Of a stretch of DNA of 64,000 nt, positions 1 through 64,000 are shown one piece after another. A model generated the notes under the pieces. The model was not told where the DNA came from. It ran no database searches and saw nothing but the letters and a program-made list of their open reading frames with translations. Origin of the DNA: a virus; IMG/VR virus record IMGVR_UViG_3300045988_169095; one strand, given 5' to 3'. The translations under genes and the position numbers were made by a program. The first letter of the stretch is position 1. The number at the start of each line of letters is the position of its first letter.

Positions 1-406
1 CACTTTCTCCACCAAGGAATACTTCTAATTCTAATGTTTGTGCTATAGAACTAGACACGGGAGAATAGATATTAAAATTACAATAATAGGGAGCATTAAA
101 GCTTCCAGAGCAATAAAGTATTGAACCATCATTAATAATTGACTTCCCATCTTCAGTAGACTCTCAGGAGAATGTTCCTTCATTTCCTCCAGTATAACGT
201 AACTCTAAATAATCAGGATCTCCTACAGGTCAAATTCGAAAATGCATTGGTTCTCCAGGTTGATGACCTGCAGCGCTCGTATTATATCTTACAACATTTT
301 TAAATGGATATGCATCTTCTCAATGACTTCCCTCAGCATTATACAATTGAATTGAATAAGGAGATGTTTCTTTTCCTATATTTTGTGATATAAAAGGTTT
401 TCCCAT
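1..406 (-). CDS. Virion or tail-associated protein, 5' part (3' end runs off the window). Contains at least 3 in-frame TGA codons read as Trp.
   Basis: Minus-strand ATG at 406..404 sits 4 nt downstream of the preceding minus-strand gene's stop. The frame stays open only if TGA is sense (SHWED, RIWPV, FSWES). Confidence 0.45.
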
Positions 407-409
407 ATA

Positions 410-799
410 TTAATATCTTTTAGGTATACCTCCAAGTTTATCCGCTCACCTCTCTGTGTAGAACCAGTAATATGATTTCTTAGAATTTGGAGTATGGATC
501 ATAGCCCAAATAATACTTGGAAGTCCAATAATTAGTAAATAAAGAGGACCTAAATATAAAGATTGTCTTGTATGTCCTCATTCGTGATCTTTAATAAAGT
601 TTCTATTATATTTCCAACTTGATTCTCCCATTAAGATATATAATCCTAATGAAATACCTCCAGGAAAGTTTCCTGCATAAATTGGAATTTCTTTAAATGT
701 CTCTTTACGTTCGACATTGTAACATTTGGTTAAGATAAGGCCTAGGAGACACTGTGGGAACTCCCAGATCCATCTTAATAGTTTAATATATCATTTCAT
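410..799 (-). CDS. Small membrane protein (129 aa) with 3 in-frame TGA codons.
   Basis: ATG at 799..797 and TAA complement at 410-412. Hydrophobic helices. The TGA codons fall in MKW, HEWGH and TERWADK. Confidence 0.5.
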
Positions 800-813
800 A
801 AATTTAAATATTT

Positions 814-996
814 TTATGATCATTTAGTTAATGTAACACGAGGAAGTGGAAGTCACCCTTGAGGACCGTGCAAATCATATGAATCCTGGATTTCTCTTAT
901 AGTCAAATATTTTGTACTTCCTGGCACTGTTTGTGAACTTGCAGATCCTTTAATAAATGTATATAATTCTAATTCATCTACTTTATATTGCATCAT
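814..996 (-). CDS. Small hypothetical protein with 2 in-frame TGA codons. The frame is open up to 1173, so the protein may be longer with a non-ATG start.
   Basis: Stop TAA complement at 814-816. First in-frame ATG at 996..994. Upstream, the frame is open without any ATG. Confidence 0.3.
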
Positions 997-1166
997 ATCT
1001 TCCCAGGGAACATATACTTTAATAAAAGCTCCTGTAGGTGTTATTTCTGCTAGTTTTTCATATAGGTTGTTTCCATGTGAATCTGTAGTTAAAATAATTT
1101 CTACTTTATCTATTTGAGGTGAGTATGTTCCAACTAACTGTATTTGAAATATTACCCCCGTGGTAT

Positions 1167-1355
1167 TTAGTTTTTAGGAAAGTATTTATCTTTAATAAAT
1201 TTAGCATACCATCCAGTAGCTACTCCGCCAATAAATGATATAGCCATTAATAGTGTTTTCCAGAAGCCTAAAGCTTGGAAAATACCAATGCCTCCAATTA
1301 ATACACCAAGTATAATTGCAGCAATGATTAATTTGTGTTTAAGAGAAAGTTTCAT
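1167..1355 (-). CDS. Small membrane protein (62 aa), holin-like size and topology.
   Basis: ORF with two predicted TM helices, sitting inside the lysis and virion block. Confidence 0.45.
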   Translation of the reverse strand: MKLSLKHKLIIAAIILGVLIGGIGIFQALGFWKTLLMAISFIGGVATGWYAKFIKDKYFPKN

Positions 1356-1356
1356 A

Positions 1357-1605
1357 TTATTTATATGTTAAGTTACTATAAGTTGTTCCGTTTTCAGAAA
1401 CAATATAATTTTTCTGAGTTTTATATAACGGTAATATCTCATCCTTACAATAAATAAAAGCATAGGCTTTATCATAAAAAGGATGGTCTTTCATTTTATC
1501 TTCAAATTCTTTCGGAGAACGCTCTTTTGTAACTAAAGTATAAGAGTCTCCTAAACTAAAATTCATTTCTAAACCGTCATTTGTAATTTTTCTTAATGTA
1601 AACAT
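1357..1605 (-). CDS. Hypothetical protein (82 aa).
   Basis: ORF tightly packed with its neighbours on the minus strand. Confidence 0.45.
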   Translation of the reverse strand: MFTLRKITNDGLEMNFSLGDSYTLVTKERSPKEFEDKMKDHPFYDKAYAFIYCKDEILPLYKTQKNYIVSENGTTYSNLTYK

Positions 1606-1667
1606 AAATGTATATATTTATAAATTATTTTAAACTAGATATGTAACATAGAGTTCTTTTTAGGAGC

Positions 1668-3893
1668 TCACGCTACATCATTTAGTAATCTTAGTATAGT
1701 AGAATCATCAAGCCTTTCGAAAAGTTCTTCAGGCCCTTTGTAAAGATTCATGTCTATAGCTTTTTCTATGGGTTCAATTTTCTTAGGAATAGTTGGATTG
1801 TTTATATTACTTTTATAGAACTGATTCTCTGTTCTAATTAAATAATCACCTGTATGGTTCTTATTTCTAAGTTCCTGAACCTCTTCTAAGGTATATTCAT
1901 GATTTGGATCTAAGTTATTATTAAATCTTAATTCCATTAATCTGGAATAAATTTCTGAAGGCTTATCCAAATAATCATCATACATTATTCCTGGTTTTAA
2001 TCCTCATCTATCAATAATTTCTTTAACTTTGGCAATCTGTTCATAAGGTCTAGATGCATGAGTTCATTCATGAACTTCTGTACTCTTACTATCATCAGAA
2101 GTGGTTATAGTTTTCTCTTTATGATTAGTCAGTCCTGTAATTTTGCCTGGGAGTTTTCCTCTTTTAAAAGAGTATTTACTCATAGATGCAGATTGTCTAA
2201 AATAAGGATTTTCTATTAATCCAGGTATTGCCAATCATCCTGAATAAACAGAATTATTTTTAAGTTTATCCTTCCTCTGTGAAAGCCAATTATCAACTCA
2301 TTTTCGAGTATCTGCCCCATCTTGAGCTTTAATAATTCCTCCATTACGTTCTGATACTACCTCATTTCCAAGAACACCTGCTCCAAGTATCGCAGGGACT
2401 CTTCTAAATAGTTTCAAAATGATATCCTTATTCTCTTTCCAGAAGGTTTCTTTAGCTTGTAAAGCATTAGAGCTTGTAGTTGGATAAAACATATTAGCAT
2501 CCCAACCTATATCAAAGATTTTTCTAGCTTCTGCTTCAGTTAATTCTGTAAAAGAAGATCTAATTCCAGCTTCTGCTTTGTAACTCATAATTTTGGAATA
2601 GATATCTTTAGCACTATTTTCCTGAGTCATTGCAGATAAGAATTTCTTTGGAAACAATTCTTTCTCTGTATAAGATAATCCTCTTAATCCAAAATCATCT
2701 TTAGTTCCAACTAATTCTTGAAGAAGCTGCTTTGATGCAGCCTTCTCTCCTGAACGTAAAGGATTTTGTGCTGCAGGATTTATTTCAAGAATTGTTTCTC
2801 CAGTCTTTGCATCTTTAAAGAATGCATAGTCATGTTTTGGATTCCCCAATCTAACTTTAGAAATTTGTTTAGGAACCTCTAATCTTTCAGCTGCGGGAAT
2901 ACTTCCTTTATGAGCATTTCTTAACCATTTTAAAGCACCATGAAAATATTTAGATAAATCATTTCCATAATGTTTATAAATTAAGTTAACCCCTTCTTCT
3001 GCAGCTTTTACTGTATTTTTAGCAACTTCAGATGTACCCACTACTCCAGGCAGAACAGCTAGTCTGGCCGAATCTTCATCTCCTGTTGCTGAGTAATGGA
3101 ATAAACCGTAAGGAGTAAATCCTGCTATAATATCAGCTGGAGCTGAATTTGCTCAACTACTTGAATTGTATGCAGTAGCAATATTGTCTCATTTCCTTCT
3201 AAGTCAAGATCTATTATCTGGCCTAATTTCTCCAGTCCCTCCTGCTTGAAATTTAAGAATTCCTCCATGCTTAGCAGAGGCTATTATTCTTTTTAAAGTA
3301 TCTGCATACCTTGGGTCTGTTGCATAACCTCCTTTGGCCACTCTGTCTGCGAAACCAGCTATGTCTCCAGTAAAAGCCTTATATCTATTGTTATTAAGTA
3401 GAGAAATTTTATATTTTGCATAGTCTTCTAAAGAATCAAAATCTCTAAAACTATCATTAATATAAACATCTTTCCCATTAATAACTTCTCTTGTTCTTTT
3501 TACAGAGCCTTTTCCTTTAATACCTCCAAAATTGAATTTACCAGAAGGCTTAGTTCCTCAGGCAGATTCAAGTCCATCTTGTGCAACTAACGCTTTGGCA
3601 TAGGCTGCATTTAAACCCATTTGAGAAAGGATTCTCTCATAAATAGGTAACATAGTAGCCTTAAATTCATTCTTACTTTTAAATGAAGATGAAGTAGTAT
3701 TTGCACTAATTGTATATGTAGGTTTTGATTCTTTCTCGGCTCTAGGTTTTTCTTCTGAAGTTTCAATACTATCAATTATAGGGGAGGCAACAGTTTGAGG
3801 TCTTGGTTCTTCCCTTTCTTCAGTGTTGAATCTGGGTAAATAACCTTGGAGCTCATCTGGCTCTCTTGAAATTTTCCTATACCATGTTTTCAT
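1668..3893 (-). CDS. Large virion-associated peptidoglycan hydrolase (about 742 aa) with a glucosaminidase (FlgJ/LytD-like) domain. It has at least 11 in-frame TGA=Trp codons.
   Basis: Three track ORFs (3558-3893, 2298-3041, 1668-1985) share one frame. Scanning the gaps codon by codon found only TGA, never TAA or TAG. The motif FNFGGIKG...GGYATDPRYADTLKRII matches a glucosaminidase domain. Confidence 0.6.
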
Positions 3894-3983
3894 AATTACA
3901 TTATTTGATCGCTACAAATATAGTTATAGTTCTATTTAAAACAAAATAAAAGCAGCCTTTTTATGAAGACTGCTTTTAAGAGG

Positions 3984-4526
3984 CTATGCTTTGAAAAAAT
4001 AGATTTTATTTCCCTTAGTATTTCCTATATCAATATGTAATCATGTAATTTCTCCATTATTATCTCATTTTTCTACACGTATAGGATACTTAAGTTTATC
4101 TTGATTATTTTCGAGAATTTCTCTCATCTCTTTAGCAGTTAATTTAGTTGATATTAAATCAAACGCTTGACCTTTATAATGATAGCCTGTAGGAGTACCA
4201 ACTCCACACCCAGGTTCTCTATAACCACTATAATTTCTAGATCCTCCTGCGTATCAATTGTTACATATAAGAGGAACATTTAGAATTTCTCTAACATTCT
4301 CTAAAGCTTCAAGAGCTTTTGGATCTAGAAATTTTATAGCATCATCTCCATATTGATTATATATTTTAGATGATACTAATTCTTTTACTTGAAAGTATTT
4401 ATTTGCTTGCATAATTTTATACAATAAGTTATGGCTACATCATTCTCTAATTAAAGACGGAATTGGTCTTTTGAATACAATATTGTTAGGATATAATTCT
4501 TTTAAATATTGAATTATTTTCTTCAT
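3984..4526 (-). CDS. Peptidase M15 (VanY or L-Ala-D-Glu peptidase-like) endolysin with 4 in-frame TGA=Trp codons.
   Basis: Motifs SGYREPG...H.KGQAFDL and W-LHIDIG, where the Trp is encoded by TGA. 181 codons, stop TAG. Confidence 0.65.
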
Positions 4527-5097
4527 TTCTGCCCCAATTTTGAAAAATGAATTGTTTTATCATATATTTTTAGTTTTTGCTAAGTTAGAAAAAATTTTGG
4601 GAAAATACAAGAAATTGTGTAGGTATTGTGAGGGAGAGGACAGTTAGCTTTTTTGGCCCCCTCCCGTTTTGTTTGGAAAATCGTTTAATTTTTTGGTTCA
4701 ATTTTTTGACATTTGAAACTTCAGACTGGGGTGGGTTGTTCAATTTTTGAACAATTACACGAAATATGCGTTTTTCTTGCTTTTTTCTTTGGTGCTTCAT
4801 CTTTTTTCGCTATCTTTGTAATGCGGTTAGGGAACAACGACAGCCGCGCACGTTCTTTGAAATGTTTGAGTCTTTAATAAAAATTTTTATAAACCTTTTA
4901 ATCACTTTACAATTATGATTATTATTATCGCAACCGACATTCACGTAAAAATCATTGAAAACGGGATTATTAACATTAAAGACTACCCCGCCGCCGAACT
5001 TGATTCCGTTCAATATGAACGTGAACCAGCCCGCAAATTTACAAGGGAGCAGGCAAAGGCATTAGGACTTATTAAATAATCTTAAAAACTTATAACA
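4527..5097. promoter_or_regulatory. Divergent intergenic region between the minus-strand late block and the plus-strand genes. Likely carries promoters, with short palindromes of the form TTCAAATTTTTGAA.
   Basis: No convincing ORF. AT-rich with short inverted and direct repeats. Transcription is divergent on either side. Confidence 0.4.
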
Positions 5098-5676
5098 ATG
5101 ATTAACATGGTAATGATTGACCCGCGGACGGGTGAAACGGTTCGATTTATGCAAAATGACATTATTTCGGTTCCCACGTTGGACAAAGGTGCTAAACTAT
5201 ACATAACTAAAAAACCTATATGGATTGCCACCGTAGTCAACCACGGGAACGAAATTAAACAACGGTTGTTTATGGTTGACTACACCGACCCTGATGCCCC
5301 GTTTGCTCGCTCTATGTACGTTACACAAATTGCGAGAATCGACGAAGGCGGAACAACGGTAAATAATCGCAAGCAAGGTAAATTAGCGTTTACCGACATT
5401 GTAAACACTAAGATTCATAAAGCAGGCGTTAAAAATACAGTTGTAGACCAACTTTGCGCGGGGAAATTTTTAACTGTCGTTGACACAAAAGCCGTCAAGG
5501 TTCACAAATACGACGAAACGGCAAAAGAATATATCGAGGATTTCGACGAACGTTTCGCATATTCGTGGGAAATATCGGCGGCAAAAAATATTGACGACAA
5601 ACAGGCCGAAACGATCATAATGCAAGCAATTGACCGACAATTTACTAAGGTTCCAACGGAGGAACAAACAGAGTAA
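5098..5676 (+). CDS. Hypothetical protein with an acidic C-terminal tail, possibly SSB-like. Paralog A.
   Basis: 192-aa ORF with RBS-like context. The acidic tail reads TEEQTE. Paralogous to the gene at 5818-6381. Confidence 0.55.
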   Translation: MINMVMIDPRTGETVRFMQNDIISVPTLDKGAKLYITKKPIWIATVVNHGNEIKQRLFMVDYTDPDAPFARSMYVTQIARIDEGGTTVNNRKQGKLAFTDIVNTKIHKAGVKNTVVDQLCAGKFLTVVDTKAVKVHKYDETAKEYIEDFDERFAYSWEISAAKNIDDKQAETIIMQAIDRQFTKVPTEEQTE

Positions 5677-5683
5677 ACAAGCA

Positions 5684-5710
5684 AAGCGGGGAATTTTCCC
5701 CGCTTTTTTT
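5684..5710 (+). terminator. Rho-independent terminator.
   Basis: Stem GCGGGG/CCCCGC followed by a T7 run. Confidence 0.6.
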
Positions 5711-5817
5711 GTGCCATAGCCAATGGGGCCCCCAAGATATGTAGTTGTATTACAACGATTCTTTGACGATAGAACGTATTTATCGTCGAAAAATGAAATT
5801 TTTAATACAACAAAAAT

Positions 5818-6381
5818 ATGGTAGTAAATCTCAAACAGATCGGCGGTGATGCAATTCTGCATATCGTCGAAAACAACATCATTCCGATGTCCGCTCTGGA
5901 GAAGGGCGACCGTTTCTACATCACGAAGAACCCTGTCTGGTTGGCAGAACAGCGTGGCACGAATGCCAATTCGCGTGCCCACGTCCTCGCAGTCTTCCTT
6001 GTTGACGACACGATGATCGTGAAGCCCGTGTACTTCAACCAGCTGGCACGTGTCGACCGTGAAACCAAGAAGCTCGTCATGGGTGACAAGGTGAACGCAA
6101 CGACCTATCGCGGTGGTTCGAAGGCCTTCAACAAGCTCGCAGCAGGTAAAATCCTGACGGTCAGCGAGGTGAACGAAGACGTGAACGATTTCTCGTACGA
6201 TCAGAACGGCCAGCGGAATCTGACCGAAGACGGTAAGCCGATGTTCACCAAGACCAAGGCATTCGGTTACAAGGTGGAAGACGGTAAGGCCATCAACGAT
6301 GCCGAAGCCACGAAGGCAATCGAGGAATACCTCAAGGACAACTATGTCCAGATCGACCCGAACGACGAACCGCAGGAGTAA
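5818..6381 (+). CDS. Hypothetical protein, paralog B of the gene at 5098-5676. GC-rich copy.
   Basis: 187 aa. Shares the ITK(K/N)P(I/V)W block with paralog A and ends in an acidic tail. Confidence 0.55.
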   Translation: MVVNLKQIGGDAILHIVENNIIPMSALEKGDRFYITKNPVWLAEQRGTNANSRAHVLAVFLVDDTMIVKPVYFNQLARVDRETKKLVMGDKVNATTYRGGSKAFNKLAAGKILTVSEVNEDVNDFSYDQNGQRNLTEDGKPMFTKTKAFGYKVEDGKAINDAEATKAIEEYLKDNYVQIDPNDEPQE

Positions 6382-6792
6382 TCCGTGGTTCACCGTTCGA
6401 GCTTGACTCGACGAGCAAAACTATTTGAGAGTTGGGGATAATAAATTTCCACTCTCAAATAGTATTTGCAAACCTTTCAAAGAGCCACGATTTTGTATTG
6501 TTATGCGTATGAATTTGTGGAATAATAAAGGAGAACGTAAATACCAATTAATTGATACAATATGTATTTCTTAAATTTTAATCCTCTTGGAAATGAGGGA
6601 AATGGAGGATATGTGGGAGTACTTATTTTCGTGGTGGTATTCTGTATTATATGTCATCTCCTCTTTGAAAGAGATGATCATTAGGCTTTGATCGGCCTCT
6701 TGGTCCCTAAGATTGCACCCGTCATAGTAAAGTGATTATTCTACTCTTTATCTGCGACAGAAATGAGTAGATTTTTTTTTATTTTTAGGTTT

Positions 6793-6960
6793 ATGAAAGA
6801 CGCAACAAAAGCAGCTATGAAAGCTGCATTGGCAGACATGGGTATTACCCTGGATAAGTTCAATAAGCTGGAACTCTCTGTAAAGCAAATGACAGAGATT
6901 GCAGCTGATGATGTGATTATCCGAAAAGAATCTATCACTACGGTGACAATTGAAGAGTAA
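6793..6960 (+). CDS. Small hypothetical protein (about 55 aa).
   Basis: ORF followed by a hairpin plus T-run at about 6945-6992. Confidence 0.3.
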   Translation: MKDATKAAMKAALADMGITLDKFNKLELSVKQMTEIAADDVIIRKESITTVTIEE

Positions 6961-7109
6961 GGAGGAATTAATCTTCCTACTCTTCAATTTTAAATTCGTC
7001 GTTTGGTTCTATTGTGAATGGATATCTTAAGAATCTTTTGACTTCTTGTCATCTGTCATAAGACAACTGTCCTTCAATTTTCTTTGTTTCCGAATTTACT
7101 ATTAAGTAA

Positions 7110-7829
7110 TTAGGTAAGGGAATATTCTTGGGTTTCAATGGATCCATCTTTGATTGATTTTAATTTATTAATTTCTTTCATAGCTCATTGAAGTTGTTTT
7201 TTGAGCTGTTCAATGTCTTCAGTATTCTTTTCTACTTTCTCATTTACATAAAGAACAGCTTGACAAACTTTAGCTAAATCTATAGCTCCTACAGTTCTTT
7301 GTAATCCAGTAGTTTCATCTCTTCTATAGGAAGTAAGTTCTGTAAGTATTCCTTCATCTCTCATTTCTTTATTTCTTCGTCTAATTGTTCTTACAGATGT
7401 ATGCATAGAATCTGCAAGCTCTTCTTGAGTTTTCATAGTATATGCAAATCCTGTAGCAGGGTCCTTGTAAGAATTGGCTAAAACTCCCATTACATGTCCT
7501 TTTAAATCGGGAGATCAGTCCTTATCCAAGAATTCAAATGTATATCGTTCAAAATCTTCTTCAAGTTTTGTAAATTTATACACATTTGGCATTCTAGGTT
7601 TTCGAATTACCGTAAATGCACCTTCTCTTTCTAAAGCTAAAATTGCTTTACGAATAGTGTTTAAAGCACACCCAGTTTCTTTTTTGATTGTATCTAAGGA
7701 TGGAAATGCTTCCATCGTGTCTTTATTCATATGACGGCGAATGTGGGCATAAATATATCAGTCTTTAGAAGATAAGTTCCATTTAGATGGGTGTGGAACT
7801 TGCACATGTTGATTTTTTGTATATTCCAT
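7110..7829 (-). CDS. DNA-binding protein with two winged-helix/HTH-like segments, a putative regulator or replication initiator. Contains 3 in-frame TGA=Trp codons.
   Basis: ATG at 7829..7827 preceded by an in-frame TAA. Two track ORFs (7515-7730, 7185-7490) share the frame and are joined by TGA. The 3' end runs through another TGA to the TAA at 7110. Confidence 0.5.
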
Positions 7830-7914
7830 ATATTATATAGTATAAGTTTGCTATCACAAAGGTATATATTTTGTCCATCATTTCCAAATCGATAAGGTCA
7901 AAATTTATACTAGA

Positions 7915-7974
7915 GGCCAGATTTGAACTAGGGGAGGCGGCCAAATTTGAACGTCAACAGGCCAGATTTGGTAC
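7915..7974. repeat. Iteron-like direct repeats: three copies of GGCCARATTTGRAC at 24 and 21 bp spacing.
   Basis: Copies at 7915, 7939 and 7960. Followed by a CCACC/GGTGG hairpin at about 8019-8032. Confidence 0.5.
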
Positions 7975-8079
7975 ACTAACTATATAACCAACTAAACCCA
8001 CGTAACTATATAATAGCGACCACCTTGAGGTGGATCGCCGAGATGCCCAATTTGGGTTTTCGACCTCAAACTTGAAAAT

Positions 8080-8280
8080 ATGTCAGAGTATTCTGCAACA
8101 AATATAACACAATCAGTACTTCCTAGTGATGATAAAAAGTATCCACTTAAAGAGAATTCTACTATAAATTGGAATATGGATATGTTAATGAGATATTTTG
8201 AGGGTGTGAAAAAGATGAAAGGTGCTAGAGGGGACAGTCAAATCCTCCCTTCCTCTCCAGAAACTTTCTCTCTTTCTTAA
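8080..8280 (+). CDS. Small hypothetical protein.
   Basis: 66-aa ORF. Confidence 0.35.
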   Translation: MSEYSATNITQSVLPSDDKKYPLKENSTINWNMDMLMRYFEGVKKMKGARGDSQILPSSPETFSLS

Positions 8281-8310
8281 TCTCAAAATTCATCCTTAAT
8301 ATCCTTCCAC

Positions 8311-8517
8311 ATGGTACTTATTCTCAATCCAAATACTAAAGAAGCTACAACTCTCAACCTTTCTGAATTTCAACTCTTTATTGGAAATCGTCATCTCTCT
8401 ATAAAAGACCTCTCTGGAGATCTTACCATAGAAAATATTCCAATTAATGAAAATAGGAAATCGAGAAAGCCTCTTCAAGTTTCTATTCAGTCATATAAAT
8501 TACAAATATTCAAATAG
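8311..8517 (+). CDS. Small hypothetical protein.
   Basis: 68-aa ORF. Confidence 0.3.
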   Translation: MVLILNPNTKEATTLNLSEFQLFIGNRHLSIKDLSGDLTIENIPINENRKSRKPLQVSIQSYKLQIFK

Positions 8518-8519
8518 CC

Positions 8520-8756
8520 ATGCCTGTAGAAATGATTATTATGTTAGTGGGGCTTGGATTGGGAGGTCATTTTGGCAAAGCCTTGGAAGATTCTGGTAAA
8601 GAGAATTTTACCAAGGATGAAATTCTTTCAATTCATGCATCTTCGATTGCGAAGTTCTGTGAAGATCTCAAAAAGAAACAGCAAGAAGAGCAGCAGAAAG
8701 CCAAGGAAGCAGAGCTTTCGAAATTGGGAATTCTTCCTAAATCTGGAATTTCGTAA
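8520..8756 (+). CDS. Small protein with an N-terminal hydrophobic segment and a K/E/Q-rich tail.
   Basis: 78-aa ORF. Confidence 0.35.
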   Translation: MPVEMIIMLVGLGLGGHFGKALEDSGKENFTKDEILSIHASSIAKFCEDLKKKQQEEQQKAKEAELSKLGILPKSGIS

Positions 8757-8942
8757 CAAATAAAATATACGTAAAACATCTACTATTAAATAGTAGCCAT
8801 AATTAATCTACCACAGAGTAGGATCACTTGGTTTAGAATCTCTTAAATGAAAACGCGTAAGTAGTTTTTGAGAAGCTCATAGCATCAAGTATGGTTGTGT
8901 ATTTTTTCTTTTTGAATCTTTTAAGTTTAACAATATCTAAAA

Positions 8943-9203
8943 TTGTACATCATGGAATACAAAGCAATTTCCAAGAAGACGATGCGATCGAAGGATTTCA
9001 AAGCTTTCAAAGCTCTCAAAGCAAAGAAACCTGGTTATCGCATGTACATCGTGACAACGGAAAAGAACACGAGAGACGTACTTTTCCGAACTCCGCGTGG
9101 ATTCTTCATGCAGGAAGATACCTTTCCTGCAATTGAAATCTCTGTAACACAGGCTCAAGCTTTCTTCGATAAGTATGGCATCGGAGTCGAAACAGGCTGG
9201 TAG
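8943..9203 (+). CDS. Small hypothetical protein.
   Basis: 86-aa ORF. Confidence 0.35.
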   Translation: MYIMEYKAISKKTMRSKDFKAFKALKAKKPGYRMYIVTTEKNTRDVLFRTPRGFFMQEDTFPAIEISVTQAQAFFDKYGIGVETGW

Positions 9204-9362
9204 ATATGACCAGAGAAGAGCTCAAAGAAAGAGTATCAAAGCTCATTCAAACATTAGAGAACGTTGAGAGATCTCTTCAGTTTACAAATATCCCTGTATA
9301 CGTTCTCACCAACTACATCAAAGAAGAAACAAACATTGACATCACAAAAAACTAAAAAGATC

Positions 9363-9698
9363 ATGGCAAAGAAAGAAATCAAACCGCAGACCATCGAAGA
9401 GGTCCTTGCAGAGCACACTCCGACCTCCGACGCTGTCAAGAGCGCAGTCCAGCGTTACAACGAAGAGAAGAAGAAGAAGCAGGAACAGATCATCATCGAT
9501 ACCCTCGGCGCCGTTGACTGCATCGTCTCGGACCTCGTGGACGACCTTCGCAGGATCCGTGCAGAAGAGAAACGAGCTCAGCAGCGTATCCTCGACGTGA
9601 CGGCGGCCAAGGAGGCCTATCTAGCAGATCCCGATCAGGAGGTTCTGGCCCAGGGGCTTCGCAAGGCAGGCATCAGTCTGTCCCGTTATGCAGAGTAA
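9363..9698 (+). CDS. Hypothetical protein, GC-rich.
   Basis: ATG at 9363 within the 9264-9698 ORF. Distinct GC-rich codon usage. Confidence 0.45.
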   Translation: MAKKEIKPQTIEEVLAEHTPTSDAVKSAVQRYNEEKKKKQEQIIIDTLGAVDCIVSDLVDDLRRIRAEEKRAQQRILDVTAAKEAYLADPDQEVLAQGLRKAGISLSRYAE

Positions 9699-10243
9699 CG
9701 GGAACTCGTCTAAGCGAGTCTAAACAGATCTTTAAGCTTAGAGCGTCTCTGGTCATAAAGACCAGAGGGTAGATAGAAGAAATTTAGAATTATAAAAATT
9801 TTAAATTTCTTATAAATTTATTATTATTATATTAATATTAGCCCACCTAATTATAAATAATCACCTAATTATAAATAATATGGAAGAACTTTGAATTCGG
9901 AAATATAATACTTAAAGGTGGGACGGAGGATATGGTCAGTTCCTTTGAGACAGTGCCATATTCAAGTATGTTATCTAGTCAATAATGTACTTCAGAGAAG
10001 GTTTTACACGCTCTGTTCCATTGTGCTATCAAGCCTTAACCCGACTTAAACTTAGTCTATGGGACTTTGATCGGTCCCATAGGCTCTTATGTGGTGGCGA
10101 TTGCCGCGTTAAGTTAATTTTGTTCATATTGTTAGTATTTTCTTCGAAATTGCCACATCTTGCAAGATCTGAGGGTTTGGTTGCAATCCAAGAAGCAGAA
10201 GAAAGAAAATGGTTGTAAACTAAGTATTTCAAGCAACAACGTT

Positions 10244-10318
10244 GCTCGGTTCGTCTAGTTGGCCTAGGACGCAGGATTTTCATTCCTGAAATCATGGGTT
10301 CAAATCCCATACCGAGTA
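10244..10318 (+). tRNA. tRNA-Glu(TTC).
   Basis: Cloverleaf with a Glu-type D-arm TCGTCTAG..GGACGC. Anticodon stem CAGGA/TCCTG with loop TTTTCAT. T-arm GGTTCAAATCC. Confidence 0.55.
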
Positions 10319-10457
10319 CAACTCAAACTTAAATAAATGAAATCTTTCCTCATAACGTATCTCTTCTACAATGAAGAAGGGATTCCGATTCAAAGTTCTC
10401 TTCCTGTTCTTGCTAAAGATGAATCTGACGCAAGAAATACTATGAAGTTACTCGCAT

Positions 10458-10730
10458 TTGGGTGCATTGAAATCATATCAATTCAAAGAAATGGATAATG
10501 AAACTCTCGGAGGTTGCATGGGAGCAATCATCGGAATTGTTGTAATTATCGCTATTGCAGCCTTCTTTATGAGCATTTTCATTTATTTGCTCTGGCCTGT
10601 AGTGATTCCCGCAGTATTTCCCAAACTTGTAGCAGAAGGTTACATTGTAGGTAAACTTTCACCTGCGCTCTCTTTAGGAGTTGCTATACTTTGTGCAAGT
10701 CTCTTTAAGGGAACTAGTTACAAAAATTAA
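10458..10730 (+). CDS. Small membrane protein.
   Basis: 90 aa with two TM helices. Confidence 0.4.
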   Translation: MGALKSYQFKEMDNETLGGCMGAIIGIVVIIAIAAFFMSIFIYLLWPVVIPAVFPKLVAEGYIVGKLSPALSLGVAILCASLFKGTSYKN

Positions 10731-10737
10731 AATTATT

Positions 10738-10811
10738 GGTGGTTTCATCTAGTTGCGTTAGGATACCAGAGTCTCATTCTGGAAACAGAGGTTGGAGTCC
10801 TCTAACCACTA
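10738..10811 (+). tRNA. tRNA, anticodon probably CTC, with an atypical G32 and T-loop TTGGAGT.
   Basis: Acceptor GGTGGTT/AACCACT. Anticodon stem CCAGA/TCTGG with loop GTCTCAT. Confidence 0.4.
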
Positions 10812-10845
10812 CAAACGTTTAACAATATCACAAATTGTACTTATG

Positions 10846-11571
10846 ACAAAAAATCTGTTCTCGAATCGCACTCCTTTTGAGAAGTGTTATCTCGTAGAAA
10901 ACGTAAAACAGCTTTCGTTCATTCCTGGGAATCGTAATCTCAGAATGGCTCATGTCAAAAGCATTTTCAAAGCCTTCCTTAACGGAGAGTGGATTCCTCC
11001 CGTGTTTGTCACTCCCAAAGGAGAGGTACTGGATGGTCAGCATCGTATCGCAGCATTTCGTATGCTGAAGGAGAAATACCCTGACAGCAAAGCAGCTCTT
11101 CCTGTGATGGTTGTTAATGCAGACGAATCAGCTCTGTTGTCGGCAATCAAGTTTAATTCGGGACATGCCAATTGGGTGATTGAGGACTACATGAGAGCGC
11201 ATCTGGAGAAAGGTATTCATGGGTATGAGCAGCTTCGTGACTTTTTGAAGGCTTACCCTGAATTCGAAATCAAAGCTGCAATCCAGCTTATCAAGGGTAA
11301 GCACTCTACGAAAGAGTTCAAAGAAGGAGCTCTGAAAATCTCTGACGAAGAGTACATGGAAGCTTCCAAAAAGGCTGCTGCTCTGTGTCTTATCTCAGTG
11401 AAACTCAACACCAAGGTCGTTTTCCGTCGGGATATCGTGGTGGCATTCTACCGCGTATGGGATAAAATCCCCAATATCCAGACGTATGTCAAACGACTGA
11501 GTCTCTTCAAAATGCCGCTCACTGAATCCCGTAAAGAATGGGAGAGAGCGTACGAGGACTTACTGCGGTAA
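10846..11571 (+). CDS. ParB/Srx-superfamily DGQHR-domain protein (DndB-like).
   Basis: The VLDGQHRIAAF motif. ATG at 10846, downstream of the tRNA. Confidence 0.55.
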   Translation, partial: TKNLFSNRTPFEKCYLVENVKQLSFIPGNRNLRMAHVKSIFKAFLNGEWIPPVFVTPKGEVLDGQHRIAAFRMLKEKYPDSKAALPVMVVNADESALLSAIKFNSGHANWVIEDYMRAHLEKGIHGYEQLRDFLKAYPEFEIKAAIQLIKGKHSTKEFKEGALKISDEEYMEASKKAAALCLISVKLNTKVVFRRDIVVAFYRVWDKIPNIQTYVKRLSLFKMPLTESRKEWERAYEDLLR

Positions 11572-11574
11572 GAC

Positions 11575-12230
11575 CTCTATAAGTCAATAAAGTTTTTACT
11601 TTATGCCTGCTACGATTTTCGAGCGTGTGATTAAATAGAAATTCCTTTAAGGAATTCTATTATGAACGCAGGTCGGTGATGGTCACTATCTCAGCCTCGC
11701 CACAACGAAATACGCGCTGTCTGCTGTTGTTTTCTTTTTACATAACTTGAATCAACTGGATTAAACCTTGATTTAGAGAGGGAATTAAAGGCAATCCTTA
11801 TAAATAAGCCTGTATTTTACTTCTGCCGTGGTAACGCAGATGAATAAGTGTTTGGTTGATTTAAGGTGAATCGTTTTCTTTGATTGTAGGTTCTTGTCGT
11901 AAGAAGTAACCTACGGGTTGTAGAGTTCGGGCTAACAAGCCCTTAAACCTACTTAATCAACTCTACAAGCTTTGTAAATTTAGTCACTTTACAAAGTGTA
12001 ACTCTACCTGCTGAGCGAGTCCTCTTACGGAGTTCGAGGAAGGATGCAGGACGACTTGCGCCAAGGTCCGAAGAATGTCTACTTCGTCGACACAGCAAGA
12101 GATCTTTACTTGAAGGCTCATACTTTCTTTGTTTGTCCAGAGAGTGTAAAGATTTTAATATTTATGTGGCCGATTAATTTATCTATATCTGTAGCCTGGC
12201 AAGCGTTGACAATGCAGATATTTTTTTAAT
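11575..12230 (+). ncRNA. Candidate large structured ncRNA (ORF-poor and stem-loop-rich, about 650 nt).
   Basis: No credible ORF. Multiple hairpins, including GGGCTAACAAGCCC and CTTTGTAAA..TTTACAAAG. The motif AACTCTAC recurs three times. Confidence 0.3.
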
Positions 12231-12536
12231 TTGAAAATTATGATTGGAATATATATATTCTGGGGAGTGATGACTATCTTATCCTTTTCACTATGGTTCA
12301 TTGCGAGAGCTGCGTGGATTAAGAATACTCCTGATAAAAATAAATGTTTTTGGGTTTGTTTAGTAGGAACAATTCTTATACAATTTTTATTATTTGCAGC
12401 AGTAGAAACCGCAAAACCTAAAACAACTCTTCCAACAGAGAAAGTAAAAATTACTATTAATAGTAACATTCCTAGAGATTCTATAGAATTAATAGTCAAT
12501 TCCAATTATGAAGCACATAGTACTGATCTCCCATAA
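12231..12536 (+). CDS. Small membrane protein.
   Basis: 101 aa with two TM helices. Confidence 0.4.
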   Translation: MKIMIGIYIFWGVMTILSFSLWFIARAAWIKNTPDKNKCFWVCLVGTILIQFLLFAAVETAKPKTTLPTEKVKITINSNIPRDSIELIVNSNYEAHSTDLP

Positions 12537-12676
12537 CAGCGAAAATTCTTGGAAAGGTTTTTCAAGTTATAAAGAGGCTTTACAGTATATGGATTATTTA
12601 GAGGAACAGTTTGACGATATCACTGTAGAACTGGCCTATCTTTCTGAATAAGAAATTTAATCAAACAATAAACAGT

Positions 12677-12865
12677 ATGAAGGGTGGAAAACCTGGACTG
12701 AATGTCCGTCGCAAAGGTGCTCTTGCTCGCCTAGAAGCTACGTATGCAGCTTTCAAAAAAGCAGGAAAAGACAAGGAAATCAAAGGGAAGATCATTCCTT
12801 TTGACCATGAACTCGCTCGTATGGAGCGTGAAATGGAAGTACTCAAATCTCGAATCTACAACTAA
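12677..12865 (+). CDS. Small basic protein.
   Basis: 62-aa ORF. Confidence 0.35.
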   Translation: MKGGKPGLNVRRKGALARLEATYAAFKKAGKDKEIKGKIIPFDHELARMEREMEVLKSRIYN

Positions 12866-12876
12866 AGAGAAAACAC

Positions 12877-13065
12877 ATGGCAATTATCGGACAAGTACAT
12901 CGTATCACTGAGAAACTCAGACTGGAAGCGATGAAAAAGGAAGCACGTCGGACTCGTCATTACATTCAGAAAATCGAGTTCTTCAACCCGAAAACGAAAA
13001 AGAAAGAGATTCGGGAGATCGAACATTTCAAGCCCAAGAAGAAAAAGGAAGAAACCGCAGCGTAA
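12877..13065 (+). CDS. Small basic K/E-rich protein.
   Basis: 62-aa ORF. Confidence 0.35.
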   Translation: MAIIGQVHRITEKLRLEAMKKEARRTRHYIQKIEFFNPKTKKKEIREIEHFKPKKKKEETAA

Positions 13066-13073
13066 AGCTGTAG

Positions 13074-13146
13074 AGAGCTATAGTATTTATAGGTAAGTAC
13101 ACTACTCTGAGGAGTAGAGATAGAGGTTCAAATCCTCTTAGCTCTC
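13074..13146 (+). tRNA. tRNA-like gene with a non-canonical anticodon arm (6-bp stem CTACTC/GAGTAG with a 4-nt loop, or an 8-nt loop TCTGAGGA). Identity unresolved.
   Basis: Acceptor AGAGCTA/TAGCTCT. D-stem GTAT/GTAC. T-arm AGAGGTTCAAATCCTCT. Confidence 0.4.
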
Positions 13147-13283
13147 CAAGACTTTTAAAATTTGTATAATGGAAAAAGTGACACAAAATGTACCTGATAC
13201 AGGTTATACAGATCCTGATGAATTCGTGAATGACCCTTGTATCGAAGCCATAGAGGATGAAGAACTTCTTAACATAGAATAAT

Positions 13284-13703
13284 ATGTACATAATAACTTT
13301 AATTTTAGGAATTGTAGGTGTCGTCCTTCTTGCTTTTGCAATCAGGGAAGATGAAGATGATCGAGCCTTCCCGTTGGGAATACTATCAGTAGTCTCTCTG
13401 ATATGCTCAGTGATGCTCTGGTGCTATACTGACACCAAGCATGAACGAGAACAACCCTTAACAACAATTTCAACTTTTGTTGAGGAGCATTCTCAATACC
13501 TCTCTCCAACTACAGTGAGAACTATAAGTGCAGCACCTATTCGGAAAATGCCTGATGGATGTTTCGTATATAGTGTTATTCTGGTTGATCAGGATTCTAT
13601 GTATACGTATTCTGCAGTTCTGGACCCTGAGAACATTGAGGTAGTTAATTTTATTCTCGAAGAATCTATTCCTCGACTCGAAAATCATCAAAATAAAAAA
13701 TAA
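13284..13703 (+). CDS. Membrane protein.
   Basis: 139 aa with an N-terminal TM segment. Confidence 0.45.
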   Translation: MYIITLILGIVGVVLLAFAIREDEDDRAFPLGILSVVSLICSVMLWCYTDTKHEREQPLTTISTFVEEHSQYLSPTTVRTISAAPIRKMPDGCFVYSVILVDQDSMYTYSAVLDPENIEVVNFILEESIPRLENHQNKK

Positions 13704-13706
13704 ACA

Positions 13707-14369
13707 ATGGCAAAAAATCGTCTTTTTGGTTGGATGTTCGTTGAGGACTCCAATAAAGAGCCTGAGACAGTTAAACCTCGTACTTCACAGGAAGCGTCTG
13801 CTCCTGCTGCGGTTGCTTTTCCCAGTCCTGTCGTAACTTCTGTGCCTGCTCCTACGATTATGGCATCAGGAGATGTAGATACCAAATTGGTGGAACTCCT
13901 GGAACGCAAGATCAACGAAGCAAATCTTCCTGGTCCTGACTATCTGGAACTTCTCCAGTCTGCGGAACAGATGAAGCAGTATATCCCTGATGAGACTACA
14001 CGTCTCAAAGCTGCTTTTGGTTCCATTCAGGGCATGGATCCTCGGATGACGAAGGATGTCGTTCTGGCATCGATTGACACCTATCTGGGTGTAATTGAAG
14101 CTGAACGAGGGAAAGCAAAGCTTCGCATGGAAAAGCTTCGTAAGGAAACTGTCGAGGATAAGGCAGAAGAGCTGAAGGCAACAAATCTTCGTATCGAGCA
14201 GCTTCGTGAGGAACTGAAAACTCTCACGGACAAGTCGATTGATCTCAATTCCGAAATTCAGAAGAATACGGCAGAGACGACCGCATTTGAAGCTCGAACG
14301 AATGCGACCATCGACAAGGTTACGAATCGCCTGAACGAGGACAAGGTCCGACTGGCACAAATTCTGTAA
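13707..14369 (+). CDS. Coiled-coil protein with a Pro/Ala-rich N-terminus, possibly PspA/IM30-like.
   Basis: 220 aa. Heptad-rich, GC-rich. Confidence 0.45.
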   Translation: MAKNRLFGWMFVEDSNKEPETVKPRTSQEASAPAAVAFPSPVVTSVPAPTIMASGDVDTKLVELLERKINEANLPGPDYLELLQSAEQMKQYIPDETTRLKAAFGSIQGMDPRMTKDVVLASIDTYLGVIEAERGKAKLRMEKLRKETVEDKAEELKATNLRIEQLREELKTLTDKSIDLNSEIQKNTAETTAFEARTNATIDKVTNRLNEDKVRLAQIL

Positions 14370-14371
14370 GT

Positions 14372-15406
14372 ATGATGCTGCCTGAAGGTTCAAGTCTCTC
14401 TAACTGGGAAAAACCAGGAGGCAAAACTGGTATGGTAGTTTTGGGTTTGTTAGGTGCAGGAGGGTTGATGCTTTTTTATAAAGCTCTTCCTTTCCTGATT
14501 ACTCTGGCATCTAATACACTGTACTTTGGGCTGCTCCTGGGATTAATTGCAGGAATTATCTATCTCCTGTGTGATCCCAAGTTCAGGAAAATCTGCTCTG
14601 CCACTTATTTTATGTTAATGAGAAAGCTGACTGGATTGGTTATTGAAATCGATCCTATTGCTATCGTGGAACAACGTATCCGTGATATGCAGAAAAAGTC
14701 AGCTGACATTAAAAAGGTAATGGGAGATCTCAGAGGTTGTATCATTCGTTCTAAGAACGATATTCAGAACGATACAAGGGAAATGCGTAATTGCATGGAT
14801 GAAGCACAAGTGTCTGAGCGTAATGGAAACATTGCAATGGCAACAATTCAAAAGCGCCAAGCACTTCGTCTTAAAGAATCGTTAGATGATCAGTTACTTG
14901 CTCTTAAGAACTCAGAAATGTGGTTTGATAAGCTTAAAAAGCTTGAAGAGTATGCTAATCTGACGATTCAGGATGTTACTAACGAAGTAAATATTCGTAA
15001 GAAAACATTCGAGCGCATTCGTGCCCAGCACAAAGCTTTCAAATCTGTAATGTCTATCGTTAAGGGAGACCCTGACGAATTGGCAATGTTCACTGATGCT
15101 ATGGATTTCATGGCAAAGGATATCTCGGATAAAATCGGAGAGATGGAACATGTCATTGACTCTACTACGGGTATGCTGGCTGACCTGGACGCAAAGAATG
15201 GTGTTGCCAATATGAGGGCAGAAGAATTGTTGGAACGATACAACAAGTCAGGAATTGACAGTCTCTTTAATAAGTTCTCTGATGGTCGTAAGGCTATCGC
15301 TGCACCGAAAGTAGGGGAGTATGTTCAGTTCCAAGAAATTCTCAAAGTCCCCGTAAATGGTAACGAAGCCGCTCCCAAGTCCCTCGACGATTTCTGGGGT
15401 GAGTAA
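14372..15406 (+). CDS. Membrane-anchored coiled-coil protein, possibly TelA/PspA-like.
   Basis: 344 aa. Two N-terminal TM helices followed by a long helical domain. Confidence 0.45.
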   Translation: MMLPEGSSLSNWEKPGGKTGMVVLGLLGAGGLMLFYKALPFLITLASNTLYFGLLLGLIAGIIYLLCDPKFRKICSATYFMLMRKLTGLVIEIDPIAIVEQRIRDMQKKSADIKKVMGDLRGCIIRSKNDIQNDTREMRNCMDEAQVSERNGNIAMATIQKRQALRLKESLDDQLLALKNSEMWFDKLKKLEEYANLTIQDVTNEVNIRKKTFERIRAQHKAFKSVMSIVKGDPDELAMFTDAMDFMAKDISDKIGEMEHVIDSTTGMLADLDAKNGVANMRAEELLERYNKSGIDSLFNKFSDGRKAIAAPKVGEYVQFQEILKVPVNGNEAAPKSLDDFWGE

Positions 15407-16142
15407 ATTCTTTCTGAATAATAGAAATATTGCTATATGTATTCTTCTGAATACTGTAGTGATATTTCTGTTGTCCTTTCATCGATTCCAACATGTCCTT
15501 TTGCCACTAGATGTGGCGTTTACCATATTCTTTATAATAGAGATGATTGTCAAGATTAGATGTCTTGGTAAATTATTCTTTAAGGATAAAGAATGTGTTT
15601 TTGATTTATTAATTGTTGTAGTTTCATCAATCCCATTATTTGGGTTATTCAGTTTAGATTGGATTCAAGTAATGCGATTGACTCGAATATTTAAGAGTCT
15701 TCGATTGTTTGAATTGATTCCTAATTACAAAAAATTACTCATCAATTTTAGGTTAGTAATTCGAAGTTGCATTGGAATCTTAGTAGGATTATCTATTTTG
15801 ATTTTTCTATTATCAATTATTCTGTCTTCTTTATATGGAAATATAGTTCCAGAGTATTTTGGAAATCCCCTTGAAAGTATTTATTCAGTTTTCCGATTGT
15901 TTTCTATTGAGGGTTGGTATGATATTCCAAATGCTATTGCTGAGCGTAGTTCCTATGTAATGGGATATTTATCTAAGTTTTTCTTATCAGGTATAGTTCT
16001 TGTTTTTGGTATATTCGGAATGGGATTTGTATCATCTATGTTTATTGATGAGGTAACTTCAGATAATAATGATGAAGTTCTACAACGATTAAGTAAGTTA
16101 GAAGAAATTTTAAAGAAAATACAAGAAAATGGCACAACTTAA
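15357..16142 (+). CDS. Voltage-gated cation-channel-like protein (6 TM, BacNaV/NaChBac-like).
   Basis: S1-S6 segments. S4 with Arg every third position (RLTRIFKSLRLF). Pore helix and filter FSIEGW. C-terminal coiled coil. The start may be GTG at 15398. Confidence 0.5.
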   Translation: MVTKPLPSPSTISGVSKFFLNNRNIAICILLNTVVIFLLSFHRFQHVLLPLDVAFTIFFIIEMIVKIRCLGKLFFKDKECVFDLLIVVVSSIPLFGLFSLDWIQVMRLTRIFKSLRLFELIPNYKKLLINFRLVIRSCIGILVGLSILIFLLSIILSSLYGNIVPEYFGNPLESIYSVFRLFSIEGWYDIPNAIAERSSYVMGYLSKFFLSGIVLVFGIFGMGFVSSMFIDEVTSDNNDEVLQRLSKLEEILKKIQENGTT

Positions 16143-17655
16143 GCCAGGATTCAAAGTAGTCCTGATCATGGTCGCTGTAATTGCAGCATTTTTCGTAATC
16201 AAAGCCGTCGTCCCTTCCTCCTCGTCGTCGGGGTCATCCTCTACTTCGGGTCTCGGCGACATCTTCGGAGGAAAACCGACCATCAACATCGGAGTTAACA
16301 CGTATGCGGGGTTCGCTCCCATCGTGTGGATTAATGGTGGTCTTCGTCCCAATGACGAGTCTATCCTGACTAAGGAGTATGGCATTCGTGCCAATATCAT
16401 TATCCAGGATGATTTTGTTGCTGGACGTAACGCTTTCCTGAATGGGGATATCGACCTTATTTATTGTACTACGGATGTATTGGCCGTAGAGATGGGTGAA
16501 GGTTCCGCAATGAACAGTGCTAAGTATGTAATGATGCTTAACCGTTCTCAGGGGGCAGATGCAATGGTAGTTACCAAGAATATTCGTACCGTTGCAGATC
16601 TTAAGGGTAAAAAGATTGCAGTAGCTGAAGGAACTGCATCTCATACTCTTCTTCTGAATATTCTTGAAACGAACGGGATCAGTCAGCATGACGTAACACT
16701 TGTGAAAGTTGATAACGGTGGTGCTGCAGCTGACACATTCAAAGCAGGTCAGGTAGATGCTTGTGTTACATGGGCACCTGATGACCAGGCTTGTGTAGAT
16801 GCTATTCCTGGTTCGAGAGTCCTCGTTTCAACCAAACATGCAAAAGACCTTGTAACAGATGGTCTTGTAGGAAAGGCAGAGTGGCTGGATAAGAATCATA
16901 ACGATGTTAAAAAACTTATTTCTGCAATTCTCTATGCTAATTCTACCCTGAATCAGAATCCGAATGCAGTGAAAGAAGCTTCGAAGATCTTCGCAAAGGC
17001 GTTTGGAACTGATCCTGAGTTTGCAGAATTGGGGTGTGGGAATATCTGGTTCGCTACTCTCGGTGATGAAGAAAATTTCTTTGGAATGACTTCCGATTAT
17101 ATGGGAATGAAGGCTGAAGAAATCTATTCAAAGATGGCTCGAACCTATGCTAGCCTTGGGCTTACTAAAAGTCCTCTGGGTTGGCGTAAAGTTTCCGACA
17201 TGTCGTTCATCGAGGAGCTTTCCAATGAGGGTACTGTACAAGGCAATCAGGCTCCTCAACCCGCAGTTAAGTTCTCTGCTGTAACATCAGAAGTCAGGGA
17301 AAAACAGGCAATTTCTAATAAGAAGTTGACTATTAATTTCCCTGTCAATGGTGACATCCTCGACAATGATGCTCGAGCTCTTATTGATCGAGAGTTTGTT
17401 CCGATTGCGAAGCAGTTCAACAATGCACGTGTTCGTATTGAAGGTAACACTGATAATACAGGTAATCGTGCGTACAACGAGTCTCTTTCATCTCGACGGG
17501 CTCAGGCTGTAGCTAATTATTTAATTAATGACTACGGTTTTGATCCCAATCGATTCATTATCGTTGGTAACGGTCCCAAGAATGCAATCCGTGATGGTGT
17601 GCAGGGTTCCAACATCAACTACCGAACAACTGATTTCATGCTCGTAACTGAGTAG
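16129..17655 (+). CDS. ABC-transporter substrate-binding protein (NMT1/SsuA/TauA family) fused to a C-terminal OmpA/MotB-like domain.
   Basis: N-terminal TM anchor, periplasmic binding fold, and a C-terminal NTDNTGNRAYNESLSSRRAQAV OmpA motif. Confidence 0.55.
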   Translation: MAQLKPGFKVVLIMVAVIAAFFVIKAVVPSSSSSGSSSTSGLGDIFGGKPTINIGVNTYAGFAPIVWINGGLRPNDESILTKEYGIRANIIIQDDFVAGRNAFLNGDIDLIYCTTDVLAVEMGEGSAMNSAKYVMMLNRSQGADAMVVTKNIRTVADLKGKKIAVAEGTASHTLLLNILETNGISQHDVTLVKVDNGGAAADTFKAGQVDACVTWAPDDQACVDAIPGSRVLVSTKHAKDLVTDGLVGKAEWLDKNHNDVKKLISAILYANSTLNQNPNAVKEASKIFAKAFGTDPEFAELGCGNIWFATLGDEENFFGMTSDYMGMKAEEIYSKMARTYASLGLTKSPLGWRKVSDMSFIEELSNEGTVQGNQAPQPAVKFSAVTSEVREKQAISNKKLTINFPVNGDILDNDARALIDREFVPIAKQFNNARVRIEGNTDNTGNRAYNESLSSRRAQAVANYLINDYGFDPNRFIIVGNGPKNAIRDGVQGSNINYRTTDFMLVTE

Positions 17656-17656
17656 T

Positions 17657-18493
17657 ATGCAGTTGTTCAAAATGGGTGGGACAATCACCTATAAACAAGC
17701 ATTGGCAACAGGTATCATAGGAGCAATAGTTCTGCTGCTCCTATGGTATCTAGTTACCATGTCAGGGGAAATCATTCGTCCTCAGATTTTACCGAATCCT
17801 ATAAATGTGCTCAAGGCATATCCAGATTTAATCTCTAACTCAGCCCTCTTTACCAATACTTGGTATACAATAAAGCTGAATCTTATGGGATATTTCTATG
17901 CTTTAATCATTGCAATCCCTTTGGGCCTTATTATAGGATTGTTTCCCGTTACTAAAGCGTTATTTGGCAAGTATTTTGATGCCCTTCGTTATCTCCCTAT
18001 ACCTGCAGTGTCTGGCATTTTTATCGCTGCTATAGGTATTGGATTCGATATGAAGGCTAGTTTTTTGGCTTTCGGCATTATTATTTACATTCTTCCTGTC
18101 GTTGTTCAACGAGTTTCCGAACTTCAGAATCCCGCTAATGATAAGGATTATGTGTATTTACAAACCATTTCAACGTTAGGTGCAACTAATTGGCAGAAAT
18201 TTCGATACGTTTATTTTCCTTATGTAATGCAGCGAGTTTCCACTGATGTCATTAATCTAACTGCTATTTCTTACACTTATATAGTGATTGCAGAAACCCT
18301 TAACAAGGAAGGTGGCATTGGTGCGCTGATAAACATAATGAGCAGACAGTCAAGAACTGCCGAAGTCTATGCACTTCTCTTCTTGATTATTGCTATTGGA
18401 ATTCTCCAAGATGTCCTTCTAAAGAAATTGGATGTTGTGCTCTTTCCTTCAAAGTACAATAAGCCATCCATCAAATCCAAAATAATGAAATAA
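17657..18493 (+). CDS. ABC-transporter permease (SsuC/TauC family).
   Basis: Six TM helices and an EAA-type loop (TLGATNWQKFRYVYFP). Confidence 0.6.
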   Translation: MQLFKMGGTITYKQALATGIIGAIVLLLLWYLVTMSGEIIRPQILPNPINVLKAYPDLISNSALFTNTWYTIKLNLMGYFYALIIAIPLGLIIGLFPVTKALFGKYFDALRYLPIPAVSGIFIAAIGIGFDMKASFLAFGIIIYILPVVVQRVSELQNPANDKDYVYLQTISTLGATNWQKFRYVYFPYVMQRVSTDVINLTAISYTYIVIAETLNKEGGIGALINIMSRQSRTAEVYALLFLIIAIGILQDVLLKKLDVVLFPSKYNKPSIKSKIMK

Positions 18494-18495
18494 GT

Positions 18496-19332
18496 ATGGG
18501 GCTCTTTGATGGTTTAACTGGATCCGTTCCAGTTCCCACATCTCGTTATGAGGCTGTGGATGTAATTAACTTGAAAAATCTTAACCAGTCTTTTGATACT
18601 CCTAAAGGAAAGTTCACTCTCTTTAAGGATTTTAGTCTGGATATAAAAGATTTCTCAGGAGAAGGGCAGTTTATCAGTATCTTAGGAAAGAGTGGTTGTG
18701 GTAAATCTCAGCTGCTCAAAATCATCTCTGGGCTTACACAGCCAGATTCAGGTGAAGTTCTTGTTTATGGGAAACCACAGACAGGAAAAATTCCTATGGT
18801 ATTTCAGCAGTATTCTTCATTTCCATGGATGTCAGTTCTTGACAATGTAAAACTTCCGCTCATACTTCGAGGAGTTTCTGATAAAGAAGCTACAGAGAGG
18901 GCTATGGAAATGATCAAAATTGTAGGTCTGGAAGGTAATGAAACTAAATGGGGTCAGTATCCTGTGTTATCGGGAGGACAGCTTCAACGAGTTTCAATGG
19001 CGCGAGCCCTGGTTGCAGATAACAAAATTCTTTTGTTAGATGAAGCCACTGGTGCATTAGATATTGTTATGAAACGAGAGATTCAGAACACCATTTTGGA
19101 TATCTATTATAACGCCAAATTCGATCCTACAATCCTCAATGTTACACATAGCATTGAGGAGGCTGTATATCTCTCAAATCGAATTTACATTTTAGCTCCT
19201 AATCCCTGTAAAGTTCAGGCTGTCATTGATGTTAACTTTGACGGTAGGAGAACGGATGCAATTCGTCAAACTACAGCATTTGCAAATTATGTGAAACAAG
19301 TAGAACAAGTAATGTCAGAAACACATGAGTAA
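18496..19332 (+). CDS. ABC-transporter ATP-binding protein.
   Basis: Walker A GKSGCGKS, signature LSGGQLQRV, Walker B LLLDEAT. Confidence 0.7.
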   Translation: MGLFDGLTGSVPVPTSRYEAVDVINLKNLNQSFDTPKGKFTLFKDFSLDIKDFSGEGQFISILGKSGCGKSQLLKIISGLTQPDSGEVLVYGKPQTGKIPMVFQQYSSFPWMSVLDNVKLPLILRGVSDKEATERAMEMIKIVGLEGNETKWGQYPVLSGGQLQRVSMARALVADNKILLLDEATGALDIVMKREIQNTILDIYYNAKFDPTILNVTHSIEEAVYLSNRIYILAPNPCKVQAVIDVNFDGRRTDAIRQTTAFANYVKQVEQVMSETHE

Positions 19333-19504
19333 AATCAATTTCAAAGCTTTTCCTATGTATTTCAAGGAGAAGGTCTATGATGCCGAGGGCAATGTAAAGC
19401 GTAACAAAGATGGCGAAATCGTTTACCAGCGCGTACAGCGTATGGTACGTCATAACGCAGCCTACTTTCCTAACCGAAAGTAAAACGGTTCTTTGAAACT
19501 CTGG

Positions 19505-19531
19505 TCGGAGATTAAACTCTCCGACTTTTAT
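19505..19531 (+). terminator. Rho-independent terminator.
   Basis: Stem GTCGGAG/CTCCGAC followed by TTTTAT. Confidence 0.5.
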
Positions 19532-19602
19532 GGTGGAGTCGTCTAGCGATTTAGGACGCCAGTTCTCAGCTGGAAACAGTAGTTTGAATCTACTCTCCAC
19601 TA
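19532..19602 (+). tRNA. tRNA with a Glu-type body. Anticodon loop TTCTCAG, probably CTC.
   Basis: Acceptor GGTGGAG/CTCCACT with G1.U72. D-arm TCGTCTAGCGATTTAGGAC. T-arm AGTAGTTTGAATCTACT. Confidence 0.45.
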
Positions 19603-19806
19603 CACTATTTTAATTATTTAATTTAGTTAGGGGTGCTCCTATATAATGCACGGTAGGATATTACCTAAGTATGCCCGAGCTAGTTGCTGAGAATCTCGTT
19701 AAACTTTAGAAATGTGGGTTTCAGAATTTATAATCCCCCGCAGCTAAAAATTCCCAGATACTATCAACTGGGAGCCTAACGGTATCCTCTTTGATAGTAT
19801 CTATTT

Positions 19807-19879
19807 GGTCTGTTCGTCTAGTGATCTAGGACATTATCTTCTCAAGGTAAAGACAGAGGTTTGAATCCTCTACAGACTA
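19807..19879 (+). tRNA. tRNA-Glu(CTC).
   Basis: Acceptor GGTCTGT/ACAGACT with G1.U72. Anticodon stem TTATC/GGTAA with loop TTCTCAA. Confidence 0.5.
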
Positions 19880-19895
19880 CTAATATTAGTAAACT

Positions 19896-20270
19896 ATGAA
19901 GCTTAACAAATATAAAATGAAAATAGGAATTCCTGAGTCTGTGGAATTTCTTGTATATGGAAAAGATAATTTTGAGATTCCCAAGGAGATAGAAGAAATA
20001 ACTCTTCTTCAGGAAAATCTCAATAAAGAAGAACTGGATGCTAACTTTGATCTTCCTATATATGAATTTACTGATTTTATGATTCTTTTCCTTCCTTTTA
20101 AAGGGAAACAGAAGAGAACTAGGGACAAAATTCTAAATGAAGTAGGAATTGTTTGTTGGGGAGACTTAGAAGTTGCGTATTACAACATTCGAAAACATGG
20201 AAATGCTCTTTCTAAAAAACAGCGGGAGCTAGTTATTGAAAAATACTCAGAAATAATCAATGGAATATAA
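19896..20270 (+). CDS. Hypothetical protein.
   Basis: 124-aa ORF. Confidence 0.4.
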   Translation: MKLNKYKMKIGIPESVEFLVYGKDNFEIPKEIEEITLLQENLNKEELDANFDLPIYEFTDFMILFLPFKGKQKRTRDKILNEVGIVCWGDLEVAYYNIRKHGNALSKKQRELVIEKYSEIINGI

Positions 20271-20526
20271 ACGTGTAAAACTCACAAAAGTAGGACTCAC
20301 TGGTAGAATTCCTGATGGATTGCATCCTAACGGAATTGAAGTGGGTTATATAGAGGAAGGTTATATGGTAGAGCCTCCTAAAGTTGGAGAAATGTTTCTT
20401 CTCTATCCTCACAATAAAGTAGCCTTTGGTAATACTCCCTATTTTCATACTTCTCTTGTAACAGAGGTAATCTCAGCTACTGAATTCAGAACGTTAAACA
20501 GTTTATATAAAATCGAAGTAATATAG
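20260..20526 (+). CDS. Hypothetical protein.
   Basis: 88-aa ORF. Confidence 0.4.
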   Translation: MEYKRVKLTKVGLTGRIPDGLHPNGIEVGYIEEGYMVEPPKVGEMFLLYPHNKVAFGNTPYFHTSLVTEVISATEFRTLNSLYKIEVI

Positions 20527-20849
20527 AAGGATTAGGTTGGTGGATATATTTGTGTTCTGTTGCTGGAGGGATATTAACTGTCTCATTGATATGCTCCATA
20601 GTATACTTAGCTGCTTTTTATTACTTCTGTTTTATATTGTAGTGATGAATGTGAATTGAGGACAGCCAAGAAATGGTGGAAATATACTGGCATCATTGGA
20701 ATAATTTCCATAGTGTTTACTATCTTGGTTCCTTCAAGATCTACCTGTTGCCAAATTTTTGGAGTTACAATTGCAACAGAAGTAATTAAAAATTCTGAGG
20801 CATTACAGGAGTTTCCTGGTAGGCACCGTATAAACTAAAGGATATAAGT

Positions 20850-21086
20850 ATGTACTCAATTTATTACAAAGGAAAGGAATATGAAGTCTCAGAGAAGCTA
20901 TTCCTTAATATATGTTTATGTATGCTTCAATTTGAGCAAGCGTCTATCGTTGATAAGCCTAACCTTATCGAAGCTTTCCAAGAAAGATGTGTTCCTGAGA
21001 TTCTTAAATCTCCTGATTTTGATTACTCAAGATTAGAAGATGAGAGTCTTGAAGGTGTAATTGATACAACCCCAATTTGCGAATGA
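20850..21086 (+). CDS. Small hypothetical protein.
   Basis: 78-aa ORF. Confidence 0.3.
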   Translation: MYSIYYKGKEYEVSEKLFLNICLCMLQFEQASIVDKPNLIEAFQERCVPEILKSPDFDYSRLEDESLEGVIDTTPICE

Positions 21087-21089
21087 AAA

Positions 21090-21960
21090 TCAAGTTCAAT
21101 AACAACAAGAAATACTGGTATAAACCAGGGAAAATTTAACAAGGGGCTATATTACCGTATCCAAACCAGAGCCCTTGAGGCGAAAAGGAGCCATGGATTT
21201 TACCATAAGAGAGCTTCAGGCCAACAGTCCACGATATAATGTCTAGAGCGCTGTTAGGGATACACTAATTAGAGAGGAAGGTCAGACTGGTGTATAGTCG
21301 CATATAGAGTATGGCACAGGCAAGAGATCTGAATAATAGCCCATTACTAGCACACTCTAATTTTAAAATTAGAAACTTTTGTACTAAGTATAATTGTACT
21401 CAAAAATTATTATAGGGACATTCCTTGGGAGGATAATTATTTGACAGAGGAAGTAATAAAGTTTCTATTTATAGGCTTTCAGGCTTAAGTAAAAGACCAA
21501 GTGAATCTGTTTAATATCACTAATATCTTAGATATTCTTAAAGGTAATCTTTAGTGGCCGCTGGCCCTCCGTGAGTACAGGCTGTGTTTGAAAAGAGGAA
21601 GTATAAGAATAGGCAGATACTTGCATACTTGAGAGTCATTACATCTCCTCAATGACTTGGTAAGAGAGGAGATTTTTGCATAATTATATCTCGCGGAAAT
21701 GATAAGAGTACGGATGTTTACCTGTTCTCTGATATGATTATGTTTAGACTATAGGAGTTTGATCGCTCCTATAGTCACCGTTTGCTTCAGAGGCTTAAGT
21801 CATACTAAGTAAATCTTGCCTGAATCTAATAAGCTGGAGTTCGAACCTATTCAATGACTTAGTAAAGAGAATAGGATTTTTATATAGTATATGAAAGAAA
21901 TCAAAGAATATCAAATATTAGGGATAGGATTTTTAGCGATAGCTATCCTTGCAGGGTTAA
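21090..21960 (+). ncRNA. ORF-free, repeat and hairpin-rich region of about 870 nt. Candidate structured ncRNA or regulatory region.
   Basis: 9-bp hairpin CTATAGGAG-TTTGATCG-CTCCTATAG at 21749-21774. Direct repeats TCAATGACTTrGTAAaGAGA at about 21649 and 21846, each embedded in inverted repeats. Confidence 0.3.
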
Positions 21961-21988
21961 TCCTAATTCTTATGTAGTTTTTATTTTA

Positions 21989-22061
21989 GGGCCTATAGTT
22001 AAAAGGTTTATAACGCACGACTCATAATCCTGTATTCCTGGTTCGAGTCCAGGTAGGCCCA
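21989..22061 (+). tRNA. tRNA-Met/Ile2(CAT).
   Basis: Acceptor GGGCCTA/TAGGCCC. Anticodon loop CTCATAA. Confidence 0.55.
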
Positions 22062-22080
22062 CTAATTTAAGATATAAGCA

Positions 22081-22374
22081 ATGAATGTAGATAAAGAACA
22101 TATTATAAGTTATTTCCAAGATATTATTCATATATGTGAGAAGACGACAACTGGAAATGTTTCTCATCAAATGAGTAATATTAGGATTACTTATAGTTAT
22201 ATTGCTGATAAAGTAAAGGAGCAATATGGAGAGAACATAGCATATAATAATCTTATGCACGTTGTAGAGCTAGCTTCTGGAGCCACAACTGGTAACATTA
22301 CTCATAAAGTTGCAACTATAAAGGGTTTATGCCGAAGATGTATTGATTTTATTAATGAATACGGATTAGAATAA
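22081..22374 (+). CDS. Hypothetical protein.
   Basis: 97-aa ORF. Confidence 0.4.
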   Translation: MNVDKEHIISYFQDIIHICEKTTTGNVSHQMSNIRITYSYIADKVKEQYGENIAYNNLMHVVELASGATTGNITHKVATIKGLCRRCIDFINEYGLE

Positions 22375-22376
22375 TC

Positions 22377-22634
22377 ATGGGATTTTTAATTTGGATAGTG
22401 GCAGGTTCAACAATTCTATATATTTTAACGGTAGATGATTGTGAAGATTTTTTCAGTAAAGTTTTTGTATCTATAATATATTTTAGTATTTTTGTAGCAA
22501 TAGTTCTCTTTGTTAAGAGTGATGTAGTGTGTAATATACACATGGAAGCTTATGAAAAGGGGAAGCTTGAGAAAGTATATACTATAAGAGATTCTGATAC
22601 AACATATAAATGGACCTACCGTGAGAAGAATTAG
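22377..22634 (+). CDS. Small membrane protein.
   Basis: 85-aa ORF. Confidence 0.35.
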   Translation: MGFLIWIVAGSTILYILTVDDCEDFFSKVFVSIIYFSIFVAIVLFVKSDVVCNIHMEAYEKGKLEKVYTIRDSDTTYKWTYREKN

Positions 22635-22980
22635 TTTTGAAACAGCTAAATTAGCTGCTGAGAAAGGGTATTATGAAGACTGTGATTCTGTTTATGACAT
22701 TTATGGAAATATTATAGATATAGACAACTATGGTTTAGGTATTATTCCTGAATATTGTTGTCCAGCTCCATATCAGGCGGAGTTACAAGAGTGGCTGAGA
22801 AACGAGCATGGAGTAAGTGTATTAGTCTATTTAGATGAAACACTATCATATATATGGACTATTACTTGTTTGCATCCTAGAGCCTCAATCATGGAATATC
22901 ATCAGTCTAATGAGGTATGGTGTGGACATTATGAGGATTGCTTAGAAGCAGGCTTACAGGCAGCTTTAAGATTAATGTAA
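22621..22980 (+). CDS. Hypothetical protein. Member of a three-gene paralog family with the C-terminal motif ECLEAG..AL.L.
   Basis: 119 aa. Shares its C-terminal motif with the genes at 45421-45708 and 45666-45926. Confidence 0.4.
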   Translation: MRRISFETAKLAAEKGYYEDCDSVYDIYGNIIDIDNYGLGIIPEYCCPAPYQAELQEWLRNEHGVSVLVYLDETLSYIWTITCLHPRASIMEYHQSNEVWCGHYEDCLEAGLQAALRLM

Positions 22981-22987
22981 TATGAAT

Positions 22988-23074
22988 GCCGCGATGGTGA
23001 AATTTGGTAAACACGTTGGACTTAAAATCCAATGACCCGAAGGGGTTTTGCGGGTCCGAGTCCCGCTCGCGGTA
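22988..23074 (+). tRNA. tRNA-Leu(TAA), type II.
   Basis: Anticodon stem TTGGA/TCCAA with loop CTTAAAA. Long variable arm. T-arm GCGGGTCCGAGTCCCGC. Confidence 0.55.
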
Positions 23075-23523
23075 CAGCAGTTATTTGATTACGCAACTAG
23101 GACAATAACAGCTTATGCACGAATGCGTCGTGACGATAGGCAGGTGATAGTGAGGAAGACTACCGTAGGAAATGACGGGGCAGACTGTAAAGTTCTATCC
23201 AGATACTTACCTCCAGCAGTGGCTAAAAGAGTATCATTTTTATTGAAATATTTTAATATATGGAAATTGTAAATATTATAGCAGCTTGTATAGTTGCTTA
23301 CTTTCTTCAACTTGGTATGGGTGCTGTATTGGGAACTAATCAAAATAAGTGGCTAAAGATTGGTTTTATTATTCCTGGTATTGGCCTCCTTGTACAGCTC
23401 GTATATTTATTTTATTGCGTGTTCTATATAATGTTTGATGAGGAGTAAGGCAATAAGGTGACATACAGCAATCTTTTTAAATTATTGCATTTGGGTAAAT
23501 ATGAACGTCACCTACCATTGATA

Positions 23524-23595
23524 GGAGTATGGCGCAATTGGTTAGCGCACCTCCCTGATACGGAGGGGGTTTCTGGTTCGAATCCAGATACTCCT
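23524..23595 (+). tRNA. tRNA-Ile(GAT).
   Basis: Acceptor GGAGTAT/ATACTCC. Anticodon stem CCTCC/GGAGG with loop CTGATAC. Confidence 0.55.
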
Positions 23596-23610
23596 ACTAA
23601 TTACTTTTAT

Positions 23611-24051
23611 ATGTATAAAATCTTACTTTGTTTACTTTTAGTATTTACTACTAATTATGGATATTCCCAATTAAAGTATAATCAAATAGATATCGAAATC
23701 GGGTTAAGTAGTAGTATTGATGAGCCACATATAAACATGTTATATGTTGGGGGAACTATTTATAATGCATATTTAGAGTTTCAAACCAATGCATTCACAA
23801 AAGGAATGGGATATAATAACATTATAGATATGAAAGCTATAAATGTTGGAGCTGCCTTCCCTATGTATCAAACTAATAAATTTTCATATATTATAACTCC
23901 TAAAATTGGTATATGGACTACTAATCCAAATACATATTTTTGTGGAGGATTGAATTTCAGTGTAGTATATAAGTTTATACGAATGTCTTTGCTTACAACA
24001 TTTGTAAGAAGTGAGCAATTTATAGGAATTGGCTTAGGAGTTTCATTATAA
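23611..24051 (+). CDS. Secreted or outer-membrane-like protein with a signal peptide.
   Basis: ATG at 23611, downstream of the tRNA. N-terminus MYKILLCLLLVF. Confidence 0.4.
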   Translation: MYKILLCLLLVFTTNYGYSQLKYNQIDIEIGLSSSIDEPHINMLYVGGTIYNAYLEFQTNAFTKGMGYNNIIDMKAINVGAAFPMYQTNKFSYIITPKIGIWTTNPNTYFCGGLNFSVVYKFIRMSLLTTFVRSEQFIGIGLGVSL

Positions 24052-24058
24052 GTCCAAT

Positions 24059-24133
24059 TGGGGTGTGGTGTAGTGGCGGCACGTTGGATTTTGATTCCAA
24101 AAGCATCCGTAGGTTCGATTCCTACCACCCCAA
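24059..24133 (+). tRNA. tRNA-Gln(TTG).
   Basis: Acceptor TGGGGTG/CACCCCA. Anticodon stem TTGGA/TCCAA with loop TTTTGAT. Confidence 0.55.
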
Positions 24134-24342
24134 CAATAATTAAAACAACAGTTATGATTTGGTATATTATTTTAGTAATTTTTATCATCTATCTTTTGGT
24201 AGTTTCAGGAATTATGTTTTTCTTTGCAACTAAGTTCGGATTGGTAAATACTATTGTTCAATGGGAAAAGAAAGATACTTTTTATATCTTTTGCCCCATT
24301 GTGCATTTATTTACATTGTACTATTTCTGGACTCTCAAATAG

Positions 24343-24416
24343 GACGCCTTGCCTGAATTGGTTAAAGGAGCTGCCTGCAAAGCAGTTTTGTGTGGGTTCG
24401 AGTCCTACAGGCGTCT
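24343..24416 (+). tRNA. tRNA-Cys(GCA).
   Basis: Acceptor GACGCCT/AGGCGTC. Anticodon loop CTGCAAA. Confidence 0.5.
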
Positions 24417-24425
24417 CAATACATT

Positions 24426-24498
24426 GCGAGGTAGACTGGAGATGGTCCCAGCTCGGTCTCATAAGCCGATCTACATGAGTTCGAATCTCATCCTCGCT
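24426..24498 (+). tRNA. tRNA-Met/Ile2(CAT), second copy.
   Basis: Anticodon stem TCGGT/GCCGA with loop CTCATAA. T-arm ATGAGTTCGAATCTCAT. Confidence 0.5.
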
Positions 24499-24586
24499 AC
24501 ATCTGTTATTTTTATAAGGTATCAAACAGCAAACCTTTTACAATCAAATAACTTTTAATCATTAAATGATGTAGGGATACCTTTCT

Positions 24587-24660
24587 GGAACATATGGTGT
24601 AATTGGCTAACATATCGCCCTGTCACGGCGAAGTTCGGGGTTCGAATCCCCTATGTTCCG
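24587..24660 (+). tRNA. tRNA-Asp(GTC).
   Basis: Acceptor GGAACAT/ATGTTCC. Anticodon stem TCGCC/GGCGA with loop CTGTCAC. Confidence 0.55.
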
Positions 24661-24674
24661 CAAAATTATGATTT

Positions 24675-25061
24675 ATGGATGTAAAATGGTTATCTGATAA
24701 GTCTTTTGTAGTTAAGGGTACTACATATACTGTACAGGTTCCTGTTACTTTAGAGGAGGCTTTGGAAGAGGCGCAAACTGCACTTTCCGAGATAAAAAAG
24801 AAAAAGGAGTATTATAAAGATTTATTGGAAAAACTAAATTTCTCTGATTCTTTTTTGAATAAAGCTCCTATCAAAGTAATAGTAGATAAAATTAAAATTG
24901 AGGAAGATACATATAAAATGTTATTCTTTCTTAATGAAGAAGAACATAAATATACCTTGCATTTAAAAATCATTTTAAGAGTACTTGATTTTGTTAACCT
25001 AGCATATCAGGAACTTGACTATAAAATGAGGTATAAATTAATTCCTGAAGATTTAGACTAA
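24675..25061 (+). CDS. Hypothetical protein.
   Basis: 128-aa ORF. Confidence 0.4.
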   Translation: MDVKWLSDKSFVVKGTTYTVQVPVTLEEALEEAQTALSEIKKKKEYYKDLLEKLNFSDSFLNKAPIKVIVDKIKIEEDTYKMLFFLNEEEHKYTLHLKIILRVLDFVNLAYQELDYKMRYKLIPEDLD

Positions 25062-25129
25062 ATGATAGGTGCTGATCCTTTATAAATGTGAAAGGCTCTC
25101 AAGATATATCTAAATAATAGGAATGATTC

Positions 25130-25218
25130 GGAGGGTTGTCAGAGTTGGTTTATTGTGTCACTCTTGAAAAGTGATGTACGTGATGAGCGTACCAGGGGTT
25201 CGAATCCCTTACCCTCCG
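25130..25218 (+). tRNA. tRNA-Ser(TGA), type II.
   Basis: Acceptor GGAGGGT/ACCCTCC. Anticodon stem TCACT/AGTGA with loop CTTGAAA. Long variable arm. Confidence 0.55.
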
Positions 25219-25290
25219 CGCGGTAGTAGTTCTTTGTGAAATTCTCTGCGGTATACAGTTAGTGGAAGCATAAAAGAATTTCACTTTAAG

Positions 25291-25361
25291 CACCTTTGGT
25301 GTAATTGGTAACACGATGGTCTCCAAAACCATAGTTTAGAGTTCAAGTCTTTAAGGGTGTG
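25291..25361 (+). tRNA. tRNA-Trp(CCA).
   Basis: Anticodon stem ATGGT/ACCAT with loop CTCCAAA. G73. Acceptor has G1.U72. Confidence 0.55.
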
Positions 25362-25419
25362 CATAGTTTTATTATTATTTATTACAAAGTCTCTTCAGCA
25401 AAATTTATAGCATGGGGGC

Positions 25420-25490
25420 ACTATGGTCACAGGTTCAATTCCTGTTTAATAGAAAAGTTCTATTAATAGCTCAGTTGGTAGAGCGATAGT
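25420..25490 (+). tRNA. Candidate circularly permuted tRNA. The 3' half (anticodon stem 3' strand ACTAT, variable loop, T-arm ACAGG-TTCAATT-CCTGT, acceptor 3' strand TTAATAG) at 25420-25452 precedes the 5' half (acceptor CTATTAA, D-arm TAGCTCAGTTGGTAGAGC, anticodon stem 5' strand ATAGT) at 25460-25490.
   Basis: The two halves are perfectly complementary in the 7-nt acceptor and the 5-nt anticodon-stem strands. No T-arm lies downstream of the 5' half. Confidence 0.45.
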
Positions 25491-25512
25491 TAATATAATA
25501 GAGACTTTTTAT

Positions 25513-25588
25513 CAGAGTGTAGCCCAGCTAGGTCTAAGGCGCGTGCTTTGGGAGCACGAATTCGCAGGTTCGAATCCTGTCACTCTGA
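25513..25588 (+). tRNA. tRNA-Pro(TGG).
   Basis: Acceptor CAGAGTG/CACTCTG. Anticodon stem CGTGC/GCACG with loop TTTGGGA. Confidence 0.55.
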
Positions 25589-25603
25589 CTATAATTCAAA
25601 ATT

Positions 25604-26179
25604 ATGAATAAAATTGACAAATATTTAAGAAGGTTTGCATACAAAATTGAAACCTCTGAGACAAAGGAATCTAGGTATTATACTATTGGGGATTTAATCG
25701 TTAGAGTATCTAATCATATTGGGAAAAATTCTTCTGGGAATATATCAATAATTATTGACAGAAATAATTATATACTTTATGTTCCATCAACTAATAAAGT
25801 AAGTCTTATTTCTTATGAGGAGTGTAAAACTTTAATCAGAGGTATTGTATTACATGCTTCTTTATTTTTGGTTGGAGATTCTACATATCAAAAAAGTCTT
25901 GTTAAGGAGAATGAAGAGTTAAAACTTCAGATTAGTAATTTAAAGCAGAAAATAAATATTCAGGAAAGACAATTAATTCCGAAGAAAAAACCAAATGATA
26001 CGTCTATCAAAGTAATTCGAGCTATTTTAATAAATTTAGAAAAGTGCAAAAAGAAAAAAATTAAAGTTAAGTATGGCTCTTGTGAATTTCAAACGTTACC
26101 TGACAGTACGATTTATGAAATTTGGAAAGATCCAGAAATTCGAAAATATGTTAAAGAACTTAAAATTAATTTAATATGA
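25604..26179 (+). CDS. Hypothetical protein.
   Basis: 191-aa ORF. Confidence 0.45.
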   Translation: MNKIDKYLRRFAYKIETSETKESRYYTIGDLIVRVSNHIGKNSSGNISIIIDRNNYILYVPSTNKVSLISYEECKTLIRGIVLHASLFLVGDSTYQKSLVKENEELKLQISNLKQKINIQERQLIPKKKPNDTSIKVIRAILINLEKCKKKKIKVKYGSCEFQTLPDSTIYEIWKDPEIRKYVKELKINLI

Positions 26180-26961
26180 AATTAAATGTATTACTCGCAA
26201 AACTGGAGCAGGGTGCTTCCCAGTTTAAAGCTCTCCTTCGAGATTATACAACCTTCTTTAAGAAGGAGTCAGACAACTTTCGAGGTGTTAAAAATACCTA
26301 CGAACCTCGTCCTGACACTGTAGATCTTCCCAGTGAACGTAAACTCATTGCGGTTGTAACAACAGTTGATGAGAAATTCGATTATTTCACTGATATGGTA
26401 AAAAACTATATCAGGGAGATGTTCAATTGTGAAGCAACTAATGCATCGGGAACTGCTCGTGCAGATCTGGTTGTGGATGGTAATGTAATTGCTAATCTGA
26501 GCAGTCTGGAGCTTCTTAAGCTCAAGTCATTTCTGGAAAATCCTCAGCTTCAGGAGATGTTCCAGAACATTCCCGTTCGTAAAGATTCTGAGATCTGGGA
26601 ACCATGTACTGAAGAAATGTATGCAGGTCGAGCAATTATGCAGTCTCCCCTTCTGAAAGGTACTAAAAAGTCTATCACTAAGACTCAGTACATTTTGGAA
26701 GATCCGAATGTTCAGAAGCTCGGCAGTGCAACTCACTATCAGCCCCAAATTGCAGTAAAAGATACTGTGATGGAACTGGGTGATTATACCATGCAGCGTT
26801 TCTCTGGTGAGTGGACCCCTCGTCAGCGAGCATTAGCTCTTCAGCGTAGAAGTACTCTTCTGTCAGCAACTATTGCTGCACTGAAAGTAGCAAATGAGGT
26901 AGAAGCAGTAAAATCCAATCTGGATTCAGAATGGCTGCTGAACTATCTCCAAGGTAGGTAA
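26176..26961 (+). CDS. Hypothetical protein, GC-rich.
   Basis: 261-aa ORF. Confidence 0.45.
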   Translation: MKLNVLLAKLEQGASQFKALLRDYTTFFKKESDNFRGVKNTYEPRPDTVDLPSERKLIAVVTTVDEKFDYFTDMVKNYIREMFNCEATNASGTARADLVVDGNVIANLSSLELLKLKSFLENPQLQEMFQNIPVRKDSEIWEPCTEEMYAGRAIMQSPLLKGTKKSITKTQYILEDPNVQKLGSATHYQPQIAVKDTVMELGDYTMQRFSGEWTPRQRALALQRRSTLLSATIAALKVANEVEAVKSNLDSEWLLNYLQGR

Positions 26962-27127
26962 TAAAACAAACAAAATATTTGACGATAGACTTAGCTTCAG
27001 ACTTAGACTAAGTAGCAAAGAACTGTAATATCCTAGATAAATTACAAGGAGCTACATAAGATTTAGTGTCGCGTCAAAAGCTTTAGTCTCAAGTTAATAA
27101 GGATGTGCTAATTCACTAATAAAAAAA

Positions 27128-27211
27128 TCATAAGACTGGGGGTTCGAGTCCCCCATTCGCCGCTAATTAAATCACTATATGGCGAATTGGAGAAATGGTT
27201 AACTCGTATGA
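27128..27211 (+). tRNA. Candidate circularly permuted tRNA. The 3' half TCATA-AGACT-GGGGG-TTCGAGT-CCCCC-ATTCGCC-G at 27128-27162 precedes the 5' half GGCGAAT-TG-GAG..CTC-G-TATGA at 27181-27211.
   Basis: Acceptor 7/7 complementary (ATTCGCC vs GGCGAAT). Anticodon-stem strands TCATA/TATGA complementary. An 18-nt linker lies between the halves. Confidence 0.45.
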
Positions 27212-27296
27212 ATACAATAAATTAAAGTGAGTTAGATGCACATTATCGTACAATATTTAAGAATACTGTAATTCATCAATGAAGGGGAAGTAAGCG

Positions 27297-27401
27297 GGCC
27301 ATGCTTGCTTCTCCATTTTATGGCCCTGTAAGCAAAGTGGTAAAGCTGCTTATATATTCTAGGTTCATAAGTGTGTGGAGGTTCGAGTCCTTCCATGGCC
27401 A
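27297..27401 (+). tRNA. tRNA-like element with an unresolved intervening body. Acceptor strands GGCCATG/CATGGCC are about 93 nt apart. The 3' part TCATA-AGTGTGT-GGAGG-TTCGAGT-CCTTC resembles the 3' half at 27128.
   Basis: Canonical T-arm and acceptor pairing, but the D-arm and anticodon arm cannot be placed canonically. Possible intron or rearrangement. Confidence 0.3.
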
Positions 27402-27500
27402 CGTGGTTTCATATTTAATTTGTTTTTAAGAAGAGGTAACTTACAGCAAATTTAAGTATAATTCGTCTGTTAATTATTCATAGTTACCTAGTTTTAAGGA

Positions 27501-27597
27501 GCGGGTATGGCGCAATTGGTAGCGCAGAGCACTTTTAATGCTAAGGGAGCCGAAAGGCCGTTCAGGGTTCAAGTCCCTGTGCCCGCACTATTTTTGG
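27501..27597 (+). tRNA. Type II tRNA with a long variable arm closed by a GAAA tetraloop. Anticodon loop CTTTTAA (reads as TTT). Identity unresolved and atypical.
   Basis: Acceptor GCGGGTA/TGCCCGC. D-stem GCGC/GCGC. T-arm CAGGGTTCAAGTCCCTG. Confidence 0.45.
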
Positions 27598-27659
27598 ATA
27601 TATAAAATAAAGTTATTATCTTTGTAACACAAGGTTACTTCAGCAAGCTTCTTCTACTG

Positions 27660-27760
27660 AATTGTATTTTGTTGAACAGCGATCTGGGTTCGAGTCCCAG
27701 TTATAGGAAACTTCAGGGCTGAGAAGTACTATAGTCGTCTAATGGTAGGATGTAAATTAG
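27660..27760 (+). tRNA. tRNA half-elements in a non-canonical arrangement. A T-arm CTGGG-TTCGAGT-CCCAG plus 3' acceptor-like GTTATAG at about 27676-27698 is followed downstream by a D-arm-like segment ACTATAGTCGTCTAATGGTAGGA at about 27731-27755. Possibly a third permuted tRNA.
   Basis: CTATAGT (27732-38) can pair with GTTATAG (27691-97) only by allowing two G.U pairs. Weaker than the other two loci. Confidence 0.25.
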
Positions 27761-27779
27761 AGTAACCTAGCCCATTTTT

Positions 27780-27852
27780 GGGAGTATGGCGCAATGATTA
27801 ACGCAATCGGCTGTTAACCGATAGATTCCAGGTTTGAATCCTGGTGCTCCCG
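27780..27852 (+). tRNA. tRNA-Asn(GTT).
   Basis: Acceptor GGGAGTA/TGCTCCC. Anticodon stem ATCGG/CCGAT with loop CTGTTAA. Confidence 0.55.
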
Positions 27853-27870
27853 CTTAAAATTTTAACAAAA

Positions 27871-28329
27871 ATGATAAAGATTTATCTTGCAGGCCCTTTC
27901 TTTAATGAAAAAGAAAGAAATTACATAGAAATTGCAGCAAATATTTTACGTAATCAGGGATATGAAGTTATAGTTCCTATGGAGCATTTCATTGAAAATG
28001 GTGAGAAGCTAACTAATGAGGAATGGGCACGTAAAGTATTTGAATATGATGTAGAGCAAATCAGAAATGCAGATTGTATACTTGCAATTTATCATGGTCA
28101 TTACTCTGATAGTGGTACTGCATGGGAAATAGGCTTTGCATTTGCACATGATACAACTTGTATTGTTGCTCATGTTGATCCAAGTATTACAGCAAGTATA
28201 ATGCCTGTTACTGGATGCTACTACAATATTAAATTCTCAGATATTGGTAAGATAGATCTGAAGAATTTACTTGATAATGAAAGGCCTTCTTCCAGAGGAT
28301 TGAATGCTTGGATAGTAGAGCAGAAGTAA
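27871..28329 (+). CDS. Nucleoside 2-deoxyribosyltransferase.
   Basis: The IYLAGPFF motif and family-typical length. Confidence 0.6.
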   Translation: MIKIYLAGPFFNEKERNYIEIAANILRNQGYEVIVPMEHFIENGEKLTNEEWARKVFEYDVEQIRNADCILAIYHGHYSDSGTAWEIGFAFAHDTTCIVAHVDPSITASIMPVTGCYYNIKFSDIGKIDLKNLLDNERPSSRGLNAWIVEQK

Positions 28330-28543
28330 CACAACTAGGATTTGTAGTGAAATGTAAAGCCGAGAGTGCGGTATGGACATTGCAGGCTCTGATATGAAGG
28401 CACTCTAATCTATCAGTATTAGTCCAGAGATCAGAAATGATTCAAAGCGAAAATTTCATAGTTGTGTTTTTACAAGGTCTCTTACAGCAACCTTTATTTA
28501 GCAATAGACTTTTAATCTACGTAGCTTTATAGAGACCTTTTAT

Positions 28544-28615
28544 GAGGTATTGGTGTTAGTGATAGCATATGTGACTTCCAATCACAAGGGGAGAGTTTGA
28601 ATCTCTTATACCTCT
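28544..28615 (+). tRNA. tRNA-Gly(TCC).
   Basis: Acceptor GAGGTAT/ATACCTC. Anticodon stem TGTGA/TCACA with loop CTTCCAA. Confidence 0.55.
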
Positions 28616-28650
28616 CAATTGTAACTAATAATTATTAATAAACTAAATTA

Positions 28651-29385
28651 ATGAAACGTTTTAAAGAACTTTCAGATGATATAATCAGAACTGTGTGAAA
28701 TAACAGTAAAAGTTTGTTTGAAATTTGTAAAAAGTTAGAAATTCATGATAATATTTCTAATAGAAATAAATTAAAAGAATGGGCAGTTAAAAATAAAGTG
28801 GAGATTCCTGTTACTAACATACTTACAAAAGATAGTTATGAAAAGAATCCTAAACTATGTAAACAATGCGGAAGTGCAATTTCATGAAGTAAGAGAGCCA
28901 ATGACTTTTGTTCCCATTCATGCAGTGCTACATATATAAATTTAAAAAGAGGCGCTAAGTCAAGTGGTAAGTATGTTCGTGGTGCTACTTCTATCTGTGT
29001 AAATTGTGGAAATGTAGTACCTGCAAGAAATCAATATTGTAATCACAAATGCCAAGCTGAATATGCCTACAAGGAATTTATCAAACGCTGAAAAGAAGGT
29101 AAAGAATTAGGAATGGCAGGTGAAGATGGATTATCTGCACATATTCGACGATATTTATTAGAGAAGGCTAATTATACCTGTGAAATTCCAGGATGTGGAT
29201 GTAATTTTATTAATCCCTACACCAATTTATCTATCCTTCAGATACATCATATTGATGGAGATGCAACTAACAATAAAGAAGAAAATCTCCAGGTTTTGTG
29301 TCCAAATCATCATGCAATGACTGAACATTTTGGATCAAGGAATAAAAATAGTACTAGACGATATCGATACTCTAAAAATAAATAG
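28651..29385 (+). CDS. HNH homing endonuclease with an N-terminal zinc-ribbon region. 3 in-frame TGA=Trp codons.
   Basis: The C-terminal HNH domain matches track ORF 29113-29385. The frame from ATG 28651 is continuous through TGA codons (TVW, ISW, KRW). Confidence 0.55.
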
Positions 29386-29686
29386 TTTATAGGCTAGCTC
29401 AAAGCCTATTCGAACAAACTACCGAAGTACAAGGTAATGAGCACTCCCTAAATGTTAGGGTAAAGTCGATGCTGATAGACAATAAAGAAACAAGTTAGTT
29501 TCATTCAGCAATTTTAGCGGCGTAATAACTCTTAACATATAAATTGATCATTTGTATGGAGTTTCTGTGGCAATAAAAATCAGACGTGCAAACTACGATA
29601 GTGTTTGTTGGCTCCTTAGTTTATTTAGTAGAATATGGGCTTTGTAACCCCAAGAGGACGGGGCGGAACCGTCAGGAGCCTCAATA

Positions 29687-30256
29687 ATGAATACTATTGG
29701 AGAAGAAATTTTAAAATTGCGTCAAGAAGGATTTAATTACAATGAAATCGCCTCAAAAGTAAATTGTAGTAAAGCTACAGTAAGTTATTATTGTAGTCCT
29801 GGACAAAAAGAGAAGGTAAAGAAAAGACATGATAGATATCCAAGATTTCTTTGACTATTTATTAAAAGATGCGTAGGTTTTAAACAACCTCGTTGTTATA
29901 AAATAATTACCCCTAACCAAGATTGAAACAACTCGTTTCGAACTAGAGTTTCTCACTTTCGGTTAAGGAATAAAAATTTGTCTCAGGTGTTTGGGTATAA
30001 AGAAGCATTGGAACATATAGGAGGTTTGCAAACAAAATGTTACCTTACAGGTAGAGCAATTAACATTGAAAATTCTGAGGAATATGAACTTGACCATATT
30101 ATACCTGTTTCAAAGGGTGGTTCATGTGAGCTAACTAATATGGGAATTGCATGTGTTGCAGCTAATCAAGCTAAAAAAGATTTATCTGTAGAGGAGTTTA
30201 TACAGCTTTGTAAGGAAGTTTGCGAAAATTTTGGATATGAGGTTAAAAAGAAATAA
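29687..30256 (+). CDS. HNH endonuclease with an N-terminal HTH. 2 in-frame TGA=Trp codons. Paralog of the gene at 48454-49038.
   Basis: The HTH segment LKLRQEGFNYNEIASK and the C-terminal HNH domain (track ORF 29978-30256) share one frame across the TGA codons. Confidence 0.5.
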
Positions 30257-30322
30257 ATATAAAGTAGCATACAGCAAATTTAAAACTTATAATATTGGTA
30301 AATTATAAATTGCTACTTTTAT

Positions 30323-30395
30323 GGGGTGTTAGTTCAATTGGCTAGAATCTTAGATTTGCATTCTAAAGAAAAGGGTTCGAGTCCCTTACATTCCA
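30323..30395 (+). tRNA. tRNA-Ala(TGC).
   Basis: G3.U70 is present in the acceptor. Anticodon stem TTAGA/TCTAA with loop TTTGCAT. Confidence 0.55.
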
Positions 30396-30514
30396 CAATC
30401 TTCTATAAACTAGAGTTCTATATAGAAAGAGTACTGTAATCTGTTAAGGGCTTATAAATCAGACGTTAAAGAAAAAAGTCTTCGGGGCTGAAGAGCCCTG
30501 CTATGAACTTAATT

Positions 30515-30541
30515 CCAGTAGAAATACTGGAATTTTTTATT
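30515..30541 (+). terminator. Rho-independent terminator.
   Basis: Stem TTCCAGTA/TACTGGAA followed by T6. Confidence 0.5.
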
Positions 30542-30542
30542 G

Positions 30543-30614
30543 GGACTGCGGTGTGCGTGGTGCGCTCGTTGGACTGAAAATCCAAAGGTGAACGTTCGAC
30601 TCGTTCCAGTCCCA
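30543..30614 (+). tRNA. tRNA-Phe(GAA).
   Basis: Acceptor GGGACTG/CAGTCCC. Anticodon stem TTGGA/TCCAA with loop CTGAAAA. The D-arm is atypical. Confidence 0.45.
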
Positions 30615-30700
30615 CTAATAGGCTACATACAGCAATTAGCTTCTTAATGTATTTTTTGGATGATAGTGTAGCCTTTCTTTGAAATTAATTATTACAAAAT

Positions 30701-31189
30701 ATGACTTGGTATTTAATTTTATTAGTAATCTCTGCTTGTATCTTAATTGGACAGACAGTCTTATCCTTTATTGGAGGAGAGATTGATGTTGATATGGATA
30801 CAGACATAGATTCGAGTGACATGTTATCTTTTAAGGGTATTGTTCACTTTGTATTTGGATTTTCTCTAACATTGACTACAATGGGAGGAGTTTCAGTACT
30901 ATCTACTTTCGTAGCTGTTTTGGTGGGATTGTTATTTACTATGATTCTGTTCTATCTTTACAGATACATATATAAGCATCTTCGTCAAGAAATCATCTAT
31001 CAAGATGAAATTAAGGATACTCCCGCACAGGTTTATTATTGGGACTCCGAGTTAAATAAAGGAGAGGTAGTAGTAAAGCTGGAAGGAAGATTAGTATATG
31101 TGGATGCAACATCCACAAAGAATGTTAACTATCAACCTGGAGAATCAGTTATAGTGGAAGGTACACGACATCAAGTAACAATTAAATAA
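30701..31189 (+). CDS. NfeD-like membrane protein with a C-terminal OB-fold.
   Basis: N-terminal TM helices and a C-terminal beta domain. Lies immediately upstream of the SPFH gene. Confidence 0.5.
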   Translation: MTWYLILLVISACILIGQTVLSFIGGEIDVDMDTDIDSSDMLSFKGIVHFVFGFSLTLTTMGGVSVLSTFVAVLVGLLFTMILFYLYRYIYKHLRQEIIYQDEIKDTPAQVYYWDSELNKGEVVVKLEGRLVYVDATSTKNVNYQPGESVIVEGTRHQVTIK

Positions 31190-31196
31190 TTAAAAG

Positions 31197-32810
31197 ATGA
31201 CTCTATTTATCATTCTCGGTGCAGCACTACTGTTAGTGTTGCTCTCAGTAGTGGGAATTCTCTCACGGTACAGAAAATGTCCTTCTGACAAGATTCTTGT
31301 AATCTTTGGTAAGACAGGGGGCGAAAAATCTGCTAAGTGCATTCATGGAGGAGCAGCTTTCGTGGTACCTATCGTACAGGGTTACAGTTTCATGTCACTT
31401 AAACCTTTGCAGTTTGAGTGTAATCTTCAGAAAGCTCTGTCTTCACAGAATATCCGAGTAGATGTTCCAACTACTGTGACTGTAGGTATTTCTACAGAAC
31501 CTGAAGTAATGCAAATGGCTGCAGAGCGATTGCTTGGATTGACTACTGACCAGATTGAAGATCTCGTTAAGGATATTGTATATGGTCAGATGCGTCTAAT
31601 TGTGTCTAATATGACCATTGAAGAGCTGAACTCTGAACGAGACAAGTTCCTGGAAGAAGTGAAGAATGTTGTTGGTGGAGAGCTTCGTAAGATTGGCCTG
31701 CATCTTATCAACGTCAATATCACTGATATCAGGGATGAGGCAGGTTATATCATCGCATTAGGTCAGAAGGACAAAGCAATTGCTCTTAATAAGGCAAATG
31801 TTGAAATCGCTAAGGCTGAAAAGGACGGTGCAACTCAAACTGCAGAGCAGAACAAAATTAAGAACTCTGAAGTTGCTGCAACCCAACGTGAGGAAGCAGT
31901 TGCGGTCGCAGTGGCAAATGCCGAGCGAGATTCCAAGGTTGCAGAAACTCAGCGTACTCGTGATATCAATGTGGCAACTGCTAAAGCAGAAGGTGAGATT
32001 GGTAAAATCGAAGCTGAGAAGACTGTAACAAACAAGAATGCTGAGTTGGAAGTTGTGCGAGCAGATGCTGAAAAGGCTGCAAACACAGCTCGTGTAAAAG
32101 CAGAAGCTGAAGTCGCTAAGGAGAAAGAGCTTGCTCAAGTAGAAGTTGTTAAGGCTGAAGCAAAAGTGCTGCAAGAGCAAGAACTCGCTCAGAAGACTGC
32201 AGAAGAAGCTCGTGCTCAGCGTCAAGAAGCAGCCTTACATGCTGATAAGATTGTACCTGCAGAAATTTCTAAGAAAGAGAGTCTGCTGCGTGCTGAAGCT
32301 TATCAGCTGGAACAGGAGAAAATCGCAGAAACTAATGCTAATAAGACTAAAATCGAAGCTGATGGTAAAGCGCAAGCTGAAGCTCTCAAGGGTGAAGGTG
32401 AGGCTAAAGCCATTACTGCTAAAGGTCTTGCTGAAGCAGAGGTTGTTCGTCAGAAAGGTTTGGCTCAGGCAGAAGCAGAGAAAGCTTCTCTTAAGGCTCA
32501 GGCAGATGGTTTCCGTGAGATGATCGAAGCTGCCAAAACTGATCCTGCGATTGCAATTCAGTTCAAGATGGTTCAAGAAGGAACCTACGAAAACATTGCT
32601 AAGCAACAGGTTGAGGCTTACAAGCACATGAACTTCGGTAATGTGACCATCATGGACACTACGAAGGGTGGAGGCCTCACAAATGTGATGCAAAGCCTTC
32701 TGTCTCAAGTATCCCCCATGCTGAATGTTATGAAAGAAATGAAAATTCCTGGAGTATCAAAGGTATTGGAAGAGAAAACTGAGGATGCTAAATTTCCTGA
32801 AGTTAAGTAA
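31197..32810 (+). CDS. SPFH/Band-7 flotillin-like protein (537 aa).
   Basis: N-terminal TM helix, an SPFH domain, and a long Ala/Glu/Lys-rich coiled-coil repeat region (flotillin-like). Confidence 0.6.
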   Translation: MTLFIILGAALLLVLLSVVGILSRYRKCPSDKILVIFGKTGGEKSAKCIHGGAAFVVPIVQGYSFMSLKPLQFECNLQKALSSQNIRVDVPTTVTVGISTEPEVMQMAAERLLGLTTDQIEDLVKDIVYGQMRLIVSNMTIEELNSERDKFLEEVKNVVGGELRKIGLHLINVNITDIRDEAGYIIALGQKDKAIALNKANVEIAKAEKDGATQTAEQNKIKNSEVAATQREEAVAVAVANAERDSKVAETQRTRDINVATAKAEGEIGKIEAEKTVTNKNAELEVVRADAEKAANTARVKAEAEVAKEKELAQVEVVKAEAKVLQEQELAQKTAEEARAQRQEAALHADKIVPAEISKKESLLRAEAYQLEQEKIAETNANKTKIEADGKAQAEALKGEGEAKAITAKGLAEAEVVRQKGLAQAEAEKASLKAQADGFREMIEAAKTDPAIAIQFKMVQEGTYENIAKQQVEAYKHMNFGNVTIMDTTKGGGLTNVMQSLLSQVSPMLNVMKEMKIPGVSKVLEEKTEDAKFPEVK

Positions 32811-32823
32811 TTAACTTCTTTAT

Positions 32824-32852
32824 GAGCTGTATAGTTAATATGCAGCTCTTTT
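32824..32852 (+). terminator. Rho-independent terminator.
   Basis: Stem GAGCTG..CAGCTC followed by TTTT. Confidence 0.45.
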
Positions 32853-32854
32853 AT

Positions 32855-32940
32855 CCCGACGCGGCTACGATGGTGGAGTGGCGCAGCACTGTAAATGCTG
32901 TACATCAGAAACTCATGAGGTTCGAATCCTCACGGCGGGA
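32855..32940 (+). tRNA. tRNA-Tyr(GTA), type II.
   Basis: Anticodon stem CAGCA/TGCTG with loop CTGTAAA. Long variable arm. T-arm TGAGGTTCGAATCCTCA. The acceptor is 6/7 paired. Confidence 0.5.
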
Positions 32941-32955
32941 CTAATTTATATTGAC

Positions 32956-33426
32956 ATGAAAATTGTAGATAATTTTATATTCTTCTGGGGAGGTTGGTTA
33001 AGTAACTTTCATCCTTGTAGAATAGTATTTGGCTCTAAAGTTTTTAAATCATCTGAACAGCTTTTTATGTATCTTAAAGCTTTGCATTTTGGTGATATAG
33101 AAACAGCAGAGAGGATTCTATTAGCAGAGACTCCAAAGGAAGCTAAAACCCTTGGTAGGGAGGTTAGAAACTTTGATGAAAAATCCTGGAATGAGGTTAA
33201 GATTCAGAAAATGTATCTTGCCTTGGAAGGTAAATTTAGCCAAAATAAAGATTTAATGGATAAACTTAAAGACCCAGCATTAAATGGGAAATTCTTTGTT
33301 GAAGCATCTCCCTTTGATAGAGTCTGGGGTATAGGCTATGATCAAGATCATGCACTTCAAAACCAATCAAATTGGGGAGAAAATCTACTTGGTAAGACTC
33401 TTACCTTTTACAGAGGATCTTTATAA
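32956..33426 (+). CDS. NADAR (DUF1768/YbiA-like) domain protein.
   Basis: A pattern of conserved residues matching the NADAR family. ATG at 32956, after the tRNA. Confidence 0.55.
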   Translation: MKIVDNFIFFWGGWLSNFHPCRIVFGSKVFKSSEQLFMYLKALHFGDIETAERILLAETPKEAKTLGREVRNFDEKSWNEVKIQKMYLALEGKFSQNKDLMDKLKDPALNGKFFVEASPFDRVWGIGYDQDHALQNQSNWGENLLGKTLTFYRGSL

Positions 33427-33432
33427 ACAATT

Positions 33433-33473
33433 TGCGGATATTGACATCGCTCAATATCCGCTTTATTTTTAAA
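33433..33473 (+). terminator. Rho-independent terminator.
   Basis: Stem GCGGATATT..AATATCCGC followed by a T-run. Confidence 0.55.
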
Positions 33474-33483
33474 ACTTAATAAG

Positions 33484-35175
33484 ATGTTTGAAGCAAAAAA
33501 GAAAACATTATTTGCTGTTGATAGCAGTAAATCGGCATCTAAATCAGCCTTTATTCAGGCAGGATTAAAAACTGCAGCAGAAACCACTACAGGTAACGGT
33601 GGTAAAGCCTATTCCAGTACAGGGGATCCCTTCGTTGACCAGTTTGGTAGTACATCTAAGTACAGAGAGATTCGCCCATTTGCAGAAATTGCAAAAGATT
33701 GTGAAATTCTCTGGGCAGAAAATAAAGAAGATACTGTTAAATTTATCTTTTTCTTGCGAATGATTTGTCGTAAGATTAATGATAAAGAGTATGGTACCAA
33801 AGAAGCACAGAAGGGTTCTGAACTTCGTCATGAAGGTATTATGCGTCTCATCTGGCTGCATATCAAAGATAAAGAAGTGTTCTGGAAGAATGCTTGGTTG
33901 ATTCCCTTAGTGGGTTCTTGGAAAGATCTCTTCGTTATGCTTCGTTATGACTTAGTTTATAACGGCTGGGAACACCGAGTTCTGGATTGGCGCCGTTTTG
34001 CAGATCTGATTACTGCTGGCCTTAGTTCTGATTCCCAAACGAATCTTCTTCGTAAGTATCTTCCTCAGATCAAGGCACGTTCCAAGTGTACTACAGTAGA
34101 GGCACAAGCAAATTGTATGATTGCAAAATGGCTGTGTTCAGAACTTTACGGTGCGTCAGGAGCAAAGACAGATGCTGAAAAGTATCAGGTATATCGTTCT
34201 TATGCAAAGATGAAAGCCGCAGGGACAGCACATAGCTGGCAACAGCTTATTTCAAAGCAACGATATACAGAGATTGACTTTGATAAGATTCATGGTCGTG
34301 CCTTAAACCTTCTTGTACACTCCAAGTTCTTAGAGAATCATAATCTCAAAGAGAAGTATCAGGAATGGATAGGAGCTCCAGAGACAAAGAAGGTGAAGTA
34401 CACAGGTTTTGTACATGAGCTCTTTAAACCTATTTGTAACACTGCTCCTTATAATATAGAGCAGCATATCAAAGATACTATTAATAAGCAGTTTATGACT
34501 CTTGTTAATAAGTGTAAGGAAGAGGGCAATACTACAGATCTAATTGTAGTACGTGATACTTCTGGTTCAATGGGTGCAGAAGCAACTGGAACTTCCATGT
34601 CTTGTTACAATGTAGGTAAGGCAATTGCTCTGTATTTCTCTTACTTCTTGAGAGGAAGGTTTCAAAATGCATGGATTGAGTTCAACTCGAAAGCTATGAT
34701 GCATGAGTGGAAAGGAGAAACTCCTCTGGAAAAATGGTTTAATGACCATTCAGGGTACTATGGAAGTACAAACTTTGAGGGTGTTATTAACCTCTTTACT
34801 CAGTTGAAACTTGAAGGTGTTCCAGAAGAGGAATTTCCTAAAGGAATTCTTTGTATCAGTGATTGTGAGTTTGATGCTTCAAGTCTGAATAAGACTTCAG
34901 TTGAAAGAGTTCATGATACATTGACAGCTGCAGGATTTTCTAAAGAGTATGTTGATAATTTTGTCATTTGCCTTTGGAATTTGAGAAATGATTACTACGG
35001 ATATAATGTACAAAATCGTGTTCCATTCCAAACTTATGGTGACGTCAAGAATGTCTACTATATGTCTGGATATTCAGCACAGATTGTATCTTTCTTAAAT
35101 AGGAAGGTGCAGACTACACGGGATCTGTTTGATGAGGCTATGAATCAAGAGATTCTGTCTCTCATTAAGATGTAA
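33484..35175 (+). CDS. Large protein with a C-terminal vWA-like MIDAS motif. Possibly a DUF2828-like family member.
   Basis: 563 aa. MIDAS motif DTSGSMG. GC-rich. Confidence 0.45.
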   Translation: MFEAKKKTLFAVDSSKSASKSAFIQAGLKTAAETTTGNGGKAYSSTGDPFVDQFGSTSKYREIRPFAEIAKDCEILWAENKEDTVKFIFFLRMICRKINDKEYGTKEAQKGSELRHEGIMRLIWLHIKDKEVFWKNAWLIPLVGSWKDLFVMLRYDLVYNGWEHRVLDWRRFADLITAGLSSDSQTNLLRKYLPQIKARSKCTTVEAQANCMIAKWLCSELYGASGAKTDAEKYQVYRSYAKMKAAGTAHSWQQLISKQRYTEIDFDKIHGRALNLLVHSKFLENHNLKEKYQEWIGAPETKKVKYTGFVHELFKPICNTAPYNIEQHIKDTINKQFMTLVNKCKEEGNTTDLIVVRDTSGSMGAEATGTSMSCYNVGKAIALYFSYFLRGRFQNAWIEFNSKAMMHEWKGETPLEKWFNDHSGYYGSTNFEGVINLFTQLKLEGVPEEEFPKGILCISDCEFDASSLNKTSVERVHDTLTAAGFSKEYVDNFVICLWNLRNDYYGYNVQNRVPFQTYGDVKNVYYMSGYSAQIVSFLNRKVQTTRDLFDEAMNQEILSLIKM

Positions 35176-35187
35176 ACTTAATAGGCT

Positions 35188-35218
35188 CTAGTAGAAATAC
35201 TAGAGCCTTTTTATTAAT
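35188..35218 (+). terminator. Rho-independent terminator.
   Basis: Stem GGCTCTAGTA..TACTAGAGCC followed by TTTTTATT. Confidence 0.55.
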
Positions 35219-35227
35219 AATCTAATT

Positions 35228-35362
35228 ATGGGTAAGTACCTTAAAGATTATCAAATTCCTGATTATTGCGAGGAGGATAAACCTAGAATGCCAAAGCGGC
35301 CTAAGAAGTTTAAAGACCAAGAGGGAGGAAAACCTTTAGTAAAGAAAAAGTTCAAGCGATGA
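35228..35362 (+). CDS. Small basic protein (44 aa, or 49 aa if the terminal TGA is read through).
   Basis: Short ORF with RBS-like context. Confidence 0.3.
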   Translation: MGKYLKDYQIPDYCEEDKPRMPKRPKKFKDQEGGKPLVKKKFKR

Positions 35363-35663
35363 AGAGATGATTCTTAAGAGTATTTAGAAGGTTTAATGAA
35401 CCATCAACTGATAGTTCAAAAGAATTTCCTAAAAAAGTAATTGACTTAGAACAATTTGACGATGTATTCATAGTTACTAATAAAAAAGTATATAAGGCCT
35501 GGGTTATGAAAAGAACCAGTAGACTTTTACAGATTTTTATTTGGGAGTCTAAAAAGGAGGTAATTATAAATACAATTGGACAAGCTAATTCTAGTGTTAT
35601 TCCTTTTGGCAAGGATAGCTATTTAATTATAAATAAAAAAGATATATGCGATTACTTGTAGTA
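35359..35663 (+). CDS. Hypothetical protein (about 100 aa) with TGA=Trp at codon 4.
   Basis: Open only if TGA is sense. Overlaps the start of the following gene. Confidence 0.3.
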
Positions 35664-36227
35664 GTTGATATGCAAGAAGACTTCATCAGAGGTGCATTAA
35701 CGGTTCCTGGTGCTGAAGAAATAATTTCTCCTATAGAGAAATTAGTTAAAGAGTATATAACAGCAGATGATGCTGTCCTTTTTACTCGGGATACTCATTA
35801 TGAGCATAGTGATACTAGGGGATTTAGCTATGCTATGACTCGTGAAGGTAGAAATCTTCCAATTCTTCATTGCGTTTGTGGAACTGAAGGTCATAAGCTT
35901 ATTAAGGAATTTAAGCCTTATCTTCGTTCCTGCTATGTAATGGATAAACTAAATAGGTTTGGATTTATCCAGGATGAGTTTAATGATGCCAAGATAGATG
36001 ATGGAGAATATTTATTCGACATCGCTGATTGCATTACAGAAATTACTTTGGTTGGTGTAGTAACTAATCTTTGTGTTATTTCATGTGCTGTAAGTTTTCA
36101 GCAAATATTCCCTGATGCAGATATCATCATAGATGCTTCCTGCTGTCGTTCCAATAACAATGAACTTCATAACAAAGCTTTAGATGTTATGGAGGGTTTA
36201 CAAATGACTATAATTAATCGTTATTAA
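35646..36227 (+). CDS. Isochorismatase-family hydrolase, nicotinamidase (PncA)-like.
   Basis: N-terminal LLVVDMQEDF and cysteine-hydrolase fold length. Confidence 0.55.
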   Translation: MRLLVVVDMQEDFIRGALTVPGAEEIISPIEKLVKEYITADDAVLFTRDTHYEHSDTRGFSYAMTREGRNLPILHCVCGTEGHKLIKEFKPYLRSCYVMDKLNRFGFIQDEFNDAKIDDGEYLFDIADCITEITLVGVVTNLCVISCAVSFQQIFPDADIIIDASCCRSNNNELHNKALDVMEGLQMTIINRY

Positions 36228-36313
36228 TTTTTTGATTTTTATAAACTTAATGTTTAGAACAGTTTGTGAAATTAAATTTTATTGATATCTTTGTAGTATA
36301 AAACTAATAAAGT

Positions 36314-36802
36314 ATGGATAAAATTTGTTCAAAATGTGGGGAAACTAAAGACATTTCACTCTTTGCTAAGGATCGACACTCTTCTGATGGATATACTTAT
36401 TGATGTAAAGATTGTAGAAATACAGCAAATAAGAAATATCGGAAAGAAAATCCTGATAAAGTTCAGGAACATAATGAAAAGTGAAGAGATAAAAGAAAAG
36501 AATATTATAGTCTTCCTAAAAATCAAGAAAAGCTTAGAAGACATCATCTCAAGAAAATGTATAATATTACTTTGGAAGACTATGATGCTTTGTTTCAACT
36601 TCAAGGTGGTGTTTGTGCTATATGTGGAAAACCTGAAACAAGCTCAAAGGCTAGTAACTTAGCAGTAGATCATAATCACACAAATGGTAGTATTAGAGGC
36701 CTATTATGTAATAAATGTAATAGAGGCTTAGGATATTTTGAAGATGATGCAACTATTTTGTCTAAAGCTATAGAATATTTAAAAAATAAAGATAATGTTT
36801 AG
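36314..36802 (+). CDS. HNH endonuclease (T4 endonuclease VII-like) with 2 in-frame TGA=Trp codons.
   Basis: N-terminal zinc-ribbon CSKCG..CKDC joins in frame to the track ORF at 36557-36802, which carries CAICGK and DHNH. Confidence 0.5.
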
Positions 36803-38279
36803 ACCGTGTTCAGTCCTCCTTTCAGATTTTTATAAGCAGGATCACCAGCGTCAATATGACCCTAGCATCACTAAGGTAGTTTCTTACTATGTACCTCGTA
36901 AAACTAGGATTCCTGAATTTGATAAGGTAGTAGTTTTTGGTATTCAAGCATTTATTGAGGAATATCTGATTGAGTACATGAATGAAACTTTCTTTAACCG
37001 TCCCTTAGAAGAAGTTATTGCAGAATATGAATTTGTGATTTCTTCTACTATGGGAGCAGACCGTGTTAACTCGGATAAAATTAAAAACCTTCATGAATTA
37101 GGATATCTTCCTATCGAAATTTGGGCACTTCCTGAGGGATATAAAGTAGGAATGAATATCCCCTGTATCGAGATTTCTAATACTAATCCAGAATTTGCAT
37201 GGTGTACTAATTTCATTGAAACCTTGATGCTCTCTGAGCTTTGGTATCCAATGTGTGTTGCAACTGCTGTAACTAAATATCGTAGTATTGTAAATGATTT
37301 TTATTCTAAAACTTCTGATATTTCTGGTCGTTCTGCTATTTCTGAGTTCGGATTTAGAAGTTTAGTTGGACTTCATGGTGCTATTAAAGCTTCGTGTGGA
37401 TTTTTGCTCTCTTTTAATAAGACTGCGACTATTCCTGGCATTATGTATGCTTCAAAGTATTATCATACCCCAATGTCTGTAGTAGGTGGAGGTATGGCTT
37501 CTACTGAGCACTCCGTAATGTGTAGTTCTGCTGCCATTGATGGGGATGAAAAAGTTATGATTCGACGCCTCCTTACTGAGGTCTATCCTAATGGATCATT
37601 CTCTATGGTAAGTGATTCCTATGATTACTGGAATGTTGTCGATGAGATTCTCCCATCTCTTAAGGAAGAAATTCTCAGTAGAAATGGTACTTTGTATGTT
37701 CGTGGTGACTCTGGAGATCCTGTAGAAATTGTAACTGAGACGGTTTTCTCTCTTTGGGAGACTTTTGGAGGCACTGTCAACTCTAAGGGATATAAAGTCT
37801 TAGACCCTCATGTTCGAGCTTTATATGGTGATGGCATCACTCAGTTACGTGCAAAACAGATTTATCAGATTTTGTATGATAAAGGATTCTCTGCAGAGAA
37901 TGTTGCACTTGGTGCAGGAGGATTTTCCATGCTTTCTTACATGGATGAGTTTGGGAATGTAGATATGTTCTCTCGCGATACATTTAATGTAGCAATTAAA
38001 TGCAGCTATGTAGAACAAACCATTGATGGAAAAACTAAATCTATCATGGTCTACAAAGATCCTAAAACGGATTCAGGAATGAAGAAATCCCACAGAGGAT
38101 GTTGTGCTGTTTTCTACAACCATGTAACTGGTGAGTTTGATTGTGATGAAGGTATGACACTGAAAGAAGCTCATAATGAGCCTTTCAATTTACTTCGTCC
38201 TATCTTTTCAGATGGAAAAATGAGAGAGCAAACTACTCTCACAGAAATTCGTAGAACTCTTTGGAACGGGAAATTCTAA
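36795..38279 (+). CDS. Nicotinamide phosphoribosyltransferase (NAMPT/NadV family). May be a Namat-like enzyme.
   Basis: Extended similarity blocks to NAMPT: SDFYKQ..YDP, LPIEIWALPEG, SDSYDYWN, GDSGDP. Confidence 0.65.
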   Translation: MFRPCSVLLSDFYKQDHQRQYDPSITKVVSYYVPRKTRIPEFDKVVVFGIQAFIEEYLIEYMNETFFNRPLEEVIAEYEFVISSTMGADRVNSDKIKNLHELGYLPIEIWALPEGYKVGMNIPCIEISNTNPEFAWCTNFIETLMLSELWYPMCVATAVTKYRSIVNDFYSKTSDISGRSAISEFGFRSLVGLHGAIKASCGFLLSFNKTATIPGIMYASKYYHTPMSVVGGGMASTEHSVMCSSAAIDGDEKVMIRRLLTEVYPNGSFSMVSDSYDYWNVVDEILPSLKEEILSRNGTLYVRGDSGDPVEIVTETVFSLWETFGGTVNSKGYKVLDPHVRALYGDGITQLRAKQIYQILYDKGFSAENVALGAGGFSMLSYMDEFGNVDMFSRDTFNVAIKCSYVEQTIDGKTKSIMVYKDPKTDSGMKKSHRGCCAVFYNHVTGEFDCDEGMTLKEAHNEPFNLLRPIFSDGKMREQTTLTEIRRTLWNGKF

Positions 38280-39049
38280 TGAAAGAAGTATATGAAGGAA
38301 TAGTTTCCTTTCTTAAGAATTATCAAGAACGTACCCATGTGAAAGGGTATGTTCTTGGTATTTCTGGAGGAAAGGATTCTACTGTAGTGGCCAAATTATT
38401 GGTAGATTCTATAGGTAAGGAAAATGTATTAGGTGTGCTAATGCCTAATGGTAAGCAAGCTGATATTGAGGATAGTTATACAGTATGTGACTTTCTTGAT
38501 ATTAACTATACTGTTGTTAATATAGAAAATGCGTTTGATGAACTTATTCATCAAATTGATGTTTCGAAAATAACTACAGTGGAAGGGAATGAAGAAAACA
38601 TTCCAGTAACGAAAAAGGCTCTTACTAATGTTCCTCCTCGTATTCGTATGACTATTCTATATACTATAGCTCAGTCTGTAGGATATCGAGTAGCGGGGAC
38701 TAGTAATGCTTCAGAATTATTTATTGGTTGGGGAACTAAATGGGGAGATTTGGCATCTGATATTAATCCTATTTCTCAATTAACATGTTCTGAAGTTATT
38801 TCTTTAGGAGACTATATGGGACTCCCATATGATCTTATACATAAGACTCCTGCAGATGGATTAACAGGAAAGTCTGATGAAGAAAATTTTGGTTTTACAT
38901 ATAAAGAACTTGACACTCTTATTGTAAAGCAGCGAAATCTTACTTGCACAGGTAGAATACAATGTGCTTTTACTGAACAAGAATTAAAAATCTTAAAATT
39001 ACATGAAGCTGCGTATCACAAAGATCATGTAATTAAAATACAGTATTAA
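38261..39049 (+). CDS. NH3-dependent NAD+ synthetase (NadE)-like PP-loop ATPase.
   Basis: The motif GYVLGISGGKDSTVVAKLL (SGGxDS PP-loop) and NadE-like length. Confidence 0.55.
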   Translation: MEREILMKEVYEGIVSFLKNYQERTHVKGYVLGISGGKDSTVVAKLLVDSIGKENVLGVLMPNGKQADIEDSYTVCDFLDINYTVVNIENAFDELIHQIDVSKITTVEGNEENIPVTKKALTNVPPRIRMTILYTIAQSVGYRVAGTSNASELFIGWGTKWGDLASDINPISQLTCSEVISLGDYMGLPYDLIHKTPADGLTGKSDEENFGFTYKELDTLIVKQRNLTCTGRIQCAFTEQELKILKLHEAAYHKDHVIKIQY

Positions 39050-39050
39050 T

Positions 39051-39941
39051 ATGGGAAGCGGATCATGGAGTTCTAGCACATATAAAGCTTTTGCTAATAG
39101 CTATACTAAAAAATCCAGAGAAGAAATCTTTCATCAAAGATCTCTACACGAAGAAATGGATCTTACAAAAAGTAAGACGCATATTCGAGAATCTAGAGAT
39201 TCTGAGGAACACCCAGAATCTCTTCCAGTTTTCATTGCATTAGATGAAACTGGTTCAATGGGTTCAATTCCTGATAAGATGATCAGGGATTATCTTCCGA
39301 AGTTAATGGATTCTATTATTGATTCTATTGGAGTTAAACACCCTCAAATTCTTTTTATGGGAGTAGGAGATCATGAATGTGATCACTGCCCGTGTCAGGT
39401 AGGTCAATTCGAATCTTCAACTGTTGCAATTAATCAGTGTCTCTCTAAAATCTATTTGGAGGGTCGTGGTGGAGGTAATAGTGGAGAATCCTACTTACTT
39501 CCTTGGATTATTGCAGGAAATCACACGTCAATTGATAGCTGGGAAAAGCGAAAGCAAAAAGGATTCCTTTTTACAGTTGGTGATGAACCTACTTTGACAA
39601 GAATAAGTAGGGGAACTTTGGCATCCCTCACTGGAATGGAGTATGAGCGTGATTATACCTGGCAGGAGGCTTATGAACTTGCCTGTGAGAAATATCATGT
39701 GTTTCATATCCATGTTCGACATGGAAGTGAACATTATGATGAGGTAGTAGCTAAACAAATGAAAGAAATTCTTAGAGAAAACTTTATTGTGTGCAAACCT
39801 GATGAAGTTGTAGAAGCCATTTGTGAAGCTATGGGTAAAACTCTAAAAGGTAGCTCTTCAGTAATTGAAGAGGTTTCTGCAGAAAAAACTGTAGAAAATA
39901 CAGAATCAAAACCTAATATATTTGACATACATCGACGATAA
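39051..39941 (+). CDS. vWA-domain protein.
   Basis: MIDAS motif FIALDETGSMG. Confidence 0.45.
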   Translation: MGSGSWSSSTYKAFANSYTKKSREEIFHQRSLHEEMDLTKSKTHIRESRDSEEHPESLPVFIALDETGSMGSIPDKMIRDYLPKLMDSIIDSIGVKHPQILFMGVGDHECDHCPCQVGQFESSTVAINQCLSKIYLEGRGGGNSGESYLLPWIIAGNHTSIDSWEKRKQKGFLFTVGDEPTLTRISRGTLASLTGMEYERDYTWQEAYELACEKYHVFHIHVRHGSEHYDEVVAKQMKEILRENFIVCKPDEVVEAICEAMGKTLKGSSSVIEEVSAEKTVENTESKPNIFDIHRR

Positions 39942-41035
39942 TGTATAATATTGTAGTGGGTTGTACGTTTGGCGACGAGGGCAAGGGTCAAGTGACTCAT
40001 GCCCTTTGTTGCGACGCTAAAAGAAAGCGTTTAAAACCTCTGGTTGTTAGATTTTCTGGAGGGCATCAAGCAGGGCACACAGTAACTACTTCATTTGGAA
40101 CAATGCATATATTTTCTTGCTTTGGATCTGGAACATTTGCTGAAGCACCTACCTATTGGATGAAGCAATGTGTTATGGATCCACTACAATGGATGCGGGA
40201 ACGAGAGGAGTTGGATTTCTTAGGATGTAATATCCCTATCCAATATTTTGATCCATATGTACAAGTAACAACTCCTTTTGACGTAATGCTGAATTCTGAA
40301 AGGAGTAAAGGTTTTACAGTAGGAAAAGGGATATGGGAGACTGTTCAGAGACAAAGAGAAGGACTAGCTTTATATGTAAAAGATTTAGCTTTTCCTCAAG
40401 TTGTAAAAATGAAGCTCCGATTAATTAGAGAATGGGCGGAAGATAGACTCCAGTTTAAGGAAACTTATTCAAGATTTGCTTATGTTTTCGATAACTTAGA
40501 TTCTTTAGTACATACTTATTGTAAGATTTTTTATCCCAATATAGTATTGGAGGATACGTTATCTAAATTAGCATGGAAAGAAAAGACTTCTGTGATATTT
40601 GAGGGTTCTCAAGGAGTACTTTTGGACCCTAATATTGGATTTTCACATGAATATACTACCCCACTTCCATGTTGTCCATCGTGGGACAATCTCCCATTCT
40701 TTTTAAGTGATGATCAACTAATATTTAATTTTGTATATAGATCTTATTTAACAAGACATGGTAAAGGGCCTGTTGGAGGTTCTATATTCAAGGAGATTAA
40801 TAATCCTTATGAAACAAATTTAAATAACCCTTTTCAAGGGGAATTTCAAACTTATGAATTCAATAAGGAATTAGTCTTGTATGGAATTGATCATGTTAAA
40901 TCACACTTTAATCCTGAATATAAGGTAAGGTTGATTGAAACATGTTGTGACATATGTGCAGGACATGACTTAGGAATCCCTTATAATTACTCTATCAAAA
41001 CCTGCAAAAAGAATTTTGACTCTGTATGCAAATAA
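39941..41035 (+). CDS. Adenylosuccinate-synthetase-family protein, truncated (364 aa, PurA/PurZ-like).
   Basis: P-loop GDEGKGQ and GGHQAGHT motifs characteristic of PurA. Confidence 0.5.
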   Translation: MYNIVVGCTFGDEGKGQVTHALCCDAKRKRLKPLVVRFSGGHQAGHTVTTSFGTMHIFSCFGSGTFAEAPTYWMKQCVMDPLQWMREREELDFLGCNIPIQYFDPYVQVTTPFDVMLNSERSKGFTVGKGIWETVQRQREGLALYVKDLAFPQVVKMKLRLIREWAEDRLQFKETYSRFAYVFDNLDSLVHTYCKIFYPNIVLEDTLSKLAWKEKTSVIFEGSQGVLLDPNIGFSHEYTTPLPCCPSWDNLPFFLSDDQLIFNFVYRSYLTRHGKGPVGGSIFKEINNPYETNLNNPFQGEFQTYEFNKELVLYGIDHVKSHFNPEYKVRLIETCCDICAGHDLGIPYNYSIKTCKKNFDSVCK

Positions 41036-41832
41036 TTAACTTTTTATACCCAGAAAAGTCAGAAATAAAGTATCGAATTGATACTTATCCTGATTCCCAA
41101 TCCCATCTTGTACTTGAGTCTGAAATGGATAGACGAAAGTCTCTGTTGATCTATACTAGATTATCCAATTTGAATGATATTTGGATTCTAATGCAATTAG
41201 TGGATATTTGTCATCGTCAAGGTATCCAGATTTCCTGTCTACAAATAGCTTATTTGTTTGCAGCGCGAACTGATAGATTATTTTCTTTTAATGAGGCATT
41301 AGATTTGGAGCTTGTTAAAAAATGTCTTATCTTTGTACAAGCACAGCGAATTCTAGTACTGGATCCTCATTCTAAGCGTTTGATTACAGAAGGGGTAATT
41401 GATAATGACTGGCCTGCATTCTTTGCTTTAGAAGCAAGTTCTAATATTCCAGAGAATGTTTTATTCCCTGACGAAGGTGCCTATCATCGTTACAGTGAGC
41501 TTTTTGACTCTGATACGACATACTATGCTACAAAGCATAGGATTTCAAGAGATAAGCTAGAGGTAAAATTACCTTCTAGAATAAAGCAAAATACTTCTAT
41601 TCTAGTTTTTGATGATTTATGTGATGGTGGGGGAACTTTCTTTGCAATTCATAAAGCATTACAAGACATGGGAGTAACTGATATGCATTTACGTGTCATA
41701 CATGCTATCCAAAAAGAACCTTTAGTAAAGTTATCAAAACTTTACAAAACAATAACAATTACCAATTCTTATAAGGATTGGGATAAAGAAGAACTTCCAA
41801 ACAATATAAAAGTAATAAAAGTTTATGAATAA
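41026..41832 (+). CDS. Ribose-phosphate pyrophosphokinase (Prs)-like protein. Candidate ADP-ribose pyrophosphokinase (Adps-like).
   Basis: AARTDR resembles Prs RQDR. The PRPP-binding loop reads ILVFDDLCDGGGT. Confidence 0.5.
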   Translation: MQIINFLYPEKSEIKYRIDTYPDSQSHLVLESEMDRRKSLLIYTRLSNLNDIWILMQLVDICHRQGIQISCLQIAYLFAARTDRLFSFNEALDLELVKKCLIFVQAQRILVLDPHSKRLITEGVIDNDWPAFFALEASSNIPENVLFPDEGAYHRYSELFDSDTTYYATKHRISRDKLEVKLPSRIKQNTSILVFDDLCDGGGTFFAIHKALQDMGVTDMHLRVIHAIQKEPLVKLSKLYKTITITNSYKDWDKEELPNNIKVIKVYE

Positions 41833-42175
41833 ATTTAATGAAATTCTGAGTGCTACTGGAACTGCGGTACTCAAGAAACGTGCTGAAATTATCAATGCTG
41901 ATGCCCGCGAAGCAGCTAAGGATCAGGTTAATCTTATTGAGAAAGAGATTCGTCAGATTAAGTCCAAGATTATGAATCTGGAGGATCTGTCGATTAAATC
42001 GACCGAATCACTGGTTGTAGGTACGGATTTTAAGGCAGATGAGTGGGTAACTCAGATGTTCAAGCTTCGTGATGACTTGCGCAACGCTGAAATCTGTCTG
42101 GAAATTGCTCAGAATATTTATAATGAGTATTTCACAGAACTTCCTGAAGTAAGCTGCGATAAGAAAGCAGAGTAA
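41825..42175 (+). CDS. Small coiled-coil protein.
   Basis: 116-aa ORF. Confidence 0.4.
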   Translation: MNKFNEILSATGTAVLKKRAEIINADAREAAKDQVNLIEKEIRQIKSKIMNLEDLSIKSTESLVVGTDFKADEWVTQMFKLRDDLRNAEICLEIAQNIYNEYFTELPEVSCDKKAE

Positions 42176-42185
42176 CTTCATAGGC

Positions 42186-42205
42186 GGATTTACTCCGCCT
42201 TTTGA
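42186..42205 (+). terminator. Rho-independent terminator.
   Basis: Stem GGCGGA..TCCGCC followed by TTTT. Confidence 0.5.
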
Positions 42206-42279
42206 GGGCCTTTAGCTCAATTGAATAGAGCATCTGACTACGGATCAGAAGGTTACAGGTTTGAGTCCTGTAGGGCCCA
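42206..42279 (+). tRNA. tRNA-Arg(ACG).
   Basis: Acceptor GGGCCTT/AGGGCCC. Anticodon stem TCTGA/TCAGA with loop CTACGGA. Confidence 0.55.
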
Positions 42280-42475
42280 CATATGAAAACTGTTTTATAT
42301 AGAATACAATCAATTGAAGCTCCAGAAAATGAAGGGTTTCGGTATGGCTCATTAAGAACACTATCTAAGACAAAAGTAGATGAAGAAATGTGCTTAAGGA
42401 ATGAGTTTGGAAGTCATTATCTAATTAATGTTCCAGATTATTGAATTTGTGAGATTTTAAAAGAAATAGAAGAAG

Positions 42476-43537
42476 ATGATGTATAGTTTAGATGAAATAG
42501 GTATTTTACCTAGTTCAAAAGCCACGGATATTACAAGTCGTAGTGAGTGTAGTCCTTTAGGAGACTTAGGAACATATCCTATTTTTGTTTCTCCTATGAC
42601 ATCCGTTATTGATGAATCAAATTATCAACTTTTTACAAAGGCTGATGTGCTTCCAATTATTCCAAGACGTGTAGATAATTTACAGTTTAGACTTAATGCA
42701 TGTAACCATGTTTGGTGTGCATTTAGTTTAAAGGAATTTGAAACATTCTTTTGTGAAGGAGAACCTTCTGATGAGTGTCCTCTGGTACTTATTGATATGG
42801 CTAATGGCCACATGAAGAAAATTTATGACCTGGTTAAGAAGGCTAAGGAAAAGTGGAGCACGATTATTATCATGGTAGGTAATATAGCTCATCCAGATCT
42901 TTATTGGGAATGCTATGATGCAGGGGTGGACTATGTTCGTGTAGGTATTGGAACTGGCAGTGTATGTACTACAGGAGTAAAAACTGGAGTACATGCTTCT
43001 ATGGAATGGCTATTGCAACAATTAGTTAAGCGTCGATCCATGATTAAAGAGTCTCCTAAACCTAAAAAGGCTCCAAAGATTATCGCAGATGGAGGAATTT
43101 CTACAATAGATCGAGCTATAAAGTGTTTAGCTTTGGGCGCCGATTATGTAATGATGGGTAAAATGTTTGCTCAATGTAACGAAGCTTGTGGGTATGTTAG
43201 AACAAAGTGGCCAGATGATAATGATACTATACTTAAATATTTTGCATCTTTAACTAAAGCAGAAAGTGATCGAATCATTGAAGTGTATCCTAAAGAGCGA
43301 TTATACTACGGAATGGCAAGTGAACGTGGTCAAAAGGATATTTCAAACACTAAAAAGGCCGAAGAAGGAATTGAAATTTGGGTTCCTGTTGAATATACTC
43401 TTGAATCTTTACTTTCTCAATTTGATTCTGCATTAAGGTCTGCTATGTCTTATACAGGATGTAGGACTCTTGAAGAATTCAAAAATGTAAAATGGGAGTA
43501 TATGTCTCCCTCTGAAAGAAATGCTTATTACAAATAA
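42476..43537 (+). CDS. GMP reductase/IMP dehydrogenase-family TIM-barrel protein.
   Basis: Catalytic Cys loop GIGTGSVCTT and GGISTIDRAIKCLALGADYVMMG. Confidence 0.55.
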   Translation: MMYSLDEIGILPSSKATDITSRSECSPLGDLGTYPIFVSPMTSVIDESNYQLFTKADVLPIIPRRVDNLQFRLNACNHVWCAFSLKEFETFFCEGEPSDECPLVLIDMANGHMKKIYDLVKKAKEKWSTIIIMVGNIAHPDLYWECYDAGVDYVRVGIGTGSVCTTGVKTGVHASMEWLLQQLVKRRSMIKESPKPKKAPKIIADGGISTIDRAIKCLALGADYVMMGKMFAQCNEACGYVRTKWPDDNDTILKYFASLTKAESDRIIEVYPKERLYYGMASERGQKDISNTKKAEEGIEIWVPVEYTLESLLSQFDSALRSAMSYTGCRTLEEFKNVKWEYMSPSERNAYYK

Positions 43538-43715
43538 AATGAATAATCTTGATTTATACACAGTAATAGTTTTTGGAATCTTTGTTTTATGTTTATTATT
43601 AGGACTTGGATTTGCATTAACTATGTGGTCTGCTCCTTGGGGAATATTCTACTTCGGAGGAATGATCGTGCTTACTATTTATTATCTTAATATATTAAAA
43701 GATAGGATAGAGTAA
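43521..43715 (+). CDS. Small membrane protein.
   Basis: 64 aa with two TM helices. Confidence 0.35.
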   Translation: MLITNKMNNLDLYTVIVFGIFVLCLLLGLGFALTMWSAPWGIFYFGGMIVLTIYYLNILKDRIE

Positions 43716-43736
43716 GGGAATGTAAATTCCCTATAA

Positions 43737-43810
43737 GTCCCTGTAGTTCAGTTGCATAGAACATCTCACTTCTAATGAGAAAGTCGCAGGTTGGAGCCCT
43801 GCCAGGGATA
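43737..43810 (+). tRNA. tRNA-Arg(TCT).
   Basis: Acceptor GTCCCTG/CAGGGAT with G1.U72. Anticodon stem TCTCA/TGAGA with loop CTTCTAA. Confidence 0.5.
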
Positions 43811-43825
43811 CAACGCTTAAGATTA

Positions 43826-43850
43826 ACATATATATATATATATATATATA
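43826..43850. repeat. (TA)n dinucleotide microsatellite, about 12 units.
   Basis: A run of ATATATAT. Confidence 0.7.
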
Positions 43851-43916
43851 TTTAGATATGAATTTTATAGGTTATGTTATAATATTTAACTAATTTTTAG
43901 AATGAATTCAAAATGA

Positions 43917-44543
43917 TTGTTAGAAAAAGAAAAATTAGAACAATTAATTTTAATTGATAAACTAAGTTACGAAGAGATAGGGAAAAAATATAATTGCTCT
44001 GGTAGTAATATTAAAAAAGTTGCTTCAAAAATAGGAATTACGTTACCAAAGAGACGTAAATTAAATCCTAATGAAACATTTAATAAAGGAGTGCATAAAG
44101 TAATTGTTTCTAATATTAATATCCCTAAACCTATACAAAAAGTTGGCACTAAAACTTATTGTCTTAACTGTGGACATGAATTAGATGGATATGCCAAAAA
44201 ATATTGCTCTAGTAAATGTCAAATAGAGTATAAACATAAATTAGCATATAAAAAATTTTTAGAAGGAGATCTTTCTATTATGAGAGCTAATTATAACCCT
44301 AGAGTATTTAAGAAAGATATTATAAAAGAACAAAACAATAAGTGTGCTATCTGTGGTTTAGAACCTGAGTGAAATAATAAGGAGCTTGTTTTTATTTTAG
44401 ATCATATTGACGGACATGCTGCAAACAATAAACGAGATAATTTAAGGTGTATATGTCCTAATTGTGATTCACAATTAGATACTTATAAATCTAAGAATAA
44501 AAATGGAGATAGGCATTATTACAGATACCATAAAAATAAATAG
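43917..44543 (+). CDS. HNH endonuclease with N-terminal HTH and zinc ribbon. 1 in-frame TGA=Trp codon. Start uncertain (TTG at 43917).
   Basis: Track ORF 43917-44372 continues in frame through the TGA into the HNH core LDHIDGH..NNKRDNLRCICPNC. Confidence 0.45.
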
Positions 44544-44552
44544 TTTATCCTA

Positions 44553-44600
44553 AACTGGCGGCTGAATAGCCATTGTGGGTTCGAGTCCCACCCTCCGTAC
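44553..44600 (+). other. tRNA 3'-half-like fragment (T-arm GTGGG-TTCGAGT-CCCAC plus CCTCCGT) with no matching 5' half nearby.
   Basis: Canonical T-arm only. No complementary acceptor strand within about 150 nt on either side. Confidence 0.3.
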
Positions 44601-44615
44601 TAATAACATTATAAT

Positions 44616-44990
44616 ATGGCATGGATATATAGAGATAAAAATGGAGACTTAATGTTCTCCAAAATAAAACCTAAAAAAGTTTATATTTTCAGATTTAAAA
44701 ATTATGAAATTCATAAAGAATCAGAAAGTACATGGTCTCCGTTTCTGGACTACAACTATATTATAACAGTTAGGATACCTGAAAGTTATTTTGAATCTCC
44801 TGGTTATTATGAAGTGAATGATTATGGAGATGATAATGTTCTCAGAAAGGTTTATAAAAATGAATGTGTTTTTGAAGGAGATTATTCTATGGGTTTCCCT
44901 ATAACATTTAAATCTGAAACAATTACTGCTTTAAAGCCTATTGTTGATTTAGAAAATCTTACTATAGAAGATGGATTAATTGAAATATAA
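44616..44990 (+). CDS. Hypothetical protein.
   Basis: 124-aa ORF. Confidence 0.4.
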   Translation: MAWIYRDKNGDLMFSKIKPKKVYIFRFKNYEIHKESESTWSPFLDYNYIITVRIPESYFESPGYYEVNDYGDDNVLRKVYKNECVFEGDYSMGFPITFKSETITALKPIVDLENLTIEDGLIEI

Positions 44991-45253
44991 TGAAAGAGAT
45001 TAAAATTAACAATAACATTGAAGAAGATCATGTTCCTTTATATAATCCTGAAGGTAAGTTAGTTGGAATTATAGAAAATGAACTAGCTTTTAATGATGTT
45101 CGTATTCAAATCATGGAAAACAAACTAAGAGGGTACTATATTGTATATAAAGGTCAGGTATGTCGAATAGATATTCATGGAGAATTAGATATTTGGCCTA
45201 ATGACTTATATAGAACAAATGTAGACCAACTATCAAAATTATTATGCTTTTAG
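44990..45253 (+). CDS. Hypothetical protein.
   Basis: 87-aa ORF. Confidence 0.4.
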   Translation: MKEIKINNNIEEDHVPLYNPEGKLVGIIENELAFNDVRIQIMENKLRGYYIVYKGQVCRIDIHGELDIWPNDLYRTNVDQLSKLLCF

Positions 45254-45254
45254 T

Positions 45255-45443
45255 ATGAAACAAATAAAAACATACTGTCCAAATTGTGGTAGGGAAACTA
45301 TTCATGTTATTTATACAGAAGATGGATATGGGGCTTCTGGTGTAGCAAGAATTTTTTCAAGTTTACTTTCCCTTGGAACGTCTAATTTAGCTTGTACTAC
45401 ATATAGTAAGTGTATTAGTTGTGGAAAGACTAAAGAATTATAA
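45255..45443 (+). CDS. Small zinc-ribbon protein.
   Basis: CPNCG..CISCG. Confidence 0.35.
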   Translation: MKQIKTYCPNCGRETIHVIYTEDGYGASGVARIFSSLLSLGTSNLACTTYSKCISCGKTKEL

Positions 45444-45708
45444 AATGATTAATGACCAAATTAAAAAGTTAGCTAATAAAAAGATTCCATTATATAATAA
45501 CTCTTCTAGTTTATATGATATTTTGGATTGGCTGCGGGAGAAAAAATTCCTACATGTAGAGATACAATGGTATCCTCATGGTTGGATGTTTGTTATTTAT
45601 AAAATTGATTCTCAAGAGGATGAACCATATGATACTTTCTCTGAAGTATATACTAGTTATCTAGATTGTTTAGAAGCTGGAATTATAAGAGCATTAAATC
45701 TTATATAA
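45421..45708 (+). CDS. Hypothetical protein of the ECLEAG-family (three paralogs in the window).
   Basis: C-terminal DCLEAGIIRALNLI. Confidence 0.4.
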   Translation: MERLKNYKMINDQIKKLANKKIPLYNNSSSLYDILDWLREKKFLHVEIQWYPHGWMFVIYKIDSQEDEPYDTFSEVYTSYLDCLEAGIIRALNLI

Positions 45709-45926
45709 TTATGAAAAATACAGGTTTACATGATATTCTGGATGAACTAAGAGATAAAGAGTCTTTACATGTAGAAATCGGATGGCATCCTAATGGATAT
45801 GCATACTCTATTTATAGAATTAATAGGCGAGATACAGAGCCGTGTTATGCTTCTTCTGAAAGATACTATAATTATCGGGAATGCTTAGGAGCGGCAATTG
45901 TAAAAGCAATGAACTTAGCGGATTAA
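45666..45926 (+). CDS. Hypothetical protein of the ECLEAG-family.
   Basis: C-terminal ECLGAAIVKAMNLA. Confidence 0.4.
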   Translation: MFRSWNYKSIKSYIIMKNTGLHDILDELRDKESLHVEIGWHPNGYAYSIYRINRRDTEPCYASSERYYNYRECLGAAIVKAMNLAD

Positions 45927-45931
45927 TAAAA

Positions 45932-46339
45932 ATGAAAACACTTCTTTGGGTAGATGATGCTCGTAATCCAATGGAAGATGATTGGATGAATTTTAGTCCA
46001 ATTGGGAGGAATTGTAAAGTAATATGGGCTCAATCTTACCAAGAAGCGATTGATTTTCTTGAGAAAGAATGGCCTGATGCAATTTGTCTAGATCATGATT
46101 TAGGGGAAGAGAAATCTGGATATGATATAGCTAAGTATATTGTGGATAAATGTATAGATGAAGGATATATTCTTCCACAATTTGCAAGTCAATCTGCAAA
46201 TCCTGTTGGTAGAGAGAATATTCTTTGTTTATTAAAAAACTACAGTAAACAAAGGCTTATAGAACATGTACAAAAGGTTCGTCAATATCAACGTGATTGG
46301 TTAACTGCAGTTCAGAATGGAGAAGACTTGCCAAAGTGA
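45932..46339 (+). CDS. Orphan receiver (REC/CheY-like) domain protein.
   Basis: LLWVDD followed by acidic residues. ATG at 45932. Confidence 0.4.
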   Translation: MKTLLWVDDARNPMEDDWMNFSPIGRNCKVIWAQSYQEAIDFLEKEWPDAICLDHDLGEEKSGYDIAKYIVDKCIDEGYILPQFASQSANPVGRENILCLLKNYSKQRLIEHVQKVRQYQRDWLTAVQNGEDLPK

Positions 46340-46961
46340 AAATAGAACATTTTACCATATAACTTTAAGAAGTAATCTTGAAAGCATATTAAATAAAGGG
46401 TTTATTCCCGATATTAGTATTAAATGTCAAAAATGTTATAATGACAATCCAGCTGAAAAGTTAGTTTATATGACTGATTTGGAAAGTGTAAAGGTGTGAG
46501 GAATGCTCTATATAGAGAAAATGATGATTGTATTATTTTTGAAGTTAATTGTGCAGAACTTAAATTATTAAAACATGTAAATATATACATGGTCCAGAAA
46601 ATATAAAATTGACCAATTTATGACACAGTATATTTATATACATACAAACAAATTCTCTAGATGGTTTCTTTTAAGATATCTTAAAAAGAAAGGTTATACC
46701 TTTAGAAATAATATGACTCAGGAATATATTTTTATTCATCCTTATGGTAGATATGCTTTTTGTATGTGTGAAAAAGTAATAGCTTACGAACAAGTATGGG
46801 CTTGGATTGTATTTAATAGTATATTTAAATAATTTCAACAATGCTTTACTGTAATATATGTGGATCTCCTTTACGATATATAGGAGAAACTAAGGATGCT
46901 AGTGGAAATGTTATAAGCATCTATTCATGTCCAAAATGTAACAAGTTAGTTTATATTTAGT

Positions 46962-47342
46962 ATGTTCTTTCTTAATTTAGCTGTATTAATTTTTTGTGGA
47001 GCAGTTCTTGGATATGAGAGACAAAAAACTAACAAGGTAATTGGAATTCGTTCCGTTGTTCTACTGATGTTAGGATCTTTTATATTTACATATATCTCTA
47101 CAAGAATAGGTGGAGATCCTTCTAGAGTAGCTGCCCAGATAGCTTCTGGAGTTGGCTTTATTGGTGCTGGAATCATTTGGAAGGATAAATCTACCAATAT
47201 AGCTAACTTAACAACAGCAATTCTCATTTGGGTTATTGCAGCTTTAGGAAGCATGATTTCTATTGGATTACTTGCTGAAGCAGTAGTAATAACAGGAGTA
47301 ATTTACATTGTCCTTAGATTTAATTTTTTGAAGGACGTCTAA
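46962..47342 (+). CDS. MgtC/SapB-family membrane protein.
   Basis: GYERQ...DPSRVAAQIASGVGFIGAGII. Confidence 0.55.
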   Translation: MFFLNLAVLIFCGAVLGYERQKTNKVIGIRSVVLLMLGSFIFTYISTRIGGDPSRVAAQIASGVGFIGAGIIWKDKSTNIANLTTAILIWVIAALGSMISIGLLAEAVVITGVIYIVLRFNFLKDV

Positions 47343-47348
47343 AGGTTT

Positions 47349-47433
47349 GGAGAGTAATCCTTGATGGTGATAGGGCTTGCCTGCTAAGCAATGTGTGCCT
47401 TTCTGGTATGTGGTTCGATTCCACTGCTCTCCG
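47349..47433 (+). tRNA. tRNA-Ser(GCT), type II.
   Basis: Acceptor GGAGAGT/GCTCTCC. Anticodon loop CTGCTAA. Long variable arm. Confidence 0.5.
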
Positions 47434-47657
47434 CAAATAAACTAATATTAGAAGGGTATGGAATTTAAAGTAATCAGAATTATCTTTGATAATGGAACAG
47501 AACAGGTTTTTAATTTTCAACATGTAAGAGATTTCAGTTACAATGAGAAAAATAAATCTGCAGTTATAACTATAAAAGGAAACGGACCAAATTGGGATAC
47601 TCAGCTATTTGATAATATTACTGAATTATATATTTCGAATTTAGAGTAATTAAGGAT

Positions 47658-47740
47658 GCCCCTGTGGCGTAATTTGGTAGCCGCGCTAGACTTAGGATCT
47701 AGTGAGGAAACTCGTGCAGGTTCGAGTCCTGTCAGGGGTA
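47658..47740 (+). tRNA. tRNA-Leu(TAG), type II.
   Basis: Anticodon stem CTAGA/TCTAG with loop CTTAGGA. Long variable arm. Acceptor has G1.U72. Confidence 0.5.
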
Positions 47741-47769
47741 CTTAACAATGTTTAAAATTATTAATACCA

Positions 47770-48336
47770 ATGAATATTGAAAATTTTTCAACGATAAATC
47801 TTCCTGGTCTAGCAGACCTAGGAGATACTAAAAATTGGGCAAGTATTAAAGGGGATGATCCAGGGCCTAAAGGGCCTATAGGTTCTGTGGGATATTCAGC
47901 AACAGGTGTAGGCAGGGGAAATCTTACTTCTACTACCTCAACTGGAATCGGTACTAATAGTATCACTATAAGCTCTAGTAATCCGTATGCATATGGGCCA
48001 ATTAAAACAGAAAGACTTCCTATGAGTGAAGAACTTTATTTATATATAACTGGTGGTAAAAGTTGTATTTCTACAGCACCTCCTACTTGGAATAGTCAAG
48101 AGAACTGTCTTTGGCATGCAAAAGGTTCCCGAGTATTTTCAATAGAAGGTGATTATGGACTATCTCGTCTTATAAAATCTTATATTGGTTCTGAACTAGA
48201 TATAATTTACACATATCTTACTATAAATGGATTTAATGTTTATGCTACTATTTTAGGACCTTCTGGAGAACTATTTGTAGAAAAGGCACCTATTAAAGGT
48301 AAAGAAGATCTAATTCATAGGAGTCGAAAGAAATAA
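47770..48336 (+). CDS. Collagen-like or tail-fibre-like protein.
   Basis: Triplets GDDPGPKGPIGSVG and an S/T-rich region. Confidence 0.4.
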   Translation: MNIENFSTINLPGLADLGDTKNWASIKGDDPGPKGPIGSVGYSATGVGRGNLTSTTSTGIGTNSITISSSNPYAYGPIKTERLPMSEELYLYITGGKSCISTAPPTWNSQENCLWHAKGSRVFSIEGDYGLSRLIKSYIGSELDIIYTYLTINGFNVYATILGPSGELFVEKAPIKGKEDLIHRSRKK

Positions 48337-48347
48337 TAGAAAGAGTT

Positions 48348-48437
48348 GCGCCTGACCCGAGGCGGGGGGGAGGTCTTCAAAACCTCTATGCTGTTGGTCC
48401 ATCTTCAGCCCTGTGGGATCGTTACCTACCAGGCGTG
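48348..48437 (+). tRNA. Candidate opal suppressor tRNA-Sup(TCA). It reads UGA, probably as Trp given G73. It has a long variable arm and an atypical T-loop ATCGTTA.
   Basis: Perfect 5-6 bp anticodon stem GAGGT/ACCTC with the 7-nt loop CTTCAAA. Acceptor GCGCCTG/CAGGCGT with G1.U72. Discriminator G. Confidence 0.55.
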
Positions 48438-48453
48438 CAAATAAGAAGTAAAT

Positions 48454-49038
48454 ATGACTATTAAGGAACAATGTATACATTTACGGGAAGAAGGAAAAAC
48501 TTATAACGAAATTTGTACTATTCTACACTGTTCTAAAAGTACAGTTGCATATCATTTGAATACGACTACTAAGATAGCAGCTACAAAATGACAAAGCGAA
48601 AACAAATGTAAGGATTGAAAGTACAAATTTATGCATAGTTGTTCTAACTTTCTAAATCGAAGAGATAGATCTAAACATATCAGAACAATGTGTTCAGATT
48701 GAAATAAAAAGTTTAGAACTCACGTATCAGAGTTCAATAATAGATATAAAAACAAAGGAAATTTGGCTAATAAATGTTATTACAAGGATGTGTTAACATA
48801 TCTTAATGGAACTAATGTTAAATGTTATTTAACAGGTGCACCTATTGATTTGACAAAAGATGATTATTGTTTTGATCATATAGTTCCTGTATCAAAAGGA
48901 GGAACTAATGAATTATCAAATCTAGGAGTAACTATTCCCTCAGTTAATTATTCTAAACATGATTTAACTATAGAGGAATATTTGTCTTTATGTAAACAGG
49001 TTTTAGAACACCATGGGTATACTGTAAGTAAAACTTAA
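48454..49038 (+). CDS. HNH endonuclease with an N-terminal HTH and 3 in-frame TGA=Trp codons. Paralog of the gene at 29687-30256.
   Basis: The N-terminal segment with TGAs joins in frame to the track ORF at 48763-49038, which carries the HNH core. Confidence 0.5.
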
Positions 49039-49042
49039 AAAT

Positions 49043-49546
49043 ATGACTTATAAACAAATTTTTATTGGATGGATTACTATTCTGGGTATGTATATGCTAC
49101 TGGGTTTGATGTTAAATTTCCCATGTAAATCAGAAGTGCCTCCAGTAAACTCTCCTGTAATTATTACAGAAGATTGTGATTCTCTTACAGAGTGGCAAGT
49201 TTTTATCATGGCACTTGTTGAAGTAGAATGTGAGAGAAATCCAAAAGTAAAATCTAGTAAAAATGCAATAGGCCCATTCCAAATTACTAAAATTTATGTT
49301 GATGAAGTTAATAACTTATATAACACTAATTTTGTGTTAGAGGATGCTTGGGATCTTGATAAAGCTTTAACTATGTTTGAAATGATGAATGACCATTATA
49401 ATCCAACTAGAGATATTGATAGAGCAATTAAACTACATAATCCTGGGGCTGGTAAATGGTATGGGAAAAGAATAAAAGATCGTATGGAACTAATTCGATT
49501 TAGTGAAGCACTAAGATTCAAAATTGTTGAACTTTACGATAATTAA
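49043..49546 (+). CDS. Lytic transglycosylase (SLT-domain) protein with an N-terminal TM anchor.
   Basis: Catalytic E in VECERNPKVKSSKNAIGPFQI. Confidence 0.5.
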   Translation: MTYKQIFIGWITILGMYMLLGLMLNFPCKSEVPPVNSPVIITEDCDSLTEWQVFIMALVEVECERNPKVKSSKNAIGPFQITKIYVDEVNNLYNTNFVLEDAWDLDKALTMFEMMNDHYNPTRDIDRAIKLHNPGAGKWYGKRIKDRMELIRFSEALRFKIVELYDN

Positions 49547-49638
49547 TATGTGGTGGTTGATTGGATTACTATTAGCTATTGCTATCATACTTAGTCCTAT
49601 GTTATGGGCTATTTATAAACATATAACGTATGAGAAGT

Positions 49639-50241
49639 TGAATAACTAAAATTTTAAGTGGAGTTGCAATTATTTTAGGAATAACTGTTTACTTCATGAA
49701 TGTAAGGATAAATGATTTAAATAAATCATTAGATATATCCGTTAATAATGAAAAAGCATACTCAGCTGAAAACTCAGCCTTGAAAGAGAGTAATATAGTT
49801 TTTAGATTTGAGTTAGCTCAAATGACCCACATGAATGATTCAATTCTTGTGAAAATGCGAGAAGTAGCCCAAGAACTCAAAATAAAGGATAAGAAATTAG
49901 AATCTTTACAATATCAGTTAGAACATATTTCTAAGTCAGATACTATTTTTATTAGAGATACTATATTTAAAGATCCTGGTTTTAAACTTGATACGTGTAT
50001 TCAAGATAAATGGGCTAGAACTTGTCTGCATCTTGAATATCCAAATGAAGTAGGAGTGTCAAGTGAGTTTAACAATGAAAAATATATTATTACTTCCTGG
50101 AAAAAAGAACCAATTAAGCAAAGGAAGTGGTTCCTTCCAAGATGGTTTACGAAAAAACAAAAAATTATAACTGTTGACGTAGTAGATAAGAATCCTTATG
50201 TAACTACAGAAAGACAGAGATTTGTACAAATTGTAGATTAA
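49639..50241 (+). CDS. Spanin-like protein (TM helix plus coiled coil) with TGA=Trp at codon 4.
   Basis: An in-frame N-terminal extension of the track ORF at 49696-50241 adds the TM helix ILSGVAIILGITVYF. Lies next to the SLT gene. Confidence 0.4.
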
Positions 50242-50508
50242 ATGATTACAACAATACCTACAAAATATGATATAGGGCAGAAAGTATATTTAAAGAAAAC
50301 TGCTCTTGACTTTTCTCGAGGATATTTCATTGATGTTGAAGTTCCAGATCCAACTCCTTACATAATTACATCTATTAGAATTCATGTATATCCTGATTAT
50401 ACAAGTATTTATTATCGTATCGATGGAAAACAGGAATCTATTAGGGAGGATAAAGTATTTAGTTCTTTAGAAGAGGTGGAAGCCCATTGTAAGCATGATT
50501 CAGAATAG
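50242..50508 (+). CDS. Hypothetical protein.
   Basis: 88-aa ORF. Confidence 0.4.
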   Translation: MITTIPTKYDIGQKVYLKKTALDFSRGYFIDVEVPDPTPYIITSIRIHVYPDYTSIYYRIDGKQESIREDKVFSSLEEVEAHCKHDSE

Positions 50509-50989
50509 TTTTTTGGAAAAAGGTAAAGAGAAAGAATTAGAATTTGCCTTAGCTCTTTGCAAAGCTAAAAGTCTTTCGTCCTCTATAATAGAAGAAGCTA
50601 GCAAGGAAGATGACATTTATCGTCATATTGATATCTGGGTAGGAGCAAATAGTTTCGATGTTAAAGCTGCAAAGAAAATTAACCGCTCTGATTTACTTCC
50701 TAACTATGATATTCATTGGATAGAACTCAGAAACGTTCATGGAGACAAAGGCTGGCTATTCGGGCAAGCTGATTATATAGCCTTTGAGTTGAAAACTACT
50801 TGGTGTATCTGTCCAAGAATTTCTTTAATACGGTCTCTAAAGGGTAGAATTGATTTTTCCAATTTTACTACTAATAGGGATGATATGTTTAGAGTATATA
50901 GACGTAAAGATAGATTAGATGCTATTGTTAAAGTCGATAGTGATTTTTTGACCAAGGTTGCGTCTAGTTTTTTAATTCCTAAAGAATAG
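50495..50989 (+). CDS. Hypothetical protein.
   Basis: 164-aa ORF. Confidence 0.4.
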   Translation: MIQNSFLEKGKEKELEFALALCKAKSLSSSIIEEASKEDDIYRHIDIWVGANSFDVKAAKKINRSDLLPNYDIHWIELRNVHGDKGWLFGQADYIAFELKTTWCICPRISLIRSLKGRIDFSNFTTNRDDMFRVYRRKDRLDAIVKVDSDFLTKVASSFLIPKE

Positions 50990-51186
50990 ACTATGATTTT
51001 CTCTTTAGTGTATTACTTGATTTGTGTAGGTATTATTTTTGGATCTGATGATGGAAAACCTTGGAAGTTTTCAGATTATGTTCTTTTATTATTTGCTGGC
51101 ATTTATGCTCCTTTAAGTGTAGGAATGTATATTGGTCGATTTTTAAAAGAAAATAAGGTATATAAGGAAGAGTAATCTTCCTATAT

Positions 51187-51262
51187 GGTGCGTATAGCTC
51201 AGTTGGTTTAGAGCGCCAGATTGTGGCTCTGGAGGTCACCGATTCGAATTCGGTTATGCACC
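51187..51262 (+). tRNA. tRNA-His(GTG) with G-1.
   Basis: G-1 pairs with C73. D-arm TAGCTCAGTTGGTTTAGAGC. Anticodon stem CCAGA/TCTGG with loop TTGTGGC. Confidence 0.55.
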
Positions 51263-51276
51263 CTTAAATTATTTTT

Positions 51277-51564
51277 ATGAAGATGTTTACTGAGTTTAAA
51301 AAACTTATTCCCAATAATAAATTGGGTGTTATTTCTCATCCTTGTAATAATTCAGTAATAGAGCCAAACATCTTAAAATGTTTGAATTACAAGATGCAAT
51401 TTTCACTTCGAAAATGTAATCTTATCTATTGGAATATGCTGAAACAGCTTTATATATCATCTGATGATATGTTTAAATTTCTTAAAGGAGGAGTAAGTTA
51501 TAGAGAAAGTATGACTGCCTTAATGGTAAGAGTACTAAGAGAAAATGTAGCTAAAAACGTATGA
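51277..51564 (+). CDS. Hypothetical protein.
   Basis: 95-aa ORF. Confidence 0.35.
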   Translation: MKMFTEFKKLIPNNKLGVISHPCNNSVIEPNILKCLNYKMQFSLRKCNLIYWNMLKQLYISSDDMFKFLKGGVSYRESMTALMVRVLRENVAKNV

Positions 51565-52049
51565 AAAAACTAAATATAGCACTCGTTGCACATGATGCAC
51601 GAAAACAAGAATTAATTGATTGGGTTAAATTCAATAAACAGTCATTATATAATCATCATATTATTGCTACAGGTACTACAGGTAAGTTACTTGGTAATAT
51701 CATGGTTAAACAAGTTGCAGAAACAGACTGGAAAGGAAATGAATATTTTGTAAATAAATATTTAAATGTAACTTCTGTTCTTTCAGGACCTCTTGGAGGA
51801 GATCAAATGATTGGTGCAATGATTGCACAAGGTCAAATTGATGTATTAATCTTCTTCTGTGATAATCTTATTACACAAGGACATCAAACAGATATTTCTG
51901 CATTAACTCGATTGGCATCCTTATATAATATTGCATTTGCAACAAATAGAACTACAGCAGACATGATTCTTACTTCGTCATTATTTGCGAATGAAGAATA
52001 TTGTCCTGTAAAAGCGGATTTTAGTAGTTATTTAAATCGCAAACTTTAG
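51561..52049 (+). CDS. mgsA: Methylglyoxal synthase (MgsA)-like protein.
   Basis: LVAHD...ATGTTG...SGPLGGDQ...IDVLIFFCD, the MGS fold. Confidence 0.55.
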   Translation: MKKLNIALVAHDARKQELIDWVKFNKQSLYNHHIIATGTTGKLLGNIMVKQVAETDWKGNEYFVNKYLNVTSVLSGPLGGDQMIGAMIAQGQIDVLIFFCDNLITQGHQTDISALTRLASLYNIAFATNRTTADMILTSSLFANEEYCPVKADFSSYLNRKL

Positions 52050-52051
52050 TT

Positions 52052-52309
52052 ATGTCAAAAAGTCGCAAACTTCCAATTTTTAAAGATAAAGGTCTTAAAG
52101 GCATTTATCACAGAATCGTTAAAAGGAGAATAAAAAATTATTTAAAGAGTAATTTTTTAAGATTACAAGATGAGGATTTTGATTGTAATATTCCAAATCC
52201 TAAAACAATAGTTAGCGACTACAATTATAGCGATTATACAATCGATTTACGTTATGAAAAAGGTAAAAGATGGGGAGAAGAGTGGAAAGCTAAATTCTCT
52301 AGAAAATAA
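52052..52309 (+). CDS. Small basic protein.
   Basis: 85-aa ORF. Confidence 0.35.
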   Translation: MSKSRKLPIFKDKGLKGIYHRIVKRRIKNYLKSNFLRLQDEDFDCNIPNPKTIVSDYNYSDYTIDLRYEKGKRWGEEWKAKFSRK

Positions 52310-52435
52310 ACGTATCTTAGATTACATAAAGGCTGTAAGGAAGAAATCAAGGGAAGAGGAGATCCAATTGTATGGAAAACCTCTTCCTAAAACTAAGATT
52401 AAAGAATCAAAAAAGATATATAAGAGAAATAAAAA

Positions 52436-53812
52436 ATGACTGCATTAGATTTTTTTTATGATGAGTTTGTTGCATTTTGCAATAAGTATGATCTAGTGGA
52501 ACAATTTAATAAAGGGTTGCAGATAAAAGGTTTTCCTTACGAGTTAAGCTGTAAACCCTTTATTTTATCTAGGTTATCTCCAGAAATATTTAATTTCTCT
52601 TTACATTGGGCAGAGACTCCTACCCCAAAATCACATTCATGGAGAGAAATTCATGATTTTTGGGTAGAAAAAAGTGTAGAGATAGAAAATAGCTTCAAGA
52701 AGAAATCAAAAGTATTTGAATCATTTCCAGTATACTACTTTAAGTATAAAGGATATGATTATTTAGACTATGTTCCCGATCATATTAGGCAGTTATACTA
52801 TGCAGATCAATTAATTCCTGTAAGAGTTATAGATGTAGAACAAAAAGACGTAAAAAATGGATGCCCAGAAGATGTACATATTATTTCAAATATGTCCATG
52901 TGGGTATTAAAAATGGTAACTAAGTATAAGGGAGTTGTTGAATATAAGGAGTATGACTTAGGAAAGAACATTATTAGAATGTCTAATAATTTTGCATATA
53001 TTATGAAAGCATTCCCAGCTGGATTATCTGCCATTCTAGAACTAAATCCTTCTAAAAAGGTCAATTATCTAGATATTGACTATAATACAGGCAAAGTTTC
53101 TTATCTTCCTATAGAGAAAACTCTTAAAAAGGATTTTGAGTCTGTACGTGCATATGCAGATAGTAATAGGAAAACAACTACTATAGGACGATTACTCAAT
53201 AAGTTCAATTGGGCCCCTTATCTGGATAGATGTGATATCGAAAGGATATCCAATTTTGTTTCTGGATATGGAGAAACTCTTAGTGTAGAAATTTGGGAAC
53301 CTGAAAAAATACGTATAGCATATTTAGAAGATAATTATGCAAAAGAACTAAGATGTATAAAATCTACATTGCATAATTCTTGTATGCGACATGCTGAGTG
53401 TCAAGATTTTTTTGAGTTTTATGAAAAAGCTGATGCAAAGATTGCTGTAGCACTTGATGAAAAAGGTAAAGTTTGTGCCAGAGCAATACTTTGGCAAATC
53501 AATGATTCTTTATATTTTCTGGATAGGATTTACTCAATTAGTCCTTTTTACTATGTAAAGTTTGCAAAAGCTGTTGCAAGTAAGGTTCCTATAGACTTTT
53601 ATAAAGTAGATAGAACTATATACAGTATAAAAACTTTCACTGAAGCAGAAATGCCAGTTTATAGATTATTTAGACCGAAGTTAATAAATTATGAAGGATT
53701 GGTTCCCTATGTAGATACTTTCTATATATTTGATTCTACTTGTGGAGAACTATTGACTGATACAAAAATTTTTAACCTTCAAACTACTGAAGGAAATTTA
53801 ATACATATATAA
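52436..53812 (+). CDS. Hypothetical protein (458 aa).
   Basis: Long uninterrupted ORF. Confidence 0.5.
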   Translation: MTALDFFYDEFVAFCNKYDLVEQFNKGLQIKGFPYELSCKPFILSRLSPEIFNFSLHWAETPTPKSHSWREIHDFWVEKSVEIENSFKKKSKVFESFPVYYFKYKGYDYLDYVPDHIRQLYYADQLIPVRVIDVEQKDVKNGCPEDVHIISNMSMWVLKMVTKYKGVVEYKEYDLGKNIIRMSNNFAYIMKAFPAGLSAILELNPSKKVNYLDIDYNTGKVSYLPIEKTLKKDFESVRAYADSNRKTTTIGRLLNKFNWAPYLDRCDIERISNFVSGYGETLSVEIWEPEKIRIAYLEDNYAKELRCIKSTLHNSCMRHAECQDFFEFYEKADAKIAVALDEKGKVCARAILWQINDSLYFLDRIYSISPFYYVKFAKAVASKVPIDFYKVDRTIYSIKTFTEAEMPVYRLFRPKLINYEGLVPYVDTFYIFDSTCGELLTDTKIFNLQTTEGNLIHI

Positions 53813-53813
53813 T

Positions 53814-54179
53814 ATGAAAAATGCACGTTTTTATTACAGTGTTCCGCTGAGCACTGTAAAGGTTTTAGTTGTAGGAACTCAAGATTTTATTCCTGATGAT
53901 GTTGCTGGTTTTTACAAATCTTCAATTCAGCCTATGCCTCGAATTACTATTTGTAGTCTGCTTAATGAGGATCGTACAAAATTATCTTTTGGAGTAGCTG
54001 TATGTTCAGCTAAAGATCGTTTCGTAAAGAAGATTGGTCGTGAGTTAGCTTACAAAAGAGCCCTTGAACATCCTTTCAAAGTAGCTGAAGTTACTAAAGA
54101 TAATATTCGTGAAGTACGAATGAATGTATCTCAGGCTATTGAAGGAGAAATATGGGCAATGCATCCTAAGAAATTCTAA
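53814..54179 (+). CDS. Hypothetical protein.
   Basis: 121-aa ORF. Confidence 0.4.
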   Translation: MKNARFYYSVPLSTVKVLVVGTQDFIPDDVAGFYKSSIQPMPRITICSLLNEDRTKLSFGVAVCSAKDRFVKKIGRELAYKRALEHPFKVAEVTKDNIREVRMNVSQAIEGEIWAMHPKKF

Positions 54180-54329
54180 TGGAGTACGAAATTATAATTC
54201 ATGGTAAAGTTTCTACTAAAAATGTAGATAAATTCAAAGAATGCTTCGGAAAAGCATTAACAGATAGTGAATCCACCTTTAGGGGGAATACTTATATCTA
54301 TGAATTTACAGAATATGAAGAGGTAAAAG

Positions 54330-54743
54330 ATGATACAGAAAGCTAGGGAATTTACTGTTCCTATTCTTAATGTCAAAGTGTCAATCTTAATTGGAAGTCC
54401 ACTATCCGTAGAAAGTTACCTTCAGGATGTTCATAACAAAGTATTCGGACATAGTGCACCAAATGTAGTTGCAGAAACCTTTTATTCTACTGAATCAGAT
54501 GCTGATGAGTTTTTGTATATTGCATTATACGATGATACAGATATAAAAGATTCTGCATATAACGTTATACATGAATGTCTTCATGCTGCTCATAAAATCT
54601 GTACTTTCAGAGGAGTTGAGTTAGATGAAGAGTTTCTATGTTATTTGCAGGGATTCTTAATTAACAAAGTATTTGAATGTTTGAATGCTGAACTGATGGT
54701 AGTTACAAACCATCAATTGACTGCGGAGGATACTCTGCAATAA
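54330..54743 (+). CDS. HExxH zinc-metallopeptidase-like protein.
   Basis: IHECLHAAH. Confidence 0.4.
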   Translation: MIQKAREFTVPILNVKVSILIGSPLSVESYLQDVHNKVFGHSAPNVVAETFYSTESDADEFLYIALYDDTDIKDSAYNVIHECLHAAHKICTFRGVELDEEFLCYLQGFLINKVFECLNAELMVVTNHQLTAEDTLQ

Positions 54744-55120
54744 TAACTCAAAATGGTGAAGTTATAAAAAAACTTTACAGAGGTTATAGAAACACTACTA
54801 ACAACCGTATGGAACTTCTAGGGGTCTTAGAATGTCTTAGATATTTTACAAACCCTGAACAAATAACCATATATTCGGATTCTCAATATGTAGTATCGAG
54901 TATTAACAACAAGCATCTTACCAAGTGGGTTGAAGACAATGATCAATCCAAAAAGAATCTTGATTTGTGATATCCGATTTATGAATTATTGAAGTTTCAT
55001 ACGGTTACTTTTGTGTGAGTAAAAGGCCACAATAATAACAAATTTAATGAGTTAGCTGATTTATTTGCAACTCATGCAAGTGATTGTTTAGATCTACCAG
55101 AAGATAATGGTTCATTTTAA
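54677..55120 (+). CDS. rnhA: Ribonuclease HI with 3 in-frame TGA=Trp codons.
   Basis: TDGSY..CGGYSAII, YSDSQYV, DLW-Y and VW-VKGH. The last two Trp are TGA-encoded and align to the conserved Trp of RNase HI. No standard-code ORF in the track. Confidence 0.55.
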
Positions 55121-55472
55121 GATTAAAAAAGTCGGAAATCACTGGTATCCATGTGTTAATCATGAATATGACAGTGACATATCGTTGGATCCAAAAATTG
55201 AGAAATATCTCAATAACTACTCTGTAAAATCTGGATATGTGGATGAAGTTACAATAGAGTTGGAAGAGATTCCAATGATAACAGAAGATATTAATTTAAT
55301 CTTCTTTAACGAGTCTGATATTACAAGATATTATACTACTGATGACGATTTCAATCTTAGGTTTGAAATCAATGACCATGAATTTGAGATTGATGCATAT
55401 TTATTTGGATGCTTTGAATTGCAATTCAATTTAAATTTTCATGAAAATCTCTATAAATTACATATCTGGTAA
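55107..55472 (+). CDS. Hypothetical protein.
   Basis: 121-aa ORF. Confidence 0.4.
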   Translation: MVHFKIKKVGNHWYPCVNHEYDSDISLDPKIEKYLNNYSVKSGYVDEVTIELEEIPMITEDINLIFFNESDITRYYTTDDDFNLRFEINDHEFEIDAYLFGCFELQFNLNFHENLYKLHIW

Positions 55473-55619
55473 TGAAATATGAAATCAGGATAGTGCAGAT
55501 TACTCCCAATGGTTGTTGTTTAGTATATGCTAAAGACTATGAGACCGATGAGGAAATTGAAGAGATGACAGTGTATAATAAGAAATTACGCTGTTTCATG
55601 ACAAAGGAACGCAAAGACG

Positions 55620-56195
55620 ATGAAATTAAAAACTGAGGCACAGGAATCAACAGAGAAATTAGATATTAAGAGAAGGAAGTGTACTTTATCTGAGAATATT
55701 CAAAAACTTTTACTGCGGCAATTAAAACACGAGCTGTATAATCATAACCTCTATATGAGTTTTTCTAACTTTTATGGAGTGCAAGGATTAGCTGTTCTGG
55801 AACAGTATTATAAAGAACGTGCAGATGAGGAATATCATCATCATTCATGGATTCGTACATATATGAATGAGAATGATGCAGCATATATTTACCCTGATAT
55901 TCCTGCCATTAGTGAAACTTTTGAAGATAATGTAACGCCATTTAAGTTAACTGTAGATAAGGAGATTCAAACAACTCAACTTATTTATGAAATTGTGGAT
56001 GCAGCTCTTGAAGAGGGGGACTGGGCCACTTTTAATTGGCTAAATGGAGATAACGATGAAACTGGACGACTTGTTCAAGAACAAGTTGAAGAAGAATCAA
56101 TCTCACGTACTGCTCTAGATATTGCTATGGAGGAAGGTTCTTGGCTTCGTAAGGAGAAATCCATTATGAATGCTTATAAAGGAGATGTTGATTAA
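55620..56195 (+). CDS. Ferritin-like (Dps/rubrerythrin-like) protein.
   Basis: E..Y...Y........G..G...EQ..KE.A.EEY.HH. Confidence 0.4.
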   Translation: MKLKTEAQESTEKLDIKRRKCTLSENIQKLLLRQLKHELYNHNLYMSFSNFYGVQGLAVLEQYYKERADEEYHHHSWIRTYMNENDAAYIYPDIPAISETFEDNVTPFKLTVDKEIQTTQLIYEIVDAALEEGDWATFNWLNGDNDETGRLVQEQVEEESISRTALDIAMEEGSWLRKEKSIMNAYKGDVD

Positions 56196-56346
56196 GTTAC
56201 CCGAAGACATTAATGATCTATATTTCTGTGGTAAGAAATTGCCCGCTACTATAGTAATGTAGTAGATGTATTGAGAAAAAACGGTAGAAAAATTTTGACA
56301 TTATTAATTAAATTATTACTTTTGTATACACAGAAATATAAAATTT

Positions 56347-57171
56347 ATGGGGAAACAAAAGTATAATTTAATTGACGGATTTGAAGAGTGTGCAGCAGAA
56401 ATGTATAAATCTGGAAAAACTCTTCGAGAAATAGCAAATGTTATTGGTACCTATCCAGGAAAAGTAGGACAAATTCTAAAAGAATTAGGAGTAAAGAAAG
56501 GGAGACAATACAAATACATTAATGAGCATTATTTTGACATAATTGATTCTGAGGATAAAGCTTATATCTTAGGATTTTTAATTGCTGATGGATGTATTAG
56601 ATTAGAGGAAAGAAAGAATGTAATTAGTTACAGAATTGCATTTTCTAATAATATTGACGATTCTGAAACAATTGAATTAATTCATTCTAAAATCTGCCCT
56701 AACCAAATGTTAAGAGTGTATCAGAATCCTTTAGGGCATAGAAAACCTCAATATGTTCTTCAATGGACTTCTGAGTATATGGCTAAGATATTAGAAGATA
56801 AATATAACATAACTAACAGAAAAACTTATGATGTACATTTTAGATTCCCATTTGAAAATGTCCCTTCTCAATTCCATAGAGATGTAATTAGAGGATTTCT
56901 AGATGGAGATGGATGTGTACAGAAACATTGTATTAGTTTTGTATTTAATTCTATTAAGTTTCTTACTCAGGTTATTGAGGTATTTAAAGATCTTTTTCAA
57001 AGAAATCCTTTGATGCCTTCAATGTTATATAACATTGAAGTTATAGATGGAAAAACTACTAAATACTGAAGATTACGTATTGCTACTGGACATGGAAGAA
57101 GAGCGCTAATTAAAGATTATCTATATAATGGCGCAACTTACTTTTTAACTAGAAAATTTGCTAAGTTTTAA
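56347..57171 (+). CDS. LAGLIDADG homing endonuclease with an N-terminal HTH. The C-terminal extension passes through one TGA.
   Basis: Two LAGLIDADG motifs, YILGFLIADGCI and IRGFLDGDGCV. Confidence 0.5.
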
Positions 57172-57269
57172 TACCGTGCTAACCTTATAGATTGCGAAAG
57201 GCTATAAGGTAGTGTAACGCATAGTGAGTGAATAAATATAATCTCACCACGAGTTCTCAATATCCTATT

Positions 57270-57352
57270 ATAGGATAAAAATATATGCTGACCTATAAGG
57301 AATGTCAAGATACTTATAGAACTATAGGATAAAAAACCTGTAGGATAACAAC
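57270..57352 (+). promoter_or_regulatory. Direct repeats TAGGATAA (three copies) upstream of the phosphoesterase gene.
   Basis: Copies at about 57276, 57326 and 57343. Confidence 0.3.
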
Positions 57353-58048
57353 GTGGATATTCATGGTAATTTAGATTATTTAAAGTATTTTATAAATACA
57401 GGAGTTGGATTCCCACAAAAGATATTTAACTCCTGTATTGTTTTATGTGGAGATGTAGGATTAGGATTTTCTCCTGATCTTGAAAGTATGAAGATCTCTT
57501 TCTTAAATAAGCTCTGCGAAAAAACTAATAATTATATTATTGCCATAAGAGGGAATCATGATGATCCTCAACAGTTTAAAAACCTTTATAACAAGAGATT
57601 CAAAGCGGTTGAAGATTATTCTGTAATTCAATATAAAGATAAAAATATCTTGTGTATTGGAGGTGGAACTTCTATAGATAGAATCTATAGAAAAAATAAC
57701 AAATGGGGATATTGGGAAGATGAAAAGATTGTTGAGTTGGATAATTTTGATTCAATTCCATATTGTCAAATTATCGCATCCCATTGTGCTCCTACCTGTG
57801 CATACCCTTATGGAATAGGAAAGTTAGTAATGGAATTCTGTGATGGAGATGATTCATTACTGGAAGAATTACTTTGGGAGAGAAATTATCTTCAAACTTG
57901 CTACGAAGAAATGTCTAAAAAAGGACCAGTAGAAGATTGGTATTATGGGCATTACCATAGTACTATGGATACTACTGTAGATAATACGAGGTTTCATTTA
58001 CTTGGTATTAATTACCTTTCTAGATATTGTTATAATGATTACAATTAA
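57353..58048 (+). CDS. Calcineurin-like metallophosphoesterase.
   Basis: DIHGN, GDVG, GNHD and GHYH motifs. GTG start assumed. Confidence 0.5.
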   Translation: MDIHGNLDYLKYFINTGVGFPQKIFNSCIVLCGDVGLGFSPDLESMKISFLNKLCEKTNNYIIAIRGNHDDPQQFKNLYNKRFKAVEDYSVIQYKDKNILCIGGGTSIDRIYRKNNKWGYWEDEKIVELDNFDSIPYCQIIASHCAPTCAYPYGIGKLVMEFCDGDDSLLEELLWERNYLQTCYEEMSKKGPVEDWYYGHYHSTMDTTVDNTRFHLLGINYLSRYCYNDYN

Positions 58049-58352
58049 ATGTTGTTTAGTTGCAGTTCAGACTGGACAATATTCTAAATTGGTGTTTGAG
58101 GACCTTAATAGGGATCCTTGCGATGATTTAAAATATGTCACTGTTGTAATGCTTCCAAATTGAGACTATAAAGATACTCTCAAAATTGGAGATACTGGAT
58201 ATCTGCAATTTGAAAGTGTAAAAGCTGGAGAAACTCAGTGATATAATAGAGAAATACAAGATTTTGCAGTTTATAAATTTAATGCTAATTATTTTATAAA
58301 CTTCATTAAACACAAAGAGATAAATAATATGAAAGAATTTAAGTTTGATTAA
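58035..58352 (+). CDS. Hypothetical protein (about 105 aa) visible only with TGA=Trp (2 TGA codons).
   Basis: Continuous frame from ATG 58035 to TAA 58350-52, confirmed by coordinate arithmetic. Confidence 0.35.
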
Positions 58353-58354
58353 AT

Positions 58355-59185
58355 ATGGATACAGAATTTGGAGCTAAGTTAAAGGAAGCTATAACGGCTA
58401 AAGACAATGATATTAATAGCTTGGTATGAAAAGACAAAACTGGTGTAAACATTCGTTTAATGGATATTTCCCAGAATGAACTAAAGCGATATCATCGTCA
58501 TTGCGAACAAATGCTAACTAACAGGGACATTTACAAACCTGGTAAATTAGTAATTCGTGAAAACATCCAAAAATGTTGAGATTCTTGTAATGCTGAATTG
58601 TTTGCAAGATATTTAATGCATGATTGTGAGACAGATATTAAAACCAATAAAGATCTACTTGACTTTATCAATGTCCAAAGAAAAGCAAATAATGTAGATG
58701 TGGAAGACAGTATTTCAGTTTTATTTACTGGACTTCCTCCTATCTATGAGAAAGTTACTGTAGGGAAGTTAATGGATGTATGTTTTGATAAGCTTGATGT
58801 ACTTAACAAAAAGATGATTACAGACAAGTTTATTATTGCGCAGGGAATCTGACTCACAGACGAAGAAAAACAAGAGCTCACAGAATTAGAAACAGGGGGT
58901 AAAATTAGAAATCGAATGGAAGTTGTCAAGGAAAGACTTTGTCTTAATCCTGATATTAGACTGCGTGTAAGTCCTACAGGACTTTCATTTGCTGAGTTTA
59001 GAGCTTTGATTCAACTTTCTGATCTCCCTAAAATATCTTCCTTGTCTACAATTGCTCTTAAAACTCTTAGAGACAAAGTTTTACTGCTTTTGGACAATGA
59101 TCTTGATTATCATATCAATAAATGGATGAAAATTAAGAAGGATATTGAACGAGTAGCAGAATATAAAAACTGGAATTTAGATTAG
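58355..59185 (+). CDS. Hypothetical protein (about 276 aa) with 3 in-frame TGA codons. Merges track ORFs 58598-58852 and 58916-59185.
   Basis: The two track ORFs are in one frame, and the same frame holds ATG 58355. Confidence 0.4.
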
Positions 59186-59210
59186 GTTCTGAAAATTAAT
59201 TTTAGTAATT

Positions 59211-60140
59211 TTGGAACAAGTAAATACAACACTATTAAAAGCTCTATGCGAAATAGTACATCCTTCTAGACAGGAACAGTCCATGATAACTTATATACTT
59301 AACTTCTGTTATACAATAGAAGGTATACAATTTGAAATGGATGATGAAAATAATCTTTTTATTACAAAAAATACTACTAATCCAGCGGTATATCCTTGTC
59401 TAGTAGCACATATGGATGAAATTCTACATTATACAGGTGTAAAATGTGCAAAAATTAAAGGAAATAAAATTTATGGCTATTATAAGAAGACAGGAAAACA
59501 ATGTGGACTTGGGTTAGATGACTGTTTTGGCATCTATATTTGTCTACATTGTTTATATTGCCTTCCAGACCTAAAAGTTTGTTTCACAACTCAAGAAGAA
59601 ATGGGTTGTATAGGAGCAGAAATTGCAGGTTTAAATATTGATTTCTTTGATAATTGCAGATTCCTGTTACAAGCTGATAGAATGGGAGGTCAAGATTTGA
59701 TTACACATACTAATGGCATAGACATTACTTCAGATGAATTTCTAGAAGATATAGATAGTCTTTTAGAAAAATATAAGTACAAAGAGGCACGAGGTACAAT
59801 GACAGATGTTGGAACTTTAAAAGAAAACATTAATCTGTCTGCAGTTAATATTTCGTGCGGATATTATTGTGCTCATACACACAAAGAATATGGAAATTTA
59901 ACGGAGTTAAATAATTGTTTAAATTTTATCTTAGAGATTATTAGGCTTAATGATAAAGTTTATGAACATACAGCTGATCTTTCTGGATCATATGCAAGGT
60001 ATTCAGATTTTGATTGGCCTCCTGGAGAATCTAGGCATGTTTATGCTTACCAAGATTCTGATGAAGCTTTCTATGAAAATCTTGCAGATAAGTGTTCCAA
60101 CTGTAAGACTTATAGATGTGATGAGTGCGGTTACTATTGA
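59211..60140 (+). CDS. M42/M20-like metallopeptidase-family protein.
   Basis: Candidate metal-binding motifs AHMDE, GLDDCFG, QEEMGCIG and ADRMGG. Non-ATG start (TTG). Confidence 0.4.
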   Translation: MEQVNTTLLKALCEIVHPSRQEQSMITYILNFCYTIEGIQFEMDDENNLFITKNTTNPAVYPCLVAHMDEILHYTGVKCAKIKGNKIYGYYKKTGKQCGLGLDDCFGIYICLHCLYCLPDLKVCFTTQEEMGCIGAEIAGLNIDFFDNCRFLLQADRMGGQDLITHTNGIDITSDEFLEDIDSLLEKYKYKEARGTMTDVGTLKENINLSAVNISCGYYCAHTHKEYGNLTELNNCLNFILEIIRLNDKVYEHTADLSGSYARYSDFDWPPGESRHVYAYQDSDEAFYENLADKCSNCKTYRCDECGYY

Positions 60141-60148
60141 CGTGGCTA

Positions 60149-61369
60149 ATGGACAAAACTCAACGTCAACGATTAGGCGTTCAAAAATGAATTAATAATA
60201 AAGGAAATGGGATTTGGGTTTGAAGTACTGGTGTTGGTAAATCATTTGGAGCTTTAATGGCTTGTGTGAAATTACTAAAAATTAGACCAGATGCTAAAAT
60301 TCTAATTTCTGTACCTACAACAATTCTCAAGGAGCAATGACTAAGAGACGTAGCTAAAACTAAATTCTTTGGAAATGTTACTGTTGAGGTTATTAATTCT
60401 ATTTTAAAAAAATCTTGAGAAGTTGATTTTCTAATAATTGATGAGCTTCATACTGCGGTATCGGAGCAGTCAATAAAAATATTTGATCAAGTTAAGTATG
60501 ATTTCTTTCTGGGGCTTACAGCTACTTTAGAAAGACTTGATGGAAGAGAGGAATTACTATCTTTATATACTAGAGTAATTGATGTCATTACAACTGAAGA
60601 AGCAATAAAAAATGGATGATTATCGCCATTTAGGTATTACAAAGTTCTTGTGGAGGTTGATGACATGGATACTTATTATGTAATGAACCAAAAGTTTAAT
60701 TCAGTTTTTGCATTCTTTAATTTTGATTTCAGTTCTGCAATGAAATGTGCAACTGATTGAAAGTTCCGTAATAATTACGCTTATAAGATGGGATATGATA
60801 GAAATCAGGTTTTAAATGCTGCTATGGCGTGGATGCAATTAATGCAGAAGCGCAAAAAATTTGTTATGTCCCACCCTAAAAAGTTTGAAATAGCGAAAAA
60901 AATTATAGAAGCAAGAAAAGATAAAAAAATTATTACTTTTTCAGCCACTATTAAAGATGCGGAATCTTTAAAAGTTGGATATACTCTTCATAGCAAAAAG
61001 AAAAAACAAGAAAACTCAGAAACTATTGCATTGTTTAAGTCTCAATCTTCAGGGGTTCTTAATACATCTAAAGCAGCTAATGCAGGATTGGATTGCCCTG
61101 ATATAAATTGTGAGATTAGAATTAGTGGAACTAGTTCTGGAATTGATGCAAGGCAGATTTTGGGAAGGGGATTGCGTTATGTTAATAATAAGATAACTGA
61201 AGTTTTTACTTTGGTTGTTAAAGGCACTAACGAAGAATCCTGGTTTAATAAGGCCCATCAAGGCATTTCATATATTACTATCACTGAAGATCAACTTGAC
61301 TTAGTTTTAAAAGGAGAAGAAGTAATCACAAGAAAACGAGATGATGTAATTACTAACTATAGATTTTAA
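60149..61369 (+). CDS. SF2 DExH-box helicase with 6 in-frame TGA=Trp codons.
   Basis: Motif I TGVGKS, motif II IIDELH, motif III LTAT, motif VI QILGRGLR. Continuous frame from ATG 60149 into track ORF 60788-61369. Confidence 0.55.
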
Positions 61370-61434
61370 ACAGTACTAAGTATCGTAATAACTGTAGGTA
61401 CTTAGATTTGAATTTAACTTCCAAAACTATATAA

Positions 61435-62034
61435 ATGGAGTTAAATACAATACTTAACATAATGGCAGAATATCATATTAGTGCAGACGAACTGTTACTA
61501 ATATGATTAACTCTCTATGCTCGGGATGAAGAAGGCCATTCTGAGCTTTTCTTAAAGTGGTGGACAGATTGTGAGGGAAAACAGAAACTGAAAACCATGT
61601 TTGAGAACCTAAAAGAAAAATCCATAATCAAGAAGAATTATAATCCAGAATCTTATGTTCCTAATGATATTGAATTTAATAAAAATTTTCTAAAGAAGTA
61701 TTATAAACAATCAGGAGTTCTTGGAAAAGAGCTATTTGATAACTATGAACCATTTATCCAAATTAATGGAAAGATGGCCAGTCTTAGAAATATTGCTAAG
61801 AAATTTTATACTTTAGAGGAATTTTACTTTTATTATTCTTCTCAAATAGGACATAATCCAGAAAAGCATAAAGAGGTGATGGAAATTTTACGATGGGCTC
61901 GTGAAAACAAGCTTTGTAAAGTTTCTATTCTTGAGTTCGTTGCTTCTCATAAATGGAATGAATTTGCACAGATGAAGGCTGAAGGATTTAGTCCTGATGT
62001 TGGTACTTCTTTTGATGTTTATCAGGATTTTTAA
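61435..62034 (+). CDS. Hypothetical protein (about 199 aa, 1 TGA), upstream of the DnaB-like gene. Possibly a helicase loader.
   Basis: ATG 61435 is in frame with track ORF 61597-62034. Confidence 0.35.
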
Positions 62035-63128
62035 TGGAGGATCTAAATTTACTTTGGCATTTAATTGAGCAAGGCAGAAAAGGGGAAAATAAAGGTTTGT
62101 CTGTAGGATTACCTAAATTAGACAAGATTATAGGTGGAATACAACCCTCGAGATACTATTGTATATCTGGAGCATCTTCTGCAGGTAAAACTGCTTTAGT
62201 TCTGTATTTCATATATCGGCTTTTTAAGGATTATCCTAAAGAACCTATATATCTTGTTTATTTTAGTTTGGAGATTGGTTCTGAAGTGCTACTAGCGAAG
62301 CTTATGGCTTTGTATTGTGCAGAAGAATTTGGAGTATATCTTACTATAAATGATATCCTTTCCTTTGATTCTATTCTCAGTGATTCTGATTATCAGTATC
62401 TAAAGAAGGCAAGAGACTGGATTGCAACTCTTGGTTCCAGGTTAATTATTCTTGATAAGGGTCTTAATGCTCGCATTCTATATAAAGAGATTTGTGAGCT
62501 TATGAAGAAATTAGGTTCTATAGAAAATGTAGGAAATAAAGAAGTTTATGTTCCAAAACATCCTAGGCAAAGAGTAATTGGAGTTATTGATCACATGTCA
62601 TTAATTAGACCAGAAGAAGGAAGAACCTTAAAAGCTGAAATTGATTTAACTTCGTCTTTTATGGTTACACTAAAACGTAAGTTTTATCTTTCTTGAATGG
62701 CTTTAATGCAGCAGAATAGAGAATCTTCTTCTATGGATAGAAGAAAAGCAGAACTTAATGAACCAGGTTTAAATGACGTAAAGGATTCAGGAGGACCTGT
62801 TCAAGATAGTGATGTGGTTCTTCAACTATATTATCCTGCAAGAGACAAAATTCCAACATACCGAGAGTATAAAATTCTCGGACCTCATAGTTTAGCTGGA
62901 AGATTTAGAAGTATTATTGTATCTAAGAATAGATATGGTATTGCAGACAGAGTAATAGGATGTGGATTTTATGGAGAAGTTGGATGGTTTAAAGAACTTC
63001 CACTAGGAAGAGATATTACTGACTTCACAAAATATTTGGACATTAACGCTAACATTAGAGGTATAGATACAACTGTAGTAGGTACAGTAGAAATAGATAA
63101 GAACAACATCGTATATAGTTTATCATAA
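62034..63128 (+). CDS. DnaB-like replicative helicase (364 aa), with 1 internal TGA=Trp.
   Basis: Walker A SGASSAGKT and DnaB motif QQNRESS..R. The two track ORFs are in one frame, joined by TGA at 62694. Confidence 0.55.
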
Positions 63129-63129
63129 T

Positions 63130-63866
63130 ATGTCTATTGTATTACCAACAGCGAAGGTTCCCGCTGAAACTCAGGATCCTAAAAACTTAATTCTATTTGG
63201 ACTTCCTAAAGTAGGAAAAACTACCATTCTTAGTACACTGGAAAATAATCTTATTCTTGACTTTGAAAATGGTTCTACATATGTAGATGCTCTTAAAGTT
63301 AAGGTTTCTAGTTTAAAAGAGCTAAAAGAGGTTATTAAAGCTATCAAGGATGCAGGAAAGCCATATACTTATATTACAATTGATACAATCACAGCCTTAG
63401 AAGAAATGACCAAAGATATGGCTCTTAAAATGTGGCAAAATTCTCCTCAGTTTACTACAAAGTATGAAATTAAGGACGTTACACAAATTCCTAATGGAGC
63501 TGGATATAGTTTTTGAAGGCAGGCACTGGAAACAGTTATTGACTTAATTGCCTCTGCTGCTCCTAACTTAATTATTTGTGGTCACGTTAAAGATACAGCA
63601 TTATCTGAAGGTCTTGATGGATCTGTAAAAGATCTTGATCTTGTAGGTAAAACTAAAAGGGTATTATCTGCTAAATCTGATGCAATTGGATTTGTTCATC
63701 GTGATGAAGAATCTAATTTGTGTATCAATTTTGGTATGAATGGAGAAGTACTTTGTGGTGCTCGTCCTGCTCATTTGGCAAATAAAGATATCATTGTAGC
63801 TGAGTATCAAGAAGATGGTACATTTGTATCTCATTGGGAGAGAATCTATCCCTCTCTGTCTAAATA
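63130..63866 (+). CDS. Sak4-like / AAA_24 RecA-like ATPase, with 1 internal TGA=Trp.
   Basis: P-loop GLPKVGKTT. The frame continues through the TGA at 63514 to the TAA at 63864. Confidence 0.45.
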
Positions 63867-63872
63867 AATCAT

Positions 63873-64000
63873 ATGTTTAAAGTAACATTTGAATTTGATG
63901 AAACAACTAAGTCTATTAGTAACTTAAAGTGTGAGGAACTTAAGTCTTCAAAACCAAAGGTTAACTCTAATGGGCAACCAATCATTGAAGTAGGAGAAAA
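63873..64000 (+). CDS. Hypothetical protein, 5' partial (runs off the window).
   Basis: ATG 63873, open to the window end. Confidence 0.3.
   Translation, partial: MFKVTFEFDETTKSISNLKCEELKSSKPKVNSNGQPIIEVGE

What the first reader, a model, noticed from the sequence alone, without database searches (positions are those of the whole stretch)
27128..27211. Second permuted tRNA with the same 3'-half-then-5'-half architecture
The 3' half TCATA-AGACT-GGGGG-TTCGAGT-CCCCC-ATTCGCC-G (27128-27162) is followed after 18 nt by GGCGAAT-TG-GAG-AAATGGTTAA-CTC-G-TATGA (27181-27211). The acceptor strands are 7/7 complementary and the anticodon-stem strands TCATA/TATGA are 5/5. Seeing the pattern at two independent loci, each with two perfectly matched stems, makes chance unlikely. 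The nearby elements at 27297-27401 and 27660-27760 also show irregular tRNA half arrangements.
Basis: seen in the sequence. Interest (0 to 1): 0.85.

Follow-up and report, generated by a model that had tools for sequence, protein, structure and literature searches.

The report
Phage tRNA-shaped Y RNA, not permuted tRNA
The "3'-half then 5'-half" tRNA is real and conserved, but it is most likely a tRNA-mimicking Y RNA (YrlA-like) that partners with a Ro60-like RNA-binding protein encoded by the same large phage, not a split gene for a decoding tRNA.

Summary
27128-27162 (anticodon-stem 3' strand, variable loop, T arm, acceptor 3' strand, G73), an 18-nt linker and 27181-27211 (acceptor 5' strand, D arm, anticodon-stem 5' strand) form a complete cloverleaf in permuted order. 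In nine orthologues 99.4% of cells pair and 13 of 20 pairs carry compensatory double changes, while the linker drifts freely.

It is probably not a gene for a decoding tRNA. No conserved U33 or 7-nt anticodon loop, no bulge-helix-bulge motif and no group I intron features are present. Instead leader and trailer form a covarying 19-bp bulged rod.

Rfam's YrlA model matches the sister locus at 25400-25511 but not this one. I call it a new variant of a known kind. Expression, Ro60 binding and processing are untested.

The parts
26176..26961 (+). DUF7873 protein gene, the conserved upstream neighbour of the RNA
   Evidence: Pfam PF25283, E 5e-31. The RNA lies directly downstream of this gene in the window, L050, L033 and L109. 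In L033 and L109 this gene directly follows the Ro60-like gene.
26962..27101 (+). Conserved 5' domain of the RNA or its leader. It carries repeated (C/U)UUAG motifs and a long-range helix, TTTGACG at 26978-26984 with CGTCAAA at 27072-27078.
   Evidence: Conserved between the window clade, L050, L033 and L109 (alignment A2). The helix changes with compensation (TTGACG/CGTCAA, TTGACT/AGTCAA, TCGACT/AGTCGA). This was read from the alignment and not tested statistically.
27102..27120 (+). Leader strand of the terminal rod helix (GATGTGCTAATTCACTAAT)
   Evidence: Single-sequence fold. RNAalifold on 5 orthologues gives 19 pairs, 4 of them with both sides changed in L050.
27121..27127 (+). Poly(A) side of the internal loop between the rod and the anticodon-like stem
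   Evidence: Its length varies from 6 to 9 nt among near-identical strains.
27128..27137 (+). Anticodon-stem 3'-type strand TCATA (27128-27132) and variable loop AGACT
   Evidence: 4 of 5 stem pairs have compensatory changes.
27138..27154 (+). T arm GGGGG-TTCGAGT-CCCCC
   Evidence: 2 of 5 pairs have double changes; G.U variants occur in L021 and L023.
27155..27162 (+). Acceptor 3' strand ATTCGCC plus discriminator G
   Evidence: 5 of 7 acceptor pairs have compensatory changes. Pair 1-72 runs G-C, then A.C (L001), then A-U (L018).
27163..27180 (+). Linker or loop closing the acceptor stem (18 nt here, 18-21 nt in orthologues)
   Evidence: Little is conserved beyond the first few bases.
27181..27206 (+). 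Acceptor 5' strand GGCGAAT, then TG, the D arm GAG-AAATGGTTAA-CTC, and G26
27207..27220 (+). Anticodon-stem 5'-type strand TATGA (27207-27211) and the trailer side of the internal loop, AUACAAUAA
   Evidence: The loop sequence is not a conserved anticodon loop.
27221..27244 (+). Trailer strand of the rod helix, with a 3-nt bulge (GAT, 27235-27237)
   Evidence: A bulge sits at the same place in L050 (CAG), L033 and L109 (AAC).
27284..27321 (+). Terminator-like hairpin plus T run, the likely 3' end of the transcript
   Evidence: 13-bp stem, then ATTTTAT. A similar hairpin follows the L050 orthologue.
33484..35175 (+). Ro60-like protein gene (helical ring plus vWA domain; Pfam DUF2828/DUF7788; phrog_850 'RNA-binding protein')
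25386..25508 (+). Sister locus 1: a type-A permuted tRNA-like module (25420-25490) inside a stem + UCAGCAA scaffold
   Evidence: Rfam YrlA 30.6 bits, E 3.9e-4. Model R1 64.5 bits. The same scaffold holds a different module in L022.
27632..27768 (+). Sister locus 3: a permuted tRNA-like module with an extended, closed acceptor hairpin, in a stem + UCAGCAA scaffold
   Evidence: It is conserved in L025 and L026 with a covarying acceptor stem (CTATAG/TTATAG versus GAGTAG/CTACTT).

Best explanation
The locus encodes a structured non-coding RNA of the Y RNA / YrlA kind, from a large tRNA-rich phage. From 5' to 3' it has a conserved 5' domain, one strand of a long bulged rod, and a complete tRNA-like body threaded in permuted order. 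That order is anticodon-stem strand, variable loop, T arm, 7-bp acceptor stem closed by an 18-21-nt linker, D arm, and the other anticodon-stem strand. The second rod strand and a terminator follow.

Shown here:
- the fold is conserved with compensatory changes;
- the family is genetically linked to a phage Ro60-like gene on the same strand;
- the sister module is recognised by Rfam's YrlA model.

Inferred:
- the rod and internal loop are the docking site for the phage Ro60-like protein;
- the tRNA-shaped module acts as the effector end, attracting tRNA-recognising factors such as RNase P, the CCA-adding enzyme, modification enzymes, PNPase or host tRNA-targeting nucleases.

The particle would then work in RNA quality control, repair or counter-defence during infection. 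This fits the neighbouring tRNA array, the NAD-salvage genes and the NADAR and cREC genes. [quoted passage not shown] They are inferred, not shown.
For: 1. Architecture and covariation. On 9 orthologues, 99.4% of cells pair, 13 of 20 pairs have double changes, 0 of 500 shuffles reach this, and slid controls give 0-2. RNAalifold independently recovers a 19-bp leader/trailer rod with 4 compensated pairs and a conserved 3'-strand bulge.

3. Model R1 was built only from 15 modules of distant phages. It hits this locus at 56.6 bits (E 2e-16) and locus 1 at 64.5 bits; the next best hit in the window scores 22 bits.

4. Linkage across 65 loci that carry the Ro60-like gene. All 68 R1 hits are on the gene's strand. 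35 loci have a hit of at least 40 bits, 25 of them within 1 kb and 34 within 4 kb. 22 of the 52 loci not used for training have such a hit.

5. Synteny. The order is DUF7873 gene, conserved 5' domain, then this RNA. In L033 and L109 the DUF7873 gene directly follows the Ro60-like gene.

6. Rfam YrlA matches type-A relatives: L075 at 37.5 bits (E 2e-6) and window locus 1 at 30.6 bits (E 3.9e-4).

7. Several type-A relatives close the acceptor stem with GNRA tetraloops (GAAA, GUAA), so they are built as closed stem-loops.

8. Literature. YrlA has the order AC-T-AS-D-AC, lies next to Ro60, is known in 22 phages, and the form with a 7-bp acceptor stem is cut by RNase P and CCA-tailed (PMC4201824; 10.1101/312249). 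A phage Ro60 binds phage Y-like RNAs and host PNPase (PMC12135203).
Against: - Rfam's YrlA model does not hit this locus even at E<=10.
- The YrlA 5' motif GNCGAAN0-1G is absent, and so is the ACAGCAA motif of the sister loci.
- In this window the Ro60-like gene is 6.3 kb downstream rather than adjacent.
- The Ro60-like protein does not match Pfam TROVE by sequence.
- There are no expression, end-mapping or binding data.
- The locus sits inside a tRNA gene array, and its tRNA body is more canonical than that of Salmonella YrlA: a 7-bp acceptor stem, a discriminator base and a 5-bp anticodon stem.
Confidence: 0.72

Rival explanations
1. It is a true circularly permuted tRNA gene. The precursor is cut on both sides of the anticodon stem and the ends are ligated, for example by an RtcB- or Rnl-type ligase, into a circle. 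The acceptor linker is then opened by RNase P and a 3' nuclease, which yields a decoding tRNA.
For: The halves make a canonical tRNA body (ARAGORN on the re-joined halves). The locus has a 7-bp acceptor stem, a discriminator base and an unconstrained linker. In the window clade the trailer reads A-U-(A/G)CA-A-U, which looks like an anticodon loop with variation only at position 34. The locus lies in a tRNA array. Wang et al. raised the possibility for YrlA RNAs (10.1101/312249).
Against: The loop-like sequence is not conserved: L050 has CAAGCAA and L033 and L109 have CAUAAUU and CAUAAAU, with no U33. The leader poly(A) varies from 6 to 9 nt. There is no 3-4-3 bulge-helix-bulge motif. No G lies near the 3' junction that could serve as a group I intron's terminal G, and Rfam finds no intron. 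The phage already has tRNA-Cys(GCA). No ligase or splicing endonuclease turned up among the 50 window ORFs scanned against Pfam or PHROGs. Related modules have GNRA-capped acceptor stems. The family is linked to Ro60-like genes.
Confidence: 0.08
2. It is a tRNA-shaped RNA that works without the Ro60-like protein. It could be a decoy or sponge for host anticodon nucleases or other tRNA-targeting defences. It could also be an RNase P/RNase Z 'punctuation' element that processes the polycistronic tRNA-array transcript.
For: The locus is embedded between tRNA genes. The body is tRNA-like with an intact elbow. In this clade the Ro60-like gene is 6 kb away. The phage carries many counter-defence genes: NAD salvage, NADAR and cREC.
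Against: This does not explain the conserved long bulged rod and the 5' domain. It also does not explain the strong same-strand adjacency to Ro60-like genes in distant phages.
Confidence: 0.15
3. It is non-functional debris: decayed remains of a tandem tRNA duplication (the 3' part of copy 1 and the 5' part of copy 2), or a chance match.
For: tRNA arrays in this lineage are very dynamic. Locus 1 is deleted in L018 and locus 3 has lost a T-stem strand in L018. A dimeric tRNA is the proposed evolutionary origin of YrlA (10.1101/312249).
Against: Compensatory changes occur in all four helices and in the rod. The leader and trailer are under purifying selection while the linker drifts. Shuffled sequence and the opposite strand give 0 hits.
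Confidence: 0.03
4. It is the tRNA-like domain of a two-piece (permuted) tmRNA.
For: The gene order is the same: T arm, acceptor 3' strand, linker, acceptor 5' strand, with a leader/trailer helix. Rfam gives weak hits: tmRNA_permuted at 11.2 bits (E 9.4) and the tmRNA T arm at 14.1 bits.
Against: There is no G3.U70 pair (position 3-70 is C-G). The discriminator is G or U, not A. A full D arm and anticodon stem are present. ARAGORN finds no tmRNA. No conserved tag reading frame is seen.
Confidence: 0.01

Closest known systems
YrlA-type bacterial and phage Y RNAs (Rfam RF02553; Chen et al. 2014, PMC4201824; Wang et al. 2018, bioRxiv 10.1101/312249)
   Same: The RNA is modular. Its 5' and 3' ends pair into a long bulged stem. 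The tRNA-like domain is threaded as anticodon-stem strand, V, T arm, acceptor stem-loop, D arm, anticodon-stem strand. It is encoded on the same strand as, and usually next to, a Ro60-type gene. Examples are known in phages. M. smegmatis YrlA also has a 7-bp acceptor stem and is cut by RNase P and CCA-tailed.
   Different: Rfam's YrlA model does not detect this locus, and the GNCGAAN0-1G motif is absent. The D arm is of another type (UG-GNG-AAAUGGUUAA-CNC rather than UA-GCUC-AGUUGGUA-GAGC). The acceptor linker is 18-21 nt long. There is an extra conserved ~140-nt 5' domain and a conserved DUF7873 neighbour gene. The partner protein is a divergent Ro60-like family (DUF2828/DUF7788) that Pfam TROVE does not recognise. 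In this clade the RNA sits in a tRNA array 6 kb from that gene.
Thermus phage phiLo Ro60 with Yrl1/Yrl2 RNAs (PMC12135203; PDB 9L5Y)
   Different: Yrl1 and Yrl2 were defined by a stem-bulge-stem with a CGAA motif, and the term tRNA-like does not occur in the paper's text. The proteins share only the fold (about 12% identity).
Circularly permuted tRNA genes of Cyanidioschyzon merolae, some green algae and Thermofilum pendens (Soma 2007; Maruyama 2010; Chan 2011, as cited in 10.1101/312249)
   Same: The 3' half lies upstream of the 5' half. The acceptor ends are joined by a short linker. Leader and trailer pair beyond the anticodon stem.
   Different: Those precursors carry a bulge-helix-bulge motif that is cut by the archaeal/eukaryal splicing endonuclease, and they regenerate a canonical anticodon loop. 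Neither feature is present here. The genes in the window suggest a bacterial host (OmpA, SLT, ABC transporter).
Two-piece (permuted) tmRNA
   Same: The tRNA-like domain has the same permuted gene order, and the leader and trailer form a helix.
   Different: The alanine identity pair G3.U70, A73, a tag reading frame and pseudoknots are all missing. A complete D arm and anticodon stem are present.

Membership tests
YrlA Y RNA (RF02553) | tRNA-like domain in the order AC strand, (V), T stem-loop, acceptor stem-loop, D stem-loop, AC strand | tested here: met
   Parsed. All four helices are supported by covariation.
YrlA Y RNA (RF02553) | 5' and 3' flanks pair into a long, bulged terminal stem | tested here: met
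   Searches show a 19-bp rod with 4 compensated pairs and a conserved 3'-strand bulge. The transcript ends are not mapped.
YrlA Y RNA (RF02553) | Conserved GNCGAAN0-1G motif near the 5' end (the presumed Ro60 contact) | tested here: not met
   A regex over 26962-27321 finds no match. The only CGAA is inside the acceptor strand.
YrlA Y RNA (RF02553) | Encoded within about 4 kb of a Ro60 orthologue, on the same strand | tested here: inconclusive
   In the window the RNA is on the same strand but 6.3 kb upstream of the Ro60-like gene. Orthologues in L033 and L109 lie about 1 kb downstream of it. For the family as a whole, 34 of 35 loci with a hit have one within 4 kb.
YrlA Y RNA (RF02553) | Match to the Rfam covariance model at the gathering score (69 bits) | tested here: not met
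   There is no hit at E<=10 on this locus. Sister locus 1 scores 30.6 bits and the L075 module 37.5 bits. Both are significant but below the gathering score.
YrlA Y RNA (RF02553) | Bound by the Ro60/Rsr protein in vivo | not testable with these tools
   This needs immunoprecipitation or EMSA with the 33484-35175 protein.
Ro60/TROVE protein (partner) | HEAT-repeat ring plus C-terminal vWA domain | tested here: met
Circularly permuted tRNA gene (C. merolae type) | 3' half, short linker, 5' half, with complementary acceptor strands | tested here: met
Circularly permuted tRNA gene (C. merolae type) | Bulge-helix-bulge (3-4-3) motif formed by leader and trailer at the junction | tested here: not met
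   A search for 3-4-3 motifs around the junction found none, in this locus or in five relatives.
Circularly permuted tRNA gene (C. merolae type) | Joining restores a canonical 7-nt anticodon loop (U33, R37) that is conserved among orthologues | tested here: not met
   AUACAAU/AUGCAAU occurs only in the window clade. L050, L033 and L109 lack U33.
Circularly permuted tRNA gene (C. merolae type) | A mature joined tRNA and a circular intermediate are detectable | not testable with these tools
   No transcript data are available.
Two-piece tmRNA | G3.U70 and A73 alanine identity, and a tag reading frame | tested here: not met
   Pair 3-70 is C-G and position 73 is G or U. ARAGORN finds no tmRNA. 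Rfam tmRNA_permuted scores 11.2 bits, E 9.4.
Group I permuted intron-exon | Intron core (P3-P9) in the flanks, and a terminal G immediately before the 3' exon | tested here: not met
   Rfam finds no intron in the flanks. The 3' half is preceded by A7, and the nearest G is 21 nt upstream.

The most novel reading that the evidence does not exclude
The type-B RNAs (this locus, L050, L033, L109) keep a 7-bp acceptor stem, a discriminator base and a free-drifting 18-21-nt linker. They may therefore be opened by RNase P, CCA-tailed and possibly charged. They might even be re-joined at the anticodon side by a phage or host RNA ligase. That would make them the first permuted tRNA genes, or two-piece chargeable tRNA mimics, in the bacterial/phage world, matured on a Ro60-like platform.
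Probability: 0.07. Interest if true: 0.9.

Novelty: new variant of a known kind. Interest (0 to 1): 0.5.

Why it matters
The result turns an apparent "permuted tRNA gene in a phage" into a testable ribonucleoprotein: a divergent Ro60-like protein with tRNA-shaped Y RNAs.

- More than 1,600 homologues of the protein turned up in phage-sized contigs, so the protein family is large.
- It extends the Ro60/Y RNA system to a protein family currently filed as DUF2828/DUF7788, and to an RNA subtype that the Rfam YrlA model misses.
- The RNAs sit among tRNA arrays and NAD- and RNA-conflict genes. This points to a role in the tRNA-centred arms race between phages and bacterial defences.
- For annotation, such loci should not be called split or permuted tRNAs or tRNA pseudogenes.

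Tried and rejected
- **Group I permuted intron-exon.** The flanks add up to about 250 nt, but there is no terminal G before the 3' half and Rfam finds no intron.
- **Bulge-helix-bulge motif.** None found.
- **tmRNA.** No G3.U70 pair and no ARAGORN call.
- **Known ribozymes at the junctions.** Rfam at E<=10 finds none in 26900-27900. The only ribozyme in the window is a Pistol at 9704-9774.
- **INPHARED phages, blastn with 25600-28400.** No match.
- **Exact-pattern scan of IMG/VR.** It returned only near-identical strains. A T-loop/D-loop pattern was needed to reach L033.
- **Syntenic relatives L025 and L026 (Ro-like 79% and 71% identical).** They lack a locus-2 orthologue and keep only locus 3.
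- **First permissive permuted-tRNA scan.** It was too noisy: 268 hits against 51 in shuffles. A strict version replaced it.
- **Genome-wide count of stem + CAGCAA elements.** The background is high in AT-rich DNA: 546 on the + strand, 250 on the - strand, 245 in shuffles. Only the strand excess is meaningful.
- **Sequence searches for the two proteins.** PDB and NCBIfam searches found nothing for the Ro60-like protein or for DUF7873.
- **Chen et al. 2014 supplement.** The YrlA alignments are not held.
- **Rfam Dicty_Class_I_RNA.** It does not hit the window's stand-alone elements at E<=10.

Full report

Yes. The window reads TCATA-AGACT-GGGGG-TTCGAGT-CCCCC-ATTCGCC-G at 27128-27162. An 18-nt linker follows (27163-27180), then GGCGAAT-TG-GAG-AAATGGTTAA-CTC-G-TATGA at 27181-27211. 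ARAGORN finds 27 ordinary tRNAs in the window but none here. The Rfam tRNA model finds none either. If the two halves are re-joined in silico, ARAGORN calls a tRNA whatever 7-nt loop is inserted. The halves therefore make up a bona fide tRNA body in permuted order.

A scan for T arms outside annotated tRNAs found two more such loci, at 25420-25490 and 27668-27756.

**2. Is it under selection?**

Ten IMG/VR contigs with an exact match are near-identical strains. Slightly more distant relatives already show compensation:
- Pair 1-72 is G-C in the window, A.C in L001 and A-U in L018.
- Pair 7-66 is U-A in the window and C-G in L022.
- L021 and L023 have G.U pairs in the T stem.
- The linker is rewritten.

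Three more distant orthologues were found: L050, L033 and L109. Each lies downstream of the same DUF7873 gene, and all four stems have changed with full compensation.

On the nine-sequence alignment A3, 99.4% of cells pair and 13 of 20 pairs have changes on both sides. No shuffle out of 500 reaches this, and sliding the partners gives 0-2 such pairs. The cloverleaf is real. Debris or chance is excluded.

**3. What lies beyond the 'anticodon' stem?**

Leader and trailer pair. The single sequence folds into a rod. RNAalifold on five orthologues predicts 19 pairs (27102-27120 with 27221-27244). Four of these pairs are compensated in L050, and there is a 3-nt bulge in the 3' strand. L033 and L109 have an analogous two-segment rod with an AAC bulge.

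Between the rod and the 5-bp stem lies an internal loop:
- The leader side is a poly(A) of 6-9 nt.
- The trailer side reads AUACAAUAA in the window, AUGCAAUAA in L022, CAAGCAAUAG in L050, CAUAAUUAC in L033 and CAUAAAUAA in L109.

Only the window clade could be read as a U33-bearing anticodon loop, so it is not a conserved feature. No 3-4-3 bulge-helix-bulge motif can be drawn in this locus or in five relatives. No G lies near the 3' junction that could serve as a group I intron's terminal G. Rfam finds no intron or ribozyme in the flanks.

About 140 nt upstream of the rod are also conserved, with a long-range helix that changes with compensation (read from alignment A2). A terminator-like hairpin at 27284-27314 follows.

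**4. What is it?**

The layout is a terminal bulged rod, T arm, acceptor stem closed by a loop, then D arm. [quoted passage not shown] They are encoded next to Ro60 orthologues in more than 250 bacteria and 22 phages (PMC4201824; bioRxiv 10.1101/312249).

The window encodes a 563-aa protein at 33484-35175. Pfam files it under DUF2828/DUF7788 and PHROGs calls it an 'RNA-binding protein'. Its AlphaFold model has pLDDT 81.7 and pTM 0.83. The best structural matches are Ro60:
- Foldseek top hits are 1yvp and 2i91.

**5. Is the RNA family linked to that protein?**

I fetched 80 loci around homologues of the protein.
- A strict permuted-tRNA scan gave 31 hits, all on the gene's strand. There were none on the other strand and none in shuffles.
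- In phages whose protein is only 42-57% identical, the module lies 130-3000 nt downstream of the gene.
- I built a covariance model (R1) from 15 modules of those distant phages only. In the window it hits locus 1 at 64.5 bits and this locus at 56.6 bits (E 2e-16). The next best hit scores 22 bits.
- Across 65 loci, all 68 R1 hits are on the gene's strand. 35 loci have a hit of at least 40 bits, 25 within 1 kb and 34 within 4 kb. 22 of the 52 loci not used in training have such a hit.

For this subtype the order is Ro60-like gene, DUF7873 gene, then RNA in L033 and L109. In the window's clade the DUF7873-RNA pair has stayed together, while the Ro60-like gene now lies 6.3 kb downstream on the same strand.

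Rfam's YrlA model matches the type-A relatives: L075 at 37.5 bits (E 2e-6) and window locus 1 at 30.6 bits (E 3.9e-4). Both are below the gathering score of 69. It does not match this locus.

Several type-A relatives cap the acceptor stem with GNRA tetraloops. That argues they are closed stem-loops rather than ends to be opened.

**6. Mechanism**

Shown:
- a conserved permuted cloverleaf on a covarying bulged rod;
- genetic linkage to a Ro60-fold protein;
- a family relationship to YrlA-like modules.

Inferred by analogy:
- The rod and internal loop bind the Ro60-like protein.
- The tRNA-shaped end recruits tRNA-recognising factors or an exonuclease such as PNPase, as shown for Deinococcus and for phage phiLo (PMC12135203).
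- The particle acts in RNA surveillance, repair or counter-defence.

The neighbourhood is consistent with this. It holds a tRNA array, a NADAR gene, NAD-salvage genes, a cyclic-phosphate cREC domain protein, and PTH2 in relatives. Published comparative genomics describes a Ro/TROVE protein with a tRNA-like partner as an RNA-repair platform (PMC7824862).

This subtype keeps a 7-bp acceptor stem, a discriminator base and a free linker. [quoted passage not shown]

**7. Rivals**

- A true permuted tRNA gene is not excluded (about 8%). It lacks a conserved anticodon loop, a junction motif and an identifiable joining machinery among the 50 window ORFs scanned.
- A Ro-independent tRNA decoy or processing signal (about 15%) does not explain the rod or the linkage.
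- tmRNA and debris are rejected.

**8. Comparison and novelty**

It works like a YrlA Y RNA. Strict membership is not established:
- The Rfam model and the GNCGAAN0-1G motif are not met.
- Adjacency is met only in relatives.
- Binding is untested.

The differences are:
- a different D-arm type;
- a long acceptor linker;
- an extra 5' domain;
- a DUF7873 partner gene;
- a Ro60-like protein family recognisable only by fold.

I rate it a new variant of a known kind and of moderate interest. It is far less exotic than a phage permuted tRNA gene, but it exposes a large, unannotated family of phage Ro60-like/Y RNA pairs.

**Caveats**

- R1 E-values are rough because calibration is short.
- The R1 training modules were picked by a scan that demanded perfect stems, so A4 itself is not evidence of covariation. 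A3 is: its members are defined by synteny and sequence.
- All functional statements are inference.

Noticed in passing
window 23455-23520, 24514-24584, 27432-27490, 28474-28540, 30261-30320, 30620-30674 (also the scaffolds of loci 1 and 3); L075 10119-10361: There is a family of ~55-70-nt elements: a 7-10-bp covarying stem (with G.U pairs), then (U/A)ACAGCAA right after the 5' strand, then an A/U-rich variable interior. They often start with AAG and are flanked by GATAAG. Most sit between tRNA genes. In distant phages they form tandem arrays just downstream of the Ro60-like gene, and the same scaffold carries the type-A tRNA-like modules. Their design (AAG, short stem, CUUACAGCAA-like motif, variable loop, stem) strikingly resembles Dictyostelium Class I RNAs (PMC7919456). 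Rfam Dicty_Class_I_RNA gives only weak hits in L075 (17-20 bits; the gathering score is 41.5) and none in the window. They could be minimal Y-like RNAs for DUF2828-type Ro60-like proteins.
   Followed up: partly
window 9704-9774: A strong Pistol self-cleaving ribozyme (72.1 bits; the gathering score is 34.5) lies right after the stop codon of a visibly G+C-rich gene, where the sequence switches to visibly A+T-rich (read by eye, not profiled).
   Followed up: no
window 27322-27402 and 48348-48438: Two putative suppressor tRNAs have anticodons CUA and UCA (ARAGORN labels them 'Pyl' and 'SeC'). The CUA tRNA has a 13-nt anticodon loop, and a tRNA with a CUA triplet in the equivalent loop (read by eye, not run through ARAGORN) follows the RNA in L109. 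Several split-looking genes (helicase C-terminal fragment 60788-61369, DnaB C-terminal fragment 62034-62696, LAGLIDADG 56347-57069) suggest stop-codon recoding and/or introns and inteins in this phage.
   Followed up: no
window 27501-27588: tRNA-Lys(UUU) has a long, type-II-like variable arm (88 nt; Rfam tRNA 60.3 bits). In L021 the orthologous position holds an ordinary 74-nt tRNA-Lys. tRNA-Pro and tRNA-Thr also differ by 10-15-nt variable-arm insertions between strains.
   Followed up: partly
window 32878-43537 and 45881-46339: This stretch is a counter-defence and metabolism island around the Ro60-like gene. It holds NADAR, isochorismatase/nicotinamidase-like, NAPRTase, NAD synthase, adenylosuccinate synthetase, an IMPDH/GMP-reductase-like gene and a cyclic-phosphate cREC receiver domain protein. 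A nucleoside 2-deoxyribosyltransferase-like gene lies upstream of the island at 27844-28329.
   Followed up: partly
window 44570-44644: An orphan T arm (GTGGG-TTCGAGT-CCCAC) plus an acceptor-like 3' strand is called neither by ARAGORN nor by the Rfam tRNA model at gathering score. Model R1 scores it only 21 bits. It may be a degenerate tRNA or tRNA-like element.
   Followed up: no
L034 ~170-330; L029/L030 (minus strand, downstream of a tRNA): Other phages carry tRNA-like elements in conventional order but with extended acceptor stems, or with the ACAGCAA motif in the D-arm position. One example is AAACCAC-AU-ACAGCAA...GGUUCAAGUCC...GUGGUUU. This suggests that the ACAGCAA scaffold elements derive from tRNAs.
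   Followed up: no

Follow-up and report, generated by a model that had tools for sequence, protein, structure and literature searches.

The segment from position 32956 to 43537 of the window, the 64,000-nucleotide stretch of DNA analysed here, raises the question of whether its genes form one broad NAD+ system or a smaller pathway set among unrelated neighbours. A first-pass annotation had placed NADAR, PncA-like, NAMPT-family, NadE-like and Prs-like genes within about 10 kb and interpreted the whole segment as an NAD+ salvage or reconstitution cluster. The segment contains ten genes, all on the plus strand and with the coordinates given in that annotation, so that the gene cluster is confirmed as a real observation. 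Searches with Pfam, PHROG and NCBIfam profiles, part of whose scores lie below the curated cut-offs, support the family assignments, those of the NAMPT, NadE, Prs and PncA proteins included. The ten genes, however, do not make up one single system. Four of them constitute a core module, borne by a large uncultured gut phage.

A four-gene core module

The core consists of a PncA-like nicotinamidase, a Namat-clade NAMPT homologue, an NH3-type NadE and an Adps-like Prs homologue:

35646–36227, plus strand: PncA-like nicotinamidase of the isochorismatase family (PF00857, 74.6 bits)
36229–36794, plus strand: 566-bp indel in the interval between the PncA-like and Namat-like genes, holding an 81-aa ORF (36557–36802)
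36795–38279, plus strand: Namat-clade NAMPT homologue (PF04095 and PF18127)
38279–39049, plus strand: NH3-dependent NAD synthetase NadE (PF02540, 185 bits)
41026–41832, plus strand: Adps-like Prs homologue (phrog_619, E 8.6e-37)

The top PDB match of the PncA-like protein is the yeast nicotinamidase Pnc1 (2h0r, E 2.6e-12), whose triad and metal site are both complete in the phage protein: D8, K101 and C143 align with D8/K122/C167 of Pnc1, and the metal ligands D49, H51 and H75 with D51/H53/H94. The adjoining indel is also present in one relative (L005) and is missing from the closest one (L018), where only 4 nt separate the PncA-like from the Namat-like gene. From the Namat-like gene to a 116-aa ORF downstream, the genes of the window overlap or abut without a strong terminator in between; the ATG of nadE, for instance, overlaps the Namat stop codon (TAATG). 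NadE scores 180 bits with TIGR00552 against a cut-off of 63.65 bits, and its relatives in the PDB are NH3-dependent NadE enzymes.

The Prs-like protein falls below the cut-off of every NCBIfam Prs model and likewise of Pfam Pribosyltran. Its closest relatives adjoin Namat genes in crAss-like phages (36% and 33% identity to those of cr85_1 and DAC15), and it is mainly on this account that it is assigned as Adps. As references we used the Prs-like genes of SPbetaL1 and FADO that immediately precede Namat and are assumed to be the validated Adps of these phages; the window protein is 23–27% identical to them (E 2e-12 to 2e-13), while the match to E. coli Prs has an E-value of 6e-4.

The NAMPT homologue matches phrog_448 (E 1e-154) and reaches 437 bits with NF006629, for which the cut-off is 405 bits. 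By sequence it falls in the Namat (NARP1) clade and not in the Nampt clade, scoring 374 bits against SPbetaL1 Namat (PDB 9w5x, checked and confirmed to be that enzyme) and about 195 bits (193–201) against human and Xanthomonas Nampt.

The pyridine pocket and a proposed nicotinate route to NAD+

The most informative feature of the locus, absent from the first-pass annotation, is the remodelled nicotinamide pocket of this enzyme. In SPbetaL1 Namat, nicotinamide is hydrogen-bonded by D215 and the pocket is lined by A242 (PMC12774641). The equivalent of D215 in human NAMPT, Asp219, sets substrate specificity; D219A is listed as inactivating and D219S as switching the substrate (PMC7096376, PMC4919578). 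In contrast to SPbetaL1, the window enzyme has an alanine in place of the amide-binding aspartate (A211 aligned with D215) and two further pocket changes (S236 for A242 and K209 for G213). The same pattern runs through a variant clade of 88 sequences, in which the D215 position is occupied by Ala (84) or Ser (4), the A242 position is Ser in 88/88, and the G213 position is Asn or Lys in 88/88, while ten other active-site residues are invariant across the variant and canonical clades. The window protein retains D13, Y15, F189, R192, H245, R306, D308, R399 and D400, as well as the clamp residues R40 and F392 (79/88 and 88/88 clade-wide), whose double mutant specifically loses the use of ADPR-PP. 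The SCH clamp (the adenine-clamp helix) contains a 10-residue insertion that breaks the Namat signature GSXΦXΦXΦTRD, and the aromatic residue at position 7 is gone, so that ADPR-PP binding may differ.

We propose, with a probability of roughly 55%, that the four-gene core is a deamidated version of NARP1 (NAD+ reconstitution pathway 1). Once a host NADase has cleaved NAD+ to nicotinamide and ADP-ribose, nicotinate and ammonia would be formed from the nicotinamide by the PncA-like enzyme, and the Adps-like Prs homologue would pyrophosphorylate ADP-ribose to ADPR-PP. The Namat-clade enzyme, predicted from its pyridine pocket, which lacks the amide-binding Asp and has gained Ser and Lys/Asn, to be a nicotinate ADP-ribose transferase, would then join nicotinate and ADPR-PP directly into NaAD, with no need for an adenylyltransferase, and NadE would amidate NaAD to NAD+ in the last step. 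Whereas canonical NARP1 uses nicotinamide, this route would use nicotinic acid and cost one ATP more. The sequence data establish homology, active-site residues, clade membership, gene linkage and co-variation; the substrates and products, all of them, and the anti-defence role are inferred. We found no description in the literature of a nicotinate-route variant of this known phage counter-defence pathway.

The same enzymes could be arranged in a phage Preiss–Handler route via PRPP, a reading that we consider unlikely. Here, the Prs-like protein would make PRPP and the NAMPT-family enzyme NaMN, and NadE would finish the synthesis, with host NadD adenylylating NaMN to NaAD or NadE itself amidating NaMN to NMN. 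The pocket changes are also compatible with nicotinate and PRPP, and Namat retains PRPP activity in vitro; nevertheless, the enzyme lies within the Namat clade, not with Nampt, and conserves R40 and F392, even with the SCH clamp disrupted by the insertion. NF006629, above its cut-off here, is named nicotinate phosphoribosyltransferase, but this name is given broadly to proteins of the NadV-like kind. NadE scores nearly equally against the Francisella enzyme 3fiu, which we take to be an NMN synthetase, and against NaAD-type enzymes, scores that fit NaAD and NaMN alike as its substrate; on the other hand, no adenylyltransferase gene (NadD/NMNAT) recurs near the module among 30 divergent representatives. 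Similarly, the window Prs-like protein scores comparably against the Adps references and archaeal Prs, but the Prs-like proteins of the variant clade, bacterial ones included, share 37–42% identity with the SPbetaL1 Adps reference, as against about 25% with E. coli Prs. The bacterial operons discussed below adjoin a regulator whose tested members respond to ADP-ribose, which also fits a pathway consuming ADPR.

Linkage of PncA and NadE to the variant Namat clade

The gene neighbourhoods co-vary with the pocket. Among 89 viral loci with the Ala/Ser form of Namat, a PncA-like gene lies within 10 kb in 83, NadE in 81 and a Prs-like gene in 85. Around the Asp/Glu form, sampled in 81 viral loci from the nearest relatives of SPbetaL1 only, a Prs-like gene is found within the same distance in 78, and PncA-like and NadE genes in none; an HMM re-check of 84 canonical loci, for NadE with a clean HMM, likewise gave zero for both. 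The Ala/Ser forms are monophyletic, diverge down to 48% identity and vary in gene order. Their pocket changes arose once, and the contrast between the 89 and the 81 loci therefore reflects a trait of one clade, retained through long divergence, rather than many independent events. In the 30 representatives the only near-universal families are PncA-like (30), Prs-like (30), Namat-like (27) and NadE (27), a recurrence in nearly all of these divergent relatives that places the clustering of the four genes above chance. The described two-gene pathway is thus extended by PncA and NadE, linked to a distinct Namat subclade across wide divergence; the annotation's view of a combination broader than two genes holds to this extent, but not for the whole 10.6 kb. 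At least in some cases the phage can do without the module, as close relatives carry deletions that remove Adps (L015).

This linkage bears on another interpretation, in which a canonical NARP1 converting nicotinamide and ADPR-PP to NAD+ stands beside unrelated PncA and NadE genes that top up NAD+ via host PncB and NadD. NAD-related genes do accumulate in phage accessory regions, Macro phosphatases and RyDEP are add-ons at other NARP1 loci, and the majority of the catalytic residues are unaltered. Yet the amide-binding Asp is missing in 88/88 clade members, a nicotinamidase made by the phage would remove the very nicotinamide that such a Namat uses, and PncA and NadE accompany the Ala/Ser form but are absent from every sampled Asp/Glu locus, all of which makes this interpretation decidedly improbable in our judgement.

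Neighbouring genes and an inserted cassette

The remaining genes of the segment are the following:

32956–33426, plus strand: NADAR-domain protein, own transcription unit (PF08719, 139 bits; TIGR02464, 132 bits)
33484–35175, plus strand: DUF2828/DUF7788 vWA protein, own transcription unit (PF25043, DUF7788, 45.6 bits, above the cut-off)
39051–39941, plus strand: vWA-fold protein, first gene of a cassette (phrog_2971; vWA fold by model)
39941–41035, plus strand: short PurA-like protein, second gene of the cassette (PF00709, 99 bits)
41825–42175, plus strand: 116-aa ORF (orf116) ending the packed gene string, with an 8-nt overlap with the Prs-like stop codon
42476–43537, plus strand: GMP-reductase/IMPDH-like protein (PF00478, 136 bits)

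The NADAR, DUF2828-vWA and GMPR-like genes, which the first-pass annotation counted as parts of the NAD cluster, are neighbours in an accessory-gene region. The start of the NADAR gene is likely the ATG at 32956, as annotated, since the listed GTG start at 32878 overlaps a tRNA-Tyr. Strong terminator-like hairpins follow both this gene (33434–33461) and the DUF2828-vWA gene (35183–35208), and the two belong mainly to the phage lineage of the window: a NADAR gene occurs within 10 kb in 12/85 Ala-form and 3/80 Asp-form loci, and a DUF2828-vWA relative near the module outside that lineage in only about 4 of the 30 representatives. The 33484 protein has a DxSGS MIDAS motif, matches phrog_850 (E 2e-32) and scores 25.4 bits with DUF2828, under the 29-bit cut-off; no similarity between it and the vWA family at 39051 could be detected. 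The GMPR-like protein has no CBS domain, its best NCBIfam model is GMP reductase (121 bits, under the 344-bit cut-off), and its catalytic loop GIGTGSVCTT aligns with C186 of E. coli GuaC. The gene is separated from the operon by a tRNA-Arg (42206–42280) and, among the variant loci, is confined to the window lineage.

The vWA/PurA-like pair is an independent, widespread two-gene cassette that has landed inside the operon. The 39051 protein has no Pfam match, nor is a Pfam domain found among the 120 listed of its 4678 homologues, but its AlphaFold2 model (pLDDT 88.2) groups in Foldseek with integrin I and vWF-A domains and it has a MIDAS-like motif, D65-x-T67-G-S69. Genes of this vWA type invariably have a short PurA-like gene beside them. 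The PurA-like protein, with 4234 homologues, matches profile positions 1–281 of 416 in PF00709 and retains the GDEGKG P-loop with its Asp, GGHQAGH, FEGSQG and TRHGKGP, whereas the aspartate loop reads PFQGEF-QTYEFN in place of ATTGRRRRTGWLD and the C-terminus is about 70 residues shorter than that of E. coli PurA. Identity with PurZ was rejected, the model (pLDDT 91.5) being nearer to bacterial and plant PurA (TM 0.67–0.72) than to PurZ (0.59–0.65), and so was a standard adenylosuccinate synthetase, given the replaced loop; without an aspartate-binding loop, the protein probably does not serve as an ordinary purine enzyme. The 116-aa ORF, which has no Pfam or PHROG match, is possibly part of the cassette, with 31–37% identity to an ORF of about 115 aa just upstream of the pair in L094, L096, L183 and L184.

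That all ten genes act as one system, in which the vWA, PurA-like, GMPR-like and NADAR proteins would support or control NAD+ reconstitution (the ATP and ADPR pools might, for instance, draw on adenine nucleotides made from guanine nucleotides), seems to us very improbable. In its favour, stop and start codons overlap in the dense gene string, NADAR and Macro domains have to do with ADP-ribose, and the vWA/PurA-like pair stands directly upstream of the Adps-like gene both in the window lineage and in L083/L091/L092, which share only 47% Namat identity. However, the pair lies within 10 kb in only 15–16/89 variant loci, is missing from all canonical ones, and occurs without any NAD gene in six other contexts; copies free of NAD genes are found in Vibrio, Mycobacterium and many uncultured phages. 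Relatives that lost it still hold the remaining genes, the 116-aa ORF at 89–100% identity. The lack of the loop needed for adenylosuccinate synthesis, the hairpins that set off the NADAR and DUF2828-vWA genes, and the restriction of the GMPR-like gene to one lineage also argue against such a system.

The proposed nicotinate route has a counterpart in cellular genomes, for gut bacteria hold the same four-gene set as a regulated chromosomal operon. All of 80 bacterial-genome loci, mostly from gut Bacillota, have the Ala form and the order pncA-prs-namat-nadE, and 54 of them lie near NrtR, including one in a chromosomal context in the isolate Pseudoruminococcus massiliensis. NrtR is a regulator of NAD metabolism, and ADP-ribose relieved the DNA binding of both NrtR proteins tested (PMC2330246). 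Phages seem to have taken up this operon but not its regulator, and its likely use to them would be to restore NAD+ in the course of an infection, also in the face of NAD-depleting defence.

The altered Namat-like enzyme and its partners

All of the genes that the first-pass annotation had named at 32956-43537, where it saw an NAD+ salvage or reconstitution cluster with added purine-enzyme and vWA components, were found, with domain or family searches in their support. The genes of the region are as follows.

32956-33426, + strand, NADAR-domain protein
33484-35175, + strand, DUF2828/DUF7788 vWA protein
35646-36227, + strand, PncA-like protein
36795-38279, + strand, Namat-like enzyme
38279-39049, + strand, NadE
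39051-39941, + strand, vWA-like protein
39941-41035, + strand, PurA-like protein
41026-41832, + strand, Adps-like Prs homologue (Prs-like protein)
41825-42175, + strand, 116-aa ORF
42476-43537, + strand, GMPR/IMPDH-like (GMPR-like) protein

The six genes from the Namat-like enzyme to the 116-aa ORF (36795-42175) overlap or abut, with no strong terminator-like hairpin between them; NadE starts at ATG 38279, overlapping the stop codon of the Namat-like gene (TAATG). Hairpins with an 11-bp stem and a T-run follow the NADAR gene (33434-33461) and the DUF2828-vWA gene (35183-35208). The NADAR start was placed at ATG 32956 and not at that of a longer GTG ORF, since the latter overlaps a tRNA-Tyr gene. 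A scan for sigma-70 promoters returned 41 sites against 42.5 expected and is uninformative.

Compared with solved structures, the Namat-like enzyme scores 374 bits to PDB 9w5x, which is the SPbetaL1 Namat (100% identity), and 193–201 bits to human and Xanthomonas Nampt. In a neighbour-joining tree, rooted on a human NAMPT sequence, it falls among the Namat sequences. The equivalogs of the NAPRTase (PncB) family give 30–36 bits, against cut-offs of 297–503, and the phosphoribosyltransferase of the module is, as judged from its sequence, a member of the NAMPT/Namat family and not of the PncB family. The nicotinamide pocket of Namat consists of F189, R192, D215, A242, R306, D13' and Y15', with D215 hydrogen-bonding nicotinamide, and its adenine clamp of R40, F392, Y396 and the motif GSXΦXΦXΦTRD (PMC12774641). 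At the aligned positions the window enzyme has Ala for D215 (its A211), Ser for A242 and Lys for G213, and the alignment retains R40, F392 and the other listed residues of the pocket; the catalytic core (F189, R192, H245, R306, D308, R399 and D400) is common to canonical Namat. The SCH motif in the window, GGFSMLSYMDEFGNVDMFSRD, carries 10 extra residues in the clamp helix and departs from the NARP1 motif, with the Phe at position 3 retained and TRD changed to SRD. These features extend to a whole clade, in which the D215 position is Ala in 84 of 88 sequences and Ser in the other 4 (canonical sequences: Asp in 80 of 81, Glu in one), A242 is replaced by Ser, G213 by Asn or Lys, the Y396-aligned residue is Ser or Cys and the SCH insertion spans at least 9 residues. 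In reviews citing Khan et al. 2006 (PMC7096376, PMC4919578), Asp219 of human NAMPT is described as defining substrate specificity, with activity lost in D219A and the substrate switched in D219S.

Viral contigs were fetched around relatives of the window enzyme and of canonical Namat, each locus was scored for the residue aligned with D215, and genes were counted at distances of up to 10 kb.

Genes within 10 kb of Namat-family enzymes in viral loci, by residue at the D215 position
Ala or Ser (variant), 89 loci: PncA-like in 83, NadE in 81, Prs-like in 85
Asp or Glu (canonical), 81 loci: PncA-like in 0, NadE in 0, Prs-like in 78

Searches with profile HMMs of the variant clade gave the same negatives, PncA and NadE each occurring in 0 of 84 canonical loci. 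Twelve NadE matches in canonical loci were an artefact of a HAD-like family that single-linkage clustering had brought into the alignment, and the clean HMM returned 0. In a neighbour-joining tree the Ala and Ser forms constitute one clade, with 29 representatives (at most 90% identity), and the change thus arose once. Members of this clade are as little as 48% identical and differ in gene order (pncA-prs-namat-nadE; pncA-vWA-purA-prs-namat...nadE; pncA...namat-nadE-vWA-purA-prs), and still the four genes stay together. When all ORFs of 30 representatives were clustered, the only near-universal families were PncA-like, Prs-like, Namat-like and NadE, followed near the variant loci by Macro (10), MazF (9), SPFH (7) and SLOG (5). 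Across the 30 representatives, none of the recurring families within 10 kb is an adenylyltransferase, so the loci do not have the Nampt plus Nmnat make-up of NARP2, and none was detected by Pfam among 40 ORFs scanned in the window, which as 64 kb of phage leaves room for a distant copy. Homologues of Macro, SLOG, NrtR and the HAD-like family were not found in the window. Among 50,697 GenBank phage records the variant enzyme occurs in one, an uncultured and unannotated faecal contig, at about 50% identity; it is thus nearly invisible in cultured phages, and surveys of isolate genomes would have missed it.

The best alignment of the PncA-like protein is to the yeast nicotinamidase Pnc1, with the Asp-Lys-Cys triad and the Asp-His-His metal (zinc) ligands aligned at six of six positions; because it scores only 27 bits against the NCBIfam PncA equivalog (cut-off 174), we regard it as a divergent nicotinamidase. 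NadE is a full-length NH3-type NAD synthetase (TIGR00552, 180 bits against a cut-off of 63.65; PF02540, 185 bits) whose matches among solved structures suit NaAD and NaMN about equally as its substrate. The Prs-like protein, encoded 2.7 kb downstream of the Namat-like gene in the same gene string, is of a divergent type that keeps the diphosphokinase motifs. As Adps references we used the Prs-like genes that immediately precede Namat in SPbetaL1 and FADO and were taken as validated Adps; pairwise BLASTP gave 23–27% identity and 55–58 bits to these and 29 bits to E. coli Prs, and a separate PDB-wide phmmer search gave 44 bits to an archaeal Prs. Its nearest relatives (33–36% identity) are genes adjoining Namat in the crAss-like phages cr85_1 and DAC15. 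The Prs-like proteins elsewhere in the variant clade are 37–42% identical to the SPbetaL1 reference gene and are clear members of the Adps type. As the window copy is nearest the crAss type and the rest of the clade nearer SPbetaL1, the window lineage seems to have swapped in a crAss-type copy.

We propose, with a probability that we put slightly short of even (about 0.45), that the altered enzyme of the Namat clade is a nicotinate ADP-ribose transferase that makes deamido-NAD (NaAD) directly from nicotinate and ADPR-PP, that D215A/S, A242S and G213N/K are its specificity switch, and that with PncA, Adps and NadE it constitutes a third, deamidated route of NAD+ reconstitution, run by gut Bacillota beside NrtR and captured by phages. 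PncA would turn nicotinamide into nicotinate and Adps would turn ADPR into ADPR-PP, the altered Namat would join nicotinate and ADPR-PP into NaAD, and NadE would turn NaAD into NAD+. The main rival is a route based on PRPP, which would lead to NaMN and depend on the NadD of the host. The NadE scores suit either product, and the bearing of the clamp on the choice of substrate comes from the R40A/F392G form of Namat, which loses the use of ADPR-PP and retains that of PRPP (PMC12774641); both residues are kept in the window enzyme, and no NadD was found within 10 kb in the 30 representatives. As to what a deamidated route from ADP-ribose might offer, we would guess that its charge keeps nicotinate inside the cell, whereas neutral nicotinamide could escape, that the ATP-driven amidation pulls the pathway forward, and that the ammonia released by PncA can be reused by NadE.

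Bacterial operons and known systems

A scan of one genome per prokaryotic species yielded 80 bacterial loci, all of the Ala form and in the order pncA-prs-namat-nadE, mostly from gut and rumen Bacillota (Lachnospiraceae, Ruminococcus and others). An NrtR gene lies alongside in 54 of these 80 loci, versus 0 of the 89 viral ones. In the isolate Pseudoruminococcus massiliensis (locus L217, NZ_OLMR01000003.1, 6614-12306) the operon stands amid ordinary chromosomal genes and has a glutamine-type NadE and NrtR at its end. NrtR proteins control genes of NAD metabolism, and for both of the members tested ADP-ribose relieved binding to DNA (PMC2330246). The host signals of the window conflict, its Prs-like gene pointing to phages of Bacteroidota and the remaining module to Bacillota.

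The 2008 study of NrtR noted unexplained prs-nadV operons, two genes read as PRPP synthetase and NadV, and did not list the four-gene form (Rodionov et al. 2008, PMC2330246); these two-gene operons may be ADP-ribose recycling (Adps-Namat) operons. Like them, and like the bacterial NARP1 of Paenibacillus foliorum (PMC12774641), the gut Bacillota operon is a chromosomal pair of prs-like and NAMPT-like genes beside NrtR, but it adds pncA in front, nadE behind and the Ala-form enzyme. With the Preiss-Handler operon pncA-pncB-nadD-nadE, for example that of Clostridium acetobutylicum, which is under NrtR (PMC2330246), it shares PncA as the first gene, NadE as the last and the family of the regulator, whereas the middle genes for PncB and NadD are replaced by Adps-like and Namat-like ones. 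Such a layout is what would be expected if Adps and altered Namat deliver NaAD, which this pair could yield from nicotinate and ADP-ribose instead of PRPP and ATP. The module of the window is likewise distinct from Preiss-Handler salvage, having the PncA-like protein and NadE and no enzyme of the PncB family.

NARP1 makes NAD+ from ADPR, ATP and nicotinamide and protects the phage from NADase defence (Osterman et al., 10.1101/2024.02.11.579819). The variant loci resemble it (Namat structure, PMC12774641) in joining a NAMPT homologue of the Namat clade with a diphosphokinase of the Prs family in one gene string, and differ in the constant partners PncA and NadE, in the replacement of Asp215, A242 and G213 and in the SCH insertion; in the window, moreover, three other genes set the two NARP1 genes apart. 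Additional enzymes in or beside the two-gene operon that broaden its substrates are also seen in NARP1-AP, to which the Macro-domain phosphatase Adpp is added (10.64898/2026.01.28.702374), and in loci with RyDEP inside NARP1 (10.64898/2026.05.28.727677). Their additions act on the ADP-ribose side, taking ADPR-1''-P or cyclic ADPR to ADPR, whereas those of the variant would work on the pyridine side, alongside a changed transferase; known extensions of NARP1 are confined to the former side, and an extension on the latter would be what differs here. Our literature search returned no description of a NARP3, of NARP1 with PncA or NadE, or of ADPR-PP with nicotinate or NaAD.

The vWA/PurA-like cassette and the accessory island

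The 39051-39941 protein (296 aa) has no Pfam match, and its model has a vWA fold that matches integrin I and vWF-A domains (E ~3e-6, query-normalised TM ~0.48); with its D-E-T-G-S motif it can be classed as a vWA/MIDAS protein. An N-terminus of the form MGxGxWxSxxY is conserved in the vWA-like proteins of the window, of locus L001 (8022-8909) and of locus L002 (7152-8972), that is, across gut phage, Vibrio phage and mycobacteriophages; in the mycobacteriophage form, of 606 aa, the homology is split by an insert of about 255 aa. The PurA-like protein shares with PurA and PurZ the fold, the P-loop, the catalytic His, the Gln224 motif and the TRxGxGP motif. The phosphoryl-transfer residues are kept, including the Asp in its P-loop (GDEGKG). 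Unlike PurA, it lacks the aspartate-binding loop (T300, T301, R303 and R305 in E. coli), replaced by a family-specific QGxF motif, has about 70 fewer C-terminal residues (364 aa against 432 in E. coli PurA) and always has a vWA-fold partner; no PurA equivalog reaches its cut-off (81 against 402), which keeps it outside PurA proper. A reading as PurZ (2-aminoadenine pathway) of a Z-genome, suggested by the PHROG label, is contradicted by the P-loop, in which PurZ has Ser (10.1101/2025.10.22.683976), by 25 bits against a cut-off of 300 for NF038379 and by Foldseek, which places bacterial PurA ahead of PurZ and PurZ0. A guanine-to-adenine conversion pair of the PurA-like and GMPR-like proteins is not supported either, given the absent aspartate loop and the lack of co-occurrence beyond the window lineage.

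The vWA-like and PurA-like families count 4678 and 4234 homologues, respectively, and the two genes are adjacent in all eight contexts examined, six of them (Vibrio phage pv27, Bixzunavirus mycobacteriophages and four uncultured contigs) without NAD genes nearby. In two lineages the cassette lies directly upstream of the Adps-like gene, a position that may be meaningful or fortuitous. There is only partial support for the 116-aa ORF being an indispensable third member of the cassette, as relatives without vWA/PurA retain it. No description of a PurA-like protein paired with a vWA protein was found in the literature.

The genome from which the window derives is large, AT-rich and phage-like, with nearly all genes on one strand and 27 tRNA genes spread over 10244-51263. 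Two of these (27322-27402 and 48348-48438) have the anticodons CUA and UCA, called Pyl and SeC by ARAGORN, and may be amber and opal suppressors like those of gut phages that recode stop codons; in the studied region ORFs run through normally under the standard code. Megablast of the region against the 50,697 GenBank phage records gave no close DNA match, and near-identical relatives of the window are IMG/VR contigs of 89–178 kb. The sole output of PADLOC was a NADAR-like candidate. The DUF2828/DUF7788 protein has the DUF7788 domain and a D-T-S-G-S motif, which make it a second vWA/MIDAS protein. The GMPR-like protein keeps the catalytic Cys loop (GSVCTT) and the DGG and YGM(A)SE motifs, has no CBS domain and reaches 121 bits with its best GMP reductase equivalog (cut-off 344). 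These two and NADAR are mostly restricted to the window lineage, and we class them as neighbours of the module within an accessory island where genes related to ADP-ribose are frequent.

The module region is a deletion-prone part of this island. In the IMG/VR close relatives L007, L015, L016 and L019 there are deletions inside the module; among close relatives vWA/PurA is missing from some and NadE is truncated in others, L015 has no Prs-like gene, and fusion proteins such as NAMPT_N+PurA and PurA+NadE have arisen by deletion (P0127, P0137, P0138). Between its PncA-like and Namat-like genes the window has a 566-bp segment (36229-36794) with an 81-aa ORF. L005 shares this segment; the closest relative, L018, lacks it and has 4 nt between the two genes. 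Compared with window 35646-41832, the relatives L006, L007, L012-L016, L018 and L020 are gene-by-gene mosaics of alleles, with identities of 61–63% for PncA-like, 62–63% or 83% for NadE and 70% or 88% for Prs-like, and 96–99% for flanking genes, which points to frequent allele replacement with retention of the gene set.

The genes around the region are of accessory type. At 15357-19332 the gene of an ion-transport protein precedes those of a whole ABC importer, made up of a permease, an ATPase and an NMT1/THI5-like binding protein fused to OmpA. A nucleoside 2-deoxyribosyltransferase is encoded at 27844-28329, a protein with a cREC_REC domain (cyclic-phosphate-processing receiver) at 45881-46339 and a ferritin-like protein at 55620-56195. 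Immediately upstream of the region lies an NfeD-like and SPFH/flotillin pair (30701-32810), and in more remote relatives SPFH genes are again neighbours of the vWA/PurA cassette or of the NAD module (L024, 12345-13994; L090, 13023-14483; L096, 11-1324). A protein of about 140 aa, absent from the window and HAD-like by its DxDxT motif, is encoded right beside Namat in 13 of the 84 canonical NARP1 loci and in 7 of the 30 variant ones (for example L004, 5585-6013, which is Bacteroides phage DAC15 gp037; L099, 9489-9981; L161, 11447-11912; L090, 11452-11862), and may be a further accessory phosphatase of NARP1.

Implications

Of the strategies that bacteria use against phages, NAD+ depletion is one of the commonest, and the principal countermeasure known from phages is NARP1. 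The embedded cassette of a vWA protein and a short PurA-like protein, with more than 4000 homologues, is a separate, second lead. If the deamidated route is real, the nicotinate/NaAD variant would be a new enzyme specificity in the NAMPT family, and the presence of a nicotinamidase and an NAD synthetase in these operons would be explained. It would also connect a means of phage counter-defence with an operon that abundant gut bacteria use for the housekeeping task of recycling ADP-ribose.

Follow-up and report, generated by a model that had tools for sequence, protein, structure and literature searches.

The tRNA(UCA) gene and its predicted fold

The window, by which we mean the whole 64,000-nucleotide (64-kb) stretch of phage DNA that was analyzed, encodes on its + strand a tRNA gene with the anticodon UCA, which runs over 90 nt from base 1 to G73 (48348–48437) and was delimited by ARAGORN, by the sequence itself, by the minimum free energy (MFE) cloverleaf and by identical contigs. 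All arms are described here in the order of the + strand. The acceptor stem pairs GCGCCUG (48348–48354) with CAGGCGU (48430–48436), with G1.U72 and C2-G71 as its first two pairs, and is followed by a reduced D arm (48356–48366) that in the MFE fold consists of a 4-bp stem, CCCG/CGGG, and a 3-nt loop, AGG. In the decoding arm (48369–48387), the stem GAGGU/ACCUC lengthens to 6 bp via a G.U pair, (G)GAGGU/ACCUC(U), and closes the 7-nt loop CUUCAAA (48375–48381) with the anticodon at 48377–48379. Next comes an extra arm (48390–48409), which we call the pseudo-anticodon or CCA arm, with a GCUG/CAGC stem, an internal U.U/U.U/G-C stretch and the loop GUCCAU (48397–48402); within this loop CCA occupies 48399–48401 and U-CCA 48398–48401, in alignment with the CCA-arm loop of the family model described below. 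The T arm (48413–48429) reads GUGGG-AUCGUUA-CCUAC. The gene ends with the discriminator G73 (48437), the base associated with tryptophan identity in bacteria, and the 3' CCA is not encoded, the bases after G73 being CAA.

These features agree with an earlier note on this DNA, which had pointed out the anticodon UCA in a GAGGT/ACCTC stem with the 7-nt loop CUUCAAA, the pairing of the acceptor stem with G1.U72, G73, the long variable arm and the T loop AUCGUUA. The note had treated the long arm as an oddity, and in this it was only partly right: the arm is present, but it is not an unexplained irregularity, since a CCA-bearing mimic of an anticodon arm defines a family of phage tRNAs. The extra arm tells more about the tRNA(UCA) in the window than any other of its features.

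As judged by general features of the cloverleaf, the gene has a 7-bp acceptor stem, a 5-bp T stem, a 7-nt anticodon loop and U33. However, it departs from a canonical tRNA in staying below the Rfam gathering threshold, in lacking G18 G19 in the D loop, and in lacking T54-Psi55-C56...A58 in the T loop, where A54 and U58 are swapped (the loop is GGCGGUA in the L013 type). Predictors were divided over it. ARAGORN called a tRNA with the anticodon tca at 48348–48438 and labeled it 'SeC', whereas the Rfam models for tRNA (RF00005) and tRNA-Sec (RF01852) gave no match to the candidate even at E<=10, and the folding energy of the gene, which did not improve on that of shuffled sequence (z = -0.73), is uninformative. 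With no Rfam match and a shuffle-like folding energy, the ARAGORN call on its own is weak evidence. The silence of Rfam is nevertheless not taken to refute the gene, which is backed by its homologues and by covariation. Canonical relatives with the same two-arm design (L012, L025, L109, L120, and L131) reach 50–60 bits in the Rfam tRNA model. Within the 64-kb window, neither ARAGORN nor Rfam found another tRNA with a UCA anticodon.

In-frame TGA codons in the window

An HNH homing-endonuclease gene (48454–49038, + strand) begins 15 nt 3' of the tRNA. It contains in-frame TGA codons at 48589, 48616, and 48700 and no TGG, and because of these three codons its translation depends on a UGA decoder. 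Across the window, Pfam matches run over TGA positions in helicase, DnaB_C, AAA_24, HNH, and LAGLIDADG genes. For example, a DEAD/ResIII helicase gene (60152–61369, + strand), a putative client of the tRNA, has six in-frame TGA codons, four of which fall at columns occupied by W in most or all homologues. At the invariant Trp columns of this helicase, TGA and TGG interchange among the window and three related loci (L010, L011, and L012), and TGA therefore most likely means Trp. In the codon map of the window, TGA-as-Trp occurs chiefly in homing-endonuclease genes and in the replication module at 55.5–64 kb, while most genes at 5–55 kb use TGG only.

The window thus combines the two features of a suppressor system in a TGA-recoded phage, namely in-frame TGA in conserved genes and an encoded UCA tRNA. 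The suggestion that the gene is an opal-suppressor-type tRNA, and the likely decoder of the in-frame TGA codons, is supported by its being the sole UCA tRNA found and by the TGA/TGG swap at Trp columns. The sequence data most likely describe a phage of about 170 kb from the human gut in which TGA is a Trp codon in part of the genome. We consider it very probable that tRNA(UCA) decodes UGA as Trp; when 13 phage tRNA(UCA) genes were assayed in E. coli extracts, all of them inserted Trp (10.1101/2025.10.30.685624). The earlier note had also proposed that expression of the tRNA gates translation of the recoded genes, and the codon map would fit such a role.

The ARAGORN label raises the question of whether the gene could be a genuine selenocysteine tRNA, with which it shares the anticodon UCA, the long extra arm, and G73. 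However, the acceptor/T geometry is 7/5 instead of 8/5, and the D stem has 4 bp with a 3-nt loop instead of 6 bp with a 4-nt loop. The tRNA-Sec model RF01852 does not recognize it at E<=10, the TGA codons number up to six per gene and lie at Trp columns, and true tRNA-Sec genes, which the scans described below also recovered, group apart and lack the UCCA motif. A selenocysteine function is, in our view, next to impossible.

Tryptophan identity elements

A canonical tRNA-Trp(CCA), which had been noticed earlier in the same window, was found by both ARAGORN and Rfam at 25290–25362 on the + strand and served as the comparator for identity elements. The two tRNAs have in common G73, G1.U72, C2-G71, C4-G69, and C5-G68, together with the anticodon arm GGU-CU.CAAA-ACC. 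Of these, G73 is a bacterial Trp identity element (PMC9976931), and the tRNA(UCA) carries both the Trp-type discriminator and the Trp-type first acceptor pairs. Of the anticodon element C34-C35-A36, its decoding arm retains U34-C35-A36, with C34 lost, and an intact U-CCA stands in the extra-arm loop. That the tRNA(UCA) would be charged with Trp is suggested indirectly by the TGA/TGG interchange at W columns and by the Trp insertion seen with the 13 other phage tRNA(UCA) genes.

Other tRNAs in the window were compared as well. A recent origin from a tRNA-Ser(UGA) was ruled out, as sequence comparison found no close paralogue among them. Some class-I tRNAs in the window also carry long arms that are unexplained, e.g., Lys(UUU) at 27501–27588, and the extra arms of the Lys and Arg tRNAs do not copy their own anticodons.

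Conservation of the gene among related phages

The 91 nt of the tRNA gene are 100% identical in nine IMG/VR contigs, in which the upstream ORF is 73–98% identical, and metagenome contigs add 14 further full-length copies with no difference, so that 23 other contigs in total have the same tRNA. Relatives sit on human-gut contigs of 160–176 kb; a megablast search with 24 kb of the window against deposited phages gave no match. The tRNA(UCA) and the downstream HNH gene form a block of 95–100% identity among related contigs, and because both are near-identical, recent spread, besides selection, could explain part of the identity.

Where the gene does vary, the changes preserve its helices. The D stem CCCG/CGGG is replaced by CUCA/UGAG (L013, L336, L341, and L350) or by CCCA/UGGG (L343), both compensatory, and a G-C pair of the anticodon stem is replaced by A-U in L334. 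The L011 copy, which is more distantly related, has changes on each side of its acceptor stem and of its two arms, and the pairing is kept all the same. The extra arm itself is invariant across all variants of this subtype, including L013, and even a phage with no more than about 48% identity in its helicase retains the subtype. In three relatives (L336, L343, and L350), an intervening sequence lies between U34 and C35 of the decoding loop with the flanking exons intact; compared with Rfam, it gave no match to a group I intron. Taken as comparative evidence from sequences, these data indicate that the gene is real and selected, and is more than a chance cloverleaf.

It is conceivable that the copy in the window is nonetheless a decaying, non-functional relic, with UGA decoded by a gene outside the window or by near-cognate readthrough in the host. 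The reduced D arm, the non-canonical T loop, the 6-nt pseudo-anticodon loop, and the failure of Rfam to detect the gene would all fit decay, and the window covers 64 kb of a genome of about 170 kb. However, a relic would hardly remain identical in 23 other contigs despite a diverged flank, accumulate compensatory changes in its D and anticodon stems, persist as a subtype alongside a helicase of about 48% identity, or keep intact exons around an intervening sequence in its relatives. We therefore give this explanation a small chance only.

A family of phage tRNA(UCA) with two anticodon-type arms

IMG/VR was searched with a pattern that left the extra arm wholly open: it fixed the loops of the UCA and T arms, and within the UCA arm it also asked for G30-C40 and U31-A39. 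The search yielded at least 57 distinct phage tRNA(UCA) genes that have a long arm and are not tRNA-Sec. Among the matches listed, 55 of these 57 genes contain UCCA in the extra arm; in the controls, UCCA occurs in 0 of the 17 true tRNA-Sec genes, in 4 of the 67 other tRNAs with a long arm, and in 8.6% of shuffled sequences. The usual extra-arm loop is 7 nt, N-U-CCA-A-A, a copy of the tRNA-Trp anticodon loop. All 37 seven-nt loops among the matches listed have U33-C34-C35-A36, with A37 in 34 of them and A38 likewise in 34; position 32 of the same listed loops is G in 18 of 37. At least 52 distinct CCA-arm hairpins occur in the family, with stems of 4–7 bp, and many are perfect anticodon arms with a 5-bp stem and the 7-nt loop CUCCAAA. 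Covariation extends to all five helices, and in the CCA arm four of four pairs have changed on both sides. When a reciprocal search left the first arm unconstrained, it was UCA in 11 of 11 cases.

The motif occurs on at least three different D-arm scaffolds, one of which is a class-II-like subgroup. Among the matches listed, 52 of 55 family members have G73, and the first pair is mostly A1-U72. From the CCA arm to the 3' end, these genes are collinear with ordinary tRNA-Trp(CCA) genes. The UCA arm is placed canonically with respect to the D arm, from which one base (position 26) separates it, and the CCA arm is placed canonically with respect to the T arm, with a linker of 3–5 nt that resembles a normal variable loop. 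Hinges of 4–5 and 3–4 nt attach the CCA arm, which has a 7-nt loop, vs. about 1–2 nt and a 4-nt loop in ordinary variable arms. Recoding was assessed by counting junctions in which two ORFs in the same frame are separated by one stop, a measure that replaced six-frame ORF density under alternative codes, which was confounded by GC content. Junctions at CCA-arm loci, among the matches listed, comprise 81 TGA vs. 11 TAG and 35 TAA, and low-GC controls have no such excess. Judged from these sequences, the two-arm tRNA(UCA) is a widespread family present in dozens of diverse phages. A two-arm gene also occurs in Bacteroides neonati MS4, where it lies in a decayed prophage.

Two further searches contributed less. 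A GTDB scan was set aside as evidence for the motif, its pattern having itself contained TCCAAA and its matches being mostly true tRNA-Sec with a chance hexamer. A search for an amber/Gln analogue, in which a CUA arm would be combined with a CUG/UUG arm, returned 81 chance matches and none in a tRNA, a negative result that is weak because the search pattern was narrow.

The copy in the window has U-CCA in its loop GUCCAU, G73, and the 7/5 acceptor/T geometry of the family, although its 6-nt loop, closed by a G-C pair above two U.U mismatches in the stem, differs from the canonical form, a 7-nt loop N-U-CCA-A-A on an unbroken stem of 5–7 bp; the nearest canonical variant is GUCCAUA (L119 and L184). 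The family covariance model gives ordinary tRNAs scores similar to that of the window copy, so the score alone does not discriminate. We conclude that the copy in the window is a diverged member of the two-arm tRNA(UCA) family, with a mini D arm, the loop GUCCAU, and an odd T loop, and that the gene at 48348–48437 is a real tRNA of this family can be held with high confidence.

A class II-type suppressor that SerRS charges through its long arm and G73, with Ser or a mixture of Ser and Trp inserted at UGA, has to be weighed. The tRNA in the window has both components of the SerRS recognition set, Ser identity derives mainly from the size of the extra arm rather than from its sequence (PMC9976931), and one scaffold subgroup of the family has the class-II-like D arm. 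However, as SerRS does not read the arm sequence, the invariant U-CCA-AA loop would be left unexplained. The long hinges and 7-nt loop are moreover unlike the arms of Ser, Leu, and Tyr tRNAs, and the window copy carries C2-G71, a pair listed among the elements by which E. coli tRNA-Leu is protected from SerRS (PMC9976931). At invariant columns TGA aligns with W/TGG and not with Ser, and Trp was what the tested phage tRNA(UCA) genes inserted in E. coli extracts. Charging with Ser thus appears very improbable, and the Ser-inserting reading was rejected, as was the tRNA-Sec reading.

Proposed role of the CCA arm

We propose that the two arms divide the work of a suppressor between them. On the ribosome, the UCA arm would pair with the UGA codon; the CCA arm would act as a pseudo-anticodon that offers host TrpRS the C34-C35-A36 element lost by the change of C34 to U. 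A host TrpRS that evolved for tRNA-Trp(CCA) might then charge the suppressor efficiently and specifically with Trp, while the long single-stranded hinges could let the CCA arm lie along the anticodon arm or swing off on the ribosome. We hold recognition of the CCA pseudo-anticodon by TrpRS to be slightly better than an even bet, and the whole explanation, which combines the gene, UGA-to-Trp decoding, and the TrpRS step, to be reasonably likely. Ordinary-length tRNA(UCA) genes without the extra arm exist in related phages (L037 and L043), and the charging of ordinary-length tRNA(UCA) with Trp in E. coli extracts implies that the arm would be an enhancer and not a requirement. Two observations bear on the geometry of this step. 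A hairpin at the variable-arm position might not reach the anticodon-binding domain of TrpRS, and the engineered system closest to it needed an additional fused domain (Mukai, 2020, PMC7590224); a CCA-arm stem of 4–7 bp is also looser than expected for a loop that docks at a fixed distance.

Alternatively, the CCA arm may be functional without being a TrpRS identity element, if it is recognized by another partner that normally binds the anticodon loop of tRNA-Trp. Such a partner might be a Trp T-box leader (which would switch on trpS or trp genes of the host), a defense factor such as an anticodon nuclease, for which the arm would be a decoy, or a modification enzyme such as MiaA; alternatively again, the arm might tune UGA suppression on the ribosome. 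The invariant U33 and CCA with A37-A38 would keep the U-turn shape, which suits a T-box specifier UGG as well as a protein, normal-length tRNA(UCA) is charged with Trp without the arm, and the Lys(UUU) tRNA described above is an instance of a class-I tRNA with a long arm to which no role is assigned. However, the Lys and Arg arms differ from the CCA arm in not copying anticodons, and a T-box senses the distance from anticodon to elbow, which a side arm would not mimic. The retention of G73 and a Trp-type acceptor end also speaks against another partner, as does the pairing of the arm with UCA, seen in all cases of the reciprocal search and in family members that were all found as UCA tRNAs: a CCA arm so constantly paired with UCA suggests that it was the altered anticodon that made the arm necessary. 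We regard another partner as unlikely.

A more radical possibility is that the arm stacked under the D stem can be either of the two, so that the CCA arm decodes UGG and the UCA arm decodes UGA, or that the CCA arm takes the anticodon position for charging and gives way to the UCA arm for decoding. The symmetrical layout, with the UCA arm canonical toward the D arm and the CCA arm canonical toward the T arm and collinear with tRNA-Trp from there onward, would be compatible with such a two-headed tRNA, as would the many perfect 5-bp/7-nt CUCCAAA arms. However, anticodon loops used in decoding seldom have G at position 32, and it occupies this position in about half of the listed CCA loops (the 18 of 37 noted above). 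The variable CCA stem likewise contrasts with the fixed 5 bp of real anticodon stems. A tRNA with U34 is already able to read UGG by wobble, and the phages carry a normal tRNA-Trp(CCA) as well (at 25290 in the window and at 391–461 in the L120 phage). A two-headed tRNA is accordingly improbable, and the related idea that identity and decoding are split over two interchangeable anticodon arms through a conformational switch at the core, with CCA possibly reading UGG, is hardly less doubtful.

Implications

Recoding phages in standard-code hosts need suppressors that are charged by host synthetases which normally check the anticodon. If our preferred reading of the CCA arm as a TrpRS pseudo-anticodon is correct, a cognate anticodon on a side arm would separate the question of who charges the tRNA from the question of what it reads, a simple and general answer to this problem. 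In the window, the odd gene is tied to the recoded replication and homing-endonuclease genes, including the adjoining HNH gene. In addition, the UCCA-arm motif might serve as a marker for suppressor tRNAs and recoded phages that are now mislabeled as tRNA-Sec or missed, and the two-arm design might provide a template for efficient opal suppressors in genetic-code expansion.

Comparison with known systems

TGA-recoded gut phages with a suppressor tRNA(UCA) were reportedly described by Ivanova and colleagues in 2014. The code-4 gut phages of Borges et al. (10.1101/2021.08.26.457843) likewise combine a phage UCA tRNA, low GC, and TGA as Trp, and in them, too, standard-code and recoded blocks coexist and charging is presumably by host TrpRS. 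The phage in the window differs in that the recoded genes seen here are replication and homing-endonuclease genes, whereas the literature stresses late/structural or lysis genes, and its tRNA subtype escapes the Rfam tRNA model. Borges et al. do not describe a CCA-bearing extra arm (10.1101/2021.08.26.457843), nor is the work of Ivanova and colleagues known to do so. Suppressors were found in only about 35% of code-4 phages, with non-canonical structures suspected to have been missed, and the charging of phage suppressors by host synthetases is an open question according to Borges et al. (10.1101/2021.08.26.457843).

Bacterial tRNA-Trp(CCA) and the opal suppressors derived from it share with the two-arm tRNA G73, A1-U72 or G1.U72, and the GGU-CU.CAAA-ACC arm. 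However, an ordinary tRNA-Trp belongs to class I and has a variable loop of 4–5 nt, whereas the two-arm tRNA has two tandem anticodon-type arms, and the subtype in the window departs further in its mini D arm and altered T loop. A long extra arm, G73, and UCA are likewise features of tRNA-Sec and allo-tRNAs (Mukai et al., 2017, PMC5389517), and the two-arm tRNA surfaces in searches for tRNA-Sec. The acceptor/T geometry is 7/5 in the window tRNA, in contrast to 8/5, 8/4, or 9/3 in tRNA-Sec and allo-tRNAs, and the D arm is different too. What is conserved in the two-arm tRNA is the loop sequence of the extra arm; for SerRS and the Sec machinery it is the size of the arm that counts.

Hairpins that mimic an anticodon loop are known to be recognized by synthetases, as in the E. 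coli thrS operator and in viral tRNA-like structures (PMC9976931), but these mimics reside in regulatory or genomic RNA and are not the second arm of a decoding tRNA. Our literature search, which covered few subscription journals, found no natural tRNA with two anticodons or a pseudo-anticodon and only an engineered case; as far as we found, a natural two-arm tRNA has not been described, although a prior description is possible. In the engineered case, a pseudo-anticodon in the variable arm raised aminoacylation via the anticodon-binding domain, and no natural counterpart was reported (Mukai, 2020, PMC7590224). Here, as in our proposal, the variable arm of a suppressor was made to mimic the cognate anticodon arm independently of the decoding anticodon. 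The design differs in being synthetic, with His identity on an allo-tRNA chassis, and it needed HisRS fused to an additional anticodon-binding domain, with a modest effect. The likeness of the two-arm tRNA(UCA) to these engineered tRNAs is one of functional analogy and not of family membership.

TGA as a Probable Tryptophan Codon

The window is phage-like (35% GC) and carries about 29 tRNA genes, every one on the + strand. Reading through TGA yields full-length genes, and Pfam matches cross the TGA positions in the DEAD/ResIII helicase gene (60152–61369, +; six in-frame TGA) and in the DnaB_C, AAA_24, three HNH and one LAGLIDADG genes. The helicase has 1359 homologues; W14, W64 and W157, all encoded by TGA in the window, are invariant in a 26-homologue alignment, and in their DNA related phages vary between TGA and TGG at the same columns. 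At positions 14 and 64, for instance, L011 has TGG where the window, L010 and L012 have TGA (L-numbers denote loci in other contigs or genomes). This synonymous-type interchange at Trp columns shows, at the level of sequence, that TGA is a sense codon here, corresponding to Trp.

TGA is used unevenly: it clusters in homing-endonuclease genes and in the replication module (from about 55.5 kb on), and between 5 and 55 kb the majority of genes have TGG only. At two ATGA start/stop overlaps (26176–26179 and 51561–51564) TGA apparently ends the upstream gene, which suggests that it is still a stop in the mostly TGG-only part and that coding is mixed. Four homing-endonuclease genes lie among the tRNA genes (48454–49038, 28651–29385, 43902–44543 and 56347–57171; three HNH, one LAGLIDADG), with TGA/TGG counts of 3/0, 3/1, 2/0 and 1/1, while their neighbours use TGG only. 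The first of them starts 15 nt 3′ of the tRNA(UCA) gene, and the two form one block with 95–100% identity across related contigs. Neither a TrpRS nor a release factor was seen among the window's larger genes.

The tRNA(UCA) Gene and Its Conservation

The earlier note had proposed an opal suppressor tRNA at 48348–48437 (+), and the cloverleaf elements that it named (anticodon UCA, G1·U72, G73, a long arm, T loop AUCGUUA) are all present. The acceptor stem is GCGCCUG/CAGGCGU, including G1·U72, with G as discriminator; the decoding arm pairs GAGGU with ACCUC around the loop CUUCAAA, placing the anticodon at 48377–48379; the extra arm occupies 48390–48409 (+), as read from sequence and fold; and the T arm is GUGGG-AUCGUUA-CCUAC. 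The canonical tRNA-Trp(CCA) reported alongside it is likewise found, at 25290–25362. Tools for tRNA prediction supported the candidate in part: ARAGORN calls a tRNA with anticodon tca at 48348–48438, labeled SeC, whereas the Rfam tRNA and tRNA-Sec covariance models gave no match at 48348–48437 even at E ≤ 10. Because of this silence, and because the fold is no more stable than that of shuffled sequence, the case for the gene had to be comparative.

Across nine IMG/VR contigs (89–170 kb) the 91 nt at this site are unchanged, while the upstream ORF is merely 73–98% identical, and 14 more identical full copies occur in metagenome contigs, several of them labeled human gut and 160–176 kb long. In the L334 copy, a G-C pair of the anticodon stem has become A-U by compensatory change. 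L013, whose helicase is identical to that of L012 (the latter about 48% identical to the window's), carries the window's unusual tRNA subtype, which ARAGORN missed there. The tRNAs of the window and L013 differ at nine positions: the acceptor stem and both arms are the same, the D stem changes from CCCG/CGGG to CUCA/UGAG through two compensatory pairs, and single bases differ in the D loop and a linker, along with three bases in the T loop. Outside the tRNA, the window's phage and L013 share no DNA similarity at this site. A third D-stem variant, CCCA/UGGG, is found in L343. In the homologue carried by L011 (helicase 60% identical), the acceptor stem and both arms are changed on both strands with pairing kept. 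Such conservation and compensatory change argue for a selected structural RNA in which the 4-bp D stem and 3-nt loop are real.

L012 (2731–2824) and L013 (2543–2633) carry different two-arm subtypes, canonical and window type, at the same position, with identical helicase proteins and flanks 93–97% identical, which implies that the tRNA gene was replaced via exchange between phages.

In some relatives, the tRNA(UCA) gene is split exactly between anticodon positions U34 and C35, with intact exons (L336, ~2184–2876; L343, ~4009–4701; L350, ~1388–1684; coordinates follow the tRNA's direction). The insert measures 602 nt (206 nt in L350) and has ...AGUAAG at its end; the long form encodes a 167-aa PD-(D/E)XK endonuclease (Pfam PF11645, E = 3.5e-15) with two in-frame TGA. 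It has the look of a mobile intron inserted into the anticodon loop of the suppressor, though Rfam gave no group I intron match on it.

A tRNA(UCA) Family with Two Arms

In many long-arm tRNA(UCA), the extra arm is a second hairpin with a U-CCA loop (the CCA arm). The loops in L011 (GAAGC-CUCCACA-GCUUC) and L012 (GGAG-CCUCCAAAA-CUCC) resemble the tRNA-Trp anticodon loop; the arm of L025 is AACGGU-CUCCAAA-GCCGUU. IMG/VR was scanned with the pattern GTCTTCAAAACN{27,36}GGTTCRA, which fixes only the UCA loop, the T loop and a long-arm spacing, and which admitted only certain closing pairs in the UCA arm. The matches listed and the loci already collected comprise at least 74 distinct long-arm tRNA(UCA) sequences in two classes; the family sequences among them are not independent of one another. 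Among the matches listed, UCCA occurs in the arm of 55/57 non-Sec sequences and of none of the 17 ordinary tRNA-Sec genes; the controls were 4/67 for other long-arm tRNAs and 8.6% for shuffled arms. Despite ARAGORN's SeC label, a tRNA-Sec can practically be dismissed for the window's gene. Genuine tRNA-Sec genes with UCCAAA in the variable-arm loop do exist in cellular genomes (L215–L244; about five or six lineages, including a Caulobacterales-type group, Bryobacterales, Rubripirellula, Terriglobia and a deltaproteobacterium), probably by chance, as these sequences were picked by a pattern demanding the hexamer.

In the 37 arms with 7-nt loops among the matches listed, U33, C34, C35 and A36 never vary, A37 and A38 each occur in 34, and G, C and U are all seen at position 32. 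At least 52 different CCA-arm hairpins were counted, and the motif sits on three or more D-arm architectures; 52/55 of the matches listed have G73. All five helices covary in an alignment of 32 members built without the window's sequence, in which pairing holds in 96.6% of cells overall vs. 40–47% with slid partners, and 4/4 CCA-arm pairs are altered on both sides. A reciprocal search, with the D and CCA arms fixed and the first arm free, returned CUUCAAA in the first arm of 11/11 genuine tRNAs. The CCA arm is attached by hinges of 4–5 nt and 3–4 nt and has a 7-nt loop, unlike the variable arms of Ser, Leu and Tyr tRNAs (hinges of about 1–2 nt, 4-nt loop); charging with Ser, which a long variable arm might bring to mind, is very improbable.

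When a canonical member was compared by BLAST with deposited phage genomes, only the part between the CCA arm and the 3′ end matched, the annotated hits were mostly ordinary tRNA-Trp(CCA) genes, and both arms together were found in no deposited phage. The molecule thus resembles a tRNA-Trp whose anticodon arm is present twice in tandem, with the first arm, judging from its sequence, converted to UCA. Arm swapping between them is improbable. Loci with a two-arm tRNA are enriched in in-frame TGA. Among about 185,000 species-representative genomes, a search requiring the UCCAAA hexamer found five Trp-like members, one of them in Bacteroides neonati MS4, where it adjoins the terminase genes in a decayed prophage; the large terminase there has an in-frame TGA. 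In L120, a two-arm tRNA(UCA) (290–382) and an ordinary tRNA-Trp(CCA) (391–461) stand in tandem, 8 nt apart.

By its sequence, the window's copy is a diverged member of this family. Its arm, GCUG-UU-G[GUCCAU]C-UU-CAGC, keeps U-CCA in a 6-nt loop and has two U·U mismatches in the stem; the copy also has a minimal D arm and a non-canonical T loop. Aligned to the family model, it matches over its full length with the two loops in register, at 41.9 bits, a score that does not set it apart, since ordinary tRNAs reach similar values. Rfam detects canonical members, taking the CCA arm as a plain insertion, and misses the window subtype and L011, which may help explain why such genes are overlooked or labeled SeC. 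Such divergence might raise the thought of a relic gene, a reading that we consider improbable given the unchanged copies and compensatory pairs; we are confident that 48348–48437 encodes a genuine tRNA belonging to the two-arm family. That it is the likely decoder of the in-frame TGA, as first proposed, is upheld by the TGA/TGG interchange at Trp columns and by the searches with ARAGORN and with Rfam (gathering and permissive thresholds), which showed no second UCA tRNA in the 64-kb window. Very likely, it decodes UGA as Trp.

Other RNAs and Genes in the Window

In an amber-suppressor-like tRNA with anticodon CUA (27322–27402; ARAGORN label "Pyl"; Rfam tRNA, 39.4 bits), an oversized stretch of 13 nt takes the place of the anticodon loop, and no clear in-frame TAG use was seen within the window. 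Long extra arms also occur on the normally short-arm tRNA-Lys(UUU) (27501–27588) and, in the relative L003, tRNA-Arg(UCU) (8550–8637); their loops (e.g., GAAA) do not mimic their own anticodons. Three more tRNA calls concern 10738–10811, 28544–28615 and 13074–13147: two, a CUC-anticodon tRNA and Gly(UCC), are found by Rfam and missed by ARAGORN, and the third is reported by ARAGORN with a two-base "anticodon" (ga). A Pistol self-cleaving ribozyme lies at 9704–9774 (RF02679, 72.1 bits, E = 3e-11). Between tRNA-Trp and tRNA-Pro, the stretch 25400–25511 weakly resembles the Y RNA-like YrlA family (30.6 bits, gathering score 69; E = 0.013), perhaps by chance or perhaps as a tRNA-like RNA. Auxiliary genes (16129–19332, 31197–32810, 36795–38279, 39941–41035, 42476–43537 and 46962–47342) encode a substrate-binding protein fused to OmpA with ABC permease and ATPase, an SPFH/Band 7 protein, NAMPT, adenylosuccinate synthetase, an IMPDH/GMP-reductase-like protein and MgtC.

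A Possible Role of the CCA Arm

Bacterial TrpRS relies on G73 and the first acceptor pairs as well as on the anticodon (PMC9976931), and the change of C34 to U, required to read UGA, therefore costs one identity element. The U-CCA-AA loop, as a pseudo-anticodon, would give back the element missing from the decoding arm. This reading is the most economical, since the loop is strictly conserved and, among the matches listed, occurs only with UCA decoding arms and is always accompanied by a Trp-type acceptor end. We lean toward the CCA arm acting through TrpRS, a step that we infer; the same conservation might reflect service to another partner, which is possible but rather unlikely.

No description of a pseudo-anticodon arm was found in the recoded-phage and tRNA-structure papers examined, nor any natural example of a pseudo-anticodon tRNA in the full-text literature searched, mostly outside subscription journals. 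The mixed-code layout of the window is like that of recoded gut phages (Borges et al., 10.1101/2021.08.26.457843), and the phage opal suppressor as such is of a known kind. Thirteen phage tRNA(UCA) genes have been assayed, and all inserted Trp (10.1101/2025.10.30.685624). As for the second arm, an engineered pseudo-anticodon version works in E. coli (PMC7590224).
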